Shown here: positions 1 to 64,000 of the stretch, one piece after another
Numbering within the stretch: the stretch's first letter is position 1
Layout of the letters: each line of letters opens with the position of its first letter
Origin: Chara braunii
Lineage: Eukaryota > Plantae > Charophyceae
Length of the DNA stretch: 64,000 nucleotides
Assembly: GCA_003427395.1 (NCBI GenBank)
Contig: BFEA01000003.1
Span: 3,940,440 to 4,004,439, forward strand
Direction of reading: 5' to 3'
Position numbers and translations under genes: made by a program
The notes under the pieces: model-generated
Told to the model about the DNA's origin: nothing
What the model saw: the letters and a program-made list of their open reading frames with translations, nothing else
Database searches by the model: none

Positions 1-724
1 GCAATGAGTGTGTTTTTAGTGTTTTTTTCTAAGGGTAATTTGCCAAATACCCACATAAGTTGAGATATATGTCAAAATGTCCGTAAAAGATATGGGCACA
101 GTGGAATGACCTTTTGGGCTGAACTGTTTGTGTTATGCCCCTGTCAGGCAGGTGTGCAAATTCGCTGGTCTTTTGCAATTGCACCTACGGAAACCTGGCA
201 ACTGCCCGGGCATTTTGCAAAGTTGGGTAGCGTCCGGTTGGGGTACATTGCAGAGATGGGATCCAACTGATGGCGGGTGTGTTTCGCAAAATGTTTTTGT
301 CATCGTCCTTCGGCACAGCATAGCTGCGGCAGCTCCACTTGATTTATAATAAAGGACGACGACCTTGAGATATCATCTTTGTTCTGACCGGCCCCAGGTA
401 ATTCAGAATTCGCTGATTCTGTTCATGTGATTGCATCTGGATTGGAACTGAGGTCTGTATTTCAAACCAGGTTCATTGGGTGTACCAACTGAGCTAGTCC
501 CATTGGTTTCTTCTTCCTTTCTCCTTTTCTCCTTTCTCGCTTCTTGTTTGCCCTTATGGTCTTGTCGGGATACTGTCTGTTTTGCATTCGTCTTGAGGAT
601 GCATCTAGTCTGTCTTCTGTCATTTTTCATGTGCTTGTGCTTCATGAACTAGTTACAAACAACGGGCTATCTCTAGGTCGTGGGAGCCAAGCACATGGCC
701 AGGAAGGTCAGGAAGGTACATGAG

Positions 725-797
725 GGCAATGGGGATTGGACCCAAGACCTCCTGAAGGCCATTTGTGTGCCTTACCAACTGAGCTGGGTCGCTGGAT
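725..797 (-). mobile_element. tRNA-derived SINE-like head (Pol III A/B box)
   Basis: Minus strand reads gatccagcgacccAGCTCAGTTGGtaaggcacac...GGGTCCAATCCCcattg, i.e. an A-box and a B-box-like motif at tRNA spacing. A related copy lies at 5955-6030. Confidence 0.55.
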
Positions 798-1347
798 CTC
801 TAACTGTTACACCCGTTGACTTGGCCATGGTTGATATAGTTTTGTGTCTGTTTTTTTTTTTGGGTCTAAAAAAGTTGACATTTTGTTTCTTGGGAAAATT
901 GTTGAAATGCCCCTGAAAATTCGGGTATTTGTTCAGGCACCCCTAAAAGGCATGGGTATGGCGAAATGCCCCTATGACAGTTGTTAAACTTTGCGAAATA
1001 CCCCACTTGCCAATTGGACCTGTCATCTTTTGCATAGATCCCTACCGGGCCCTGGGCTACTTGTCTCTATGCCCTGGTATTTTAGGCCGTTGNACCNTGC
1101 AGACGNCGAAAGAAATGCACGGCCCCCCTGCAGCCCAGGGCCAGGGCATACGGTGAAGTTGCCAATGAGCGGGACGCGGGCAGATGCAGAAGTTTGGGCC
1201 ATTTCACCGTACCCCTATGTTTTATGGGTATATGACGAAATACCCAAACTTTTAGGGGCATTTCAACAATTTCCCTTGTTTCCTTTGGGCTGCTAGTAGC
1301 TGGATGTTGACCGTTGCCGAGGCACTCACCAAATGTGAAAACCACTA

Positions 1348-1452
1348 CCGTTTTCCCCTGAACATAACCCACCCTGAAAATGAACGTATGCAAGGCATGT
1401 TTCCTGCCCGATACGGTCAAAATGAGGGTGCGTTGTGTTCGGGGCAAGACTG
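1348..1452. repeat. small foldback dispersed repeat (copy of 54488-54710 family)
   Basis: ttttcccctgaacataacccaccct ... agggtgcgttgtgttcggggcaagac form inverted arms; the same arms recur at ~54490-54592. Confidence 0.55.
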
Positions 1453-1894
1453 TAACTGTGGCCGTTGTATCTTGCCACGTTGTAGTGGAGTATACATTGG
1501 GCCTTGCCACACGGCTCCGGAGTTCGATAAAATTGTGGGAGTGCTCCGGAACAGGAAATCCCATTCAAGAGTGCCCCTTTGGCCACACTGCACTCTCAAA
1601 CGGCCCGCCCTCCCAAGTTTGAAAATGACAGTTGCCACAATTGGGGGCACGTTCAGCATTCAGTGTGAACCAGTCTGACAAAAGTCTGTTTGTCCCTTTG
1701 AGCTCCACTCGCGAATCTGGGATGAAACCCGGAGATCCGAAGGAGCTCTTCTGAAAATGCAGCTTTGCAGGCTGCGGTTGCGGGAGTGCTCTCGGGAGCC
1801 ACATCTGACAGCTCCCAAATTCAATCTGACAGATCAAATTCGGGAGCTCTTGTGGCAACGCCTCGGAAGTAGTGTGGCGAGGGCCAAAGAGTGG

Positions 1895-2720
1895 CAGCAG
1901 AGGCTTGTTCGCCCAGGCCGCCTCTCCAATTTTCAGCCCAAAACGGACCGCTTCTCGAAGCAGAGGCTTGTCCGGCCAGGCCGCCTCTCAAATTTTCAGC
2001 CCAAAACCGACCGCCTCTCGAAGCAGAGGCTTGTCCGCCCAGGCCGCCTCTCAAATTTTCAGCCCAAAATGGACCGCCTGTCGAATTTTCAGCCCAAAAC
2101 GGACCACCTCTCGAAGCAGAGGCTTGTCCGCCCAGGTCGTCTCTCGAATTTTCAGCCCAAAACGGACCGCCTCTCAAATTTTCAGGCCAAAACGGACCGC
2201 CTCTCGAATTTTCAGCCCAAAATGGACCGCCTGTCGAAGCAGAGGCTTGTCCGCCCAGGCCGCCTCTCGAATTCTCAGCCCAGAACGGACCACCTCTTGA
2301 ATTTTCAGGCCAAAACGGACCGCCTCTCAAATTTTCAGCCCAAAATGGACCGACCGTTGGAGGTCTCCCGAAAATGCTAGTTCGTAGGCGTGAGGCGCAA
2401 GCAGTTTCGGGAGTGCCTCTCGAATTTTCAGGCCAAAACGGACCGACTGTTGGAGGTCTCCTGAAAATGCTAGTTCGCAGGCGTGAGGCGCAAGCAGTTT
2501 CAGGAGTGCCTCTCGAATTTTCAGGCCAAAACGGACGGCCTCTTGAATTTTCAGGCCAAAACGGACCGCCTCTCGAATTTTCAGGCCAAAACGGACCGCC
2601 TCAAAATTTCAGGCCAAAATGGACCGCCTCTCGAATTTTCAAGCCAAAATGGACCGACTGTTGGAGGTCTCCCGAAAATGCTAGTTCGTAGGCGTGAGGC
2701 GCAAGCAGTTTCAGGAGTGC
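1895..2720. repeat. compound minisatellite (~29-bp subunits)
   Basis: Many copies of ttttcag(c/g)ccaaaa(c/t)ggaccgcctctcgaa, interleaved first with gcagaggcttgtccgcccaggccg and later with ttggaggtctcccgaaaatgctagttcg. Flanked by a direct repeat ctgacagctccc...tctgacagatcaaa at ~1805 and ~2737. Confidence 0.9.
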
Positions 2721-2884
2721 TCTGGGGAGCAACATTCTGACAGCTCCCGAATTTAAATCTGACAGATCAAACTCGGGAGCTGATGTGGCACCACCGCAAC
2801 CCTGAAAACAACCACTTTCGGGAGTAGTGTGGCGACACCCATTCTTCTCCAATTTACTGAGGCCCATTGCCAGAAACTGCAGCA

Positions 2885-2981
2885 ACGTCCCTCTAGCTTA
2901 AGGGGATTGCATTTAACACGTCCCTCTAACTAGGGGATTGCATTTAACACGTCCCTCTAGCTAAGGGGATTGCATTTAACG
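2885..2981. repeat. short tandem repeat (~34-bp unit, ~3 copies)
   Basis: acgtccctcta...aggggattgcatttaac occurs three times in tandem. Confidence 0.85.
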
Positions 2982-5954
2982 CCAGAATCTGGTCATGTTT
3001 GTGGAGAGATGCAGGAAACAGAGGTCTGATCTGCTTTACTGCATGTCTGCATAAAACTCATCCAGATTCAGGCGCTTAATGCAATCCTGTTTGCTAGTGT
3101 GACCTCGCCCCAGCAGAGCCAAACAGGATTTACTCTCTTTTTTTTTTCAACTCAATTTTCGTGCTTTCTTAGGAACGTTAAGAAGGCGCATGAGGAAGTT
3201 TCCGCTCCCGATCTATGCTCCATCGCCTCTGCTCCTCGCTATTTCCTCTCCTAGCTAATCAGCAAGCCTACGAGCAGTGTCGAGCTCAAAGAAAAGGCAG
3301 CAACAACCCGTGAAGAAAAGAGTTACGGAGCAGATGGTACTCCCGATCAGGAGCACAAAGCGCTTAGAGGTCAAGCAGAGAAAAACTCCCTCAGAGAGGC
3401 ACACAACAAAAAGTGTGTTGACTATGGCGAGATTCAAAAGTGGAGCGAGGTGGAGGAGAAGAAAGAAAGCGGTGTTTCACTCAGGCGTGAAGGGGCACAG
3501 GTGAGGTACAACAGTTTCGGCGGGGCAGGTGGTGATGGTCTGCATGACGCTTGGCCAGGGTATGACTAGGCGCAACGTGGCGAAGCCAAAATCAGGAGGG
3601 TGCCACTGGCTGGGAATGTTACCACTTCCTCCACCCCTTGCTGTTCCTCCTCCAGGTCCCAGTCGACGAAGAAGTCCATGCTGCTCGTCGGCACACTCTA
3701 CTTGCACCGCGTAAAAATTGGAACGCGCCGTGCTCTACCTGCTGTTCGAATCAATTGCCGCACGGTGGTCCGATGAATAGAACTCCCTACGCTTTGTTCT
3801 GATATAGTTGTGGTGCCTAACTAGGAATAGCATCCTTCCGATGGAAGCCACCTCCCCTAGTCACACGTTTGATGCAGCAATCCTACAGTCGTGGAAACAC
3901 AAAAGAAAAAAGAAAAAAGAAAAAAGAAAAAAGAAAAAAAAAGGAAAAAGGCAAAAAGACGAAAAAAAAAAGCGGGGGGGGAAGAAAAAGAAACCAAGGC
4001 CGATGGATCAAAGGACTATTCCAGGTCCCAAGCGCCCACCACCCGTGTACTAACCCGGCCCCCATCCTTTCGTTATAGTCCGAGAGCGAGTTGCTCCCAC
4101 CATCCGTACCTAGCTAATTATGCTGCCCGGGAAGGTCCCATTCGAGGCCAATGACCCTCGTAGGCAAAAAAATAGAAAAAAGGGGAAAAAAAGGAAANNN
4201 NNNNNNNNNNNNNNNNNNNNNNNNNNNNNNNNNNNNNNNNNNNNNNNNNNNNNNNNNNNNNNNNNNNNNNNNNNNNNNNNNNNNNNNNNNNNNNNNNNNN
4301 NNNNNNNNNNNNNNNNNNNNNNNNNNNNNNNNNNNNNNNNNNNNNNNNNNNNNNNNNNNNNNNNNNNNNNNNNNNNNNNNNNNNNNNNNNNNNNNNNNNN
4401 NNNNNNNNNNNNNNNNNNNNNNNNNNNNNNNNNNNNNNNNNNNNNNNNNNNNNNNNNNNNNNNNNNNNNNNNNNNNNNNNNNNNNNNNNNNNNNNNNNNN
4501 NNNNNNNNNNNNNNNNNNNNNNNNNNNNNNNNNNNNNNNNNNNNNNNNNNNNNNNNNNNNNNNNNNNNNNNNNNNNNNNNNNNNNNNNNNNNNNNNNNNN
4601 NNNNNNNNNNNNNNNNNNNNNNNNNNNNNNNNNNNNNNNNNNNNNNNNNNNNNNNNNNNNNNNNNNNNNNNNNNNNNNNNNNNNNNNNNNNNNNNNNNNN
4701 NNNNNNNNNNNNNNNNNNNNNNNNNNNNNNNNNNNNNNNNNNNNNNNNNNNNNNNNNNNNNNNNNNNNNNNNNNNNNNNNNNNNNNNNNNNNNNNNNNNN
4801 NNNNNNNNNNNNNNNNNNNNNNNNNNNNNNNNNNNNNNNNNNNNNNNNNNNNNNNNNNNNNNNNNNNNNNNNNNNNNNNNNNNNNNNNNNNNNNNNNNNN
4901 NNNNNNNNNNNNNNNNNNNNNNNNNNNNNNNNNNNNNNNNNNNNNNNNNNNNNNNNNNNNNNNNNNNNNNNNNNNNNNNNNNNNNNNNNNNNNNNNNNNN
5001 NNNNNNNNNNNNNNNNNNNNNNNNNNNNNNNNNNNNNNNNNNNNNNNNNNNNNNNNNNNNNNNNNNNNNNNNNNNNNNNNNNNNNNNNNNNNNNNNNNNN
5101 NNNNNNNNNNNNNNNNNNNNNNNNNNNNNNNNNNNNNNNNNNNNNNNGAGAAATTTGAATCATGGTCATAGGGGCACGACAGGGTAAGTGGGCCGTCGGC
5201 AGGGCGCGACTCACATAATGGAAACTACAGGGGCGCCAGACAAAGTTTCCCAAAAAGCTTTCAGGCTTTTCAGCAGCATTTGATTCTCTTGTTTTGCACT
5301 TGTTTCGAGTTTTTAATTTGCAATAACTGTGTCACACTGTTGAGCTAGCTGAATTCAAGGGTGTAAGTGGGACATGGCCCCCGGGGACAGCCATATATTT
5401 TTCTCTCACCTCACATATCATGCAAGGTCCTGCATGGAACATATCTTCTTTTCGGAACCTACCACTACTCCTAAGGCTATACAGGGTACCCCTGCCAGCA
5501 TAGATTTCTACCTTTCTTCTGCAAAGGGAGGTTACCTCTGTCGGTGGAGAGGGGTAATAGCATGTTTGCCCCTTTGCGCTAGCGTTTAGCGTGCAGGGTT
5601 GAGGCCGCCGGTGGGGGCCCACCGGGCTAACACAAGGAGGGAGCATTTGCCAGTAAATGTGCCTCCCTTTTCATCTTCACCGCCCCCCATAAAGTAACAG
5701 TAGTGTGTAAAGCCAACACTCTCCCACACACCACACCCAACCCACCTTTTCATCTCCCACACACCACACCCAACCCACTCACACACTATCTCACACACCA
5801 CACCCAACCCACCTTTTCATCTCCCACACACCACGCCCAACCCACTCACACACGCACTCACACCCCTGTTGGGCGAAGACCTTACTAATACTGACTGGGA
5901 GGATCCAGCTGACTATCTCAGTATCTCAGTTGGTTGGCACCAAGAGTGCAACAG

Positions 5955-6030
5955 GGGACCGTGGGGATTGAACCCACGCCCTCCTGAATGCCACTTGTGT
6001 GCCTAACCAATTGAGCTAGGCCGCTGCATT
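5955..6030 (-). mobile_element. tRNA-derived SINE-like head, second copy
   Basis: Minus strand reads gcagcggccTAGCTCAATTGGttaggcacacaagtggcattcaggagggcgtgGGTTCAATCCCcacgg. It has A and B boxes and aligns with 725-797. Confidence 0.6.
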
Positions 6031-6450
6031 GGATGGTGATATCTCAAGGTCGTCGCCGTTGGAAGGGAAAAAGGGGAAAAAGGAAGAAAAGGAACACCAA
6101 AAAAGAACCGTTCCAGCCCACGTGGATGTACTGTCCTTTGCTCTGACGTAACTGGGTGACNGCCGAAGCGATGTGCCTCCGCCGCACAACTGACCGATTG
6201 TGATAACGACAGAAAACTATGAAAANTATGGCAAAAAAAAGAAAAAAAGAAAAAAAAAGAAAACTATGGCGGGTGTATCCACGCTTTAGAGGAAGATACA
6301 TGCTCCGTCTGGACAGATTCACTGAGTAGTGCAGCGAAGGCCTATGTTGGGTGATGAGCTCGAATCATATGGACTCACATGGGTCCAATCCATAATCAGC
6401 ACAATGATGTAGGGGACATAAAAAAGGAGGGAGGGCAAGGATATATGGCT

Positions 6451-6491
<41 letters not shown>

Positions 6492-6874
6492 NNNNNNNNN
6501 NNNNNNNNNNNNNNNNNNNNNNNNNNNNNNNNNNNNNNNNNNNNNNNNNNNNNNNNNNNNNNNNNNNNNNNNNNNNNNNNNNNNNNNNNNNNNNNNNNNN
6601 NNNNNNNNNNNNNNNNNNNNNNNNNNNNNNNNNNNNNNNNNNNNNNNNNNNNNNNNNNNNNNNNNNNNNNNNNNNNNNNNNNNNNNNNNNNNNNNNNNNN
6701 NNNNNNNNNNNNNNNNNNNNNNNNNNNNNNNNNNNNNNNNNNNNNNNNNNNNNNNNNNNNNNNNNNNNNNNNNNNNNNNNNNNNNNNNNNNNNNNNNNNN
6801 NNNNNNNNNNNNNNNNNNNNNNNNNNNNNNNNNNNNNNNNNNNNAGAGAGGTGTGTGTGTGTGTGTGTGTGTGT

Positions 6875-6926
<52 letters not shown>
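6451..6926. repeat. (GT)n/(GA)n microsatellite spanning an assembly gap
   Basis: Dinucleotide runs on both sides of the N run. Confidence 0.9.
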
Positions 6927-6994
6927 AAACAAGAAAAAAATATAGGTTGTGCGTGATGTGTACGTAGCAGCCTTTGCGGACTCAAGCCAGCCGG

Positions 6995-9193
6995 TGTCGG
7001 GCGGCTGCCTACCAGCCGATGTTTTTTTTTTCTTAAAAATGGGAAACATTTTCTTTCTTTGCTGTTTTTTGCGTGGTTTTGACGTATGCATGCGTGTGAG
7101 TATGCTGTTTTTGGATGTCCTCGGGGTTCCGGGCCTTCATAACTAACCCTTTGATTGACCGAAGTGGTGTTCCGAATCTTGGTCGCAAGCGGGCTCGGGC
7201 GGATCATGAAAGACGGGAGTTTTCGGAATCGGGAACTGAAAATGCGGGGCAGACGATGTACATCTGAATGGGCCTTGGACGGAACAAGAGCGGGCGGCCG
7301 GTAAAAGTCCAAAACTTCTGTCATGTGCATGGTCTGCGATGCCGGGTGATCGAATGGAACGTCACGATGGCCGACGCGATCCTGATGCTGAGGCCGCACC
7401 GGAAGGCGCCCACGGCCTCATGGTGCAAGTTAAAAGATCAGGAATAAAGAAATTAATGGCCTGCGAGGCGGGCTGGTCTACTATGAGCACGGATACTCCT
7501 CGCCGAAGGCACGAGCAGGGGCGTTCCATGCCCAAGAAGGGGCGTTGACCGAGTTGGGACAGATCACCACCAAATCTGGGAGGGGAAAACTACGGCGGCG
7601 GCCTGAGGCCGACCCCGTATCTAGGCGGTCTGGAATGGCCAGGTGTAAGAACCGCACGGAGGAAAGCGGAAGTCAAAGGGGAGAGGGGGCTCAGGCAGAC
7701 TCCGTTTTTCATCAGGGCAGCCAAAAGGCTAGTGGCGACACCAGGGCCTGGCGACTATGCCACCGGCTTGGAGGCCGACCTTTTGCATGCCATGAATATC
7801 CTGAACAGTGCCGCCCGACCTGCACCTTTTCGAACGATGCTGCAGAAATCCGGAGAATGAATGCTGCACGAAGCCGGGAACAATGGCTGACTGAGTAATC
7901 AAGCCAGTTGGGTACTCGCTTCGACGGCCGAAACTTGAAGGAGGTAGCGGCTGAGGAAGAAGAGAAGAACGGCCAATAGGCGAAGAAACGGCAGTTGGAG
8001 GAAAGGAACCGCTGACCGGCTGTCGGGAGGAAAGTGCACGGATTTTTGCAGGAGATCTTGGGCGAGCGGGTCTCGAGCAAAGAGCGGGGGGGTTTCTCGT
8101 GGGCTGAGAACAGCGGCGGGAAAACGGTTGAAGACGAGCGCCTCCACGCTCGCTAGCCTCCGAGGAAACGAAGAAGGAACGACGAATGAAAGGAGTGAGA
8201 TGGGAAATCTGAGGGAGAGAAGCCAGCGACCCGAGCGCGAAGAGGGATTGGATGGGAAAGAGAAGGGAGGATCGAGGGAGAGACAGCGGGAAGACGAAAA
8301 TTTCGCGAAAACCTCGAAAATCTCCCGCCCATACTAAAGCTATCACGACGCGAGCAGATAGAGTTGGCCGGGCCGAGAGTATATAAGGGGAAAAGGAGAG
8401 AAGGAGGGGGGCGCACGAAGAGCACGATCGGGAGCACGAGAGATTCTAAGTGCGCACAAGCGAAAGACGGTCTCGTACGGGGTAGCGCTCGGCGTCCAAG
8501 AGAAAAGGAGAGAGGGAGAGGTAAAGAAAGGGAGTTCTGCGCTCGTGCGCTCGAGAGAGAGAGGAAGAGAGCCCTCCGTTCGTGTGCTTGAGAGAGAGAG
8601 AAGGAGAGCCCCAAGCACGCGGGCTCATTCGAAAGGGGGAGAGGGAGAAGGAGAACTCTGCGCTCGCACGCTCGTTCGAGAGAGAGAGAGAGAGAGAGGG
8701 AAAGAGAGTTCCGCGCTCGTGCGTTCGAGGGAGGGAGAAGGAGAACTATGCGCTCGCACGCTNNNNNNNNNNNNNNNNNNNNNNNNNNNNNNNNNNNNNN
8801 NNNNNNNNNNNNNNNNNNNNNNNNNNNNNNNNNNNNNNNNNNNNNNNNNNNNNNNNNNNNNNNNNNNNNNNNNNNNNNNNNNNNNNNNNNNNNNNNNNNN
8901 NNNNNNNNNNNNNNNNNNNNNNNNNNNNNNNNNNNNNNNNNNNNNNNNNNNNNNNNNNNNNNNNNNNNNNNNNNNNNNNNNNNNNNNNNNNNNNNNNNNN
9001 NNNNNNNNNNNNNNNNNNNNNNNNNNNNNNNNNNNNNNNNNNNNNNNNNNNNNNNNNNNNNNNNNNNNNNNNNNNNNNNNNNNNNNNNNNNNNNNNNNNN
9101 NNNNNNNNNNNNNNNNNNNNNNNNNNNNNNNNNNNNNNNNNNNNNNNNNNNNNNNNNNNNNNNNNNNNNNNNNNNNNNNNNNNNNNNNNNNNN

Positions 9194-9268
<75 letters not shown>

Positions 9269-11463
9269 CGAGTTCCGCACCCGTGCGCTCGAGAGAGGGA
9301 GAGCTTTGAGCTCGTGTGCTCGTTCGAGAGAGAGAGAGAGAAAGAGAGGGAGAGAGAAGGAGAGAGAGAGGGCTCGGCATTCGCAGGACAGAGTACCTCC
9401 CGACCCAGACCAGAGGCCACTGGGGGAGGGAACAGGAAAGCTATTCGGGATTCGAGCAACTGAGCCACGGCTAGTGAGGAGAAGGCTCGGCTCCCTCGTT
9501 GGACCTGCTCACGCGCGCTCGGGCTCGGGGGAGTTCGAAAGCAAAGGAGGGGGAATGGGACGGTAGAAAGGAGGAAGAAGAAGGAGAGGCAGCGCTCGGG
9601 GGACGGAGCACAGAGATGCCATTATCGTACCCATGGTCAAGCATGGTAGCAATGGCCGCGGGCGGTCAGAAAAGGAAAAGAAACGAAGGGGAGGGGGCAA
9701 GTACCTGCTGAGTGGGGAGAACTAGGAAAACGAAAGGGGCGAGAAGGGGGTCTAGGGAAGGTGCGAGGCGTGCTCCTCAGTGTCGGCCGTAGTCTCGGCT
9801 AGTGGCCACAGCAAGGTCTCAAGATCAGCGCGCCGGGTTTTCGTCTTTCGAAACCACTTACTTCGAAGTTTGCCGGTTGCCGCTCTCCCGCTCGCCTGGC
9901 ATAGTCGCGAGCTCGGGGGCCGTTGTTTACTCCTTCGGGGAGCTGCCGAACTCTCCTATGAACAAGCCGTCGGCTACCGAACTCTCGCCGAGCCCGACTC
10001 GAAAGATTGGCAAAAGCCCCTCCCGGCAGCTCGCCGGTACATTATCGGCTCTCCCTGAGAGAACGCTGAGCTCATCGGGTCATCCGGTCGCTCGACAGTT
10101 CGAAGCTCAAGCCGCATAGGCACTGATTACTAGCTCGATTTGCGAAATCGCTGAGTCTGTCAGGTTAGCTGGTTACTTGCTTGCTTAATTGCTGCGATGA
10201 ATCAAGTTGTGTGGTCGCTGAGTCTTTCGGGTTCTCTGGTTACTCGTTCGATCGAAGTCAAGTTCCGGGCTCGCCNNNNNNNNNNNNNNNNNNNNNNNNN
10301 NNNNNCAAGTTCCGGGCTCGCCGGTCGCTCTTCGGTTACGAGCTCGATTTGCATAATTGCAGAGTTAGTCGGGTTCGCTGGTTACTTGTTTGCTTAATTG
10401 TTGTGATTGATCAAGTTGCATGGTNGCTGAGTCTGTCGGGTTCTCGGGTTACTCGTTCGATCGAAGTCGAGTTCCGGGCTCGCCGGTCGCTCGTCNGTTA
10501 CGAGCTCGATTTGCATAATTGCTGAGTTAGTCGGGTTCGCCGGTCACTTGTTTGCTAAATTGCTGTGATCGGTCGAGTTGAGTGGTCACTGAGTTCGTCG
10601 GGCTCCCTGGTTGCTGGTCCTTTCGAACTCAAGGTTCGCCGAGTTCACTAGTCACTCTTCGATTAACAAGCCCGATTCACGTAATTGCTGAGTTTTCGCT
10701 GCGAACACGATTTGCATAATTGCAGAGTTAGTCGGGTGCACCGGCTACTTGTTTGCTACGAGTTCGGGCTGTCTAATTGCTGGGTTTGTTGGGTTGGCTG
10801 TTACTCGTTCTGCCCAATTTGCGAAATCTGCTCGTTCAAAGCTGTAATTGCCGAATTTGTCAGTCGGTTTCACTGGTCACTTCTACGTTATGGGCTCGAA
10901 TCTGCGAAACTGCAAAGCCTGTCTAGCTCATCGGTAGCTCGAGTTCTAGTAGCTAAGTTGTCGGGATCTTCGTTTACTCGCTACATCTGAGCCGCATCGC
11001 TGAGCCTGTCACGCTCGCCGGTCGCTATCTCCTCTTCCCCCATCCGCAAGAGCGGTGAAACCAAGTCTATCGAGCTCGCTGGACATCCCTAAGAACGTTG
11101 AGCCTGAGTCTGTTGAACTCGAGTTTGTTGAGCTCACTGTTCATTGCAAGCCATATCAGGAAGATCGAAGAGTCTGTTACCCCCTCCTTATCGAGCTCTA
11201 ATCGCGAAATCGCTGAGCTCGTCGACTGCTCCCGCTAGGAGCCTAAACTCCTTTAGTTCTCGCTCGTCCCGAGCGCTACTCGCTGCGCTCGCTAAGTTCG
11301 AGGGTCAAGAGCCCCTCAGCAAGCTCGCTAGTCTTCGTCGTCGTTGAGCTTACCGGTGATTTTGGGGACATCCCCGGGCTTCAAGTGTGTCAAGAGGGCG
11401 ACCCGCCACTAGACACAAGGGGGGGGGCGGTTGGTCAGAAGGGGGTCGGAACTTCGCCCGACA
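6995..11463 (+). repeat. 5' LTR of host element (~4.5 kb incl. gaps)
   Basis: Starts TGTCGGGCGG and ends CGCCCGACA. Colinear with 45184-50258 except for an ~880-bp segment. Contains TATATAA at 8380-8386, (GA)n tracts and a tandem array at ~10130-10900. Confidence 0.95.
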
Positions 11464-11466
11464 AAG

Positions 11467-11484
11467 TGGCGCCGTTGCCGGGGA
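11467..11484 (+). promoter_or_regulatory. primer binding site, tRNA-Asp type
   Basis: TGGCGCCGTTGCCGGGGA, 3 nt after the LTR end. It is complementary to the plant tRNA-Asp(GTC) 3' end ...TCCCCGGCAACGGCGCCA, the same PBS as Athila elements. Confidence 0.9.
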
Positions 11485-11958
11485 TGAGCATTTCTCCCGC
11501 GGCCGCAGCCGGCTCAGAAATTTGGTATAAGGGAGGACCAACGTGACAGGCAGCGGTGGGGCGAGTTTGGGGTATTTTCCATCATTCAGCATCGAGCACT
11601 TCAGCGCTCGACTTCAAGACGGTCGTCCTCGGCGTATCTGTTTTTTTCACCAGGTTCTGTTTTTCCTACAGGGTCATCGTCTGTTCCGGGGTTTTTTTTG
11701 GTGGTCGCGGTCCTTCTCGAGCCGCATCGGCAAGGGTTGTATTGGGGGCTTGGGTTTGGGCTTGTCGGGTGTGAGGGGCTTTGCGGTGTCGGGCTTCTCC
11801 TTGGTTTTTTTTTGCAGGTCCGCTCCTGCCCGCTTGCGACCTCGGCTCCCGCTCCCGGCCTCCGATGGGTAAAACAGGTCAGTTTTTCTTGTGTGAGTGC
11901 ATGATTTCGAGAGTGTTTATTTCTAAAAATTTAAAAATTAAGGGGGTGCATAGTTTGC

Positions 11959-12456
11959 TTGAGGGGTCTGATGAGGGGGAAAAACAACAAAAGGGTGGGA
12001 AGAAGAACCGTCCGAGAGAATAGTACGAGGGGGTCGGCTCAAGGGGGAGAGAGAGAGAGGTCGAGGGGAAGAGAGGAGAGAAGAGTCCGAGAGGGTCCGG
12101 GGGAGCTATCCATTTGGGACCCAAGGGGGTCGCCGAATATTCTTGACCCGCACGGGTTGTGGAGGGCGCCTACCCAAGGGCAAACTCACACACGAGAGGG
12201 AGTGTCTAGAAAGGAGTTCGGGCCTTCGGTCCTCGACCCGCAAGGGTTGTGGACGGGTTCCGTGCGAGAACCTACTCCCGCGAGGGGGCGGGATTCTCAA
12301 ATAGAGCCAGTTCGGTACTTGGTGGTGAGGGGAGTGGCACTCCGGGTATCGGGACAAGGGGGAGAGATAGACTCACCTACCGTTGTGAGAGAGGGGGTTA
12401 TAGAAGAGGAGGATACTTGGGGACCCATGGACGGGGGATCGGAGTCCGAGTCCTAG
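11959..12456 (+). CDS. possible leader ORF with internal repeats (WDPRGS / LDPHGLW / LDPQGLW)
   Basis: 165-aa ORF (first ATG 11971) in the purine-rich leader with a thrice-repeated motif. No recognisable homology. Confidence 0.3.
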   Translation: MRGLMRGKNNKRVGRRTVRENSTRGSAQGGERERSRGREERRVREGPGELSIWDPRGSPNILDPHGLWRAPTQGQTHTREGVSRKEFGPSVLDPQGLWTGSVREPTPARGRDSQIEPVRYLVVRGVALRVSGQGGEIDSPTVVREGVIEEEDTWGPMDGGSESES

Positions 12457-13098
12457 GTGGACCGGCGTCAAGCTGATTTCTTGGACTCGGACCTGGGGGA
12501 CTATTGGGATTATGGAAACGATTACTGAAGACCACAAGGTACGTATGCTTGTCTACTCAACCTGAGGGTCTCTTCTTAAAGCTCCGCTTTCCCGCCCCAC
12601 TTTTTTTTGACTCCCCGATTTGAATTCCTGTGATTCCAATGGAGAGGAGAGGCATCCGGAGGCGGAAAAGGGAGAAGGGAACGTTGTGCGAAGAGTTCAC
12701 GATGAGGAGAGTGGGAGGGAGTAGATAGGCTAGTGATCTCTGATAAATAGGTGGATCTTGTCCTGGGACCCAGGTAATTCCACGCTTGAGGTGGGCCGAG
12801 TAGAGGCGTGGTGCCGGATAGGCTAACTTAGGACTAGGGGTCTGTTCAGTGAGGGACATAGGACCCGGGTGTGCGACTTCGGTCCGACTTCCGGGGAGGG
12901 GGTTGCCACCCTTCCTCGGGGATAACCTGTGTCCGCGGCTAGTCTCTATGACGGGAGTGGGAAGGGGTCTCTCAGGGGGGGAGGACAGGAAGGTAGCCGA
13001 GTGAGCTCACAGGCTTCTTCTCCTTGCGGAATAGAAGTGGTCTATCGAGTGGCCAAAAAGAAACAGAAACTTAGAGATTTTTCTTTTGATTATATTGC

Positions 13099-13449
13099 AT
13101 GAGTTTGGAAGCCGTTCCAGAATGGATTAGCGTGTACACGTACAAGGGTGTGGACGTGTGGTGTTACACCTTTCGACTATGGACGGGTGATTTTGACGTG
13201 GGTGTCTACGGCGAAGAAGGGCTGGATCAAGGAGAGGATTTCCTTCATGGATGGGAGGAGGCGGTAGGCCACTCGCGCGGTGCAAGGGGGGAGTTGAGGG
13301 GTTACGGGTTTAAATACTTTTACTCTTTGGGTTACCGAACCTGCCCTAGAGGGGGGCGTCCGGCGCCGGTAGTTCCGGACGCTTATCTCGACGGATCGGA
13401 TGGGTTGAAGGTGCTAGTAGGGATCATAGAGAGATTGGCGGAGCGGTGA
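13099..13449 (+). CDS. accessory ORF H1 (family A), unknown function
   Basis: Intact 116-aa ATG ORF. Paralog of H2: DVWCYTFRLWT...EEG...WEEA.GH...YFYSLG.RT..RGGR..P.+PD.+LDGSDG. Confidence 0.75.
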   Translation: MSLEAVPEWISVYTYKGVDVWCYTFRLWTGDFDVGVYGEEGLDQGEDFLHGWEEAVGHSRGARGELRGYGFKYFYSLGYRTCPRGGRPAPVVPDAYLDGSDGLKVLVGIIERLAER

Positions 13450-13453
13450 CTCC

Positions 13454-13819
13454 ATGAGCTTGAGGGCTCTAGAGTTTGAACCTGCGGGGATTAGTGTAGG
13501 TGATCGAGGCGGAATAGACGTGTGCTGCTATACTTTTTATTGGTGGACTGACCATTTCGACATAGCCTTGTACGTAGAAGAAGGTGGGGATAGGGAGGCC
13601 GAATACTTGGATAGCTGGGAGGAAGCGGCCGGTCACGCGCAGCTCGAGAGGGAACTGCTAGGGGCTTGCAAGATACATTACTTCTACTCGTTGGGGTGTA
13701 GGACATATTCACGAGGGGGTAGGCATATTCCTACTATTCCGGACACCTTCCTAGACGGTTCGGACGGGTGGAGAGCGCTTGTTCAAATCATAGAGGAGAT
13801 AGTCCAAGGGGATGGTTAG
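13454..13819 (+). CDS. accessory ORF H2 (family A), unknown function
   Basis: Intact 121-aa ORF starting 4 nt after the H1 stop; aligns end-to-end with H1. Confidence 0.75.
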   Translation: MSLRALEFEPAGISVGDRGGIDVCCYTFYWWTDHFDIALYVEEGGDREAEYLDSWEEAAGHAQLERELLGACKIHYFYSLGCRTYSRGGRHIPTIPDTFLDGSDGWRALVQIIEEIVQGDG

Positions 13820-14553
13820 GATCGTAGAAGGCACTGAAGAAGAAGGGGTTCGAATAGAGAAAGCGGATTTAAGCAAGGAAAGGGAGTGCTTTAGTGTCCC
13901 TTTGGACCACTGCACTGAGAGATATGTGGCCGGACGCGAAAGAGGGTTAGAGCTAGAAAATGGGGTTTTTCTTTGGGCTCGGTTCGCGGTAGGCACTTGG
14001 GAAGGGGACAGGTGATCCCGGAATAGGCCCCAGTGCGGTAAGAGACCGAGACGAACGGTGGTCCGAGCAGAAGGGACTGTCTATCCAAGTAAGGAGGCCT
14101 GGGTGTATTACATCACCCACTTGGTCCTGGGTTGGTACCGTGCAGATCATTGGGAGGCTCGAGTGGGGCCAATTCTCAGGCAGATCTTTGAGGCGGAGTC
14201 CCTTCGACACCATCCACCCATTGAGGTGGGTAACTTACGCCCGAGACGAGGAATACCCTCGCGCCACAGGGTGCGTCCGGGCTATATTCCCATCTTTCGT
14301 TTTTCGGAGGATCGGCGGTAAGGAGGAGAGGTACGAGAGAGTTGTGTGATCCATAGTATGGGAAAGAGGGTGGCAGCTCTCTGCTAGGTCGCTCCATTGG
14401 TACTACACCTATTGCGTGGATAGCCCGGTACCATACGGGATCAAGGCCTGTAGGATTCGTGCGGGGATCTTTAGGGAATCAGCCCGGGACCGCGAGAGTG
14501 AAAGAGACTATGGATACCAAAGAGTCTTCGGGGTACCGCAGAGAATGTTCTAA
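13812..14553 (+). pseudogene. accessory ORF H3 (family B), interrupted
   Basis: ATG overlaps the H2 stop. Track ORFs 13812 and 14058 are in the same frame. After a frameshift it reads RSLHWYYTYCVDSPVP...GIFRE...YQRVFG, matching H4/H5, and ends TAA at 14551-14553. Confidence 0.65.
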
Positions 14554-14557
14554 ATGA

Positions 14558-15277
14558 ATGGTGTTCCATGATAGAGGGTAGAGACGCTTCTTAGAGTCCT
14601 CCTTAGAGGGCCATGAGACCCTTAGACTGATCCCTAGCAACGGGGAAGTCCCCGATTGGGAGAGGGTAGAAGGGGGAAGGTCCACGGTCAGTGGGGAATT
14701 CGTGTGGGTAGAGTCCAAAGAGGTCGAAAGTCGAGGGCTTGAGAGGAGTCTCGAAGTAACTGCGGTTATCTTCGTGGGCCCGGAGGCTTGGGCGAAGATT
14801 ATAGTACCCCTAGTTCTGGGACAAGGGGGTGGGCTGGATAGGTTGTTGCGGGAAGCAAGAGGAGTACGGGAGGAATGGATGAGTAGGGCTCGAGAGCGAT
14901 TTACGTTTGTGGCTATAGAGAAGGAGAGGTTCGCAGGGGATGGAGAGCTCCCTAGAGCATGCTATCCGTTGACCGTGAGGGTTCCATCCTTCTTGTTCCC
15001 GGGAGCAAACGAGGGAAAGATAGTAAGGTTTCTTGAGAGGGGTAGGTGTTTGGGACTACCCTTCAGGGCCCTGTGGACACTGTACACCCATTGCATCGAT
15101 CAGGGTGCCCCGCCACGTAGGAAGCTTTGGGGAATTTTTAGGAGATTGGGTTCTCTGGAAAAGCCCTGCGCTCTCTCTCCTGAAAATTATTGTCAGTGGG
15201 TCTTTAAGACCACGTTAGTAGATGGTGAGGTTCACACTCAGCGAGAACGGGGTGATACAGTCGACAGAGGCCGGTGA
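14558..15277 (+). pseudogene. accessory ORF H4 (family B)
   Basis: ATG 14558 is in frame with ORF 14702-15277, with one TAG at codon 8. Motifs: VWVES...LEVTAVIFVGPEAW...LVLG...LWTLYTHCIDQGAPPR. Confidence 0.7.
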
Positions 15278-15950
15278 CGCCGAGAAGGTTTGGGTTCCAG
15301 GGGACCCAAGAGTGACGCCCTACTGGATGAGTGTGGAGAAGGGGGAGGTCATTCGGGAAGGTGCGTACGTGTGGGTCAGGGCTCGCCAGCTCACCTGGAA
15401 GGAAGGGGTGCAGAGAGGGGGCCCGCCTGACCTTGGCCGATTCTTAGAGATTCGGGCTACGATCTTCCTCGGCGAGGAGGCGTGGACCGAAGTTTGGAGG
15501 GGCTTGGTAACCGGGCAACTAACGCATTTTGCGTACCGAGAGTCCGTGAGGTTAGTGGCAAACAACCTAGTGTTGGCTGACAACGAAGAAGGGACTTTCG
15601 AGTCTTGGACACTAGTGTCCTTCGCTGAGCCCGGTGAGGTCCCGCGTGCGTCAGAGATCCTTCACGCAAACTTTTCCAAATTCTTGACAGACTCATTTTT
15701 TAGAGACCCAAAGGCGCGGGTAGTGGAAGTGCTTAGGGCGGCTCGGGAGTCCGGGGTGCGGGCTAGGGGTTTGTATTGGTTCTACACACGGTGCGTGGAC
15801 GCGGGGGTGCCCCCAAGAGGGGAGTTGTCGGCTATATTCGAGAGGCTTAGAGAATTCGAAGGAATTAGGGCACACGTGGCTGACATCCCGTACGCCCGCC
15901 TATTCGGGGAAGAACAAGTGGCCAACCGAAAGGGTTTTGAGGGTCGATGA
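15222..15950 (+). CDS. accessory ORF H5 (family B), intact 242 aa
   Basis: VWVRA...LEIRATIFLGEEAW...LVTG...LYWFYTRCVDAGVPPRGELSAIFERL; paralog of H3/H4. Confidence 0.75.
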   Translation: MVRFTLSENGVIQSTEAGDAEKVWVPGDPRVTPYWMSVEKGEVIREGAYVWVRARQLTWKEGVQRGGPPDLGRFLEIRATIFLGEEAWTEVWRGLVTGQLTHFAYRESVRLVANNLVLADNEEGTFESWTLVSFAEPGEVPRASEILHANFSKFLTDSFFRDPKARVVEVLRAARESGVRARGLYWFYTRCVDAGVPPRGELSAIFERLREFEGIRAHVADIPYARLFGEEQVANRKGFEGR

Positions 15951-15963
15951 TAAGGAGGGTACC

Positions 15964-16699
15964 ATGATCTCTCTGGGCCTCGATAGCCCCCATAGAGGAT
16001 ACCGGGGAAATTGTCCAAGTCACCCTACCTAGAGCCAGGTTGGAAACGCAGACAAGGATTCTCTTAAGAGAAGAGGGGCAGATCCGCCGCAGGAGGGCTT
16101 TCGTACGTTTTGCGGTGAGTAGTGAGGGAGGAATAGTGATCGGGAAGGCCCAAATATTCCTCTCTAAGGAAGGGTACATAGAGATAGCATGTTGCCTGCA
16201 GACTTGGGAAGACCCTCTCTCGGACTCACGAGCTGTGAGGGGCCAGCTAGAGGAACTCGTGAGGGACGTGAGGCCTCACGAAGAGGGGCTAGTAGAATAC
16301 CGAGTGACCTACGGAGGGTGGGAGGAGATCCCACGATTCACCTCCAATGAGCCAGTGGGGGTCCCTCGTTTCATCTTCAAGCGGATCTATCCCTCCGAAG
16401 ACGTCGTAAGGGAGATAGGAAGGAGGGTGTCGATTCTAAGCTAGTTCCGGTTTACGGGGTCGGACCTGCACACCTTGCTGATGTGGTGCTTTCGGGATCC
16501 CTACAGGGATGATTGGTCGACTCTAGAAGACCTAGGGTATGCCTTTGAAGGCTGGGGCCGGGACGCGAGGGAAGCTAAGATATCGTGGAGGTACTTAGGA
16601 AGGCTCTGCGAAGGGGAGTTGGAGGGGTTAGACCCGTCGGCTCTCATTCGAGTCGCGATTGCCTGCCGCCGACGAAAGCTAGGGGATGACCGAGCCTGA
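15964..16699 (+). pseudogene. accessory ORF H6 (family C)
   Basis: ATG 15964, an early frameshift, then ORFs 16040-16444 and 16475-16699 in one frame. VRFAVSSEGG...KAQIFLS...EDPL matches H9. Confidence 0.65.
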
Positions 16700-16871
16700 C
16701 CTTGGCGAGCTCGTAGGGTTGGAGAGAGTAAGAGAAGAAATCCTTCGGATCCTCACTCTATGTTGGGAGGAAGAGAGAAGGGCTAGGCCTGGGTCCTTGG
16801 CTAGGATCAAGCTACTGGAGACGACTACGATTGCTATCATCGACGAGTTAAATATAGATCTTCTCGCGTAG
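16686..16871 (+). CDS. accessory ORF H7, 61 aa
   Basis: ATG overlaps the H6 stop and the ORF exactly fills the space before H8. Confidence 0.5.
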   Translation: MTEPDLGELVGLERVREEILRILTLCWEEERRARPGSLARIKLLETTTIAIIDELNIDLLA

Positions 16872-16880
16872 TAAGAGGTT

Positions 16881-17357
16881 ATGAGAGCTTCATTCTTCTC
16901 CGATAGGATTCGTTGGGAATTAGAGACCTGCGAGGAGGGTAGCGAAGTCAGGGTTGAGGGGAGTGCGGAACTTAACCCGGATCTGGGAGAGGGTCGAGTG
17001 ATCCGTGCCGAAAAGGAATTTCAAGTGGAAGTCTGACGGCTGGCCTTGTGGAAAAGGAGGAGCTGGACCACACTAGCTAGCTTTTCAGTCCGCATTCGAG
17101 GCATTAGTGGGGAGAGATTCCGGAGGACTTGGAGGGAGCCACTGCTGGAAGTGGAGAGAAGGTTCGAAGAGAACACCAGATATCTAGGCACCCTGCTAGC
17201 TTCTAGGATACACCTTGTGGAGACCCGATTCTGGGATAGGACGGGAGAATACGAGGAGGTTTTGCACCAAGTATTGCGCGAAGGAGGAGAAATCTAACAA
17301 ACTAGGTGTGAGGACTCGCTGGTAGAGGTTTCCGCAAGGTTGGCCGACGTGAGGTAA
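16881..17357 (+). pseudogene. accessory ORF H8
   Basis: ATG 16881 is in frame with ORF 17046-17297, with internal stops. It ends TAA at 17355-17357, 8 nt before the next ATG. Confidence 0.5.
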
Positions 17358-17365
17358 GGCTTCAG

Positions 17366-19658
17366 ATGATTAGGTACGACAGGGGGGACCCTATTGGTAC
17401 CATAGAAAGGGCTTGGAAATCGGGAGGAAGGTATGGAGTGACTCTCCCAAAAATTAGAGGGGAAGGAGAAGTGTCTACCGAGTTTTTCGAAATCTACGGG
17501 CAGGAGACTGTGGTCAGGTTCTCAGTAGTGTCTGAGGGAGGCAACTGCACTAGAAAGGCTGAGATCTTTTTGTCCCCCGACGATCGGCTAATCTTCGCGA
17601 CTGGATTAGCAGAAGGAAAGGATCCCCTAGGGATCGCCCGAAGAGCCCTAGATCGGTTGAGGAGATGAAGAGGGGGTAGTACCGGGAAGCGCGTGATTGA
17701 TAGAGCAGAGTACTGAGGGAGGTCAAAAGTTCCAAGGGCAGCTCACGGGAGAACTTGGGAGGTCCCAACCTGGGCCTACCGGCTACTCTACGTTGACGAC
17801 GCGACCGTAAGGAGAGTCAGGATTAGGGGACAACTGATTGAAAAGTTCCCGTTGGGCGAAGAAGGGGGACACGAGTTGTTCCCCCGGTGCTGGGAATCAC
17901 GAGAGGATACTGACTTTGAGTGGTCGGCTCTCGTGGGGGAATTCATAAAACCCCTATTTCGAGGAGAACCCGGAGAGGTGGATAGAGCATTGATCCAAAG
18001 GTGCGCTCAGGAAGGGATAAGGGAGATCTTCGACCTAGAAATAGCTAACCTAGCCTTGGTCGCTTGTGAAGAAAAGCGCGTGAGAGACTCTTGGTGGACA
18101 GTAACTAGCGAGGAGTCGGAGGAAGATAGTGCTAGCGAGAAATCGAGTGAGGAGAAGGAGGACTCAGAGGAGGGAGACGACTCGGAAGATAGCACAGACA
18201 ATAGAGAGGGAGACGATTCGGAAGATAACACAGACAATAGTGAGGGAGGCGACGAGAGATTACCGATAGGGTGCATGCAAAGTGAAGTGGAGGCTGGTTT
18301 CTCTCGTCCGCTGGAAACCGCTGAAAGAAGGGAGGTAGTAAAGGGCCCCGAGTTGGGGGCTAGGCTAAGTAGGGTAGTGGAAGAAATGACAGAAGGGATC
18401 GAATCAATGGGTAGGGCCGAGAGGGGCCCGGAAACGGCTCTAGGAGAAAGACAGGCCCCGGAGGGGCCGAGACCTAGCACGGAGGTACGGATGCACAGGG
18501 ATGTGGGGCTGCGGGCGTCGGTAAGCGAAGGGATCGCCGAAGCCTCGAGGGGCGTTCCAGTAGAGTCCCGGTGGGCGGACCTGGTGGACACGGAAGCAAG
18601 GATAGGGGAAGCTCCCGAATTTCCTTGAGGCAGGCCGGGGTATCGACCACCTAGGGGAGATGAAGAAGACGGTCCGGATAGTGGGGACTTAAGAGAAGGG
18701 AGGTCGGCGGAGGCCGGCGGCAGGCCACGAAGATGGGTCGAAAGGAACCCGGAGATCCTTTCCGGTGAAAGACAAGTTTCGGCGGAACAAAGAGTTAGCG
18801 TGGAGATGCGAATGCCAGTGAGAGAGGGGGCGGTCGAGGCCTCGAGGGGACTTCCTATAGAGTCTCGGTGGGCGGATCTGCCGGACGCAAGAATGGGAGA
18901 AGCACTAGAGTTTCCGAGGGATAGGGTAGGGTACAGGCCACCCAGGAGGGAAGAGGAAGGAGGACCGAATAAAAGGGACCTTAGAGACGAGAGGTCGGCA
19001 GAGGCTGGCGGTAGGCCACGGAGATGGGTCGAGAGGGAATTAGACACTGCATGGGTTCTCGAGGAAGCAACGGGGAGGAGTCAAGGGGTAGATGCCTGGA
19101 GAAGCTTTAGGGGGCAAGACCATGCTCAGTGGGAGACGGAGTGGTCGAATGAGAGAGGTCGCTACGGAAGATCCCTGGGGACCACCAAGACCCCGGCCGC
19201 GGGTTGAGGAGTCGGACCCCTCGTGGTACAAGCCGTACGATCCGGTAATTGACGGACCCATGGAAGGACCCTATTTTCATCGGTACGATGATCGAAGAGT
19301 TCCCTACTACGATGTCAATCTGAACCTAGAGGCGCTTTTCTTTGATGGGCGTGATGTAACCGGGTTCGTCGAAAAATGGAAGAGTTATGCTTACCGTAAG
19401 AAGTTCTCCGAAAAAGAATGGATAGACCATTTCATCCAGCACTCGGACCCGGAATTAGACCCTGCAATAAGGGCTATCTACCTGGCGGATGGTCGGTGGA
19501 GGACATTCAAAAGAGGTCTTCTACGGACCTTTGCGTGTGATGACTTAATCCCCACCATAGACGGCTTGCGTCGTGTCACAAGGGGGGATCGGGAAAGTTT
19601 GGTGGCCTTCACCCGAAGGTTTAAACGCTTGTCTCAAGCCCTGGTGGATAGAGGGATG
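17366..19658 (+). pseudogene. gag: family-C domain (H9) + acidic linker + duplicated ~100-aa repeat + gag N-terminal/capsid region, truncated by nested element
   Basis: ORFs 17366, 17852 and 18800 share one frame; then a frameshift leads to FDGRDVTGFVEKWKSYA...WIDHF...ESLVAFTRRFKRL, homologous to nested gag FKGCGITEYIEKWELHA...ESVRVFGKRFRKV. Confidence 0.75.
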
Positions 19659-20408
19659 AACACAGTCAAATTTCGGCCTTGACAACCCCGCAGTATTCTC
19701 CTCGGATCAAGAACATCGAACCTGCCCTCGGAGAAGGGGCAAATACATCCTCGGCCCGTCTGTACTTCTCCAGATTATTAAGAACGAAACTGTTGCATAG
19801 TGGTGAAGCGAAAGAGAGAACCGTGAGGGAGGGAGAAAAAAAACAGAGAGATAGAGAGAGGTACAAATAGAGAGGGAAAAAGGAAACGATGATTAAATAG
19901 AAAAGGAAAGAGACAACAGAAAAAGAGAGAGAAAGAGTACATCGAGAGAAAGAGAGAGAGAGGGGCGGCATATCATAAATAAAGTTGACAGAGAAAACTC
20001 CTTGTTGTGGATCTCTCTGAATTGCGAGTTGACTGTTGGAACTCACTGTAAGGTGAACTTGTGGAACCTCTTGCTGACTGCAAAAACTCGTTGTTGTGCA
20101 AACTCGTCGCATTACTATTTGATTACTGAAACTCGTTGCTGATTGAAACTTGTCGTTTTATCAGTTCACTGTCGAAACTCTGGGTTGCACGAATTTGCAG
20201 CACTATCTGTTGACTGTTGAAACTCTTTGTCGCAGGAAGTCGCTAAATTACAAAAAGAAAGAAAAGAAAAATAGGTAGCGTGGCGGTACGCCTTCAACCT
20301 TGGCCGCTGCTGGTCGCCGAGGACCTCGGAAGTGGGCGAGGCGAGTCACAGGCGTCGTGGCCCCTGGCCTCAACGAACAGTAGGTGCCCCTCCCCGGGTT
20401 TCCTCACA
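19659..20408 (+). repeat. 3' remnant of nested 5' LTR
   Basis: About 750 bp, highly similar to 38483-39230, joined directly to host gag with no TG start. Confidence 0.9.
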
Positions 20409-20412
20409 ACTT

Positions 20413-20430
20413 TGGAGCCGTTGCCAGGGA
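20413..20430 (+). promoter_or_regulatory. primer binding site, tRNA-Asp type (2 mismatches)
   Basis: TGGAGCCGTTGCCAGGGA, 4 nt after the LTR end ...CCTCACA. Confidence 0.85.
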
Positions 20431-22333
20431 GGGGAACAGCACCCCCAAGGCCTTGGCCTTCCCCAATCAAACGGGGGTGCGCTGTCTGATTAAGCCAGGT
20501 GGTAGCTAGCTTAATTAGTTTGATTAGTAGATTTTTCTAAATTAGTTTTTTTTAAATATTTTCTGATCCGCACGTTTTCGCGTAAACTTCGCAGGGAGCA
20601 AAGTTCATCCTCTCAACGAGGCGAGCATTTTGGTATGTTTTTTGAAAAATTCTAACGGTGAAAAACAGAGATATTGATTTCTTTTGTGTCTTTCTAATTT
20701 TAATTTTGGAAATAACAAATTTTGGTTTTTATTATTTTTTTGCAGATAGAAGCAAAACCTGGCCTACCCTTCCCAGACCAAAGTTGGTCCTTATATTTTT
20801 CCCGACATTTTGGGACATTGGTCGGGAAAAACGGACGCTGTTTGAATTAACAGCGAGAACGAACAGATAAGAAAAGAAAATATAAATGAAAGGATTATTT
20901 GAGTTTTTAATTTTTTTGAAATTTCATTTAAAATTAAATCAAAAAAAAATAAACAAAAGTAATCCGATAGGATTACTCTTTGAACTTATAAGAATACAGA
21001 AAAAAAAATTCTACTATAATCAAGGGTTTGTGGTGAGCGCGTGAGCGCGCGCAAGAACCCAAGACCCTAATTAGAGAAACCCTAGTGAGGCGAAACCCTA
21101 ATTAGGGGCTTAGGGATCACTTACAAACCCGAAAATTATAGTCAAAGGATATAAGTGCGGAAACCGAAAATCTTGCATCTCTCCAAAATTTTGAATATTT
21201 TATTGATAAAAATTAGTTAAAACTGATAAAAATAGTTATTTTTCTCTTATAAATTGTCTGTAATTATTTTCGCAGCATTCTCGGACAGCGGATTTGGGGA
21301 CAATTGTCTCGAACCCCATCCCCACGGGGGAAGGGAAATTGCTATCAAAAATTTCCACTTTTCTATTTTTCTTGAATTATTCTCGATTTAATTATTAAAA
21401 ATCTTTAAAAATCCAGCAAAAATCTGAAAATTATTTTAGGAATATTACTTATATTTTATTTCACCAGTGGTGACTTCGTAGGCCTTCGGCCGAGCCCGAT
21501 CCCAACGGGGGGAGGCGAAGCGCTGCCAAAATTTTTGGAAAATTATAACAATTCATTTGGTTCTCAAGAAATCATTAGATTTTGCACAGAGATACATATA
21601 GAGGATACTAATATATGTAATACAAGACAGGGAATATATCTTGGTGGAATATAATTTATCTGAATTAAAAATAGGAAAATAGGGGAAAATTCCCTAACTA
21701 AGGTAAGAAAAGGGGAATTGAAGTGACGAAAGGCCCAGTTCGTTCCATGACCTCTTCTTGAGGGGTAGCTACCATCACGAAGATTTTCCGATAATTAAAA
21801 TTATTTAGATATAAATTAAAATAAATAGTAAGGCACTGCTGGGAGAAGAAATGTACTTGCCAACACATTTTCTAGGGGTAACCTAGCGTACTCCTAGATC
21901 TTGGAGTAGGGCCAGTGAGTTCCTCAAGGTTAAAAGTAATTTTAAAGTAATTAAAATTATTAAAATCCCGTAAAAATATAAAAGTGGCAAAACAAATAAA
22001 AGAAAAAGGGCTAAAGGTTTAAAAATTTGCTACTTAATTAGGAGGTGACCTCCGTACCACAAAGGGTCGGCCAGAGGTGCCGCAGACTGGGTTCCCTCGA
22101 ATAGAGCACACGCTTTATATTCGAGGGAACTCGGATATCGAACTTTTTGAGGCCATTCGGGGCCGGTTTTTGGTTCCATTGTGTCTTTGGACATTCTAGG
22201 GAAAGGTTAGGGCCGTATTGGCAGCGTTTAATCGGGGCTCCCAACGAAGGGAGGCGAAGCGCAGCCGAATTTTTTAAGGATTTTGTGTCATTTCTCGCTC
22301 ATTAGCTGCCTAACCTTTCGAGTATTCAGTCGG

Positions 22334-23350
22334 ATGTGGCCCCCAGCGCCGATAGAGATCTACGAGGCTACCCGCGCTTGGGACATAGAGCCTCCGGAGC
22401 TCATAGAGGGAGACTTAGTCGAGTTCACAATCCCTGACAGAGCTACCGATCGTATTGACGGACAGTTTGGGTGGAGATCCGTCGTCCTATCGCCTAACAC
22501 GTGGCTTTGGACACATAGGGAGGTCAGGCCAGGACAGGAGAGGGGCCTTGTGAGAGGCTACCTGTACCTAGGACCGCACGTGGCCAAGGAGGCCGCTCTG
22601 AGTTTGGTGACCACGGGCGAGAGTGACGCGATCGGCGTAGCCCTACGGTGCCTGCGGGACAAGGTCACCACGTTTCGGGCTGACGACGCGCACGACGCTT
22701 TGACATTATGCCATGGACGGCTTCCCCTCAGTATTGGTAGCGAGTTGGTGATAGCTCGGGACTGATCTTTCCCGTATGGCACCACGTGTCTGAGGGCGGT
22801 GATCCCCGGTTTCATCGTAGACTCCGTCTTTGGGGGTATAGGTGGGTTAGTCGAGGCCTACTTGGCATTCCGAGATCTGGAGACCCTCGCCAAGGGGTAT
22901 AGGGACCTAGACTACCTGTACTACTCCCTTGTGATTGGAGGACTTCATTGGGGAGACGGGAGGGTTCAGCTTGTTGAGCTGATTCGCTCGGTAGACGACG
23001 AGTGGCCCCAGGCTTTGTGCGTTTGGGATTGGCTGGACCGCGAGCTCCGAGCGGGTCCTGAGTACGTGACCTGCATCGGGAGGCTTTTCTCTGACGATTG
23101 GGGTGGCTGGTGGAGCGAGGACGCTGGACAGCCTCTGATGTACAGCCACCATCTGACACGGTACTATCAGGTTCTAGGCCAGGCCCCATATCGCGTCGAG
23201 GACGAGTTCGACGACGAGGGGTGGGAGCGTGAGGACGACGAGGAGGCCTGGGAGCCAGACTGGATTGATTCGGAGAGTGAGACCGACGAGGAGGAGATCG
23301 ATACCACCGACGCCCACTTCCCGAGGATAGGGGTCGCCGTCCGGACCTAG
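22334..23350 (+). pseudogene. accessory ORF N1 (family B-like) with acidic tail
   Basis: ORFs 22283-22765 and 22799-23350 are in the same frame, separated by one TGA. Motifs: EFTIP..WRS...WLWT...YLYLGP...LVTTG...IPGFIVDSVFGG...QLVELIR. Confidence 0.7.
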
Positions 23351-23429
23351 GAGGCAGACACGGACGAGACGTGAGTGGTGACTGAGAGGATGTCGTGATT
23401 GGTGTCGACAGGTAGCAGCAAGCGGTTCG

Positions 23430-24310
23430 ATGGTAGAGCAGGCTGATAGGGTAGAGCTCGAGATCGGCAGTGCCAGATGGCCTAAACCTCCTGAGGTAGT
23501 GGAGCCTGACGTGCTGGAGTTTGATTTGCCGGTTAGGAGCGTAGCTGAGTCCGGGCTTCACTCCGCCTGGAGATCGACGCGATTTGGACCAGATGTGCAC
23601 TTGTGGTCATATGCGATTGAGACGTATCAGCCAGATGCTCAGCGTTGGCGAGCGCCGGGGACAACGATCCTCGAGGTTATAGGGCATATCCATTACTCTC
23701 GCTCAATGAGAGCCACGATTTTCTTTGAGGGTCTGGTGCATGGGTTCTGGTGCTGTGAGCAGGAGGCTAGAGCGATTCTATCTGAACAGGCGGATAACAT
23801 CCGGGCTGCTAGTGAGGTTTTTCACGACCCGATTAGGAAGGTGAGGATGACCCTCCGGATAGGGGGGGCTTTTGCTTTTCCCTCGGTGTGACTGCGAGTG
23901 AGACTTCCTTAGTTCGTAGTGGAGGAGCTCTGGGGACTGACTCACATTGCCAAGACTTAGACAGACTGAGGAGGGGCTTGGCAGATCGCGATTGGATCTC
24001 GTACGCTCAATTCATTGGGGGACCGTTCACAGGCGAGAGAGGTATTCAGCTCGTAGAGTTTATACGAGCGCTAGCGCCTTCTGGAGAGCAGGATTCCTCG
24101 TACACATATCAGCCCTTGGAGTTCTGGCTAGCTTTAGAGAGAGAGGCCCTGAGACCGGTTGAGTATCTGGAGGGTCTAGGCGCATTACTGAGTGAGACGC
24201 GCGAGGACAGGCTTGCTCCCCTTATTCCGTCTTGGGAGATAGAGGCACATTATCAGCAGGGACACCCAGAGGGAGTGGATCTTGGGTGGTACGCCGAGGA
24301 TAGAGAGTGA
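23430..24310 (+). pseudogene. accessory ORF N2 (family B-like)
   Basis: EFDLPVR..WRS...HLWSY, a frameshift near 23890, then IGG..GERGIQLVEFIR...LERE...EY, aligning with N1. An acidic tail continues in frame to ~24490. Confidence 0.7.
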
Positions 24311-24490
24311 GAGACCGCAAGTGATATAGAGCCTTGGGGAGAGCAGGACCAGGGCTGGGGAGACCTGGTGATAGAGGATCGCCAGGAGCCGGTAGGAGAG
24401 GTAGCACCGCAGGAGGACGGCTGGGGGCATCTAGCTCAGGCCGAGGGACTGGAGGCCATCCCTTGGGGACGAGGGGATGAGGACGAGGAT

Positions 24491-24859
24491 ATGCTAGATG
24501 TGAGAGACGATTAGAGACTAGGCATATCCGCGTGTAGCATAGATAGGAGATTAGTGGTGAGACAGTTACCAGGCGCGAGAGATAGCTTCAGAAAATACGG
24601 GTTATGTGACGCGACGACAGAGATGGCGGATAGAGACACGTTGAGAGTGACGCTTTCCGTACGACAAGATAGGACGGAGGGCTGGGAAGATGAAGTGATG
24701 GATAATGTCGCACAGCGAATCAGGCTCATGACCGAGCATGCCTTAGCGTTACGAAGAGGTCAGAGATACATTGAGTACACTATCTGCTTCCATGGAGCTG
24801 ATGGGAGGGTGCACAACACTTACTCGACTGTATTGAGCTTGAGTGGTAGGATGGCCTGA
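24491..24859 (+). pseudogene. accessory ORF N3 (possibly family E)
   Basis: ATG 24491 is in frame with ORF 24554-24859, with one TAG. Weak resemblance to N5/N6. Confidence 0.5.
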
Positions 24860-24902
24860 GGAGCTGGTAGGATCGAGAGGTTGAGAGCACAGGCGTAAGG
24901 TA

Positions 24903-25652
24903 ATGAGGAGCGACTCAAGCGCATGGTGGGCGTATATCCTGTTGAGAGACTCAAACTCCTACAAAGTGAGGAGACTAGTCGGGCCTAGGGAGACTGCGCT
25001 CGGATTCGACATACCTCTTCCTGTGAGATTGGTGGATAGCGACAGGGTACCACTCGAGTATGTGGGAACGTGGATAGAGGAAAGAGTATTTCTCTGGACG
25101 ATAGTTGTAGCGGTTAGAGAACTGAGACGTGAGAGGCGGGAGGAACTGATAGGACATCTTATCTTTGATCGAGTGCGAGAGGTTGGAGTAGGACTGACAC
25201 TAGTCGGGATTGGAAGGAGCCTGTGGAGATATGAAGCTTTGGCGAAAGCTCTTCTGACTAGAAAAGCGAGACTGATAGTAGGAGACAATCAACCGCAGGT
25301 GCGTATCGTGATCAGGCCCCCGGAGCAGGATCTTCATCCTGTACAGGGCTGGAGATGGGCCCTTCCTCCATTCGTGATTGACCAAGTATACGGAGGGGTT
25401 AGGAGCCTAACGCGAGCGGTCCACCATACGCACTTGGCTCTTGGATCGGGGTTGGCACCGCGGTTCAAGGAGGCTTATTTCGCTGTTAGTTTGCGGTGGA
25501 GACGCTTTGATGACGAAGAGCTAAGAAATCTAATAGACATGTCCTGCTGGGTAGACTGTCTGAGACCGGTTGACTTAGTCGAATACTATCGGAGACGCGT
25601 GGAGGAGAAGTACGTTGGACTAGAAGACTTGAGGAATTTATTCAGGGAGTAG
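24903..25652 (+). CDS. accessory ORF N4 (family B-like), intact 249 aa
   Basis: GFDIPLPVR...VFLWTI...LIGHL...LPPFVIDQVYGG...LRPVD aligns with N1/N2. Confidence 0.75.
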   Translation: MRSDSSAWWAYILLRDSNSYKVRRLVGPRETALGFDIPLPVRLVDSDRVPLEYVGTWIEERVFLWTIVVAVRELRRERREELIGHLIFDRVREVGVGLTLVGIGRSLWRYEALAKALLTRKARLIVGDNQPQVRIVIRPPEQDLHPVQGWRWALPPFVIDQVYGGVRSLTRAVHHTHLALGSGLAPRFKEAYFAVSLRWRRFDDEELRNLIDMSCWVDCLRPVDLVEYYRRRVEEKYVGLEDLRNLFRE

Positions 25653-25657
25653 GAGAT

Positions 25658-25939
25658 ATGCCGGGTCGTAGATCAACTGGGATCGAGGTAAGCAGGCAGT
25701 TAGTGAATGAGGGGTTCACGGTTACGGTACTACTCAGAGCGAGCATAGAGGACAACCTGACTGAGCAGGAAAGTATTCTACAAGCCAGATAATTTATTCG
25801 GGAATACAGACCGGGCGTTCTCGAATGCGTAACCTTTCAGACCAAGATATAGTACGAGGTAATGGTGTGGTCAGCAGGGTACCTACGCGCTGAGTTGTTC
25901 TTTGATGAGACGGTAGCAAAAGCTAGGAGTAGAATATGA
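25658..25939 (+). pseudogene. accessory ORF N5 (family E)
   Basis: ATG 5 nt after the N4 stop. Manual translation after a frameshift gives SRQLVNEGFTVTVLLRASIEDNL...YEVMVWSAGYLRAELFFDETVAKARSRI*; paralog of N6. Confidence 0.6.
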
Positions 25940-25948
25940 GCCCCGGAC

Positions 25949-26381
25949 ATGACAGAGCACGAGCAACAACTGTATCGATACAGACCTAGAGCCTCGTATT
26001 CGCTCCGGTGGGACCACAGGGGATCCGACCCCTGGAGGAGCGTGAGTGAGAGGAACCCCCGAGTAGCTACTCGAGGGATTGAGACGAGGAGTCTCTCTTC
26101 TCGACGACGTCTTCCCTACGCTCGGGTTGTCTCTAGGCAATTAGCGTGTGACAACGAGACCCTACAGATTCTCTTGAGGGTGAGCATAGAAGAAGAACTG
26201 TCAGACCGCGAGTTCAAAGAACTTGCAGAAGATGTTATATGGGAGTAGAGAGTTGGAGCGCTGAGGGAGTTGACGATACAGAACCTGGGTAGTATATGAG
26301 GTGATCGTATGCGTTAAAGGAAGAGTGCGCTTGGAGATAATTCAGGACGAGACACCCGCAGAGGCTCGAAGCAGTATGTGA
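25949..26381 (+). pseudogene. accessory ORF N6 (family E) with N-terminal gag-derived peptide
   Basis: SRQLACDNETLQILLRVSIEEEL...YEVIVCVKGRVRLEIIQDETPAEARSSM*. The N-terminal SYSLRWDHRGSDPWRSVSERNPR matches gag at ~29935-30000. Confidence 0.65.
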
Positions 26382-26617
26382 TAGAAGTTCAGGGTAAGAA
26401 AAGTGATGGATCGCAGAGGATGGAAGATCTAGAAGGAAGGAAAAAGACAGTAGAAGAGTGTATTATTAAGCCAATGGCAGAACGGGTTAAGGAACTCTCC
26501 CTCAAGATCCAGGACTGCGGACCTAAGAAGGATAGGAGTGAGCTGCACGGAATAGAAGGTGCGACGAAGGCCCTGAGAAGGCTTTTTATAAAGGACAAAT
26601 ATTTCTTTAGGAGGTAG
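26378..26617 (+). CDS. accessory ORF N7, charged helical
   Basis: 79-aa ORF (ATG ~26420) filling the gap between N6 and N8; may extend through a stop. Confidence 0.45.
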   Translation: MIEVQGKKSDGSQRMEDLEGRKKTVEECIIKPMAERVKELSLKIQDCGPKKDRSELHGIEGATKALRRLFIKDKYFFRR

Positions 26618-26767
26618 AGGCTAGAATTTCTAGAGAGTGTCAAGAGGAGAAGTCTAGGGAACGAAGGGTCACTTGAGTCGACAGGAAGGAAAAAGGAGTT
26701 GATAGAGACTGCAACGTCAGGAGAGAAGAAGGATGTTGCTGAGGGTGACGAAGAATGAGGAGGGAGG

Positions 26768-27256
26768 ATGAGCAGCGATAGATGTTTTATGCGAGTTATA
26801 GGAAAAATGGAAGGGTCAACCGCTTGTGTTAGAATACAATTGGAGCAACAAAAGAGGCTCACAGTGATCGAGGAAGTGGAAAGTACTAGAGAAGCAGTTC
26901 AAAAGGCGCGGGTGATTGGACTCTGGGTAGGAGAAGGGAGTGCACAACTGATCTATTATTCGTTGCACTTGTCCCCCTACGATAGAGTGACTCTAAGTAG
27001 AGAGTGGCGCGAGTCTCCGGGGAAAATTCTAAAGAGTGAAGCGGAAGTGTCAGGGGAGTTTGCAAAGGCTATAGTAGAAAGTTCGGTTCTAAGAATCCTG
27101 AAAGCACACGACCAGTACCGGAGTGAGTTTCTTTGGACCCTAGCCGAGATTGAAGATTTTGGGGACATAGAAGATTTTGAAACATTTTTTCGGTACTTGG
27201 AGGAAGCCACGGACCGGATTCTGTTGGCCTTAGCTCTAATCGCAGCAGACTTTTAG
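26768..27256 (+). CDS. accessory ORF N8, intact 162 aa
   Basis: ATG-initiated, intact, globular-looking composition, within the array. Confidence 0.65.
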   Translation: MSSDRCFMRVIGKMEGSTACVRIQLEQQKRLTVIEEVESTREAVQKARVIGLWVGEGSAQLIYYSLHLSPYDRVTLSREWRESPGKILKSEAEVSGEFAKAIVESSVLRILKAHDQYRSEFLWTLAEIEDFGDIEDFETFFRYLEEATDRILLALALIAADF

Positions 27257-27274
27257 ATACCTCATGGATAAGGG

Positions 27275-27772
27275 ATGCCATTACCAGAGGCGGAGCTAGC
27301 GAGGACGAGAAGAAGATTTGGGGTTTGGGGTGGTCCTTACGAACCTGAACACGAGAAAGTACTTGGTGAATTGAGCGCTTTGGGCAAACGAGAGATCTTC
27401 CCGTATGAAGTGATTAAGTATCAAGTACAGAACAGTGGAGTCGAGCGCAATCAATACTATATTATGACCGTTCGGTTTCATGACTTAGAGGTGTACAACG
27501 TTGGTATATACCTGCCTAAAGAAAGTGCAGAATTTTGCATATACGGAAGGACTTGGAGGAGAGTTGCGTGGGTATTAAGAGAAGAGGAAAAGAGGTTAAA
27601 AAGTTTGGGAAAGATTGTGGAGGTCTGCGGCGACATCACTATTTTTGATGGTCTGGCTAGGCTGCCTGTTCCATGTCAAGGGCTAGAGCAAAACAAATGG
27701 GAGACTGTTGTTGGACTCTCTCTAGCGGTCAGGATCGAGGACAAGTTCAGGAAGACCACTAAGGATGAATAG
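27275..27772 (+). CDS. accessory ORF N9 (family F), intact 165 aa
   Basis: LSALGKREIFPYEV..Y.+..SG.E....YI+T+.F...EVY.V.IYLP...GL.R.PVP.Q...E.VVGL.L; paralog of N10. Confidence 0.78.
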   Translation: MPLPEAELARTRRRFGVWGGPYEPEHEKVLGELSALGKREIFPYEVIKYQVQNSGVERNQYYIMTVRFHDLEVYNVGIYLPKESAEFCIYGRTWRRVAWVLREEEKRLKSLGKIVEVCGDITIFDGLARLPVPCQGLEQNKWETVVGLSLAVRIEDKFRKTTKDE

Positions 27773-27781
27773 CATGAGGGA

Positions 27782-28276
27782 ATGAGTAAAGATACGACTA
27801 TCTCTGAGAGGGAATTGCAGTCGAGAAGAGAGAGGTTCCTTGCAGGCAACAGACCTTCGGATGAGGTGTTAGCAGAGACTTGCGAGATGTTGAGTTCCTT
27901 AGGGCGAAGAGAGGTTATTCCGTACGAGGTGGTGACCTATGAATTAGTGGACAGCGGTTGGGAGCAGATACGTCTTTACATTATCACCATTTGGTTCATA
28001 GCCGTTGAGGTGTATGATGTTAGGATTTACCTTCCAGTGGAACGACAAGGCGATTTGATTTACAGTCGGTGCTGGGAGCGCGCAGAAGAAGTCGTCGAGA
28101 GTGAGCGGGATAAAATTCTAGCACTAGGTAAGGAGGTAATCTGGGACACCCGGATAACGCTCTTTCAGGGGTTGCCCAGACCTCCTGTACCACGTCAGGT
28201 GGTTCGAGGGAGGAGCAATGAGGCAGTGGTTGGCTTAGCGCTTCGATACTTTAAGTTTGATGGTCGTAGGCGGTGA
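27782..28276 (+). CDS. accessory ORF N10 (family F), intact 164 aa
   Basis: Starts 9 nt after the N9 stop and aligns end-to-end with N9. Confidence 0.78.
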   Translation: MSKDTTISERELQSRRERFLAGNRPSDEVLAETCEMLSSLGRREVIPYEVVTYELVDSGWEQIRLYIITIWFIAVEVYDVRIYLPVERQGDLIYSRCWERAEEVVESERDKILALGKEVIWDTRITLFQGLPRPPVPRQVVRGRSNEAVVGLALRYFKFDGRRR

Positions 28277-28584
28277 TTACCTGCTCGCAGAAGCTCACGT
28301 CGCACGCGTTAAGTGATCTAGCGCGGAGGGCATCGGTCGACCTACGAGAGAGTTTGCGTTCTTGTGCACCGGAAGAGTTGATGAGGATCGCGACAGAGAA
28401 TTGTAGGAGAGTGAGGATATCAGAGTCCGGAGTCATAGAGATTAGAAGAGGTGTTCGTTGCATAGAAGAGCAGGAGGGAGAACTTTATTTTGACTCAGGG
28501 ATTTTAGGTATCGAGGGTGAGCACGAGATACGAGACGAGACTGGGAGACTTGTTGCGATCCTGAGAGCGGTCGCAAATGAGTGA
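28260..28584 (+). pseudogene. accessory ORF N11
   Basis: ATG 28260 overlaps the N10 end; track ORF 28273-28584 gives the C-terminal part. Confidence 0.45.
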
Positions 28585-28592
28585 CTGACTCT

Positions 28593-28713
28593 TTCATTGG
28601 TCCGGGCTGCGGATTCTTTCATAGGTCCAGGCTGCGGATTCATTCATAGATCCTGGCTGCGGATTCTTTCATAGGTCCGGGTTGCGGACTCATTCATAGG
28701 TCCAGGCTGTCGG
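28593..28713 (+). repeat. 25-bp tandem repeat (~5 copies) immediately upstream of nested gag
   Basis: Unit ttcataggtcc(a/g)ggctgcggattc(t/a) at 28593, 28618, 28643, 28668 and 28693. Confidence 0.9.
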
Positions 28714-28751
28714 TGCTGACCCACTAAATCGGAAGAGGGAAATCCGATACA

Positions 28752-31700
28752 ATGGGGCCGCATCCGGACGAGGAACAAGCGGTGTATCGAGCGTCGCCGG
28801 ATAGGGCTCTGCGAGACCTCAAGGAGCGTCTCCGACAAAGCGCTCCTTTGAGGTGTGTAGAGCAGCCGGACGACGAAGAGCCTGAGGTAATGGCGCCTCC
28901 AGTCGCCAACGAGCCCAACAGGGCGCTTCCAGTGGAACGGACAGAGATTCTGACCGAGCCCCCGAGTTTTCGGCGTGAATCGTTTATTCAACGCTCATCT
29001 GTGTATGAGCGTAGGGAGGATAGAGGCTACCTAGGAGGAGAAGACTGGAGGGACCAGTTTATTAGAGAGCAGTTATGGAGGGATAGAGAGAGGGCTGTGA
29101 TGTCCAGAGGGGTATTTGACCCTGAGACAGGGGAATCTCACCCCCTGCCATACGAGACGAGAGATAGGTTCATCATCTCGCATCAGCCCTCGAAATTGGA
29201 TACCAGACCTCCTGTTTTCAAAGGGTGTGGAATTACCGAATATATCGAAAAGTGGGAGTTGCACGCCTACCGAAGTCGGTGGACAGAGGATGAGATTATA
29301 GACAACTTCTTGTTTAATGTGGACCCAAGCTTGAGTCAGGAGATTAAAGAGGCTTGACCCAAAGATAGGCGATGAGCTACTTATAAAACCAATATGTACG
29401 AGCTCTACAAACTAGAAGATGTTAAGAATTTTATCCGAGACTTGGAGCAGTTGACCCAAGGGGAGGGCGAGAGCGTCCGGGTTTTCGGAAAGCGGTTCCG
29501 GAAGGTATCTAATGCCCTTATGGCAAGAGGGAAGTTGTCAGAGGTTGAGAGATGCACGATCTTCCTTAGCCAGCTACCCAGAGGGAAGCAAAAGGCTGTG
29601 CTGAGAGAGACACCTCACGATAAGTTAGAATTTATTGCGTTACTTAAGTTGGCCATGAAGGCTGAGGCGGATGACTACAAGGACTTACTCTGGAGAGACA
29701 TGCAGCAGCGGGACTATTCCCTCTATCAGGAATACGGGACCGATAGGTGCGCAGATTTCAACGACAAACCTTGGGCTGAGCGACGTTATCTGATGGATAA
29801 AGATGGATATCAGCGGACGAAGGATAAGGATGCGGTAATAGAGGAGATGTAAGAAAAGATGAAGGAAATGGTCAGGCAAATGACAAATTTCGAAACGAAG
29901 GTCGGAACTACGTACCGGGACAAGCCTGGATCCCCCTACTCTCTACGATGGGATCGTCGGAACACCGAACCATGGAGGAGTGTCGAAGACCGTAACCCTC
30001 GCACATTGGCTGATTACCTCGCAAGGGAAAGAGATGAAGATGAGTGGCGACGTAGAGATGAAGAGGATTGTAGACGTAGGGATGAGGAGGATTGAAGGCG
30101 CGAAGATGAGGATAATCGGAGGCGTAGAGAGGATGAAGAGCGGAGGCGCAGGGATGATGATATAGACAAAGACCGTCGGCGTGATGGGTATAGAGGAGGA
30201 GATTCTTATAGTCGATGTGACAGATCCGACCAGTATCTGCGCAGTCCCAGGTACGGTGGGAATATCGAAGGGTACCGGAGCCCGGGCAATTTTAACTCGA
30301 GGGATAGAGAGGATTGCCGCAGCAGATGGGAATCGGACAGAGACCGCCGAGATGGATATCGAAGCGGTTACGAACGGACAGGGAGAGGGGGATATCCTGC
30401 GTCGCCAGGATACCCCAAGTCCCCAAACTATCCGAGATCTCCTGGGTCGTCCAATCAGGACGCGAGACGGCCAACTATTATGAGTACTAAGGAGCGACCC
30501 CCTACACCAAGAAAGTCGTGTATCTATTGTAGGGGAGACGATCACCTCAAGAGAGACTATCCTGACCTCAAGCGGGCGATAGATGAGGGACTTGTCGTAC
30601 TTGATGATCGCAAGTACGTCAAGTGGGCGGATAACCTCGGAGATGTATCGATGTTTCCTTCAATGAAGGAGAACGTGGAGGCTAGGCGAGTACTACCGAA
30701 CAAGGGCAAAGGAGTGGCAAGGAGCCAGAGTGTGAGGTGAGTCTGTCTTCTGATGACGAGGCTCCTATGACACCTATACGGGTGGCGGCGACTAAGTCCG
30801 CTAGACCTTCTTCTTCGAAGAAGGCTGACACGGATTATGTAATGACAGAGAAGGATGGGCAGAGTATTGAAGGAGAAGAAGTGATACTTTCGTCGTGCAA
30901 ACGAGGAGTCAGGAAGTTTACGATGAAGAGCACTCTGGATGACATAGATACGGTTGAGCATCTTAGAGGTGCGCTCAGGCAGCTGATGCAGTGCACTATA
31001 CTTTAGTACTTGGCAGCCTCGAGACCAGCGCGGGATGAGTTCCAGATGATTACGCGTAAAACGCGTATTCCTCTTAGCGACGAAGTCCAGATGGCAACCA
31101 AACAGGATGAGACACCCACTGTTGCGGTATCAAGCGTAATCACTAAGGCGGATCGCGCTGCCACAGTGTTCCTAGATGGGAAGGAGGGAGTGCCTCCTGA
31201 CAAGTTTTATATCCTAGGCAGTGGGACAGTACAGACTACACTCAATGACGAGGTAGTCCTTTATGCTGTAATTGATAATGGCAGTGAAGCTGTCATCATA
31301 GATGAGGAGTTGGCGGTGCGATTGGGATTGGATCTTGATAGGTCATATCAGTTCGAGATAGAAACTGCTGATGAAAGAAAGCAAAAAGTCTCCGGGGTCT
31401 GTCACAAAGCAGCAATCGAGGTTGAGGGATTGAGGGTAATGATGCTTGTCTTCGCGGTTCGAGACTGCAGTTCCGAGCTACTATTGGGACGGACGTGGCT
31501 GAGCCATGTCCATGCCGTTACTATAAAACGGTCGGATGGAAGCCAGATGCTTTCCATCAAGCGTCCAGACGGTGGGCGGATTATGATGGAGACGGTAGAG
31601 CCTCGTGATCCGAGGAACAGAGCAGTTCTCGCTGCAGGGGGCCGCGTACTGTTCCCCTTGCAAATCGCTCCCTGAGCTTTTGCGAAAAGAAGTACGGACC

Positions 31701-31878
31701 CCTGCTTACAGAAGAAGAAGGTCGGATAGTCGAAGTCGAGGATTTAGGCACTCGTGTCCGTGTGGGAGGAAACTCTTATCCTAAGACAGAAAACGAGGAG
31801 TTTGGAGGAATGATTTTTGTGTCTTTTTTAAGGGCGCAGCCCCCTACGGGGGACGACCAAAAAGACACAAGACAGTAG
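28752..31878 (+). pseudogene. gag: nested element gag-protease (stops/frameshifts)
   Basis: Capsid-like region, RD/RE-rich repeats, knuckle CIYCRGDDHLKRDY (last Cys lost), and aspartic protease AVIDNGSE...LLLGRTWL. Confidence 0.88.
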
Positions 31879-34800
31879 CTCAGAAGGTTAAGCCGGCGGC
31901 CGTAGCTCGAGAGCGATCCGTTTTAGATGGGGTATCCGAGTAAGAGATCGCTAGAGAAATTAAAGAGAAGAAGAGAAAGGAGCCGCAATGACTGACAGAA
32001 AAGAGGATAGCGGAGATAGACATAGGAGACAGAAATCTGACTGAGCCGGAGAAAGAGCGAGTGTTAGAAGTCCTAAAGTCCTGCGACAAATCTATAGCTT
32101 TCAGTGATGCTGAAATAGGAAGGATTGATCCTAGGTATGCTAAGCTTGCAAGGATCTACACGATTCCGCATACGCCATGGAATGACGCAGGGTGGAAGTT
32201 TGCTCAGAAAGAGAAGGAAGAGGTGATCTCCTTTCTCAAAGAGAAGATGACATCACACGTAGTTGAGCCATGTGATAGCGCGTACGCGAATAGATGGTTC
32301 TTCTTAAGGAAGCCTAATGGAAAGATTCGATGGATTCAAGACCTTCAGAAGGTCAATGCTGTGACGATTTGGGATGTAGGCTCCGTACCGCACGCTGATC
32401 TATTAGCAGAAGGCGCGGAAGGCAGATCCGTTTATTCTGTCTGTGATTTATTTTTAGGATATGACGAGATACCACTAGATCCGAGAGATAGGCATCTCAA
32501 AGCCATGCACACGCCGCTCGGATTAGTGCAAATGATGGTCGTTTCGATGGGATGGACCAATGGGGTAGCGGTCTTTCATAGAGCCATGCTAGCGGTTCTG
32601 AAGGACTTTATCCCTGATAAAGTAGAAGTTTTTTTGGACGACTTTCCGATAAAAGGACCAGTGGTGAAAGACGAAACAGAAGTCGCCCCTGGCGTCAGGA
32701 GATTTGTTGAGCAACACCTGACGGATATTTATGCTGTCCTGGAGCAGCTAGATGAAGCTAACCTGACGGTTAGCGGGACAAAGAGCCGATGGGCCGTATC
32801 GACGATTAAAATTCTAGGGTTTATATGTGACGCGAAAGGCCGACGCCCCGACCCTGGGAAGCTGGAGAAGTAGTTGAATTGGCCGACTCCTTTGCACAGT
32901 GCAACTGAAATTCGCCAGTTCTTAGGGATTGTTGGTTATTGGCGGATCTTCATATGTGGATATGCGGAGAAGGCAGAGCCTCTGCGGATCCTTCTTAGGA
33001 AGACCGAGAAGTTCTACTGGGATTCTTCTCAAGAGCTTGCAGTGCAATCCCTCAAGGAAGAATTTAAGGAAGGCGGGCGAATTCTATGTGTGTCATTCTT
33101 TGAGGACGAGACGGACAGACTGTTCATAGTGTCTACGGATGCTGGGTCGTGTTCGGTTGGGGGATTGCTTTCTCAAAAGGATGCTGATGGCAAGGAAATG
33201 TCATTGAGGTTCGAGAGACGAACACTCAACACTTAAGAGCGTAACTACAGTCGGTTTAAAAAGGAAGTGTTGGTTGTTCTACGGTGCTTAGATACCTTTA
33301 GGCATTACATATACGGGAGGCGATTCGTTATTAGGGTAAACCCTACGGCTGTGGCGTTAGTCCTACAGAAGGATTTCAGTTTGACGGATCCTACTATCGC
33401 TCGGTGGCTGATCATGATTCGACTTTATGATTATACTGTGAAGAGGATCTCGGGAGCAAAGAACGCCGTGGCTGACGGACTCTCACGGATTCCGATTGAG
33501 GTGGAGCGGGTGATAGCAGTTGCTGCGTTGACTATGACTGAGCCTAGACGAATGGATCGCTTCCTAGTCAATCTCTATGAAGGTAAGTACCGCACTATAG
33601 GGTTGCATCTGTCAGGAGAGGAAAGCACTGATTCGGACATCCGGAGACAGGCGGCACAGTACTGCCTTAGAGTTGGATATTTGTTTCGTCGACCTGTGGG
33701 AGCAGGGATGCCTCTACGGGTGATCTGTGACCCAGAGGAGAAACAATCCATAGTAGCCGAGTTACATGACGGTGTAGTCGGAGGACATAGAGGAGTAAAA
33801 GGAACATACGAGAAGGTTCGCAGACTATATTGGTGGGAAGGACAGTACAAGGACATTGAAAAGTATTGCGAAACTTGTGAGGACTACCAGAAGAGGTCCC
33901 TTATCAGATATAAAGAGCCGCTTCATCCTTCATATCCTACTAGACCGGGAGAGAAAGTGCATATTGATCTGGTGAAGATGCCGAAGGGTGTAGGGAACAT
34001 GAACTATGTAGTGAACATCAGGGATGATTTCACTGGCTTTGTCGATGGTAAGCCTATCAGAACGAAGGTCGCAAGAGAAGTTAAGAACTTCGTCCTGGAA
34101 TATCTGTCAAGATATGGATGCGTTAGTAAGATTGTGATGGATAGAGGAACGGAGTTCCTTGCAGATGAGGTCCAAAGCGTGTTCAAGAAAGCGGGGGCTA
34201 GAGTATCTATAGCTACTACCTATCACCCCCAGTCCAATGCGCCTGTAGAGCGGGGCCACCAGTCCTTGATAGCATCGCTGTCCAAGTGGTGTAGAGGAAA
34301 GAATAGTGATTGGCCGAAGTATTTCAGGTATGCGATATGGGCGGACAATGTCACTATCCGAGCTAGTACGGGCTACCCTCCTTACACTCTATGGTTTGGA
34401 AGGCACTGTCCTCTGCCCATAGAGTTTCACGTTGACAGTTGGACTACAGTTAACTGGGCAGAAAACATGACACGGGAAGAGTTACTAACAGCTAGGACTA
34501 GACAGATAGCTTACAGACTAGAGGATAACCTCATGACTGCAGCCAATCCACTGGCGGTGGAAAGAGAGAAAAGTAAAGTGAGATGGGATAAGGATGTCAG
34601 AATCAGAAAAGAGAACATTAAAGTCGATGATATGGTTCTTCTCTACGCCGCCGCTCTAGAGAGAACATGGACGGGAAAACTGGCTAACAGATGGATGGGT
34701 CTATATCGAGTAGTTGGTGAGTTAAGCTGGTGTGCATATATGATTGCTGAGCTAGATGGATCGAAATGGAAGGATCATGTGGCAGGAGCTAGGTTGAAGC

Positions 34801-34883
34801 TGTTTAGGCCAAGGGCGACTCCTACTTCTGTACCGACGCCAAGGTCGCAGATGAAAAGGGACCGTCAAGACGGTTCGAGGTAG
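31824..34883 (+). pseudogene. pol: nested element pol: RT-RNase H-integrase
   Basis: RT: NRWFFLRK..DLQKVN..DLFLGY..MGWTNG..FLDD. RH: TDAG..E..ADGLSR. IN: HDG..GH..CETC with D..D(RGTEF)..E(RGH) and a GPY-like WMGLYRV. Several stops. Confidence 0.95.
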
Positions 34884-35086
34884 GTGAGAGCTCGAGGAAG
34901 AGGAAGAGAGTAGAGACCAGGAAAGTGAAGGGCTTAACGCTAGGAAAGAAAAGGAAATGGATTTTCGTCCTACAAAGACCTAAGCGCAGGGTCCGCATTA
35001 GGAAGAGTGGCACAGTTGGCACACGGACTCCCCAACGAAAGAAGAAGCAAAGAAGGACTCTTGTATCAAAACCCAAACGATTGTGT

Positions 35087-38000
35087 TGTAAGAAAGGGAA
35101 GAAGCACCCTCCCAGCCCCCGAATCCCTGAGAAACCCAAGCGCCAGACAGAGAAGAGGAGGCACTTGCATCGAGAGCGAGTGGTCCACTTAGATCTGGTG
35201 CGTTTTGTCTAAATCTTGGCGGAGCGGGCTCGACGGGGGCGTCGAGAGGAGGTCTGGGCTTGTTTGTCGGGCGACCGAAGGTTAGCCGACCGCCCTAATA
35301 CCGCGAGATTGGCCCGTAAAAAAGTTGTCTGCGAAGGAATCGGCCGAGAGTTTTGTCCGACCAACCGGGAGAAATTAGGGTAGTCAGATCACCCCTAATT
35401 TTGGATGTGTCGACCATTAGGACTAGTCCTAGAAATGGATGAGAGGGGCTACCTCTTCCGCCACGCTGAGGTCCACCTCTTTTCCACCGACTCCAGGCCG
35501 TTTCCCGAACGACCGGCCGCGGGACATTGAATTGAGAGTAGGCTTTGGCAAGACCTTTAAACGGTGTCCAATAGACGCGAGGACGGGGCCCATATTTAAT
35601 TAAATTTAATATTAAAATTAAAAATGTGAAAAAGAATTAAAACCAAACGTAGAGGGAAGAAAAACAAAATATTCATTAAATTATTTGAAAACGTCATTAT
35701 TTAAAATTTAATGGGGTCGCCCTCATTTATCGACATTTCAGGTAATAAAATTAAAAACATGAAAAATAATCAAAAGCAATTAAAGGAGGAAGAAAACAAG
35801 GGATTTTTGTTATTTAGTCAGATTTAATCGGAATTAAATTCTGACGGGATTGTTTTTATTATTGTTAATTTTAATAATGGAATTAAAAAATAAGAAAAGT
35901 GAATAAAAATGCAGAGAAGGAAGAAAAACCATGATTATTAGATGATTGACGGAACTTGTTCAATTTGTTCGCGATCGGAATTAATCCTGGATTATTTATT
36001 TACTCTATTTTCTAATGATCTTCATTGTTTCGCAATGATTGAGATTGATCGCATGGCCTATCTGATTTCCCGGACTTCTGGCCTTATCACGATCCATGAC
36101 CTATGAGTGTGTGTGTTATCGGTGTGGATGTAAATGGCTGCCGTAGTGTTACCGTTGTTTTACCTCGGTTGAGCTGCTCGACTTCGTTGTGTCAGTGTGG
36201 CCGCTGCTCCGGTAGAGACATGAGGTTTGGGGGAGGTTCGGAACTGCTACGGCAGGGCTACGTGGGTTCGATATCGGCATGCTTCAGGTCCGACATTGGG
36301 CACGGCATCAGCATTTCACGGTTGTCTCATGCTCAGTAATGGCTCGGCATCATTGAGGTACATACTGCAGATCAATTTCAGGTTTGGTATTGGTTCGGCA
36401 TCAGCGTGATTCAGTTCACTGCAGTTCGGGACAGAGGACACAAGTTCGATATTAATATTCGGAGCTGGTGGTTTACAGTAATACGTTTGATTATTCTTTG
36501 TGGTAACGGACGACGGGCTACCCTTTCATTTTGATCTGGCCTTTGATCCTGTGCAGTAAAGCCCTGGCGCAGTATTCCGGTGCCTGGTACAACACTGAGT
36601 GGCTCAGCACTGTTGTGGTACCTGGCCCTAGTGAGCTGGTTGGTATTACCGGAGCGGGTCACCTTCTGGGCCTGGTGCTCCGGGGCTGCCGAAACGTCGA
36701 AGTCTGGTCCCGCGGCTTCCTAGGGCCTGGGAGTGGTCTGGTGAGAAAAGTATGTCCTAGCGGAGATATATGAGTGAGCTGGCCAGAGAACGGGGGGAAG
36801 ATACTTTCATTTGGTAGTGCGCCAGGCGTCCGCGGCCCACATCAGCTCGATTGACTTCAGACGGAGAGGACTGGCGCGCCTGGCGTGCTCAGCCCAAACC
36901 GCCAGTCTGGGGCAAGGCGCAGGTAGCCGTTGACGGATATGAGATGAGGGAATGACTGGACTAAGAACAGGGGGGGGGAAGTGCGTCAGATGTTCATCGC
37001 CTGCATCAGCCCCGGAGACTTTGAAGGGTGCGCGTTGGTGGAGGAAAGGAAAACGACGCTGAGGAGAAGGGATGAGGAATAGTATGCACGGCGTACCCAG
37101 TCCGCCTCCCGCTTCGATGTTGACAGGGACAGCGCGCTGAGGGCGTGTGATCTCGAACAGGCGTAAGCGGACAGGCTAAGGCGAGTGAAGATTCGGACCG
37201 CGCTCAGGGAAGGCGTATCTGACGTGTCCAGTATAAGTTTGTGCTCTGAACAAAGTTCAGATGATCCGTTGACAGGGTGGTTGGAAAGAGACTGGTGACC
37301 GTAGCCTGCGAATCATCTCCAAGGATCGGGTATCTTGGAAGAGAGGGGAGACTTTGTATGTGGACGAAGTACCCAGCAAATCCTCGCCCGATTCGTAGCG
37401 AGCGTTCATGACACAGGCGATTCAAACACACGGGCAGCTTTGCAGGTGGTTTTCAAGGTAAGGGTCTACCATGAAGAGAGGGACGGACACTTGCAGTTTG
37501 CACGGGCTTGATATGCCCGTTTCCCCACTGAGGAATTATAAGCGTTAATCTGCCCCGAAAAGCGGGGCCAATACATGCAGTATGCACGGGCTTGATATGC
37601 CCGTTTCTCTATTGAGCAATTACATGAGTTAATCTACCCCGAAAAGCGGGGCGTATACATTCAGATATTTGGGCTTGATATGCCCGCTGCATACTTACAG
37701 AATATCAGCTCTGAATCTGTTCTCAAAATAGGAGCGAATGCATTCAGATTTTCGGGCTTGATATGCTCGTTTCTCTACTGAGCAATTATAAGCGTCAATC
37801 TGCCCTGAAGAGCGGGGCGGACACTTGCAGTTTGTACGGGCTTGATGCCCGTTTCCCCACTGAGCAATTATAAGCGTTAATTTGCCCCGAAAAGCGGGGC
37901 CAATACATGCAGTCTGCATGGGCTAGATAGGCCCGTTTTTTTTTGAACAATTTAAAAGCGTTAATCTGCCCCGAAAAGCGGAAAGAAAACTTGCAGTCTG

Positions 38001-39230
38001 CATGGGCTTGATATGCCCATTTCTCTACTGAGCAATTACATGCGTTAATCTACCCCGAAAAGCGGGTCGTATACATTCAGATATTTGGGCTTGATATGCC
38101 CGCTGCACCCTTACAGAATATGAACTCTGAATCTGTTCTCAAAATCGGAGCAGATACATTCAGGTTTTCGAGTTTGATATGCCCGCCGCATCCTTCCTAA
38201 ATATAAGTTCTGAATCTGTCTCCAAAAATTGAGGCGTATACCTTCGGGTTTTTTTCGCGTGACATGTCTACTGTATTATTCTGAGAATATAAGATTGGAA
38301 TCAACTCTCGAAAGTGGGGCGATCACATACAAATTTCGAGGTTGATGTGCCCTTTTCATACGTTTCAGAACCCGAGCTTGGAAACTGTCCCCGAAAATGG
38401 GGTGAATACATCCAGACTTTGGGCGTGATATGTCGGATCATGTCTCTCACAATATAAGCGTTGTGCCTTTGGGAGCAGGGCCAACACAGTCGGATTTTGG
38501 CCTTGACAACCCCGCAGCATTCTCCTCGGATAAAGAACATCGAACCTGCCCTCGGAGAAGGGGCAAATACATCCTCGGCCTGACTGTACTTCTCCAGATT
38601 GTTAAGAACGAAATTGTTGCATAGTGGTGAAGCGAAAGAGAGAACTGTGAGGGAGGGAGAAAGAGAACAGAGACAGAGAGAGGTACAAAGAGAGAGGGGA
38701 AAAAGGAAACGATGAGTAAATAGAAAGGGAAAGAGACAACAGAAAAAGAGAGAGAAAGAGTACATCGAGAGAAAGAGAGAGAAAGGGGCGGCATATCATA
38801 AATAAAGTTGACAGAGAAAACTCCTTGTTGTGGATCTCTCTGAATTGCGAGTTGACTGTTGGAACTCACTGTAAGGTGAACTTGTGGAACCTCCTGCTGA
38901 TTGCAAAAACTCGCTGTTGTGCAAATTCCTTGCATTACTATTTGATTACTGAAACTCGTTGATGATTGGAACTTGTCGTTTTATCAGTTCACTGTCGAAA
39001 CTCTGGGTTGCACGAATTTGCAACACTATATGTTGACTGTTGAAACTCTTTGTCGTAGGAAGTCGCTAAATTAAAAAAAAAAATAAAAAAAAATAGGTAG
39101 CGTGGCAGTACGCCTTCAACCTCGACCGCTGCTGGTCGCTGAGGACATCGGAAGTGGGCGCTGCGAGTGACAGGCGTCGTGGCCCCTGGCCTCAACGAAC
39201 AGTAGGTGCCCCTCTCCGGGTTTCCTCACA
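35087..39230 (+). repeat. nested 3' LTR (left boundary uncertain)
   Basis: Right end TTCCTCACA at 39230 is firm. TGTAAGAAA at 35087 is only an imperfect inverse of the end and has no clear PPT; an alternative purine tract lies at ~36963-36981. Confidence 0.5.
37490..38460. repeat. ~84-bp tandem array (~11 copies, two subtypes) in nested 3' LTR region
   Basis: Core gggcttgatatgccc at ~37503, 37587, 37671, 37753, 37838, 37920, 38004, 38086 and onward. Confidence 0.9.
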
Positions 39231-41565
39231 ATGTGAGAGAATATATGAAAGAGACCCTAGACGTGGCACTCTGTACCATGCGTAACACCCAGAACGATGG
39301 CCCTCGAGGGAACGACAGGCCACCGCCCGGTCCACCTGTCCCGCGATGGGGAGAACGACAAAACGGATGGTGAAACGAACCTGGAGGCCAAGGGGGCTGG
39401 AGGAACGACCGGGAGATAGGGGGGAATCCTGGTCCCGATTGGGGGAATTCCCATTGGAAGGATGCTAGAGATGGAAGGTGGGGAGACGCCCCTCAAGCAA
39501 GGACTTCTGGGCCACGGTCAGAGATTAGGGCCCCACCACCGCAAACGTTGCCGCTGGCTCCTCCTGCGCCTGTAGCTGCTGCACCACAAGGGGGTCCACG
39601 TCCCAGCAACCCGCAAGCCCGAAGCGGGTGTGTCTATTGCAATCAACAGAAAAATTATCGTGAGAAATGAAAGTCGAAAAAACATTCCATAAAAAAAAAA
39701 TCCTTCATATTTATAAATTATCATTCCCATGTTTGTCAAATTCTAAAATTTTCAGTTTTATTTGATAAGTTTCCGTCTAAATATGAGCTTTCCATTCCAA
39801 CTATATTTATTTGTTCAAGATGGAATGAAAGTCTGGACGAGTTTATGAAATGTTTTAATTTAACTTTCATTCTACTACAACAAATATCTTCTAATTTAGA
39901 TTGGATTAATTTATTTATGACTGAAAATTCTTACTTAGAATGACAGTCCAATTAAAATATTTCATGAACTCATCCAGACTTTTATTCCATCTCTAGCATG
40001 CAGTTCAAATAAGAAGGGATACCCCATTATTGGAAGGAAAGTTTTCAAGTAAGACGAAAAATTTTAAAATTGGAATGACATTTTTTAAGATGGAATGAAA
40101 ATTTGAAATTTAGAATGTAATTTTACTATAGAATGGATATTTAATTCTGGGAAATTTTTCTGTTGATGAAGAAAGTCACATCAAAAGGAATTGTCTTTAT
40201 CTTACGGAGGCCTTAAGGTTAAGGGTGGTGAAGCTAAACGAGAACAAATGGGTTGTGTAGGGAGATAGTGGAGAGGCGGTCTCCTTCTACCCATCAATGA
40301 AGGTGAACGTGGACAAGAGGATGACCCTCAAGGAGGCTTGGCTAGGAAAGAAACTAGAAATAAGGAGCACCTCCAACACATCCCATATCCAAATGACGGA
40401 GTCACCTGAGGGAGTATCCATTAGAGAACCCCAGGTGTCTAACATCAAGTTCGTAGAGACTCAGCCTGAAGAAGAGAGGCCTTGCCTAAGGGTGAGAACA
40501 CAGGTTGGGGCCGAGACATCTAAAAGCCAAGAAAGCTTGACGAGAGATGCGGGTGAAAGGAGCGGTGACAACGACCAACCAATGGCCAACGCCAAGGTCG
40601 CTGAAGAAAAGAAGGAGGAACCCACTTCACCCAAATCGCCTAGGAAAAAGGGTCCTAAGAAGTTCGAAATGAAATGCACCTTGGATGAAATAGACACTGT
40701 AGGCCCCCTTAGGAGGACCCTGATGCAGCCTATGCAGTGCACGCTTTTGGAATACCTAGCCGCCAGCAAAAGCGTCAGGGAGGAGCTCCTAAGCATCACG
40801 AGGAAGGTAAGAGTCCCGCTCGCAGGGGGACCCACGGTGCGAGGGGATGGTCCGACCAAGGAAGAGGTACAGTCCTCCCACATTACTATGGAAGAACTGC
40901 CAGCAAATTTCTTCTCAGGTGAAGAAAACCAAAAATTCTATGTGTTAGGGAGCGGCCAGCTCCAGGCGGTGGTAAGTGGGAAGAAGATGAGGGCTCTAGT
41001 GGACAATGGGTCCGAATCTACGGTGTGTAGGGACTCTGTCGCGAGGGAGCTAGGGTTGGAGATAGATCGAGGGGTGTCAATGTCAATGGTAGTGGCAGAT
41101 AACAAGTTACAACCGGCGGAACGGGTGTGTCATAGCCCCGTGATAGAAGCCGCGGGCGTTGAGACCACAATCCCAATTTTTACAGTTAAAGAATGTTCCT
41201 CCGAGTTAATCCTCGGAAGAACCTGGCTGAGCGTGGTTCACACTACCAATGTTGACTTGCCGGATGAGAGCCGGACGCTCTCGATCCAAAGTCCGGATGG
41301 AATCCGAGTGGTCCTAAAGACCGTAGACGCGCAAGATGAACGCAACCGGACCAATATTCCTAGACACAAGGGGAACCAATCAAGGGTATGTCAGGTCTGT
41401 ATAGAGGAGGCGCTCTCTACGGATAAGGAACCCCAGGGAGACCGATTGGAAATTGAGGACGTCGGAAGCAGGGTCATTATCAACGGTATAGGGTACGAGA
41501 AGGAGGACGGTGAGGAGGAGTTCGGTGGATGTGTGAGCATGTCTTTTTTGGAGGAATCCCCCTAG
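39231..41565 (+). pseudogene. gag: host element gag C-terminus + protease (interrupted by MITE)
   Basis: VREYMKETL..., knuckle CVYCN[MITE]EESHIKRNC, then ORF 40297-41565 with ALVDNGSE...LILGRTWL, homologous to the nested protease. Confidence 0.9.
39644..40165. mobile_element. AT-rich MITE, 522 bp, 13-bp TIR, 2-bp TSD (AT)
   Basis: CAACAGAAAAATT ... AATTTTTCTGTTG with AT on both sides. Removing it plus one AT restores tgc aat gaa gaa agt cac atc aaa agg aat tgt. Confidence 0.9.
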
Positions 41566-44500
41566 TCGGCGGAATCAAGAAACATAAAACCATGGCGGAG
41601 AGAGTAAAATCAGCCGCGGTCAGCCGGGATAGAACGGGGGAAGCTACAATATCGGAGGAGGAGATAGTCGATATCATCCGGAAAAGGAAAGAGACTGAAG
41701 GACAAAGGATAACGGCCGATAGGTTGGCCAAGATGGATATAGGGGATGGGAACCTCACGGAGGAAGAGAAGGGATTCATAGCAATGACCCTAAGGGGTTG
41801 CGATAAGGTCATTTTCTTTGATGACTCGGAGAGAGGGAGAATCGACCCAAGGTATGCTAAGCTCACCTGGATCCACACGATCCCACACGTACCTTGGAAG
41901 GATAGGCCCCAGATGAAGTATGCTCAAAAGGAGAAGGAGGAGATAGTGGTTTTTATCAAGGAAAAGATCAGGACGTTCGTTGCGGAGCCTTGTGAGAGTG
42001 CTTACTCCAATAAGTGGTTCTTTCTGAGAAAGGGGGGTAGCAACAAACTAAGGTGGATAAAGAACCTCCAAAAGACCAACGCGGTCACTATAAGGGACGT
42101 CGGATCCATACCGGAGGCAGACCTACTTGAGGAAGGATCGGCAGGTCGCTCGATATACTCAAACTGCGATCTCTTCTCAGGGTATGACGAGATCCCCTTA
42201 GACTATCGCGATAGGCATATGACAGTCATGCATACGCCTCTAGGGCTGGTCCAAATGATGGTGGTACCCATAGGGTGGACGAATGGCATGGCAGTGTTCC
42301 AAAGGGCTATGATTGCGGTCCTCAAGGAGTTCATACCTGAAAAGGTGGAAGTCTTCCTTGACGACTTCCCGATAAAAGGGCCGGTCGAACGGGATGAGAC
42401 GGAGGTCTTTCTCGGGGTAAGAAGGTTCGTAGTAGACCATATGAGCGATGTCAGGGATGTCCTTGTGAAATTGGACGATGCTAACCTCACGGTGAGCGGA
42501 ACCAAGAGCCGCTGGGGCGTGTCGTCCATCAAGATATTGGGGTTCATTTGTGACAAGGGTGGGCGGAGGCCCGACCCTGAGAAATTAGAGAAACTGATGA
42601 CCTGGCCATCGCCACTCAAGTCCATAACGGAGGTCAGGCAGTTTCTAAGGGTAGTGGGCTACTTGAGAATCTTCATAAAAGGGTACGGTGAGAAAGCGGA
42701 ACCTCTTAGCCGACTTCTTAGGAAGACGGAAGGATGGATTTGGGGAGAGGAACAAGCCTCGGCCATGGAAGCCTTGAAAGAGGAATTCCGCGAAGGGGGG
42801 CAGGTCCTAGGAGTTCCATTCTTCGAAGACGAGGAGGGTCGCCCATTTATAATTTCCACGGATGCGGGGCCTAACTCGGTAGGAGGCCTCCTGTCTCAAA
42901 AGGACGGAGAAGGGAAGGAGAGGCCGTTGCGATTCGAGAGCAGGACCTTGAACCCCGCCGAACGGAGTTATAGCCAATTCAAGAAAGAAGTGTTGGGGGT
43001 GCTAGATTGTCTAAAGGCTTTTCGCCATTATCTATACGGGCGACGATTTCTCCTAAGGGTGGATCCGACAGCATTGGCCGCGGTCCTTCAAAAGGATTTT
43101 TCGGTGACCGATCCGACCATCGCCCGCTGGATGATTCATATTAGGCTTTACGACTGCAGGGTCGAGAGGATATCGGGCTCCAAAAATCAGGTTGCGGACG
43201 GTTTGTCCCGGCTTCCCATTCGAGAGGGGGACCTACAGAGGCTTAAGGAGGAAGCGGTAACCATGACCAAAGAAGAGGTAATGAAAATAGCCGCTAACAG
43301 GGCGCAAATAGCGGTGAGCAGCCGGGAAGAGGAAGGGACTCTGAGGACCTTTCTCGCGAATCTCTATGACGGTAAGTACCGGGACATAGGGCTGTACTTA
43401 GCCGGTAGGGAAACAGGGACCGAAAGAATCCGGCAAGAGACGCTGGGGTATTGCATGCGAGGAGGCCATCTCTTCAAGAGGCCCACCAAGTTTGCAATAC
43501 CCATGAGGGTACTGTGCGATCCGGAGGAAAGAAGGGCGGTCATAAAGGAACTCCACGACGGGGTCGTCGGAGGTCATAGGGGGGTGAAGGGTACGTTCGA
43601 TAAGGTCCGTAGGCTTTATTGGTGGGACGGACAATACACGAAAGTAGAGAAATACTGTTCAACGTGTGAAGTTTGTCAGAAGAGGGCGATGGTTTGGTAC
43701 AAAGAACCCTTAGTTCCATCGCTTCCCACAGTTCCGAGTGAGAAGGTCCACGTAGACTTAGTAACCATGCCAAAAGTGGTCGGCGAACTTCAATATATAA
43801 TCAACGCCCGGGATGACCTTACCGGGTTCGTAGAAGCAAAGGTCATTAACCACCGCTTCCCACAGTTCCGGGTGGAGAGGGGTCACCAGACGCCTGTGGA
43901 CGCTCTAGCAAAGTGGTGCAAAGGCCACGCGGAACAATGGTCGAGGTACTTGCAGTACGCGGTTTGGGCCGATAATATCACGGTCAAGTCTAGTACGGGG
44001 TACCGTCCTTAGACCCTTTGGTTCGGTAGGCACTGTCCCTTACCCATCGAGTTCCACATTGACACTTGGACGAGTGTCTCGTGGAAAACCAACATGTCTA
44101 GGGATGAACTGTTGGAGGCACGGATACAAAAACCGGGGTAACCGCGGCCAGTGAGAACGTCGAGAGAGAGAGGGTGAAAGGAAAAGATAGGTGGGACAAA
44201 AATCTGCAGGTCCGAAAGGCGCCGATAGGGGTTAACAACCTAGTACTGATGTACGATTCGTCACTAGAAAAAACCTGGAGCCGGAAATTGGCGAACCGAT
44301 GGATGGGGCCGTATAAGGTCGTAAAGGGACTTGATGGAGGGGCTTGCATGCTCGTGGAATTAGATGGGAGTAGGCTACGAAACCCTATCACAGGGGCTCG
44401 TCTCAAAATCTTTCGATCGAGAGGGACCCTTGGAGAAGAGTCGGGGCGGAAAGGAAAAGAAGTTATTGACACGGAGGTGAGCGTAACCCACGAAAAGGGG

Positions 44501-44632
44501 GAGACCTCCAAACAAGGAGCCTCTTCTCGACCCCCAAAGAAAGGGTATAAGGTTCGAAAAACTGCCCTNCCACGAAAAGGGGGAGACCTCCAAACAAGGA
44601 GCCTCTTCTCGACCCCCAAAGAAAGGGTATAA
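41529..44632 (+). pseudogene. pol: host element pol: RT-RNase H-integrase (IN core partly deleted)
   Basis: 827-aa ORF with FLDD RT, TDAG..E..D..ADGLSR RNase H and HHCC. The IN core lacks ~55 aa including the second Asp. C-terminal RWMGPYKV lies in 44174-44632. Confidence 0.95.
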
Positions 44633-45183
44633 GGTTCGAAAAACTGCCCTACCAAAGACCCCTACGAAGAAGAAACGACCGAGGGAGGATGACGGAGATA
44701 CTGACCGATTGAGGAAACACCGGTTGAACGAAAGGAGGAATGCGTCTAGGAAGGCCCTAAGACTCAAACGTGAGAGAGAGGAGAGAAAACGGAAGAGAGA
44801 GAGGCGCGATAAGAGGATGAGGAGACGCAGACAGGCGTAAAAAGGGAGAGGAGAGTGATGTACCGTAGTTAGAAAAACGTGTTATGAGAAAGGTGATATG
44901 TCGGAGGGAAAATTGTACCATAATGTACCATAGTTAGAGAAATGGGTGTCGTGAAGGGCAATGAGTCGCAATCCCAAGAAGGTATTGTACCATAGACCGG
45001 TGTCGTAGGGTTGGAATGTGTCGTGGGTCATGGAAGGCGTCGTGACAAAACAGTGGGAAAGGGGCAGCATGATTTAACCAGGGAAATGGGATGAAACAGG
45101 AGAAACATTTCGGGGGTAAACATTGGGCAAAGGGCAACGAGAGGGACTCGTCGGGGACAGCGAGAACTGGGGTGTGGGCTGGT

Positions 45184-47924
45184 TGTCGGGCGGCTGCCTA
45201 CCAGCTGATGGTTTTTTTTCTTAAATATAGGAAACATTTTCTTTCTTTGCTGTTTTTTGCGTGGTTTTGACGTATGCATGCGTGTGAGTATGCTGTTTTT
45301 GGATGTCCTCGGGCTTCCGGGCCTTCATAACTAACCCTTCGATTGACCGAAGTGGTGTTCCGAATCTTGGTCGCAAGCGGGCTCGGACGGATCATGAAAG
45401 ACGAGAGTTTTCGGAATTGGAAACTGAAAATGCGGGGCAGACGATGTACATCTGAATGGGCCTTGGACGGAACAAGAGCGGGCAGCCGGTGAAAGTCCAA
45501 AACTTCTGTCGTGTGCATGGTCTGCGGTGCCGGGAGATCGAATGGAACGTCACGATGGCCGACGCGATCCTGATGTTGAGGCCGCACCGGAAGGCGCCCA
45601 CGGCCTCATGGTGCAAGTTAAAGGATCAGGAATAAAGAAACTAATGGCTTGCGAGGCGGGCTGGTCTACTATGAGCACAGATACTCCTCGCCGGGGGCAC
45701 GAGCTGGGGTGTTCCGGGCCCAAGAAGGGGCGTTGACCGAGTTGGGACAGATCACCACCAAATCTGGGAGGGGAAAACTACGGCGGCCTGAGGCCGACCC
45801 CGTATCTAGGCGGTCTGGAATGGCCAGGTGTAAGAACCGCACGGAGGAAAGTGGAAGTCAAAGGGGAGAGGGGGCTCAGGCAGACTCCATTTTTCATCAG
45901 GGCAGCCAAAAGGCTAGTGGCGACACCAGGGCCTGGCGACTATGCCACCGGCTTGGAGGCCGACCTTTTGCATACCATGAATATCCTGAATAGTGTCGTC
46001 CGACCTGCACCTTTACGAACGATGCTGCAGCAATCCGGAGCATGAATGCTGCACGAAGCCGGGAAGAATGGCTGACTAAGTAATCAAGCCAGTTGGGTAC
46101 TCGCTTCAACGGCCGAAACTTGAAGGAGGTAGCGGATGAGGAAGAAGAGAAGAACGACCGATAGGCGAAGAAACGGCGGTTGGAGGAAAGGAACCGCTCA
46201 CCGGTTGTCAACGGTGCTGAGAGCTGGTCGAAACCGAAGCCGAAAAACGGACAGGCTCGCGCCGTCCTTTGGATGAAATGGAGGTGAGGAAGGAGGGGTT
46301 TCCGAACGAGTGGAGGCGCTTGATACGGGCAGTCAGAGGCCGTTCGTCTGAGGGACTCGCCGGATGAGGAGGCAAGAAACTGAGGGAGACCTCGTCTGAT
46401 GACAAAAGCAGGAAGTTATGGCGCGTACTGGGACTTGTGGCGAAAGGCACGCCGAGAGAAGGACTCGTGGGACCGGATTAACGTGGTGGCGGGGGCTACG
46501 GCTCGCGAAGGGGCTAGCCACGAAGATTTTTCGGAGATGGTTGCAGGACCATCGCTGGATCAGGGGAGGGGCTTCAAAAGTGGGGGCCTTTGATCCGGAT
46601 AACCAGCAGGGAAGAGGGCGGAACCCGAGATTTCGGCGTAACATGTGTAAATTGAAAAGAGGGAATCTGGTGCAACCGCGCGCAGAAGCCAGCTTGAGGA
46701 TGACAGTCACGGCATAAGCGCATACGACCCACCGTGCGGGAGTTTGACTGGCTCATGGAAAGACCGACTGTATAACGAGGGAGTTCTGGGTCTGGTTGAT
46801 GAGAGGAGAGGAGCCGGCGGAACAAGACGACCGGGTGGGGAGTCGAAGCGAACTGGATAAGAAAAACGGGGAGGGCGAGGATACATCGCTCAAGGACAAG
46901 AAGCGCTAAGGGAATGAGAGCGCTCACCAAGCGGTTCGGAATGAGGGCGCGGCGCGCGGTTCTTGATAACCATCGGGAAGAGAAAACTACTCTGCTAAGG
47001 AGCAATGGCGGATTGCCTGACATCACCTCTCCAAGGGGCCCGCCTAGCTGGAGAAAAAAGGGGGGGAGCGGACTGCGAACCGTCGCACAGGAGGAAAGTG
47101 CACGGATTTTTGCAGGAGATCTTGGGCGAGCGGGTCTTGAGCAAAGAGGGGGGGGTTTTCTCGTGGGCTGAGAACAGCGGCAGGAAAAATGGTTGAAGAT
47201 GAGCGCCTCCGCGCTCGCTAGCCTCCGAGGAAACGAAGAAGGAACGACAAATGAAAGGAGTGAGAAGGGAAATATGAGGGAGAGAAGCCAGCGACTCGAG
47301 CGCGAAGAGGGATTGGATGGGTAAGAGAACGGAGGATCGAGGGAGAGACAGCGGGAAGACGAAAATTTCGCGAAAACCTCGAAATTCTCCCGCCCATACT
47401 AAAGCTATCACGACGCGGACAGCTAGAGTTGGCCGGGCCGAGAGTATATAAGGGGAAAAGGAGAGAAGGGGGGGGGGTGCACGAAGAGCACGATCGGGAG
47501 CACGAGAGATTCTATGTGCGCACAAGCGAAAGACGGTCTCGTACGGGGTAGTGCTCGGCGTCCAAGAGAAAAGGAGAGAGGAAGAGATAAAGAAAGGGAG
47601 TTCTGCGCTCGTGCGCTCGAAAGAGAGAGGAAGAGAGCCCTCCGTTCGTGAACTCGGGAGAGAGAGAAGGAAAGCCCCAAGCACGCGGGCTCGTTCGAAA
47701 GGGGGAGAGGGAGAAGTGCGCTCGCACGCTCGTTAGAGAGAGAGAGAGAGAGAGAGAGTGGGAAACAGAGTTTCTCGCTTGTGCGTTCGAGAGAGGGAGA
47801 AGGTGAACTCTGCGCTCGCATGCTCGTGAGAGAGAGAGAGAGAGAGGGAGGGAAAAGAGAGTTTTGCGCTCGTGCGCTCGAGAGAGGGAAAGAGAGTTCC
47901 GCGAGCTCAGAGCTCGTGCGCTCG

Positions 47925-48015
<91 letters not shown>

Positions 48016-48037
48016 NNNNNNNNNNNNNNNNNNNNNN

Positions 48038-48110
<73 letters not shown>

Positions 48111-50258
48111 AAACGAGTTTCGCGCCCGTGCGCTCGAGAGATGGAGAGCTCTGAGCTCGTGCGCTCATTCGAGAGAGAGAGAGAGAAAGAGAGGGAGAGA
48201 GAAGGAGAGAGAGAGGGCTCGGCATTCGCGGGACAGAGTACCTCCCGACCCAGACCAGAGGCCACTGGGGGAGGGAACAGGAAAGCTATTCGGGATTCTA
48301 GCAACCGAGCCATGGCTAGTGAGGAGAAGGCTCGGCTCCCTCGTTGGACCTGCTCATGCGCGCTCCGGATCGAGGGAGTTCGAAAGGAAAGGAGGGGGAA
48401 TGGGACGGTAGAAAGGAGGAAGAAGAAGGAGAGGGAGCGTCCGGGGGATGGAGCGCAGAGACGCCATTATCGTTCCCATGGTCAAGCACGGTAGCAATGG
48501 CTGCGGGCGGTCAGAAAAGAGAGAGAAAAAGGGGAGGGGGCAGGTACCTGCTGAGTGGGGAGAACTAGGAAAACGAAAGGGGCGAGAAGTGGGGCTGGGG
48601 AAGGTGCGAGGCGTGCTCCTCAGTGACGGCCGTAGTCTCGGCTAGTGGCCACAGCAAGGTCTCAAGATCAGCGCGCCGGGTTTTCGTCTTTCAAAACCAC
48701 TCACTTCGAAGTTTGCTGGTTGCCGCTCTCCCGCTCGCCTAGCATAGTCGCGAGCTCGGGGGCCGTTGTTTACTCCTTCGGGGAGCCGCCGAACTCTCCT
48801 ATGAACAAGCCGCCGGCTACTGAGCTTTCGCCGAGCCCGACTCTAAAGATTGGCAAAAGCCCCTCTCGGCAGCTCGCCGGTACATTGTCGGCTCTCCCTA
48901 CGGGAACGCTGAGCTCGTCGGGTCATCCGGTCGCTCGTCAGTTCGAAGCTCAAGCCGCATAGGCGCTGATTACTAGCTCGATTCGCGAAATTGCTGAGTC
49001 TGTCGGGTTAGCTGGTTACTTGTTTGCTTAATTGCTGCGATTAATCAAGTTGCGTGGTCGCTGAGTCTGTCGGGTTCTGTGGTTACTCGTTCGATCGAAG
49101 TCAAGTTCCGGGCTCGTTGATCGCTCTTCGGTTACGAGCTCGATTTGCATAATTGCAGAGTTAGTCGGGTTCGCTGGTTACTTGTTTGCTTAATTGTTGT
49201 GATTGATCAAGTTGCATGGTCGCTGAGTCTGTCGGGTTCTCGGGTTACTCGTTCGATCGAAGTCGAGTTCCGGGCTCGCCGGTCGCTCGTCGGTTACGAG
49301 CTCGATTTGCATAATTGCTGAGTTAGTCGGGTTCGCCGGTCACTTGTTTGCTAAATTGCTGTGATCGGTTGAGTTGAGTGGCCACTGAGTTCGTCGGGCT
49401 CCCTGGTTGCTGGTCCTTTCGAACTCAAGGTTTGCCGAGTTCACTCGTCACTCTTCGATTAACAAGCCCGATTCACGTAATTGCTGAGTTTTCGCTGCGA
49501 ACACTATTTGCATAATTGCAGGGTTAGTCGGGTTCACCGGCTACTTGTTTGCTACGAGTTCGGGCTGTCTAATTGCTGGGTTTGTTGGGTTGGCTGTTAC
49601 TCGTTCTGCCCAATTTGCGAAATCTGCTCGTTCAAAGCTGTAATTGCCGAATTTGTCAGTCGGTTTCACTGGTCACTTCTACGTTATGGGCTCGAATCTG
49701 CGAAACCGCTAAGCCTGTTTGGCTCATCGGTTGCTCGAGTTCTAGTAGCTAAGCGGTCAGGCTCTCCGTTTACTCGCAACATCCGAGCCGCATTGCTGAG
49801 CCTGTCACGCTCGCCGGTCGCTATCTCCCCTTCCCCCATCCGCAAGAGCGGTGAAACCAAGTCTGTCGAGCTCGCTGGACATCCCTAAGAACGTTGAGCC
49901 TGAGTCTGTTGAATTCGAGTTTGTTGAGCTCACCGTTCATTGCAAGCCATATCACAAAGATCGAAGAGTCTGTTACCCCCTCCTTATCGAGCTCTAATCG
50001 CGAAATCGATGAGCTCGTCGACTGCTCCCGCTAGGAGCCTGAACTCCTTTAGTTCTCGCTCGTCCCGAGCGCTACTCGCTGCGCTCGCTGAGTTCGAGGG
50101 TCAAGAGCCCCTCAGCAAGCTCGCTACTTTCGTCGTCGTTGAGCTTACCAGTGATTTTGGGGACATCCCCGGGCTTCCAGTGCGTCAAGAGGGCGACCCG
50201 TAACTAGACACAAGGGGGGGGGCGGTTGGTCAGAAGGGGGTCGGAACTTCGCCTGACA
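45184..50258 (+). repeat. 3' LTR of host element (~5.07 kb)
   Basis: TGTCGGGCGG...CGCCTGACA; colinear with the 5' LTR plus an extra ~46210-47089. TATATAA at 47445-47451. Confidence 0.95.
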
Positions 50259-50599
50259 CTGGGAGGGCAGTTACGGTCAGATGCATCCTGGTTTGGCCGT
50301 AACTGCAGTCAGATACATTAGGGAAAGTGCTAGTGGGAGTATGGGTATCGGCCCATCAGGGCCTCGCCGCACCACTATCGAAAATGGGATTTTCGAGAGT
50401 CGACCGGCCGGCACAGAGCGCTCCGCCGTTTCGTCACCGGGCTTGGAAGCCCGGTCTTGCTAGCCACCAGCCTGGAACTCATCCAGGGGAAGTGGCCATC
50501 GCCTAGCACCTATTCCAGCTCACCTGGACCAACTTACCTACCAAGGCAGGGAGGCATGGAGGCGAGTCAGCAAGTCGGATATTCAACTCGATTAACACG

Positions 50600-52440
50600 T
50601 AATGCGTTCTAAGAGTAATTAGACACGGCGTAGGTAACGCCTTGTCTTCCGAAGCGTATGTCGGTATTCATCTTCGGCATCCCCAAGTCTCTACCAAGCA
50701 CTTTTCCCCTCCCACTCCTATACGAACTTGACACCCGATCTTGAACTCACCTACTTCTCAATTAACAAAATCCCCCATACTCTCGCCCACACAGTCTCCC
50801 CCCCATGTTTCGACGTCGGCTACCGACCTCTACTCGGTACTCGACATCACCTCCCCTCCGTCCATTCCAGAACAGACCCCGCCGGAAATAGTATCCACAC
50901 TCTTTCCTCTATATAACGCGTACGTCAATAACTTCCCCCTTCTAATCAAGGTAGCAAACCCGACATAAGGAGCACACATCCTGATCCCCTTCTTGTCTCA
51001 ACACTCCGTCCTTACCCTCCACATCCACCAAAGCCCTCCAAATCACACCCGCTCTATACTATAATTTCATCTTTCTAAGATCTAGTTCAAACAGTTCCCT
51101 CAAACTCCAAAATACCCGGCTGAACTTTTTTTTTTTTTTTTTTTTCCCCATCATTCTCGCCCTACCCATAGATATTATACACAGCTTAGCACTTCCCACC
51201 ACGCCATCAGATCCTACCTCCACTCCCTCTGCAAACAGTAAATGCACGAACTCCCCATCTCAACGATAAGGTCAACTCAACCCAACCCATGCCTTAAATT
51301 TTCCCTTTCACCTCAACCCACATATTCCGCTCGCAAAAGTAAACTGACTTCATCGCCCCCGATCCTACATCCAACGCTAGTCCAATCCCCCCTATCCCTT
51401 GACAATCCAATTCCCCTTCTACCCATAAACACCCCCCCCCCTTGGAGATACGCCCTTTTGACGTCAACTGTACTTCTTCCCCACTCACCCCCCTCTCATT
51501 AAGCCAAGTCCCGATGCAATTCCTCTCTTCCGCTGATTAATTCCCCTCGCCAACGTGCCCCCCCAGTTTCGTTTCGTTTTAAAATTTAATCTAATATGCC
51601 CAAACTTTCCACAATCCTTTCTCGAATNCATCCCTCCTGTAGATTAGCTCTCCCTCCCGCCCTCATCACCAGTATCCCTCACCTAACTCCCCGTCTCGTC
51701 CCGTCAAACCATTAGGTCAACGCGCTTCCTTATCCTTTGTCAATCCTCCCTCCTCTCCGTCTTACATCACAACACTACCGACACTCCCCTCCGACTTCTT
51801 CTGGTAGAACTCACGAGCCATGTTTGTGTCGAACACAGACCAAGGTGCAATACCACAAGCAAGTCAAATGTCAAATCCACAGCCTCAGGCTAAGCCTCAG
51901 GCTAAGCCTCAGGCAGCCGACATGCCTCGAATCCAGGCCCTCCCAACCAGGACACTCGGTTTGTTCAGGCCACAGTAGGCCACCAGTAGGGCAGCTGAGG
52001 TGAGGCGGGAGGAGAGTGTCACTCACGAAAAGGGAGCCTGACGGTGGTACAGGCTCCAACCCACCGTGTTTAGGCGGATTTCAGACCGTATCTAGGCCTG
52101 TGAAGTCCTATAGGTCTTACAGATTAGAATAGTAGGTATACAGTAGGAACAGGAGTTAGAATAGACTCGAAGAGTTTATCCCTTACCTTTTACTCTCTCC
52201 CCCCTTAACTGCCCTCCCGTCAACCTTACCTCCATTCCTTGTCCTACACCTTCTACCCCCTTCCCCAGCCTCCTCATTGGGGAAAACCACCCATCTCCTC
52301 CACCAGATGCCTTTACTCCCCTCCCCAGCCTCCTCCACCCCCCCTTTCACTCCTTTAAAGCACCTTCCTTTCTGTTCACCATACACCCCCTCCTTTCAAG
52401 AAGACACGTTACCAATCTACCCCCACCCCATAGTTACATT
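50600..52440 (-). mobile_element. probable decayed LINE ORF2 3' fragment
   Basis: Minus strand near 52185-52100 reads VRDKLFESILTPV(fs)LLY, like the post-RT motif of LINE ORF2. A CSLC lies near 50970. Heavily degenerate. Confidence 0.35.
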
Positions 52441-52634
52441 AGCACATTTAGATGAGCTCTCAGGACATTTCATTTTCATTTCAGATGTTTTTCAGGTCTT
52501 ACTAATCCCGTCAAAAGCGAAGCTGGCTAATGCTGCCAGAGGTGACTATCCGGGTTGAATTGTGGGGATCCCGGCCCCGCCTTCTCATTTTGACAATCAA
52601 ACAAACATTCCTTCAAAAAAAAAAAAAAAAATGC

Positions 52635-53560
52635 GATTTTTGACAGTTCCTCTTCACCACACAGGCTGTCGAATTCGGAGACGGGAAGAAAATTTGCAAG
52701 TTGTCAGAGAATGCTTCTCGACACCTCCTGTCGAAAGTTGTTGAATCCCCACCCAGCCTCTGCTCCTCCGATGCTTTCAACACTCCTCGGTTGCGCCGTC
52801 GAATTCCCTTTGAAATTTGGTCAGTGGGGGTAAGGTCGGGATGGACTGATGCTTGTCGTACCCTCAGGCGCGTTAGTCTTTTTCTATCCTTCTTTCACAA
52901 GTGCCTGCACTCTACAGTGTTGTGTGGCGAAGTGGGGGCAAACTGTCGAATGGAGGCTGTCCAATTTGTTCTTACAGCCATCAAATTTTTTTGCCTTTCG
53001 ACTGTGGTGCGGCGAGGCCCTTAGAGGCTCACCACACAGGCTGTCGAATGTGGAAAATTTTCGACAGGTGTCAATAATTTTTCGACAGCCCGGCGCTCCA
53101 CAATTTCGCCCTCTATCGCCACACAGCCTTTCGAGAGGCCAAACTGTCCAAAGTAGGCAAGTCGACACCGCCTTTGGAAAGGTGCTGTGTGGCGAAGGCG
53201 GTGGACTGTCGGGAGTTGTTACATATATGAATTTGTCCACACAACCGGACCAGATGCAGACGCCATTTTCGACAACCACTGTCCACTACATACGGACAAA
53301 CAGGCCACGGCTGTCAGGGAGCAGTGTCTGCCAACGCAATTTTCGAAAGCCCGGCGGGGCACTGTCGAATTTCCGTCACCTGCAGGCGGGAGGAAACGGT
53401 TGCTGGGGGGCGGCTATCAAGAGGACCATTTTGACACCTGTCAAAAGTTTTTTAAGCCGCAATTCTTCGAAAGTCTGTGTGGCGATGCAAAATTGTCGAA
53501 AACCCCGTTTTCGACAGCCTGTGTGGCGAGCCTCTCACTCTCGAAAAATGTGCACAATGA
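52635..53560. repeat. region of dispersed short motifs in both orientations (ttttcgacag / ctgtcgaa / tgtggcga)
   Basis: More than a dozen copies in both orientations, resembling subterminal repeats of a non-autonomous DNA transposon; ends not defined. Confidence 0.4.
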
Positions 53561-54395
53561 GAACTTCCGGCTAGAACATGACCAGATGCACCCGCCACAT
53601 TTTTGTTTTTTTACACTTCGAGAGTTGCGTGGCGAGGCCCTTTGCCCTGAAATATGCGGTAGCAGTAAGGCGTTTGAGGCGGAGGCTTCCACGTCATGCC
53701 TCTGCTTCTATCACTGTTTGCCTGCTGGAAGGCATATTCCCACTAAACAATTGTTCAAGTTGTCTACAGACGTGATTGTGGTCAGGTCCATCTAGGGGCG
53801 ACCGTAAAAGTGCTCAGATACATCCAGGAAAGTCCTCATGTGAATGCGCCCGCAGTTCCGTACTTGCGCGATGCAGTCCAACCGCAGTCTGCCCGAGGCG
53901 GCGAAGTATCCTGTGGACTTCCTTTGTAGCTACTCTCTCTCTCTTTCTTTCTGGTTCCCTCTCTCTTTTATCCTCTGCGTCTGTGTATTTTCTGTGTGCG
54001 CGCTTGCTTGCATGCATGGGTGTTCTTTTGAGAGAGAGACACAGAATACACACACACCTGTGCANNNNNNNNNNNNNNNNNNNNNNNNNNNNNNNNNNNN
54101 NNNNNNNNNNNNNNNNNNNNNNNNNNNNNNNNNNNNNNNNNNNNNNNNNNNNNNNNNNNNNNNNNNNNNNNNNNNNNNNNNNNNNNNNNNNNNNNNNNNN
54201 NNNNNNNNNNNNNNNNNNNNNNNNNNNNNNNNNNNNNNNNNNNNNNNNNNNNNNNNNNNNNNNNNNNNNNNNNNNNNNNNNNNNNNNNNNNNNNNNNNNN
54301 NNNNNNNNNNNNNNNNNNNNNNNNNNNNNNNNNNNNNNNNNNNNNNNNNNNNNNNNNNNNNNNNNNNNNNNNNNNNNNNNNNNNNNNNNNNNNNN

Positions 54396-54429
<34 letters not shown>

Positions 54430-54487
54430 TGTGTATGTGTGTGTTTCTCTCTGCAGGGTTGTCGCTCAGCAAAAGGCGGATATGTTA

Positions 54488-54710
54488 TCGTCTTCCCCCG
54501 AACACAACGCACCCTGATAACGGATGTACACAAGCTATCTTTGGCGTCGGGCGCACGCAAGAAGACGAGGGTGCGTTGTGTTCGGGGGACGACAGTAGTT
54601 CAGTGCTACCGTCTTCCTTGGAACACAACACACACTGATAACGAATGTACACAAGCGATATTTTCGGTCCGGTGCAGCCCAAAGGAGGGTGCGTTGTTCT
54701 TGGAGGAAGG
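54488..54710. repeat. foldback repeat, two tandem units
   Basis: gtcttcccccgaacacaacgcaccct ... agggtgcgttgtgttcgggggacgac, followed by a diverged second unit; related to 1348-1452. Confidence 0.65.
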
Positions 54711-55752
54711 ATGTAGCTACGTCTGATGAGCGGGTTCTCTTCCGCCTCCACTGGCGTCCTCTCTCTTCTCTCCCTCCTCTTCGCCCCTCTCCTCTGATTT
54801 TCTGGCGGCCTTCAGACGCTCTCCTCTCCCTTCCTTCCTCCTTGCTATGACGTAAGGCCTTGCTCAACTACTCACCAATTATGCGAAATGAGAATGAATC
54901 CTTCCCAAGAACATGAAAAGATACACCGCCATATATTTTTTTTGTCTTTTGTGCATGTGGTGAGTGGTGGAGCAGAGGCCCTTACTCAGACTTCTCGTCC
55001 GCGGTAATACCCTTTTTTTTTTTGCGTCTCGGAAGTAGTGGATTTTTTTGCGCCGAAAATGGATTTGCGCCAAACGCCGATTGGCGCCACCAAACACGGA
55101 TCGGCGGCAAACGGACTCGCTCCACTACTCTCCAAATGTGCAAAATAAGATTGAGGGCCTCACTCCACTACACAACACTGTACATGAATTCGGACGCTTT
55201 CTTGACCGGATGCATTCACAACGTTGGAATCGTCTGAATGCACCCGGTCCCTAAAACGTCCAAATGCATGTACAGTTGTGTAGTGGAGCGAGTCCCCGAA
55301 TCCTCCGCGAGAAAATGGAAAGATTTACCCCCTCATTCTGTTATATGATCTTAATGAATTTTGGTCCTTTGAAAAAAAAATAAAAAAAAATCACCCGCAT
55401 ATTGTGCATGTGGAGAGTAGCGGAGAGAGTGTTGGCCCAAACACACTTTTTTATTATTTTTTTAAATTTTGTTAATTTTTTTAAAAGCCCAAACACTTTT
55501 GGTTTTTTTTTTAGAAGAAGATCAAGTGGATCATGTGATGAGCGAGTGTTTGGCGCCAATCCGGATTTTATTTTTTTTAATATAGCTGATTTTTTTTTTG
55601 CGCCAATCCGTTTCTTTCTGTTTTTGGTTTTGTTTCGTTATTGCTGACCTATTGTTTGGCGCCAATCCATTCTGTTAAATGCCATCCCGTTCGCTCAGTC
55701 ACGAGTATTGGCGCTTCATTTTTTTTTTATTTTATTTATTTTTTTTTGGTTA

Positions 55753-56867
55753 TGCGAGGAACATGAATATGGACGATGCACAGAAATCCAAATTGCAAAA
55801 TCACATTGAAGTCCAAGTAGTCAAATCCAGAGCAGATAGCACAATGGAACCGAGTAACCATCCATTTGAGAATAATACAGCAGAATCGTGAGTCAATGTC
55901 CAAGCCCAATCGGGCAACACCAACAGCATAACCCAGTGTAGCTCTCTCTCCTGAATGGCGCCTGGCGCCCTATCTACTCTACAGCCTAATCTACAACTAC
56001 AACATGGAAGCAACCAGACAACTTGACGACCAACGAGTGATGATGTCAACACCAATGCCGACCTCCTCTTCCACCCAGGTACGTCACTCTCTTCACCCAC
56101 ACTCTCCCTTGATAACCCACAGCGCCCTTCACCTCCGAAGAACCACCTTCGCCCTCACCCTCTGCTCCCGCCAACAACCCGGCTATGGCCGCCTGCGCCC
56201 TGCGCCCAGGCAGCGCACCACCGTATTAGCGCTGCCTACCTCCCTCATGCCCAACGCAGCTTTACACAGCGCAGCACACTCGCACTCGCGCAACGTGCCG
56301 GCTATGCCTGCATTGGCCAAGGATCCCCGCCCACTCGCTCTGCCTGCCTATATGCCAGTGTTCGCGTGTGGGCGGCGTGCTTCGAGCCTGTGTCTGTGTC
56401 CCGGTAGCTGCGCCCAGGCCCATCCCAGTGTGGCCTAGGAATACACTTCCGGGCCTTATCCCAAGGCTGCCGTCCAGATGCAGACTTTTCCCAGTTTCCC
56501 AGTGGTACGCTTGGCCTTACTTCGACAATGCTGCTTTCTGATTGGCCAACGTCCAATGTGTGATGTGTCGGCCTGTCCTAGCCTGCGCCCAGGGCTCAAC
56601 CAACTGAGGCCCTGGGCTCGACTGCTTCACGCAGTAGTCTGGGATCCACAATGCACACCAACCAACTGGCGTGCTGCAACTGTCGGATACCCATTTTACA
56701 GAAATGTTGAAAGAAAGGTCTGTACGTGGATATTCTGACCAGCCTTCACTTAGGGCGGTCACAGGTCTGGCCCGCCTTCACTTAGGGCGGGCACAAGGCT
56801 TGCTGGGGGCCTATACCCAGAACATATGCATGTCGGCAAGGCCCCATCTGAGGGCTTATTCCTCACA
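55753..56867 (-). repeat. 3' LTR of chromovirus (~1.1 kb)
   Basis: Plus strand TGCGAGGAA...TTCCTCACA, adjacent to the PPT; 55930 onward is identical to 63938-64000. Confidence 0.85.
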
Positions 56868-56879
56868 TTCCATCCCCCT
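56868..56879 (-). promoter_or_regulatory. polypurine tract
   Basis: Minus strand AGGGGGATGGAA, directly before TGTGAGGA. Confidence 0.8.
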
Positions 56880-56904
56880 TAGCTTCGAAAGTCCGCTCAA
56901 ATGC

Positions 56905-59900
56905 TTACTTCGCAGGTGTCTTCCCTTTCAGCTTCCTTTCATACTCTGCCACCACTTGAGGAGCTGTCTCAATCAGTTTCTCCTTGGTGAACCACCGATC
57001 TTCTTTGGGATCCATGTGATGCCTGAATCTGACGCGATATTCTCTCTTGGGCTTAGGATGTCTTCCTCGACCCAGCGGCTTTGCAAAAGGCATGTCCCTG
57101 TGATCCACAATGTCATCGATTTCGACTTGTCCATCCATGGTTGGGGGCAGCATCGATCTCCTGGAAGGGAATTGATCAGTCTCAGCGAAAGGTGCAAGCT
57201 TTGAGGCATGAAAGACTGGGTGAGTGCGTAGGTGTCCAGGGACACGAATGACATACGTAGGACCATCCATTTCATCTCCCACTATATCTAGGACTTCCCA
57301 GGGACCCAAATATTGTGGCATTAGATTACGAGAGATTCCGAATTTTTGTCCTAACTCGCTAACCTTAACCCAGACACGTTCCCCCTACTGAAATGAGGAC
57401 TCTCTACGATGTTGATTCTCAGAAGCAATCATTGCTTACTGAGATTTCTTCATGTGTTCGACAGCTTCTTGCAGCAACTTCTCATACTGCACACCATACT
57501 CAAGTGTGCCTGGAGTTGCGGCAATTCGGTTTTCAGGTAGGAGCAAGTCTAGTGCTGATCTACGCTTCCATCCTCAGTGTAGCTGATTAGGACTAACGCC
57601 GGTACTGCTATGTACAACATTGTTGTACAGGCTGACGATGAGAGGCAATTACTCATCAAAGTCATCCTGGTTGGGCTTGATGCAATGCCTCAGCAAGTGC
57701 TGCACAACTCTGTTCATTTGCTCGGCCTGTCCGTTGACTTCAGGATGATTCCCTGAAGTCATTTGAAGTTGACTGCCCATTTGTTCCGCAGTCTTCTTCC
57801 ACAACTCACTGGTGAAGCGAACATCTCTGTCACTAATGATGGTCTTTGGTAAACCAAAGTCCCGCACCAAGTTGTCCTTGAACAACTTGATGACATAGTC
57901 AGTCCCGGATGTCTCTGGCATGGCCACTAGTCTAGCGTACTTGGTGAATCGATCGATGATGACGAATATGTGTCTCTTGCCACTCTTGCTGGTCACCAAG
58001 GTGTCCATGAAATCCATGGATACACTTAGTCCTGGACCAGCGGGGATAGGTAAGGGCTTCAGCAACCTAAGCGGTGCTTGAGTTCGCGGCTTGTCTCGCT
58101 GACAGACCTGACATGTCTCTACGTACTTTTTTGCGTCATCAAGCATAACAGACCACCAAAATCGTTGTACTAGGTTAGCACTCGTCTTCTGGTAGCCAAA
58201 GTGTCTGGTTGCGTCATGACATTCGCCTAAAAACAAACTACGCAACTGTTTACAAGATGGAACTACTAATCTTTTTATTCCGGCCTTCTCAAGATAGAGT
58301 AACCCGTCCACCATCCCAAACTCACTTTCAGTGGCCTTATCTTTTGCCTGAAGTTTGCGCATGATGTTCATCGTGACAGGGTCTTCCTGATAGGCCCCCA
58401 CCAATGATTGAGTTACTTCTTCAGATACGCCAAAGTCAGAAACTAGCGCACCTAGGTAATCTGCTCTACGTGATAGTGCGTCTGCAACCTTGTTGTACTC
58501 TCCCTTCAGATACTCAAGCTTGAAGTCATATTGGTCTATGACCTCAATCCATCGCTCGTCAGAAAGAGCCGGTTGAGTCTTAATCCATTTGAGGGTCTGA
58601 TGATCAGTCCTCAAGTAGAAGAACCTTCCCAATAGGAAGTGTCTCCAATGGACAAGTGCTTTATACAGAGCATAGAGTTCCCTTTCCTAGGTGGACTTTG
58701 CCAACTTCTTTGATGGCATCTTCTTGCTCATGTACTCAATCGGTCTCAACTTATTCCCATCCTGTTGAGCCAGAACTGCGCCAATGCTGTATTGGCTTGC
58801 GTTAATGGTCACTATGAATGGCTTCTAAGGATCGGGAACCATGAGGACCTCATGATTCATGCGTGCATGCTTCAATCTCTTGAAAGCACCCTTGCACTCA
58901 TCACTCCAGTCTCACTGTGTGTCAAGTCGAGTTAGATTAGTCAAAGGAGAGCCGACTGTAGAATAGTTCTTTATGAAGTTCCTATAGTAGCCGCACATTC
59001 CTAGGAATAATCTGACCTCAGTGACTGTCTGAGGTCATGGCCAGTCTCGAATACTGGCCACCTTCGCATCTTCCAGCCTAATCCCCTCCGCGGATACTTC
59101 GTGACCCAAGTATAATATCTTTGTGCGTCCGAATTCACACTTTTCTAGGTTGATCTTATACTTGTGTTGTCGCAGGAGTGAAAGTACAGCCTCAACGTGT
59201 TGTGCATGCTCCTCGGCAGACTTACTAAAGATTAGAATGTCGTCAAGGTAAACCACAACAAACTTATATAAATGGTCATGGAAGATCCGATTCATAGCGT
59301 GTTGCAACGTACCCGGCGCATTACAAAGACCAAAGGGCATCACTACAAACTCATACAGACCATATCTGGTCTGAAAGGTTGTCTTGTGTTGGTCCTCGGG
59401 TCTTATTGCGATCTGGTGATATCCGGATTTCAAGTCTATCTTACTATAGTACTTGCATCCCTGCACCCTATCCAATAGGTCGTCTATGCGAGGTAGAGGC
59501 TCTGCGTTTTTCGCAGTGATGGCATTGAGGCCTCTATAATCAATGCACATCCTCAAAGTACCCCCTTTCTTTGGTACGAATAGCACGGGAGATCCGTAAG
59601 GGGAAGTACTAGGCCGAATCTATTCCTTCTCTGTCAGCTCCTTAAGTTGTCGCCGAAGTTCATCTAACTCGGCGGGAGCCATCCTATAGATCCTTCCCTT
59701 TGGGGTTTTACTCCCTAGAATGATTTTTATAGCGTGGACAACTTCCTTTTCAACAACTCCTGAGGGCTATTCGAACAGATCAGGGAACTTAGGAACGACG
59801 CGTTCTATCTTTGAGGTGTTTTAACGGCCTCCCCTTTTTCAGAGACATACACAAGGTACATACCTTCCTCTTGGTTTTGCTTATAGTAATTATAGAACGT

Positions 59901-60578
59901 TGATGCGCACAAGCAGCCATAGGTATCTATAATACTACTGGCCTTGAACTTAGTCAATCTGACAGTTCGGTCATCAGGCAACTTATGTTTGAGCACCTTC
60001 TTATCCCAGTCAAACTGGGGCTTTGCAACTTCGAGGTAGTACATGCCTAACAACATGTCAAATGCTAAGTCGTCGCTAACCAAGAACGAGATCTTATGGT
60101 TAAGCTCTCCTCCTCCATAGGAGAAGGTACAGACTACGTCCTTGATGTAGTCTGTTACAATCATACGCTCCTTGTTGGCCAAAGCAGATGCTACAAATCT
60201 ACTTAGGTGTCGTACCCGGTCCTGCAGGTGCAGTTTTTCCAAACAGTCGCGACTTATGTAATTCCGCGTGGAGCCTATGTCTATGAAGGCACCACATTTG
60301 CGGCCTCCTACATCGACTTCTACCACGAAATGTTGCCCTTTGTGACCTTTCCTTAGCGCCACCAAAGACTCGCGAGGGTCCTTGTTTGACCACTCACTCT
60401 CCAAGTCTTCTAAGGCTTCAGACACATCTAACGTACAGAGCATAGTTTGGTCTAGATGAGTATGCGGGGTGACTAAAGAGTCATTAGCTTGGGCCATCTC
60501 ATGAAGTGGGGAGGGTATCTGGCCCACTTCACCAATAGTAGAAGCAGCTAAAACTTTCACTGGCCTCCCGCGTTTCCC
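56905..60578 (-). pseudogene. pol: chromovirus pol: PR-RT-RH-IN-chromodomain
   Basis: PR: FIDIGSTRNY. RT: LRMCIDYR..KIDLKSGYHQ..YLDD. IN: H..HFG..CQVC with MDF..SDRD..AEQ, then GPW and HPVFHAS. Chromodomain-like IDDIVDHR...EYRVRF...DRW. Multiple stops. Confidence 0.93.
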
Positions 60579-62554
60579 GAGCTAAAAGCCTGGGAATAAG
60601 ATGCCCCCATCTTGGGCGGTATCTTTTGCGTAACCTTGGCATTTTGGCACTTGTACTGCGAATGTCCGTACTCCCCGCAGTTGATACAAGCGCCACGCAC
60701 TCGGCGGTCACGCCACACGTCTTGATCAAGACATGCCTTCACCCAATCAGCATGCTTAGTCTGATTGGAGGCGGCCTTCCCTTGACTCATTGGTTGGCCC
60801 TTCCCTCAGCCACCTGCCTTAGCCTTTACAACTGCGGCGAGGGTGCTACACTCAGCGGTCTCCTCGTCGTCGTACTCTGAGTAGTCCATCAGGTCAGTGA
60901 GCTCGTCAATCTCTGTTTCAGTCTCATCGGACTCAACCATCATCAACTTAGCCCCCTTCTTCTTCCACTCTTGATGACTCTTCTTCTTCTTCGTGTCAGT
61001 CTGGGAGGTTGGTTGAGCATTGCCTAGCGTGGTCTCCAAATCTAAGGCTTTCCTAGACAGTGTCTCAAACAAATGGTACTTAGTGCGTGCCTCGCTGGCC
61101 AGCAAGTTCCTGATATTCTCTGGTTAACATTTAACAAACGTAGTTAACAGGAACTGGTCACTGTGGTTGATGCCTGGGACGAGGATCGGGCTCTCAACGG
61201 TAGTCGTAAGCTCTCTAACTGACTTAAATTTTCATTGGTCTAACTTGTTAACCGCATCAGTGGCCCTTTGTGCCTCCTGTGGATTATGCCATCGAGCTTC
61301 TACCATTTCCATGAACTGGTCTAACGTTAGAGACTTAGCCCAGTCCGCCATGCGTCTCCCATACCCGACCTTTACAACTACCCCATCTAGCCACTTGGTT
61401 GTCTTACCCTCGAGGTAAGATGCAGCGGCAACCACTTCGTCCTCTAGCAAGGTCCTTTTGACCTTTACCCAAACCGGGACTGTCCTCAACCATGTGTTGA
61501 GTTCTTCGTCCTTCCTCTCGCCTGAGAAGGCAAGAGGTGGTTTCATTGGGGTCTTGGGGTACCATTGACCCTTCTGTTGTCCCTGTTGAGGAACAGGTTG
61601 TTGCGGTGGTGTAGCTCCCACCGCAGGACACGAAGAAGAAGATGCAACAGTTTGTGCGGTTGCTGCAGACGTACCATTGACCCTGCTACTGTCCCTGTTG
61701 AGGAACAGGTTGTTGCGGTGGTGTAGCTCCCACCGCTGGACACGAAGAAGAAGATGCAACAGTTTGTGCAGTTGCTGCAGACGTACCACTTTGATGTGTG
61801 CCAGCTTGAACTCGAAAGGGGCCTTACATCGTCGATAGCGGCAACGGCGATTGTGCTGGTGGTTGGAATCCTGGCCTTGTAAAAACATCGAGGATCTGGT
61901 CTAGAGTGCTTTGCATGAAGTCTAATCTGTTGTCCACATGCGCATGCAGCGACATCATATTCTTCTTCAGCATTTTCTTTTGGTCATTCATTGATGACTT
62001 ATCCAAACCCTCTAACTCAGCCTCTAACGTTTCAAGCCTGACTGCATTAACCGCTTCTCTAACCGGTTCTCCCACCTGGCTTCTCTACTTGTCATTGCTT
62101 TTTCTCTATCGGACACTTCTTTCAGGTCCTTCTCTAACTTCTGGCGGAGCCTCTCGACCTGTTGGATCTCCCTGAGCTCCCTCTCACGTGGGGTCAGCGG
62201 GCTGAACTGCGAGCCCGCCATTTGACTAGAAGATTGTAGAGAACCCATCGAACTGGAAGTGCCCATGCGACTTGTTAGCATTCCCAAGTCAGTCTCATTT
62301 GTCCCAAACAAAGCCACAGAGGATGGTGCTGAGCTAGTCATGGCTGCTGCCCTAGCTGCTGTGGCAGCCTGTTCCCTAGCTGCGACGTTTGCTGTTGCCC
62401 TAGCTGCTGCTAGTGCACGGGCTCTACGTTCGGCTAGAAACCATCTTTCGTCTCCCGGTTGTAGGGCCTGGAACACGTGCGGTACCCTTAGTGTCTCTGC
62501 ACGTGTTAGTCTCCTATTGTCAGCTCTATCATCAACAGGGTCTGACCCACTCAT
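60557..62554 (-). pseudogene. gag: chromovirus gag
   Basis: PLAFSGE...LNTWL...AASYLEGK..KW capsid-like segment and knuckle CINCGEYGHSQYKC. A 112-bp tandem duplication lies at ~61559-61787. Confidence 0.85.
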
Positions 62555-63937
62555 CAGTTAGGCAGATAGTATCTGCACTAGAATCCCCTAGTGGAATCCT
62601 ACCACAGCATGTATCTGACCGACACCTAATTTTCTAAAAATAGTTGTGTCCGACAAGTCCCCTACTGTACCGATCAAGTGGCATGACTACAACATTTACA
62701 CAGATCGTCTACGTAGTCTAGATGCACTCTGATTGGTTCACTTACAGCAGCATTAGACAGAACTGGCTATGGTAGCATACAACAGTCTTAATCTAATCTG
62801 TCTGTGAGGTTAGCAGTCCGTTCACCAATTAATCAAAAGTACAAAAGACCATGTAGCAGATGTATGATGAGTGGGTATGGTTGTGTATTCAGTTGAGCAC
62901 CAATAAGAACCTACCCTCCCCTCAATCCAACATACCGAACAGCATCATTGAGCGAGCAGTGTCTTCGTGTGTGTATCGTCCCACCCCTGTGCCCAAGTCA
63001 GAGTCGAGCAAGCCAGCCAGTCCACTCTTATTTACCCTCGTACAGAACGAGCCTTACACCCAGATGATCTGGCTGATCAGGAGGAACTTATAAAGCACCC
63101 CCATCTCTTCAGGAATTCTTTAACGTCGCAGTCAGGACGACGATCACAGCCAGAATCAATCTAAGTCCCCAACCAGAAATGTTTATAGACGGTCTGGTAA
63201 GCGTCTCATAAAAGGCTAGCACACGCGGCAAGACTTTTATTTAGCGCAGCAAGTGCCATAATGGACAGCAGCCATTGCATGCGTGACCTACTACCATTGG
63301 GTTGGCATGGTGACCGTGACCCAGTGCTTCGACCAGGGCCCTTCAGAGGCACCGCCCTTTCTCCTTCCAGATGCTTCCGGGAAGATTGTCGTCTCTCNNN
63401 NNNNNNNNNNNNNNNNNNNNNNNNNNNNNNNNNNNNNNNNNNNNNNNNNNNNNNNNNNNNNNNNNNNNNNNNNNNNNNNNNNNNNNNNNNNNNNNNNNNN
63501 NNNNNNNNNNNNNNNNNNNNNNNNNNNNNNNNNNNNNNNNNNNNNNNNNNNNNNNNNNNNNNNNNNNNNNNNNNNNNNNNNNNNNNNNNNNNNNNNNNNN
63601 NNNNNNNNNNNNNNNNNNNNNNNNNNNNNNNNNNNNNNNNNNNNNNNNNNNNNNNNNNNNNNNNNNNNNNNNNNNNNNNNNNNNNNNNNNNNNNNNNNNN
63701 NNNNNNNNNNNNNNNNNNNNNNNNNNNNNNNNNNNNNNNNNNNNNNNNNNNNNNNNNNNNNNNNNNNNNNNNNNNNNNNNNNNNNNNNNNNNNNNNNNNN
63801 NNNNNNNNNNNNNNNNNNNNNNNNNNNNNNNNNNNNNNNNNNNNNNNNNNNNNNNNNNNNNNNNNNNNNNNNNNNNNNNNNNNNNNNNNNNNNNNNNNNN
63901 NNNNNNNNNNNNNNNNNNNNNNNNNNNNNNNNNNNNN

Positions 63938-64000
63938 TAACCCAGTGTAGCTCTCTCTCCTGAATGGCGCCTGGCGCCCTATCTACTCTACAGCCTAATC
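63938..64000 (-). repeat. part of chromovirus 5' LTR
   Basis: Identical to 55930-55992; the PBS and inner LTR boundary fall in the N gap. Confidence 0.85.

Follow-up and report, generated by a model that had tools for sequence, protein, structure and literature searches.

The window, a 64,000-nt stretch of the Chara braunii genome (contig BFEA01000003.1, positions 3,940,440 to 4,004,439 of the forward strand), contains two Ty3/gypsy LTR retrotransposons, termed H and N, of which N sits nested inside the gag gene of H. Pfam matches in both elements give the order gag, then protease, reverse transcriptase (RT), RNase H and integrase. Each carries a block of small ORFs between its primer-binding site (PBS) and gag, nine in H and eleven in N, in agreement with the original prediction. 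The features are as follows.

6995..11463, +, H 5' LTR; TG...CA ends, 93-95% match to 45184-50258
8380, TATA-like box of H, in the H 5' LTR
8410..18274, +, ATG-poor zone of H, between its TATA-like box and the Gag ATG
11467..11484, +, H PBS, 3 nt past the LTR end
13099..~18250, +, H accessory block
13099-13449, +, H1, 116 aa, intact; paralogue of H2
13454-13819, +, H2, 121 aa, intact; paralogue of H1
13812-14553, +, H3, family A, ~240 aa, broken
14558-15277, +, H4, family A, ~240 aa, one stop
15222-15950, +, H5, family A, ~240 aa, intact
15964-16699, +, H6, family A, ~240 aa, broken
16686-16871, +, H7, 61 aa, no paralogue; assigned by openness and position
16881-17357, +, H8, two stops, no paralogue
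17366..18250, +, H9, family A with an acidic tail; contains two stops in this copy
18275..19656, +, H Gag, 5' part, interrupted at the junction with N; matches Chara (CBR) gene models P0068 and P0085
19657..20409, +, N left LTR remnant, 94% to 38483-39231
~19974, TATA-like box of N, in the left LTR remnant
20000..28751, +, ATG-poor zone of N, between its TATA-like box and gag
20413, PBS-like site of N
22334..28584, +, N accessory block, between the PBS-like site and gag
22334-23350, +, N1, family A, acidic tail, one stop
23430-24514, +, N2, family A, acidic tail, broken
24623-24859, +, N3, between N2 and N4
24903-25652, +, N4, family A, intact
25658..27256, +, N5, N6, N7 and N8; N5 and N6 are paralogues and broken, N7 has one stop
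26768-27256, +, N8, intact, no paralogue
27275-27772, +, N9, intact; paralogue of N10
27782-28276, +, N10, intact; paralogue of N9
28270-28584, +, N11
28752..34883, +, N gag, protease, RT, RNase H and integrase (broken); Pfam Asp_protease_2, RVT_1, RT_RNaseH, Integrase_H2C2, rve
38483..39230, +, N 3' LTR, right part (left boundary not placed)
39231..44632, +, H gag 3' part, then protease, RT, RNase H and integrase
45184..50258, +, H 3' LTR; right flank CTGG

H is ~23.7 kb long, its LTRs have diverged by a K2P distance of 0.043-0.061, and ~125 aa lie between its RNase H and the integrase zinc domain. Its left flank (CCGG) and right flank share three of four bases; the 5-bp flanks are not alike. 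The Retrotrans_gag match to the 5' part of H Gag is weak (E 0.009, under the cut-off), 18275-19204 is the N-terminal part of this Gag and not accessory, and an inverted-repeat element has inserted in the gag 3' part at 39642-40167. The left LTR of N, apart from the remnant, is absent here together with ~140 codons of H gag, and the full length of N is therefore given as at least 19.6 kb. No matching target duplication was found for N (right flank ATGT, left end lost), and 84-bp repeats at 37465-38252 precede the right part of its 3' LTR. The PBS sites of both elements are similar, TGG-led and 3-4 nt beyond the LTR ends; that of H we take to be of the tRNA-Asp type, and presumably both resemble that of Athila elements by tRNA type. 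No tRNA gene occurs in the window. Self-BLAST gave no match between the H and N LTRs, and the Pol regions are colinear at 66% nucleotide identity (RT, 70% aa), as expected of two distinct elements with unrelated LTRs.

The assigned frames of the accessory ORFs, all in sense orientation, tile 96% (H) and 94% (N) of the 5-6 kb blocks. They contain 15 stops in 3,626 codons (0.4%) versus 4.8% in the other five frames, a contrast that is partly circular because the frames were chosen as open. Stop-free stretches of at least 100 codons span 0.74 (H) and 0.82 (N) of the plus strand, coverage reached by none of 300 Markov-4 simulations (maxima 0.44 and 0.27), and no such excess was seen in the H 5' leader, the H 3' LTR or the N 3' region. 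Stops or frameshifts interrupt roughly half of the ORFs in these copies, and gag shows a comparable rate of damage (4 stops in 662 codons). Among the 40 listed of 2,761 differences are four stops at which the entire aligned DNA depth has a sense codon.

Although the count originally given might suggest it, neither element has a set of ten unrelated genes; a few paralogue groups take in 14 of the 20 ORFs, and eight belong to one new family of ~240 aa (family A). Pairwise z scores are 9-29 among H3, H4 and H5, 11-15 for N1/N2 and 8.6 for N5/N6. H1 and H2 are 50% identical in amino acids with identities of 0.66/0.66/0.38 at the three codon positions, and N9 and N10 are 41% identical (0.51/0.62/0.32; off-frame controls flat), bearing out the observation that paralogues conserve protein while their DNA has diverged. 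A relationship of H1/H2 to N9/N10 is only suggestive (10 of 200 shuffles). H8 is 74-75% identical to pieces of the gene models CBR_g19747 and CBR_g39819, and H9 corresponds to one continuous stretch in CBR_g3241 (74% over 245 aa); H7, N3, N7, N8 and N11 are assigned by openness, Met content and depth. The proteins are as unrecognisable as first reported: no cassette ORF matched a Pfam family, capsid, matrix and movement proteins included, searches beyond Chara gave no homologue, and the proteins could not be assigned a fold, both predicted structures being unreliable (pLDDT 40 and 48). The best 19-aa hydropathy is at most 1.8 in the window's ORFs, with only H4 and N1 borderline. No Env-like transmembrane segment or position after pol was found, and every ORF precedes gag.

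Purifying selection was shown for H4, H5 and the paralogue pairs. Another H4-H5 copy (L001) is 74.6% identical to the window with no indel over 1,259 bp, and gave dN/dS values of 0.14 for H4 (191 codons) and 0.08 for H5 (209 codons) versus 1.35-2.33 in shifted frames; this DNA-level estimate covers two of the 20 ORFs and one copy pair. The synonymous share of the differences was 0.62 versus 0.30, with 0 of 500 nulls as high. Synonymous sites are saturated in H1/H2 and N9/N10, with clean off-frame controls, and the substitutions that separate copies are milder than neutrality would give (797 codons pooled; 0 of 300 simulations). The original proposal of selected coding sequence is supported by the dN/dS values for H4 and H5.

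Gene models on other scaffolds fuse H1, H4, H8, H9 or N5 to gag or pol of the same family, which speaks against a separate insertion in these two copies. CBR_g39819 keeps the order H4, H8, H9 tail, gag, protease, CBR_g19376 joins an H1 piece to an H-family RT, and N5 is 60% identical to the N-terminus of CBR_g28531, which runs on into N-family gag/pol. Because these models are automatic and spliced, they show linkage and not whole cassettes. DNA contigs (X1) span 30 of 30 bins, at a depth of 337-1039 in the H block, similar to H gag (407), and 152-397 in the N block, below N gag (505-751); contigs identical to the window have a depth of ~10-16. In a third clade, whose RT is ~50% alike, gene models likewise place family A ahead of gag/pol, and the cassette is thus lineage-wide in Chara, as originally proposed. 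Among 135 proteins, the H profile found P0076 (iE 2e-6) and the N profile P0026 (iE 1e-4), which match each other by BLAST at 5e-15. A profile from nine third-clade pieces matched only H3, N1, N2 and N4 among 642 six-frame tiles (iE 0.03-0.9; best reversed control 5.8). Direct H-N profile comparisons were not significant, so the link between H and N family A rests on this bridge and on the H3-N1 pair, one of 132 cross pairs (1 of 20,000 shuffles). Family A may have been present in the common ancestor of the three RT clades and amplified separately in each, although the support is weak.

Depletion of ATG and tight ORF junctions across the cassettes are a new observation. The H zone contains 56 ATGs versus 92.0 expected (P 3.6e-5) and the N zone 80 versus 131.7 (P 8e-7; 5 versus 30.3 in the N leader alone), an observed/expected ratio of 0.61 in both. 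In H the density falls from 22 per kb before the TATA-like box to 4-7 per kb after it. Of the 64 trinucleotides, ATG ranks first or second for depletion in both blocks; antisense ATG is not depleted. The cassettes contain 19 internal Met codons, or 0.54 per 100, versus 79 in gag/pol (2.29; p 3e-10), and out-of-frame ATGs number 61 versus 86 in synonymous shuffles (0 of 500), compared with 125 versus 112 in gag/pol. Other copies show the same (Met, 7 of 1,209 versus 81 of 3,177), with Ile not depleted. At twelve of 19 stop-start junctions the spacing is between -15 and +20 nt (p 7e-8 given frame; 0.002 in any frame). Met is not scarce in the family-A pieces of the third clade (61 of 1,883; 3.2%), and the ATG-poor signature is therefore not lineage-wide.

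Upstream ORFs cleared of internal AUG and joined by short overlaps or spacers are described for tungro- and badnaviruses in the accessible text of PMC5902531. The H and N cassettes appear to match this leaky-scanning and reinitiation signature of plant pararetroviruses, with AUG strongly depleted and not absent. Lying in so start-codon-poor a stretch, the accessory ORFs are likely translated from a single RNA, in the manner of some plant viruses. Post-insertion decay is expected to account for only ~10-13 of the remaining ATGs, fewer than are present, so that leaky scanning alone cannot be an efficient way to reach gag. RNA depth was low: run X5 (6 in 100 of the run sampled) gave 104 aligned reads, almost none over the cassettes, and run X6 (12 in 100) gave 865, of which 798 were <95% alike, with cassette depth mostly <1.5 on both strands and no joint linking cassette ORFs. 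The polycistronic character originally proposed is strengthened by ATG content and junctions, and a transcript linking the ORFs was not seen at this depth.

In the excerpts available of REXdb, PMC6317226 and PMC7264820, the plant non-chromovirus elements Ogre, TatII, Athila and Retand share with H and N the Gag-PR-RT-RH-INT order, tandem repeats, sizes up to ~24 kb and LTRs up to ~5 kb, and 21% of Ogre and 23% of TatII carry a sense extra ORF before gag; Ogre has one or two extra ORFs (PMC6431247, in part). H and N differ in their 9-11 ORFs, their paralogue arrays, the lack of any match to the additional RNase H that marks Tat/Ogre/Retand (RT_RNaseH families alone matched), the lack of Pfam plant-mobile, Transposase_28 or Athila ORF1 domains, and the apparently 4-bp target duplication of H. 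Neither the 5-bp duplication nor the ORF after pol of Athila was found, and the N 3' region has no sense-ORF excess. Set against the 'one or two' extra ORFs of known elements, the difference is slightly weakened because the REXdb survey, as excerpted, counted ORFs of at least 250 codons and most H and N ORFs are shorter. No Chromo match was found in the H or N integrase ends; a neighbouring minus-strand element gave a weak one. The RT tree covered Chara and six other rows. Phygy, a moss non-chromovirus clade, has a 4-bp NCGN target, which the H left flank fits and the H and N right flanks fit only assuming CpG decay. Unlike H, the Phygy elements measure 7.7-10 kb, carry no extra ORFs and are for the most part primed by tRNA-Trp.

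Tungrovirus, Badnavirus and Caulimovirus also place accessory ORFs stripped of internal AUGs upstream of a Gag/RT-type polyprotein, but have two ORFs and ~900 nt scanned (PMC5902531, in part) versus 9-11 ORFs and 9-10 kb here. H and N differ further in LTRs and integrase and in AUGs depleted rather than absent; neither a movement protein nor a TAV was detected in them. Burro, Terminons and foamy-like fish ERVs (PMC6431247) and bdelloid LTR elements with ORF3s (PMC5408684) are likewise large with several accessory coding units. As far as the excerpted sources describe them, however, these have recognisable domains, for the most part within a polyprotein or downstream of pol, or are non-LTR elements, in contrast to the small, separate paralogous ORFs without recognisable domains before gag. 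VANC of VANDAL/Hiun Mutator transposons, a divergent accessory protein, is a model for element-specific anti-silencing (PMC6446971, in part); it is a single gene of a DNA transposon, no sequence link was found, and the parallel is an analogy only.

On balance we favour, with a little better than even confidence, a tandem array of 9-11 ORFs, several of them under purifying selection, likely translated by leaky scanning and reinitiation from one long RNA and likely serving counter-defence. Transcription would start in the 5' LTR and ribosomes would scan 9-10 kb to reach each ORF and gag; selection would have stripped internal AUGs and packed ORFs end to start because scanning ribosomes must cross this distance. 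Together these two steps seem probable. By analogy with VANC, conflict with host silencing or RNA surveillance is tentatively the simplest reason for cassette proteins that are soluble, fast-diverging and tandemly amplified. The full combination of counter-defence proteins with a new fold, tandem expansion and contraction, and element-assisted reinitiation of some ten ORFs with gag from one RNA over 9-10 kb is doubtful; if true, none of the described cases compared would come close to it in the length of polycistronic translation by scanning ribosomes.

Real genes could also encode a matrix-like, Gag-associated particle or trafficking domain, family A having been duplicated off the Gag N-terminus and aiding particle assembly or movement in the giant Chara cells. 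The H9 frame is open from 17717-18625 and continues without a stop into the Gag N-terminal part, N6 and N Gag have 30 aa in common at 63%, and family A is the piece ahead of gag/pol in third-clade models. We nevertheless consider this unlikely: the N family-A genes end in stops 3-6 kb from gag, ATG depletion stops near 18275, which suggests a separate Gag start, no capsid, matrix or movement family was matched, and the paralogues differ by ~1 change per site versus ~0.1 for RTs within the same element family, a divergence unusual for structural proteins. Single-gene mRNAs, spliced or internally promoted in the manner of retroviral accessory genes with packing set by a packaging limit, are rather unlikely. 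They would accommodate the dozens of persisting ATGs and the AG or pyrimidine runs that, by eye, precede some starts, yet splicing needs no ATG removal within every ORF while gag/pol keep theirs, ATG density changes sharply at the TATA-like box, and no cassette splice joint was among the 15 listed of 130 at low RNA depth.

That one or more cassette proteins act as a TAV-like transactivator of reinitiation after long ORFs, the cassette mainly setting Gag/Pol dosage, is improbable. The closely spaced long ORFs of caulimoviruses need such aid, according to the available part of PMC5902531, and the junction spacing in H and N is compatible with it, but no ORF matched a Pfam family, a single factor leaves three to five paralogues per element unexplained, and AUG removal is, in the same excerpt, the strategy of genera without TAV. 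By far the least probable reading takes the blocks for neutral cargo, for host genes that were captured or for a separate insertion restricted to these two copies. The broken ORFs and scant RNA are what this would predict; against it stand the low dN/dS, the equally broken gag, the linkage to gag/pol on other scaffolds, and the four credible of five profile matches that are element pieces (P0121-P0123 of Chara braunii; P0125). For H4, H5, H1/H2 and N9/N10 this reading is largely refuted, and at most it could apply to the five orphan ORFs.

LTR retrotransposons are thought to need little beyond gag/pol, and their extra ORFs are few and of obscure origin. The Chara lineage keeps a strongly selected multigene cassette built from a repeatedly duplicated new protein family, and thereby offers a direct test of the role of accessory genes in a non-infectious element. 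A 250-codon cut-off misses such arrays, which may therefore be overlooked elsewhere. The 9-10 kb ATG-depleted zone predicts that plant-type ribosomes would translate polycistronic RNA over long distances, which to date is known from pararetroviruses across two or a few ORFs.

Two Ty3/gypsy elements by structure, an outer one (H, ~23.7 kb in total) and one lying inside the gag of H (N, at least 19.6 kb), each carry a cassette of small sense-strand ORFs between the PBS and gag. Their features in the window are as follows.

6995-11463 and 45184-50258, + strand: LTRs of H, 93-95% alike (K2P 0.043-0.061)
11467, + strand: PBS of H
13099-~18250, + strand: H cassette, nine ORFs (H1-H9)
18275, + strand: start of H gag
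40297-44632, + strand: H pol
19657-20409, + strand: sole surviving part of the left LTR of N
20413, + strand: PBS-like site of N
22334-28584, + strand: N cassette, eleven ORFs (N1-N11)
28752-34883, + strand: N gag/pol
ending at 39230, + strand: 3′ LTR of N (K2P 0.057)

H is flanked by CCGG (6991-6994) and CTGG (50259-50262), and the right flank of N is ATGT (39231-39234). Comparison with the protein P0085 indicates that ~140 codons of H gag are absent at the left junction of N, and therefore a single deletion likely removed both these codons and the remainder of the N left LTR. Other structures in H are an insertion of ~526 bp in gag (39642-40167), AT-rich and MITE-like, whose long inverted repeat is imperfect (68%), ~880 bp in the 3′ LTR that are missing from the 5′ LTR (46210-47089; an insertion or a deletion) and 162-bp tandem units in the LTRs (48970-49490). 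N has tandem units of 25 bp between N11 and gag (28590-28709) and of 84 bp ahead of the 3′ LTR match (37465-38252). Outside the elements lie a complex tandem array (1896-2720; periods of 30, 63, 93 and 123 bp) and an unrelated third Ty3/gypsy element (56908-62557, - strand) with protease, RT, RNase H, integrase and SH3_Tf2-1 domains, which is probably a chromovirus (weak Chromo match, E 0.007, under the cut-off).

A protein search with the H RT-RNase H region gave 315 matches; the best 120 comprised 113 from Chara braunii (up to 90% identity), the window's own, and six from other sources (37-45%). A quick RT tree, which took in 83 of 119 matches, joined the H and N families and a family of two rows in a single branch (SH-aLRT 99); next to it stood two larger branches of Chara elements, with an RT identity of ~50%. 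Unlike Tat/Ogre elements, H and N are missing aRH and, unlike chromoviruses, a chromodomain. Their size and ORF layout fit neither Athila nor the moss Phygy elements, and the PBS presumably resembles that of Athila. A 4-bp NCGN target, the reported preference of Phygy, may be common to H/N and Phygy, and CCGG, CTGG and ATGT fit it only if CpG decay is assumed.

The original prediction of two elements with blocks of small ORFs ahead of gag was borne out. Runs of 100 codons or more without a stop take up 0.74 of the sense strand in H and 0.82 in N, a coverage reached in none of 300 Markov simulations, and three control regions did not exceed their own simulations. The 20 ORFs span 96% (H) and 94% (N) of the blocks. 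About half of them are broken in the window copy. The cassette ORFs have decayed at a rate similar to that of N gag, with 15 stops in 3,626 codons versus 4 in 662. Among the 40 best supported of 2,761 differences between the window and other copies, the stops at 14347, 14579, 26246 and, in gag, 29355 were sense codons in all covering depth and are therefore private decay.

The paralogue pairs H1/H2 (50% amino acid identity) and N9/N10 (41%) are saturated at synonymous sites, and their low-identity codon position tracks the sense frame relative to shifted controls, in agreement with the earlier claim that such pairs are selected coding sequence. When metagenome contigs were scanned with H5, one locus came up (L001, 1,261 bp). 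It is a further H4-H5 copy, 74.6% identical to the window and gap-free over 1,259 bp, with a single stop, in H5. In this one copy pair H4 has a dN/dS of 0.14 and H5 one of 0.08, neither near 1, versus 1.35-2.33 in shifted frames, and the synonymous share is 0.62 versus 0.30 (0 of 500 nulls as high). Pooled substitutions relative to other-copy gene models were more conservative than neutral (797 codons, 0/300); taken singly, H1-P0015, H4-P0121 (comparisons with proteins from such models) and one of three RT controls were not. The selection tests comprise H1/H2, H4, H5, N9/N10 and the other-copy comparisons, with H7, N3, N7, N8 and N11 outside them.

The blocks are very unlikely to be separate insertions in these two copies: in automatic C. 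braunii gene models from other scaffolds, pieces of the cassettes stand joined to gag or pol of the same family.

CBR_g19376: H1 piece, joined to same-family gag or pol
CBR_g3241: H9 in a single stretch, joined to same-family gag or pol
CBR_g19747: H8 piece, joined to same-family gag or pol
CBR_g72645: H4 piece, joined to same-family gag or pol
CBR_g39819: H4, H8, H9 tail, gag and protease, in that order
CBR_g28531: N5 piece, joined to same-family gag or pol

The DNA contigs of one sample (X1) left none of the 30 bins of 12000-31900 uncovered. The summed depth, which is not a copy number and shows only that there are many diverged copies, was 337-1039 in the H block versus 407 in H gag, and 152-397 in most of the N block versus 505-751 in N gag. 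Depth was ~10-16 for contigs with full identity to the window, and 6,298 of 8,024 contig records were <95% alike to it. One N1 bin (22624-23287) reached 6,779, where most of the N block had 150-400, and this bin also had the top depth within the N block in the RNA run X6; part of N1 seems to be common to far more abundant sequence. Contig joints that link the N LTR end (20410), across 25-30 other letters, to positions 13730 and 17426 of the H cassette may come from other H copies into which N-family elements inserted. A joint from 13775 back to 13454, where an end like that of H2 meets a start like that of H2, may reflect a variable number of H1/H2-type genes.

Besides the paralogue pairs H1/H2, N9/N10 and N5/N6, a family of ~240-residue proteins (family A) comprises H3, H4, H5, H6, H9, N1, N2 and N4, with acidic tails in H9, N1 and N2; that of H9 is encoded by 36-bp tandem units (18170-18253). 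Direct H-N profile comparisons were not significant, and H3-N1 alone stood out among 132 cross pairs (1 in 20,000 shuffles). The two sides are linked because both profiles match N-terminal pieces of gene models from a third clade of Chara elements, whose RT is ~50% like that of H: P0076 by the H profile (iE 2e-6) and P0026 by the N profile (iE 1e-4), these two matching each other at 5e-15. A profile built from nine third-clade pieces alone matched only H3, N1, N2 and N4 among 642 window tiles. Family-A pieces occur in 8 of 34 third-clade tree rows and 0 of 14 in the other clade; in general the gene models catch such pieces only by chance. The third-clade proteins P0076 and P0104 are 94% alike in RT but only 29% alike in family A, and therefore this clade also holds divergent paralogues. 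In a 16-row family-A tree the paralogues cluster by element family (3 changes versus 7.4 shuffled, 0/200; the H clade is weak, 70/87) and differ by ~1 change per site, which points to separate tandem expansions with fast divergence. A selected accessory cassette shared across the lineage, as originally proposed, is almost certain.

Ogre elements carry one or two extra ORFs (PMC6431247), and REXdb counts ORFs of at least 250 codons only (PMC6317226). Only H9, N1 and N2 would meet that cut-off. A literature search found no description of an architecture with 9-11 ORFs before gag. The Chara genome paper reportedly describes a Ty3/gypsy-like repeat family of very high abundance, and the H/N elements may already be described there or in Repbase.

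In the H block (36 versus 60.4 expected), the N block (75 versus 97.3) and the N leader (5 versus 22.4), ATG ranks first or second in depletion among the 64 trinucleotides. The depletion is absent from gag, pol, the neighbouring gypsy element (56908-62557) and the antisense strand. The ATG-poor zone of H begins at a TATA-like box (22/kb before the box, 4-7/kb after it) and stops at gag, and observed/expected is 0.61 in the zones of both elements. Out-of-frame ATGs number 61 in the cassettes versus 86 in synonymous shuffles (0/500 as low; H 0/500, N 13/500), and 125 versus 112 in gag/pol. Internal Met per 100 codons is 0.54 in the cassettes versus 2.29 in gag/pol (p 3e-10). Other copies agree, with Met at 7 of 1,209 versus 81 of 3,177. 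Met has the lowest residue ratio (0.25); Lys (0.42) and Asn (0.47) are also low, and Ile (1.18) is not. Of 19 stop-start junctions, 12 have a spacing between -15 and +20 nt. A Shine-Dalgarno reading failed its test. In tungro- and badnaviruses, accessory ORFs ahead of the polyprotein are cleared of AUGs for leaky scanning, and in caulimoviruses ribosomes reinitiate where ORFs overlap briefly (PMC5902531). Because of the ATG depletion, the tight junctions and this pararetrovirus parallel, we propose that scanning and reinitiating ribosomes would translate the element RNA as a polycistronic message, which is probable for the H and N families. Against it count the 56 (H) and 80 (N) ATGs left, where decay would give only 10-13, a third clade that is not Met-poor (3.2%) and scant RNA (104 reads in run X5, 865 in X6). 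X6 cassette depth is mostly <1.5, on both strands and chiefly from diverged copies. The polycistronic array of the original prediction gains support from its sequence signature but not from expression, nor from the third clade.

The original prediction recognised none of the cassette proteins, and family and profile searches and predicted structures likewise gave no protein family, homologue outside Chara or reliable fold, the large searches and the structure predictions drawing on shallower alignments than the final one; no clear transmembrane segment was found in the cassette ORFs of the window. The main rival view of their function, a particle or trafficking role linked to Gag, draws on the in-frame position of H9 with Gag and on 30 residues that N6 (25949-26100) has in common with N Gag (29853-30000) at 63%, a likeness that also hints at gag as a source of parts of the cassette genes. 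We consider this particle or trafficking role unlikely. Since the proteins are soluble, element-restricted, tandemly amplified and fast-diverging, conflict with the host fits them best, although we put this forward only tentatively. Large viruses with tandem multigene arrays offer a parallel. An anti-silencing protein encoded by a transposon has a precedent in VANC (PMC6446971), and in such a conflict the cassette proteins of these Chara elements would act against host defence.

Follow-up and report, generated by a model that had tools for sequence, protein, structure and literature searches.

The host element in the analysed window of Chara braunii DNA (the whole stretch of 64,000 nt) is a 23.7-kb Ty3/Gypsy retrotransposon in which eight accessory ORFs are packed stop-to-start between the primer binding site and gag. 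From the LTR into gag, ATG triplets were avoided in each of the three sense frames, and the same was observed in a nested element of another family that interrupts the host gag. Based on these features, the small genes and gag of the host element probably share one RNA driven by the LTR, on which leaky scanning and reinitiation would act in relay.

Organisation of the two elements

Direct LTRs with an adjacent primer binding site, as in Ty3/Gypsy elements, were present, and the domain order was Gag-PR-RT-RH-INT in both elements, the Gag matches being weak (E 0.009, to Retrotrans_gag in the host, and 0.11). The best non-Chara pol matches were mostly 30-37% identical. The host primer binding site, which we take to be of the tRNA-Asp type, presumably resembles that of the Athila clade. 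The host flanks showed no match over 5 bp as a target-site duplication, and the ends of the nested element were ambiguous. Outside the array the elements are loosely built (LTRs of ~4.5 kb, leaders of 1.6-1.9 kb, a 3' region of 3.6 kb). An ATG at 41529 was considered as a restart for pol but rejected, a -1 frameshift site being preferred.

Table 1. Features of the host and nested elements (positions in the window)
Feature	Position	Strand	Remarks
Host 5' LTR	6995..11463	+	~4.5 kb, N gaps inside; 93-95% identity to 45184-50258
Primer binding site	11467..11484	+	Motif adjoining LTR end
Host leader	11485..13098	+	1.6 kb; five acceptor-like sites; 9 ATG (expected 14.7)
ORF1	13099..13449	+	116 aa, family A; P0009 has same start
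ORF2	13454..13819	+	121 aa, family A; gap +4
ORF3	13812..14553	+	Family B; overlap -8; similar to ORF5 (z 16) and ORF4
ORF4	14558..15277	+	Family B; gap +4; start common to P0122, P0124
ORF5	15222..15950	+	242 aa, family B, intact; overlap -56; start common to P0126
ORF6	15947..16699	+	Family B; ATGA overlap -4; P0125 alignment begins at Met 15947, one frame
ORF7	16686..16871	+	61 aa; overlap -14; basis is the sequence only
ORF8	16881..17357	+	~158 aa; gap +9; putative start; P0122, P0031 cover region in one frame
Gag ORF, 5' part	17366..19658	+	Gap +8; P0019, P0128 start at 17366
Nested Ty3/Gypsy element	19659..39231	+	19.6 kb; 750-bp LTRs 94% identical; PR, RT, RH, IN; inserted in host gag
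Nested accessory array	22334..28584	+	~11 ORFs including own tandem paralog pairs
Host gag 3' part and protease	39232..41565	+	Asp_protease matches; alignments of other copies
Host RT-RNase H-integrase	41514..44632	+	-1 frame relative to protease
Host 3' LTR	45184..50258	+	Pairs with 5' LTR, 93-95% identity

Caulimoviridae, which lack integrase and LTRs and encode a movement protein, were rejected as an assignment since integrase and LTRs are present. The Chbra elements of Chara, presumably large LTR elements without integrase, were rejected likewise since both elements carry integrase domains. An additional archaeal-type RNase H in pol defines the Tat/Ogre clade (excerpt of PMC6317226); both pols matched RT_RNaseH families only, and Tat/Ogre membership was rejected because neither has a second RNase H.

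By alignment, ORF3 to ORF6 are paralogs of the Gag N-terminal domain (z 26 for ORF6), and ORF1 and ORF2 are 50% identical end to end; the array arose by tandem duplication of ORF1/2 and of ORF3-6 with the Gag N-terminal domain. Because four of them are free copies of that domain, the Gag particle is the most likely target or partner of the accessory proteins. The 5' part of Gag itself consists of the family-B N-terminal domain, an acidic linker, a second Met at 18275 and the Gag core. Sequence comparison detected no similarity between the nested and host arrays.

No transactivator was found among the accessory ORFs by family matches, low-confidence folds, structure searches or PDB sequence searches, the best E value of the last being 0.63. 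Searches of these ORFs against Pfam and PHROGs yielded no meaningful match, and profile searches matched only named Chara gene models and the protein called on the relative L001. For ORF5, there was no homolog of similar length, none in viral contigs and no usable Atlas match. The predicted folds were of low confidence (pLDDT 38.9 and 41.5), and the best structural match, to the C-terminal domain of eIF2B-epsilon (Z 6.3, rmsd 4.1, 111 aligned), was rejected as noise level for helical bundles. Atlas feature matches of the Gag N-domain were to Gag-labelled clusters at 0.82-0.85 and are taken as leads only.

Junctions and integrity of the accessory ORFs

The window copy has decayed, and four of the eight accessory ORFs carry stops private to it: one in-frame stop in ORF4, two each in ORF6 and ORF8, and stops plus a frameshift in ORF3. 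ORFs 1, 2, 5 and 7 are stop-free, so that several ORF ends are putative. Gag of this copy has two stops, across both of which six proteins from other copies (P0019, P0127-P0131) continue.

All 13 stop/ATG gaps (eight host, five nested) listed in the earlier note were reproduced exactly, with amendments at ORF5/6, at the last ORF and for gaps that had been omitted. The ORF6 start, placed at 15964 with a gap of 13, was moved by the P0125 alignment to the ATG at 15947. The ORF at 17366 is no 100-aa gene; the long Gag ORF, which continues in the six other-copy proteins, begins there. The nested array, described as similarly tight, is so at the five gaps listed; a further five, of 79, 108 (an uncertain ORF), 43, 38 and 167 nt, had been left out. 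The argument that there is no room for separate promoters fails because promoters can sit inside upstream coding DNA.

At seven of the eight host junctions, which span -14 to +9 nt, ATGA included, the upstream stop has an in-frame ATG no more than 20 nt away. The chance of this is P ~5e-4 at a generic Met rate of 2.2% and ~1e-9 at the array's own rate. Six of the 11 nested junctions are also within 20 nt, and the counts are the same (7/8 and 6/11) for a limit of ~20-30 nt. On one other DNA contig, read by hand, an ATGA overlap joins an ORF1/2-type 3' end to the start of ORF2; the coupling thus persists with a different spacing.

The ORFs are supported, by sequence comparison, as separate, selected genes rather than a broken polyprotein. 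In the relative L001 (75% identical, gapless), third-position substitutions switch frame inside the ORF4/5 overlap, and dN/dS values against it were 0.14 for ORF4 and 0.08 for ORF5, indicating purifying selection; the ORF5 ATG is absent from L001. The start Met is common to other copies at five of nine host starts, and the nested-array start at 25658 is common to P0082; ORF7 and the ORF7/8 boundary are without support from other copies. That the array is a mutated polyprotein, or that its spacing and low ATG content are a translationally meaningless by-product of tandem duplication and base composition, is very improbable. The decay of the window copy would suit this explanation, as would the in-frame junctions (ORF7/8 and four tight nested ones) and the Met-poor family-B domain within Gag. 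However, selection changes frame at ORF4/5 without an indel, the paralogs align start to start, and the ATG avoidance is synonymous, strand-specific and also present in the non-coding leaders. For ORF4/5, the polyprotein reading is considered largely refuted by these comparisons.

Avoidance of ATG ahead of gag

Before gag, the observed/expected ratio of ATG was 0.59 in the host (46 against 77.8) and 0.61 in the nested element (80 against 131.7), with boundaries at 10000 and 20000 picked after inspecting ATG windows; predefined regions gave 0.61, 0.66, 0.23 and 0.77. In gag-pol the ratios were 1.13 (host) and 1.17 (nested); the minus strand gave 1.26 and 0.96. Among the 64 triplets, ATG ranked first in depletion in the nested leader and in the nested array, and second in the host leader plus array. 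ATG windows contained few ATGs in the host 5' LTR from ~10000 onward, and the Gag region from 17666 to 18274 contained none.

Internal Met accounted for 4/1398 and 15/1796 codons, compared with 45/2186 and 38/1755. Avoidance extended to synonymous choices out of frame, at NAT|G (45/139 versus 93/170, P 9e-5) and at NNA|TG (18/119 versus 32/90, P 9e-4). Both ORF halves were depleted, with observed/expected counts in the 5' and 3' halves of 12/23.4 and 10/19.0 (host) and 25/35.5 and 11/25.0 (nested). Synonymous shuffles of single ORFs reached significance in only one of 12 accessory ORFs, as well as in one of four pol controls. Between 13099 and 17365, 25 non-start ATGs remain, seven of them in strong context, and no bias towards out-of-frame ATGs opening unusually short ORFs was found. 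A -3 purine together with a +4 G is present at one of ten host starts. The avoidance is partial yet significant in all frames, and internal AUGs are depleted as in RTBV. In tungro/badnaviruses and algal bicistronic mRNAs, such avoidance is the hallmark of leaky scanning.

Translation of the array

The earlier proposal that the ORFs are translated from a shared RNA is retained for scanning, to which the three-frame, sense-strand ATG avoidance ending inside gag points; its calicivirus-type coupling was not borne out. In the relay, 40S subunits would load at the cap in the LTR and pass the weak starts of upstream ORFs, and some of those that had completed an ORF would begin again at the start of the following one, a few bases off. 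ORF5, with its -56 overlap, would be reached by ribosomes that bypassed the ORF4 start. Initiation of Gag would be at 17366, with 18275 as a possible second site, and RT-RH-IN would be made via a -1 frameshift after the protease. One RNA with many ORFs is supported rather than shown. Of the RNA runs, which were of low depth, two gave reads only at a GA repeat, and a third gave 225 divergent reads in both directions, tracking DNA depth; a transcript covering the array was not seen among them.

A difficulty for the one-RNA model is that gag would receive few ribosomes after pure leaky scanning over 7-8 kb; the tested viral case covers 900 nt (excerpt of PMC5902531). This yield problem is escaped if separate mRNAs serve each gene or small group of genes, produced by alternative splicing of the leader or from internal start sites, with the upstream ORFs avoiding ATG because they act as leaders for mRNAs further downstream. 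The acceptor-like sites of the two leaders (five and four), a donor-like site at the ORF8 stop and automated models of other copies that join accessory ORFs to gag/pol, presumably via predicted introns, would fit such mRNAs, and the staggered transcripts of baculoviruses are a precedent. However, no acceptor-like sites precede the host accessory starts, the three in the host array falling within ORFs, and ATG avoidance is equally strong in the 5' halves of the host ORFs. The gene models disagree on the ORFs joined and look ab initio, and at low depth no joint was RNA-supported among the 15 listed of 28. Separate mRNAs, the chief competing reading, are regarded as rather unlikely.

Strict termination-reinitiation with little leaky scanning, through a calicivirus-like 18S tether or a CaMV-like element-encoded transactivator, would suit the tight host junctions, and caulimovirid ORFs are joined likewise (excerpt of PMC5902531). 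It leaves the ATG avoidance within ORFs unexplained, no ORF resembles a known family, and no common structure was seen near the junctions (1/28 windows at z -2.5). The search for 18S-complementary motifs upstream of the stops showed no enrichment: TGGGA, which we take to be the calicivirus-type core although it may not fit Chara 18S, occurred at one of 14 junctions against a background of 23%. The -56 overlap and the gaps of 38-167 nt exceed the limit of ~30 nt given in an excerpt of PMC10275272. Overall, this mechanism is considered improbable. A Shine-Dalgarno-like signal was dropped (9/14 against a background of 40%, P 0.06), its best example being ORF6 codons. A scan for shunt-type hairpins gave no windows with z < -2.5 in the host leader and seven in the nested leader.

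The relay of scanning and restart remains the preferred reading. Its fullest form, which is put forward tentatively and a little short of an even expectation, is that a Chara lineage of giant Gypsy elements has a genuine eukaryotic operon, in which one nuclear RNA would yield 9-12 proteins, with Gag as the last of them, by scanning and restarting over 7-8 kb; the array would have grown out of duplicates of the Gag N-terminal domain, and one of these free-standing genes may tune start-codon choice or reinitiation. Scanning and restart over 7-8 kb is several-fold beyond any tested case.

As commonly described, LTR retrotransposons make Gag and Pol via frameshifting or splicing and carry at most one or two extra ORFs. 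In the literature searched, no translation of many proteins from one RNA was found for LTR retrotransposons of the Chara type. The earlier view of such coupling as highly unusual in a retrotransposon has to be qualified, since SART1, also a nuclear retrotransposon, has stop-start coupling (excerpts of PMC10275272 and PMC5902531); it is, however, a non-LTR element with two ORFs and requires a downstream hairpin, which was not seen at 13 of 14 Chara junctions. RTBV and badnaviruses likewise place small, closely joined ORFs, kept free of internal AUGs, before the replication polyprotein (excerpt of PMC5902531), with leaky scanning of ORFs I-II. RTBV spans two ORFs and 900 nt, compared with 8-11 ORFs, 4-6 kb and a long leader in the Chara elements, in which avoidance is partial and LTRs and integrase are present. 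CaMV, with TAV-activated reinitiation, resembles the array in its long run of ORFs, joined by short gaps or overlaps, on a single, reverse-transcribed RNA, but no TAV-like protein was identified in the Chara elements, and a review (PMC5902531) knows no such activator outside Caulimoviridae. The TURBS systems of caliciviruses and influenza B share AUGA-type junctions but comprise two ORFs only, whereas in Chara the motif is not enriched and some spacings are out of range.

Chlorophyte bicistronic nuclear mRNAs show ATG ratios of 0.43-0.49 upstream of the last ORF and normal values in it (excerpt of PMC11291117), a depletion of similar size to that in the Chara elements, although they are host genes, mostly with two ORFs, in another algal lineage. 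In size (~24 kb), LTRs of up to ~5 kb and extra ORFs, the host element resembles OTA (Ogre/Tat/Athila) elements and planarian Burro (excerpts of PMC6317226 and PMC6431247); in these excerpts the extra ORFs of Ogre number 1-2 and Burro encodes a single huge polyprotein, compared with 8-11 ORFs in Chara. The plant OTA survey, as excerpted, counted only extra ORFs of at least 250 codons, for which the host ORFs (61-250 aa) barely qualify.

With 8-11 selected genes before gag in two families whose arrays lack detectable similarity, ribosomes need a route to gag across kilobases of coding sequence. If the relay is correct, polycistronic translation of the viral kind would also operate in nuclear LTR elements, here in an alga closely related to land plants. 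Arrays of this sort are overlooked by gene callers and by the usual ORF-length cut-offs. The Chara junctions would provide natural tests of the limits of scanning and reinitiation, and may be of use in multi-gene expression cassettes.

The two elements and their copies

One record matches the pol protein of the window at 100%, and the nearest named relatives of that protein are gene models of Chara braunii, which places the sequence in this streptophyte alga. Both elements encode protease, RT, RNase H and integrase, arranged as in Gypsy. Without its insert the host element is 23,691 bp long and the nested element 19,573 bp, with LTR pair divergences of 4.3% (part of the LTR measured) and 5.4%, respectively. 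One DNA run yielded 3553 contigs aligning to 10900-19700, mostly 85-95% alike; this depth does not equal copy number. Related copies of the host family are numerous. The contig L001 (1-1261), filed among metagenome sequences, is not microbial but represents a diverged copy of the host element.

LTRs of the host and nested elements
Feature	Position	Strand	Basis
Host element 5' LTR	6995-11463	+	self-comparison
Host element 3' LTR	45184-50258	+	self-comparison
Nested element LTRs	19659-20409 and 38483-39231	+	self-comparison

At the protease/RT frame change, a U-rich slippery-type heptamer was seen in both elements (31824-31860 and 41543-41580), followed in the nested element by a hairpin, and the end of P0122, a gene model from another copy, coincides with that of the host protease frame. 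A -1 frameshift is therefore likely to lie after protease, not between gag and protease, in both. The nested pol is separated from the 3' LTR by 3.6 kb (34884-38482) lacking a long sense ORF and including an 84/166-bp tandem array (37430-38250). Two parts of the nested leader, 20750-21125 and 22025-22175, are strongly structured (z -3 to -7) and are candidate packaging or shunt elements. The host gag is interrupted at 39642-40167 by AT-rich sequence bearing imperfect inverted repeats, which may be the insertion of a small DNA transposon, and a third, more distant Gypsy-like pol occupies 57600-59700 on the minus strand.

The Chara genome paper is said to describe an integrase-less 'Chbra' family. 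Literature searches of a mostly open-access library, read at the level of titles and abstract openings, found no paper on multi-ORF arrays in Chara LTR elements. PMC7264820 sites most extra ORFs between pol and the 3' LTR; both arrays here lie upstream of gag.

Junctions and coding status of the accessory ORFs

All 13 stop/ATG gaps reported in the earlier note were reproduced in the sequence. The values stood; the ORF6 start and the identity of the ORF at 17366 did not, and five wider gaps of the nested array had been left out. ORF6 starts at 15947, where its ATG and the ORF5 stop overlap as ATGA: the gene model P0125 aligns from this Met across ORF6 without a change of frame. At 17366 lies the Gag start: P0019 and P0128 begin at this Met, and two stops of the window copy in the 5' part of Gag are read through by P0019, P0127, P0128, P0129, P0130 and P0131. 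The corrected host junctions are +4, -8, +4, -56, -4, -14, +9 and +8 nt, seven of the eight within 20 nt (P ~5e-4 at the ordinary Met rate). ORF7 as a whole and the start of ORF8 are putative. The host copy in the window is decayed, with in-frame stops in ORF3, ORF4, ORF6 and ORF8; at those checked (14347 and 14579 by contigs; ORF6, ORF8), other copies carry a different sequence, as judged from contigs or proteins.

The alternative of one continuous polyprotein frame was contradicted by comparison with other copies. L001 aligned to ORF4 and ORF5 without gaps at 75% identity, with mismatches by codon position of 35/23/77 when counted in the frame of ORF4 and 42/21/106 in that of ORF5; the position favoured by mismatches changes over within the overlap. 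The dN/dS values were 0.14 (ORF4) and 0.08 (ORF5), compared to 1.3-2.4 in the wrong frames. L001 kept a stop at the ORF4 stop position, plus an earlier one; the ORF5 ATG was absent from L001 and present in P0126. Of the nine host starts, five (13099, 14558, 15222, 15947 and 17366) coincide with a Met in gene models from other copies, as does nested start 25658; because these automated models fuse accessory ORFs to gag or pol, they were used for their aligned stretches alone. In a single-copy-depth contig, the end of an ORF1/2-type gene and the ORF2 start overlap as ATGA (table read by hand). These comparisons indicate that the accessory ORFs are real, selected, separate genes and not a polyprotein.

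ATG avoidance and translation

Passage of ribosomes through the ORFs would be expected to select against stray ATGs, and these were depleted. In predefined regions, observed/expected was 0.61 in the leader and 0.66 in the array (starts included) of the host element, and 0.23 in the leader and 0.77 in the array of the nested element, compared to 1.09-1.24 in gag and pol. In sliding windows over both elements the depletion set in within the 3' portion of the LTR, was confined to the sense strand and stopped in gag; with boundaries picked after this result, pooled counts were 46 vs 77.8 expected (host) and 80 vs 131.7 (nested). Internal Met stood at 0.29% in the host and 0.84% in the nested array (comparison values 2.1% and 2.2%). 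Synonymous choices creating an out-of-frame ATG were also avoided (45/139 vs 93/170; 18/119 vs 32/90), so protein composition is not the explanation. Shuffling ORF by ORF, a weaker test, gave a significant result in only 1 of 12 cases. Depletion was incomplete, with 25 non-start ATGs left in the host array, 7 in strong context; many may reflect recent decay, since only two of six in the stretch common to the window copy and L001 were present in both. We regard the array as bearing a clear sequence signature of ribosome scanning through the ORFs.

Host depletion extended to Met 18275, in the Gag frame and preceded by 600 nt without ATG. P0032 begins at this Met and P0125 carries it, which suggests a second, shorter Gag without the family-B domain.

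In RTBV and badnaviruses, leaky scanning is described as resting on upstream ORFs that contain no AUG (PMC5902531); depletion in the host and nested arrays is partial. Algal bicistronic mRNAs are marked by ATG ratios of 0.43-0.49 upstream of ORF2 (PMC11291117). The earlier note had proposed leaky scanning or termination-reinitiation as in caulimoviruses and caliciviruses; the scanning signature supports the former indirectly, and calicivirus-type coupling was not supported. TURBS coupling spans roughly 30 nt (PMC10275272), and the -56 junction and nested gaps of 38-167 nt lie outside this range. No structure common to the junction flanks was found by folding. The TURBS core, an 18S-complementary motif, occurred at 1 of 14 junctions. 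The best-fitting model is a mixed scanning relay: ribosomes would scan leakily through the array ORFs, and reinitiation would add its share at the tight junctions, since leaky scanning needs no tight junctions and the elements are not compact elsewhere. The main rival is that splicing or internal starts supply the ORFs; acceptor-like sites are present in the leaders and a donor-like one overlaps the stop of ORF8, but none of the host accessory starts is preceded by an acceptor-like site. For the scanning relay, we infer both the exact mechanism and a single transcript. The same literature searches, at title and abstract level, found no paper on polycistronic scanning in an LTR retrotransposon.

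Searches covered 6-13% of each of three oligo-dT RNA runs. Two yielded 30 and 26 reads, almost entirely on a GA repeat. From the third came 225 reads in both directions, with 0 at 99% identity and 0 of the listed joints covered by RNA; its depth tracked DNA depth (Spearman 0.60, 30 bins). The three runs together were uninformative on transcript structure.

Origin of the array proteins

ORF1 and ORF2 were 50% identical over their full length. Chained shuffle-tested alignments (300 pairs) and shared motifs placed ORF3, ORF4, ORF5, ORF6 and Gag residues 1-240 in one family (family B), with z of 26 for ORF4-5, 26 for ORF6-Gag, 16 for ORF3-5 and ~6 for between-group links. Similar-length, viral-contig, Atlas and profile searches found no homologs beyond Chara models and L001, and family searches and predicted folds gave neither a family nor a reliable fold, and nothing for or against the reinitiation transactivator raised in the earlier note. 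No convincing similarity between host and nested arrays was found among the 300 pairs (best cross pair z 6.9). The nested array has duplicated pairs of its own, and one of its ORFs begins (25949-26110) with sequence similar to part of the Gag of the nested element itself, so that Gag appears to have contributed to array genes in this element as well.
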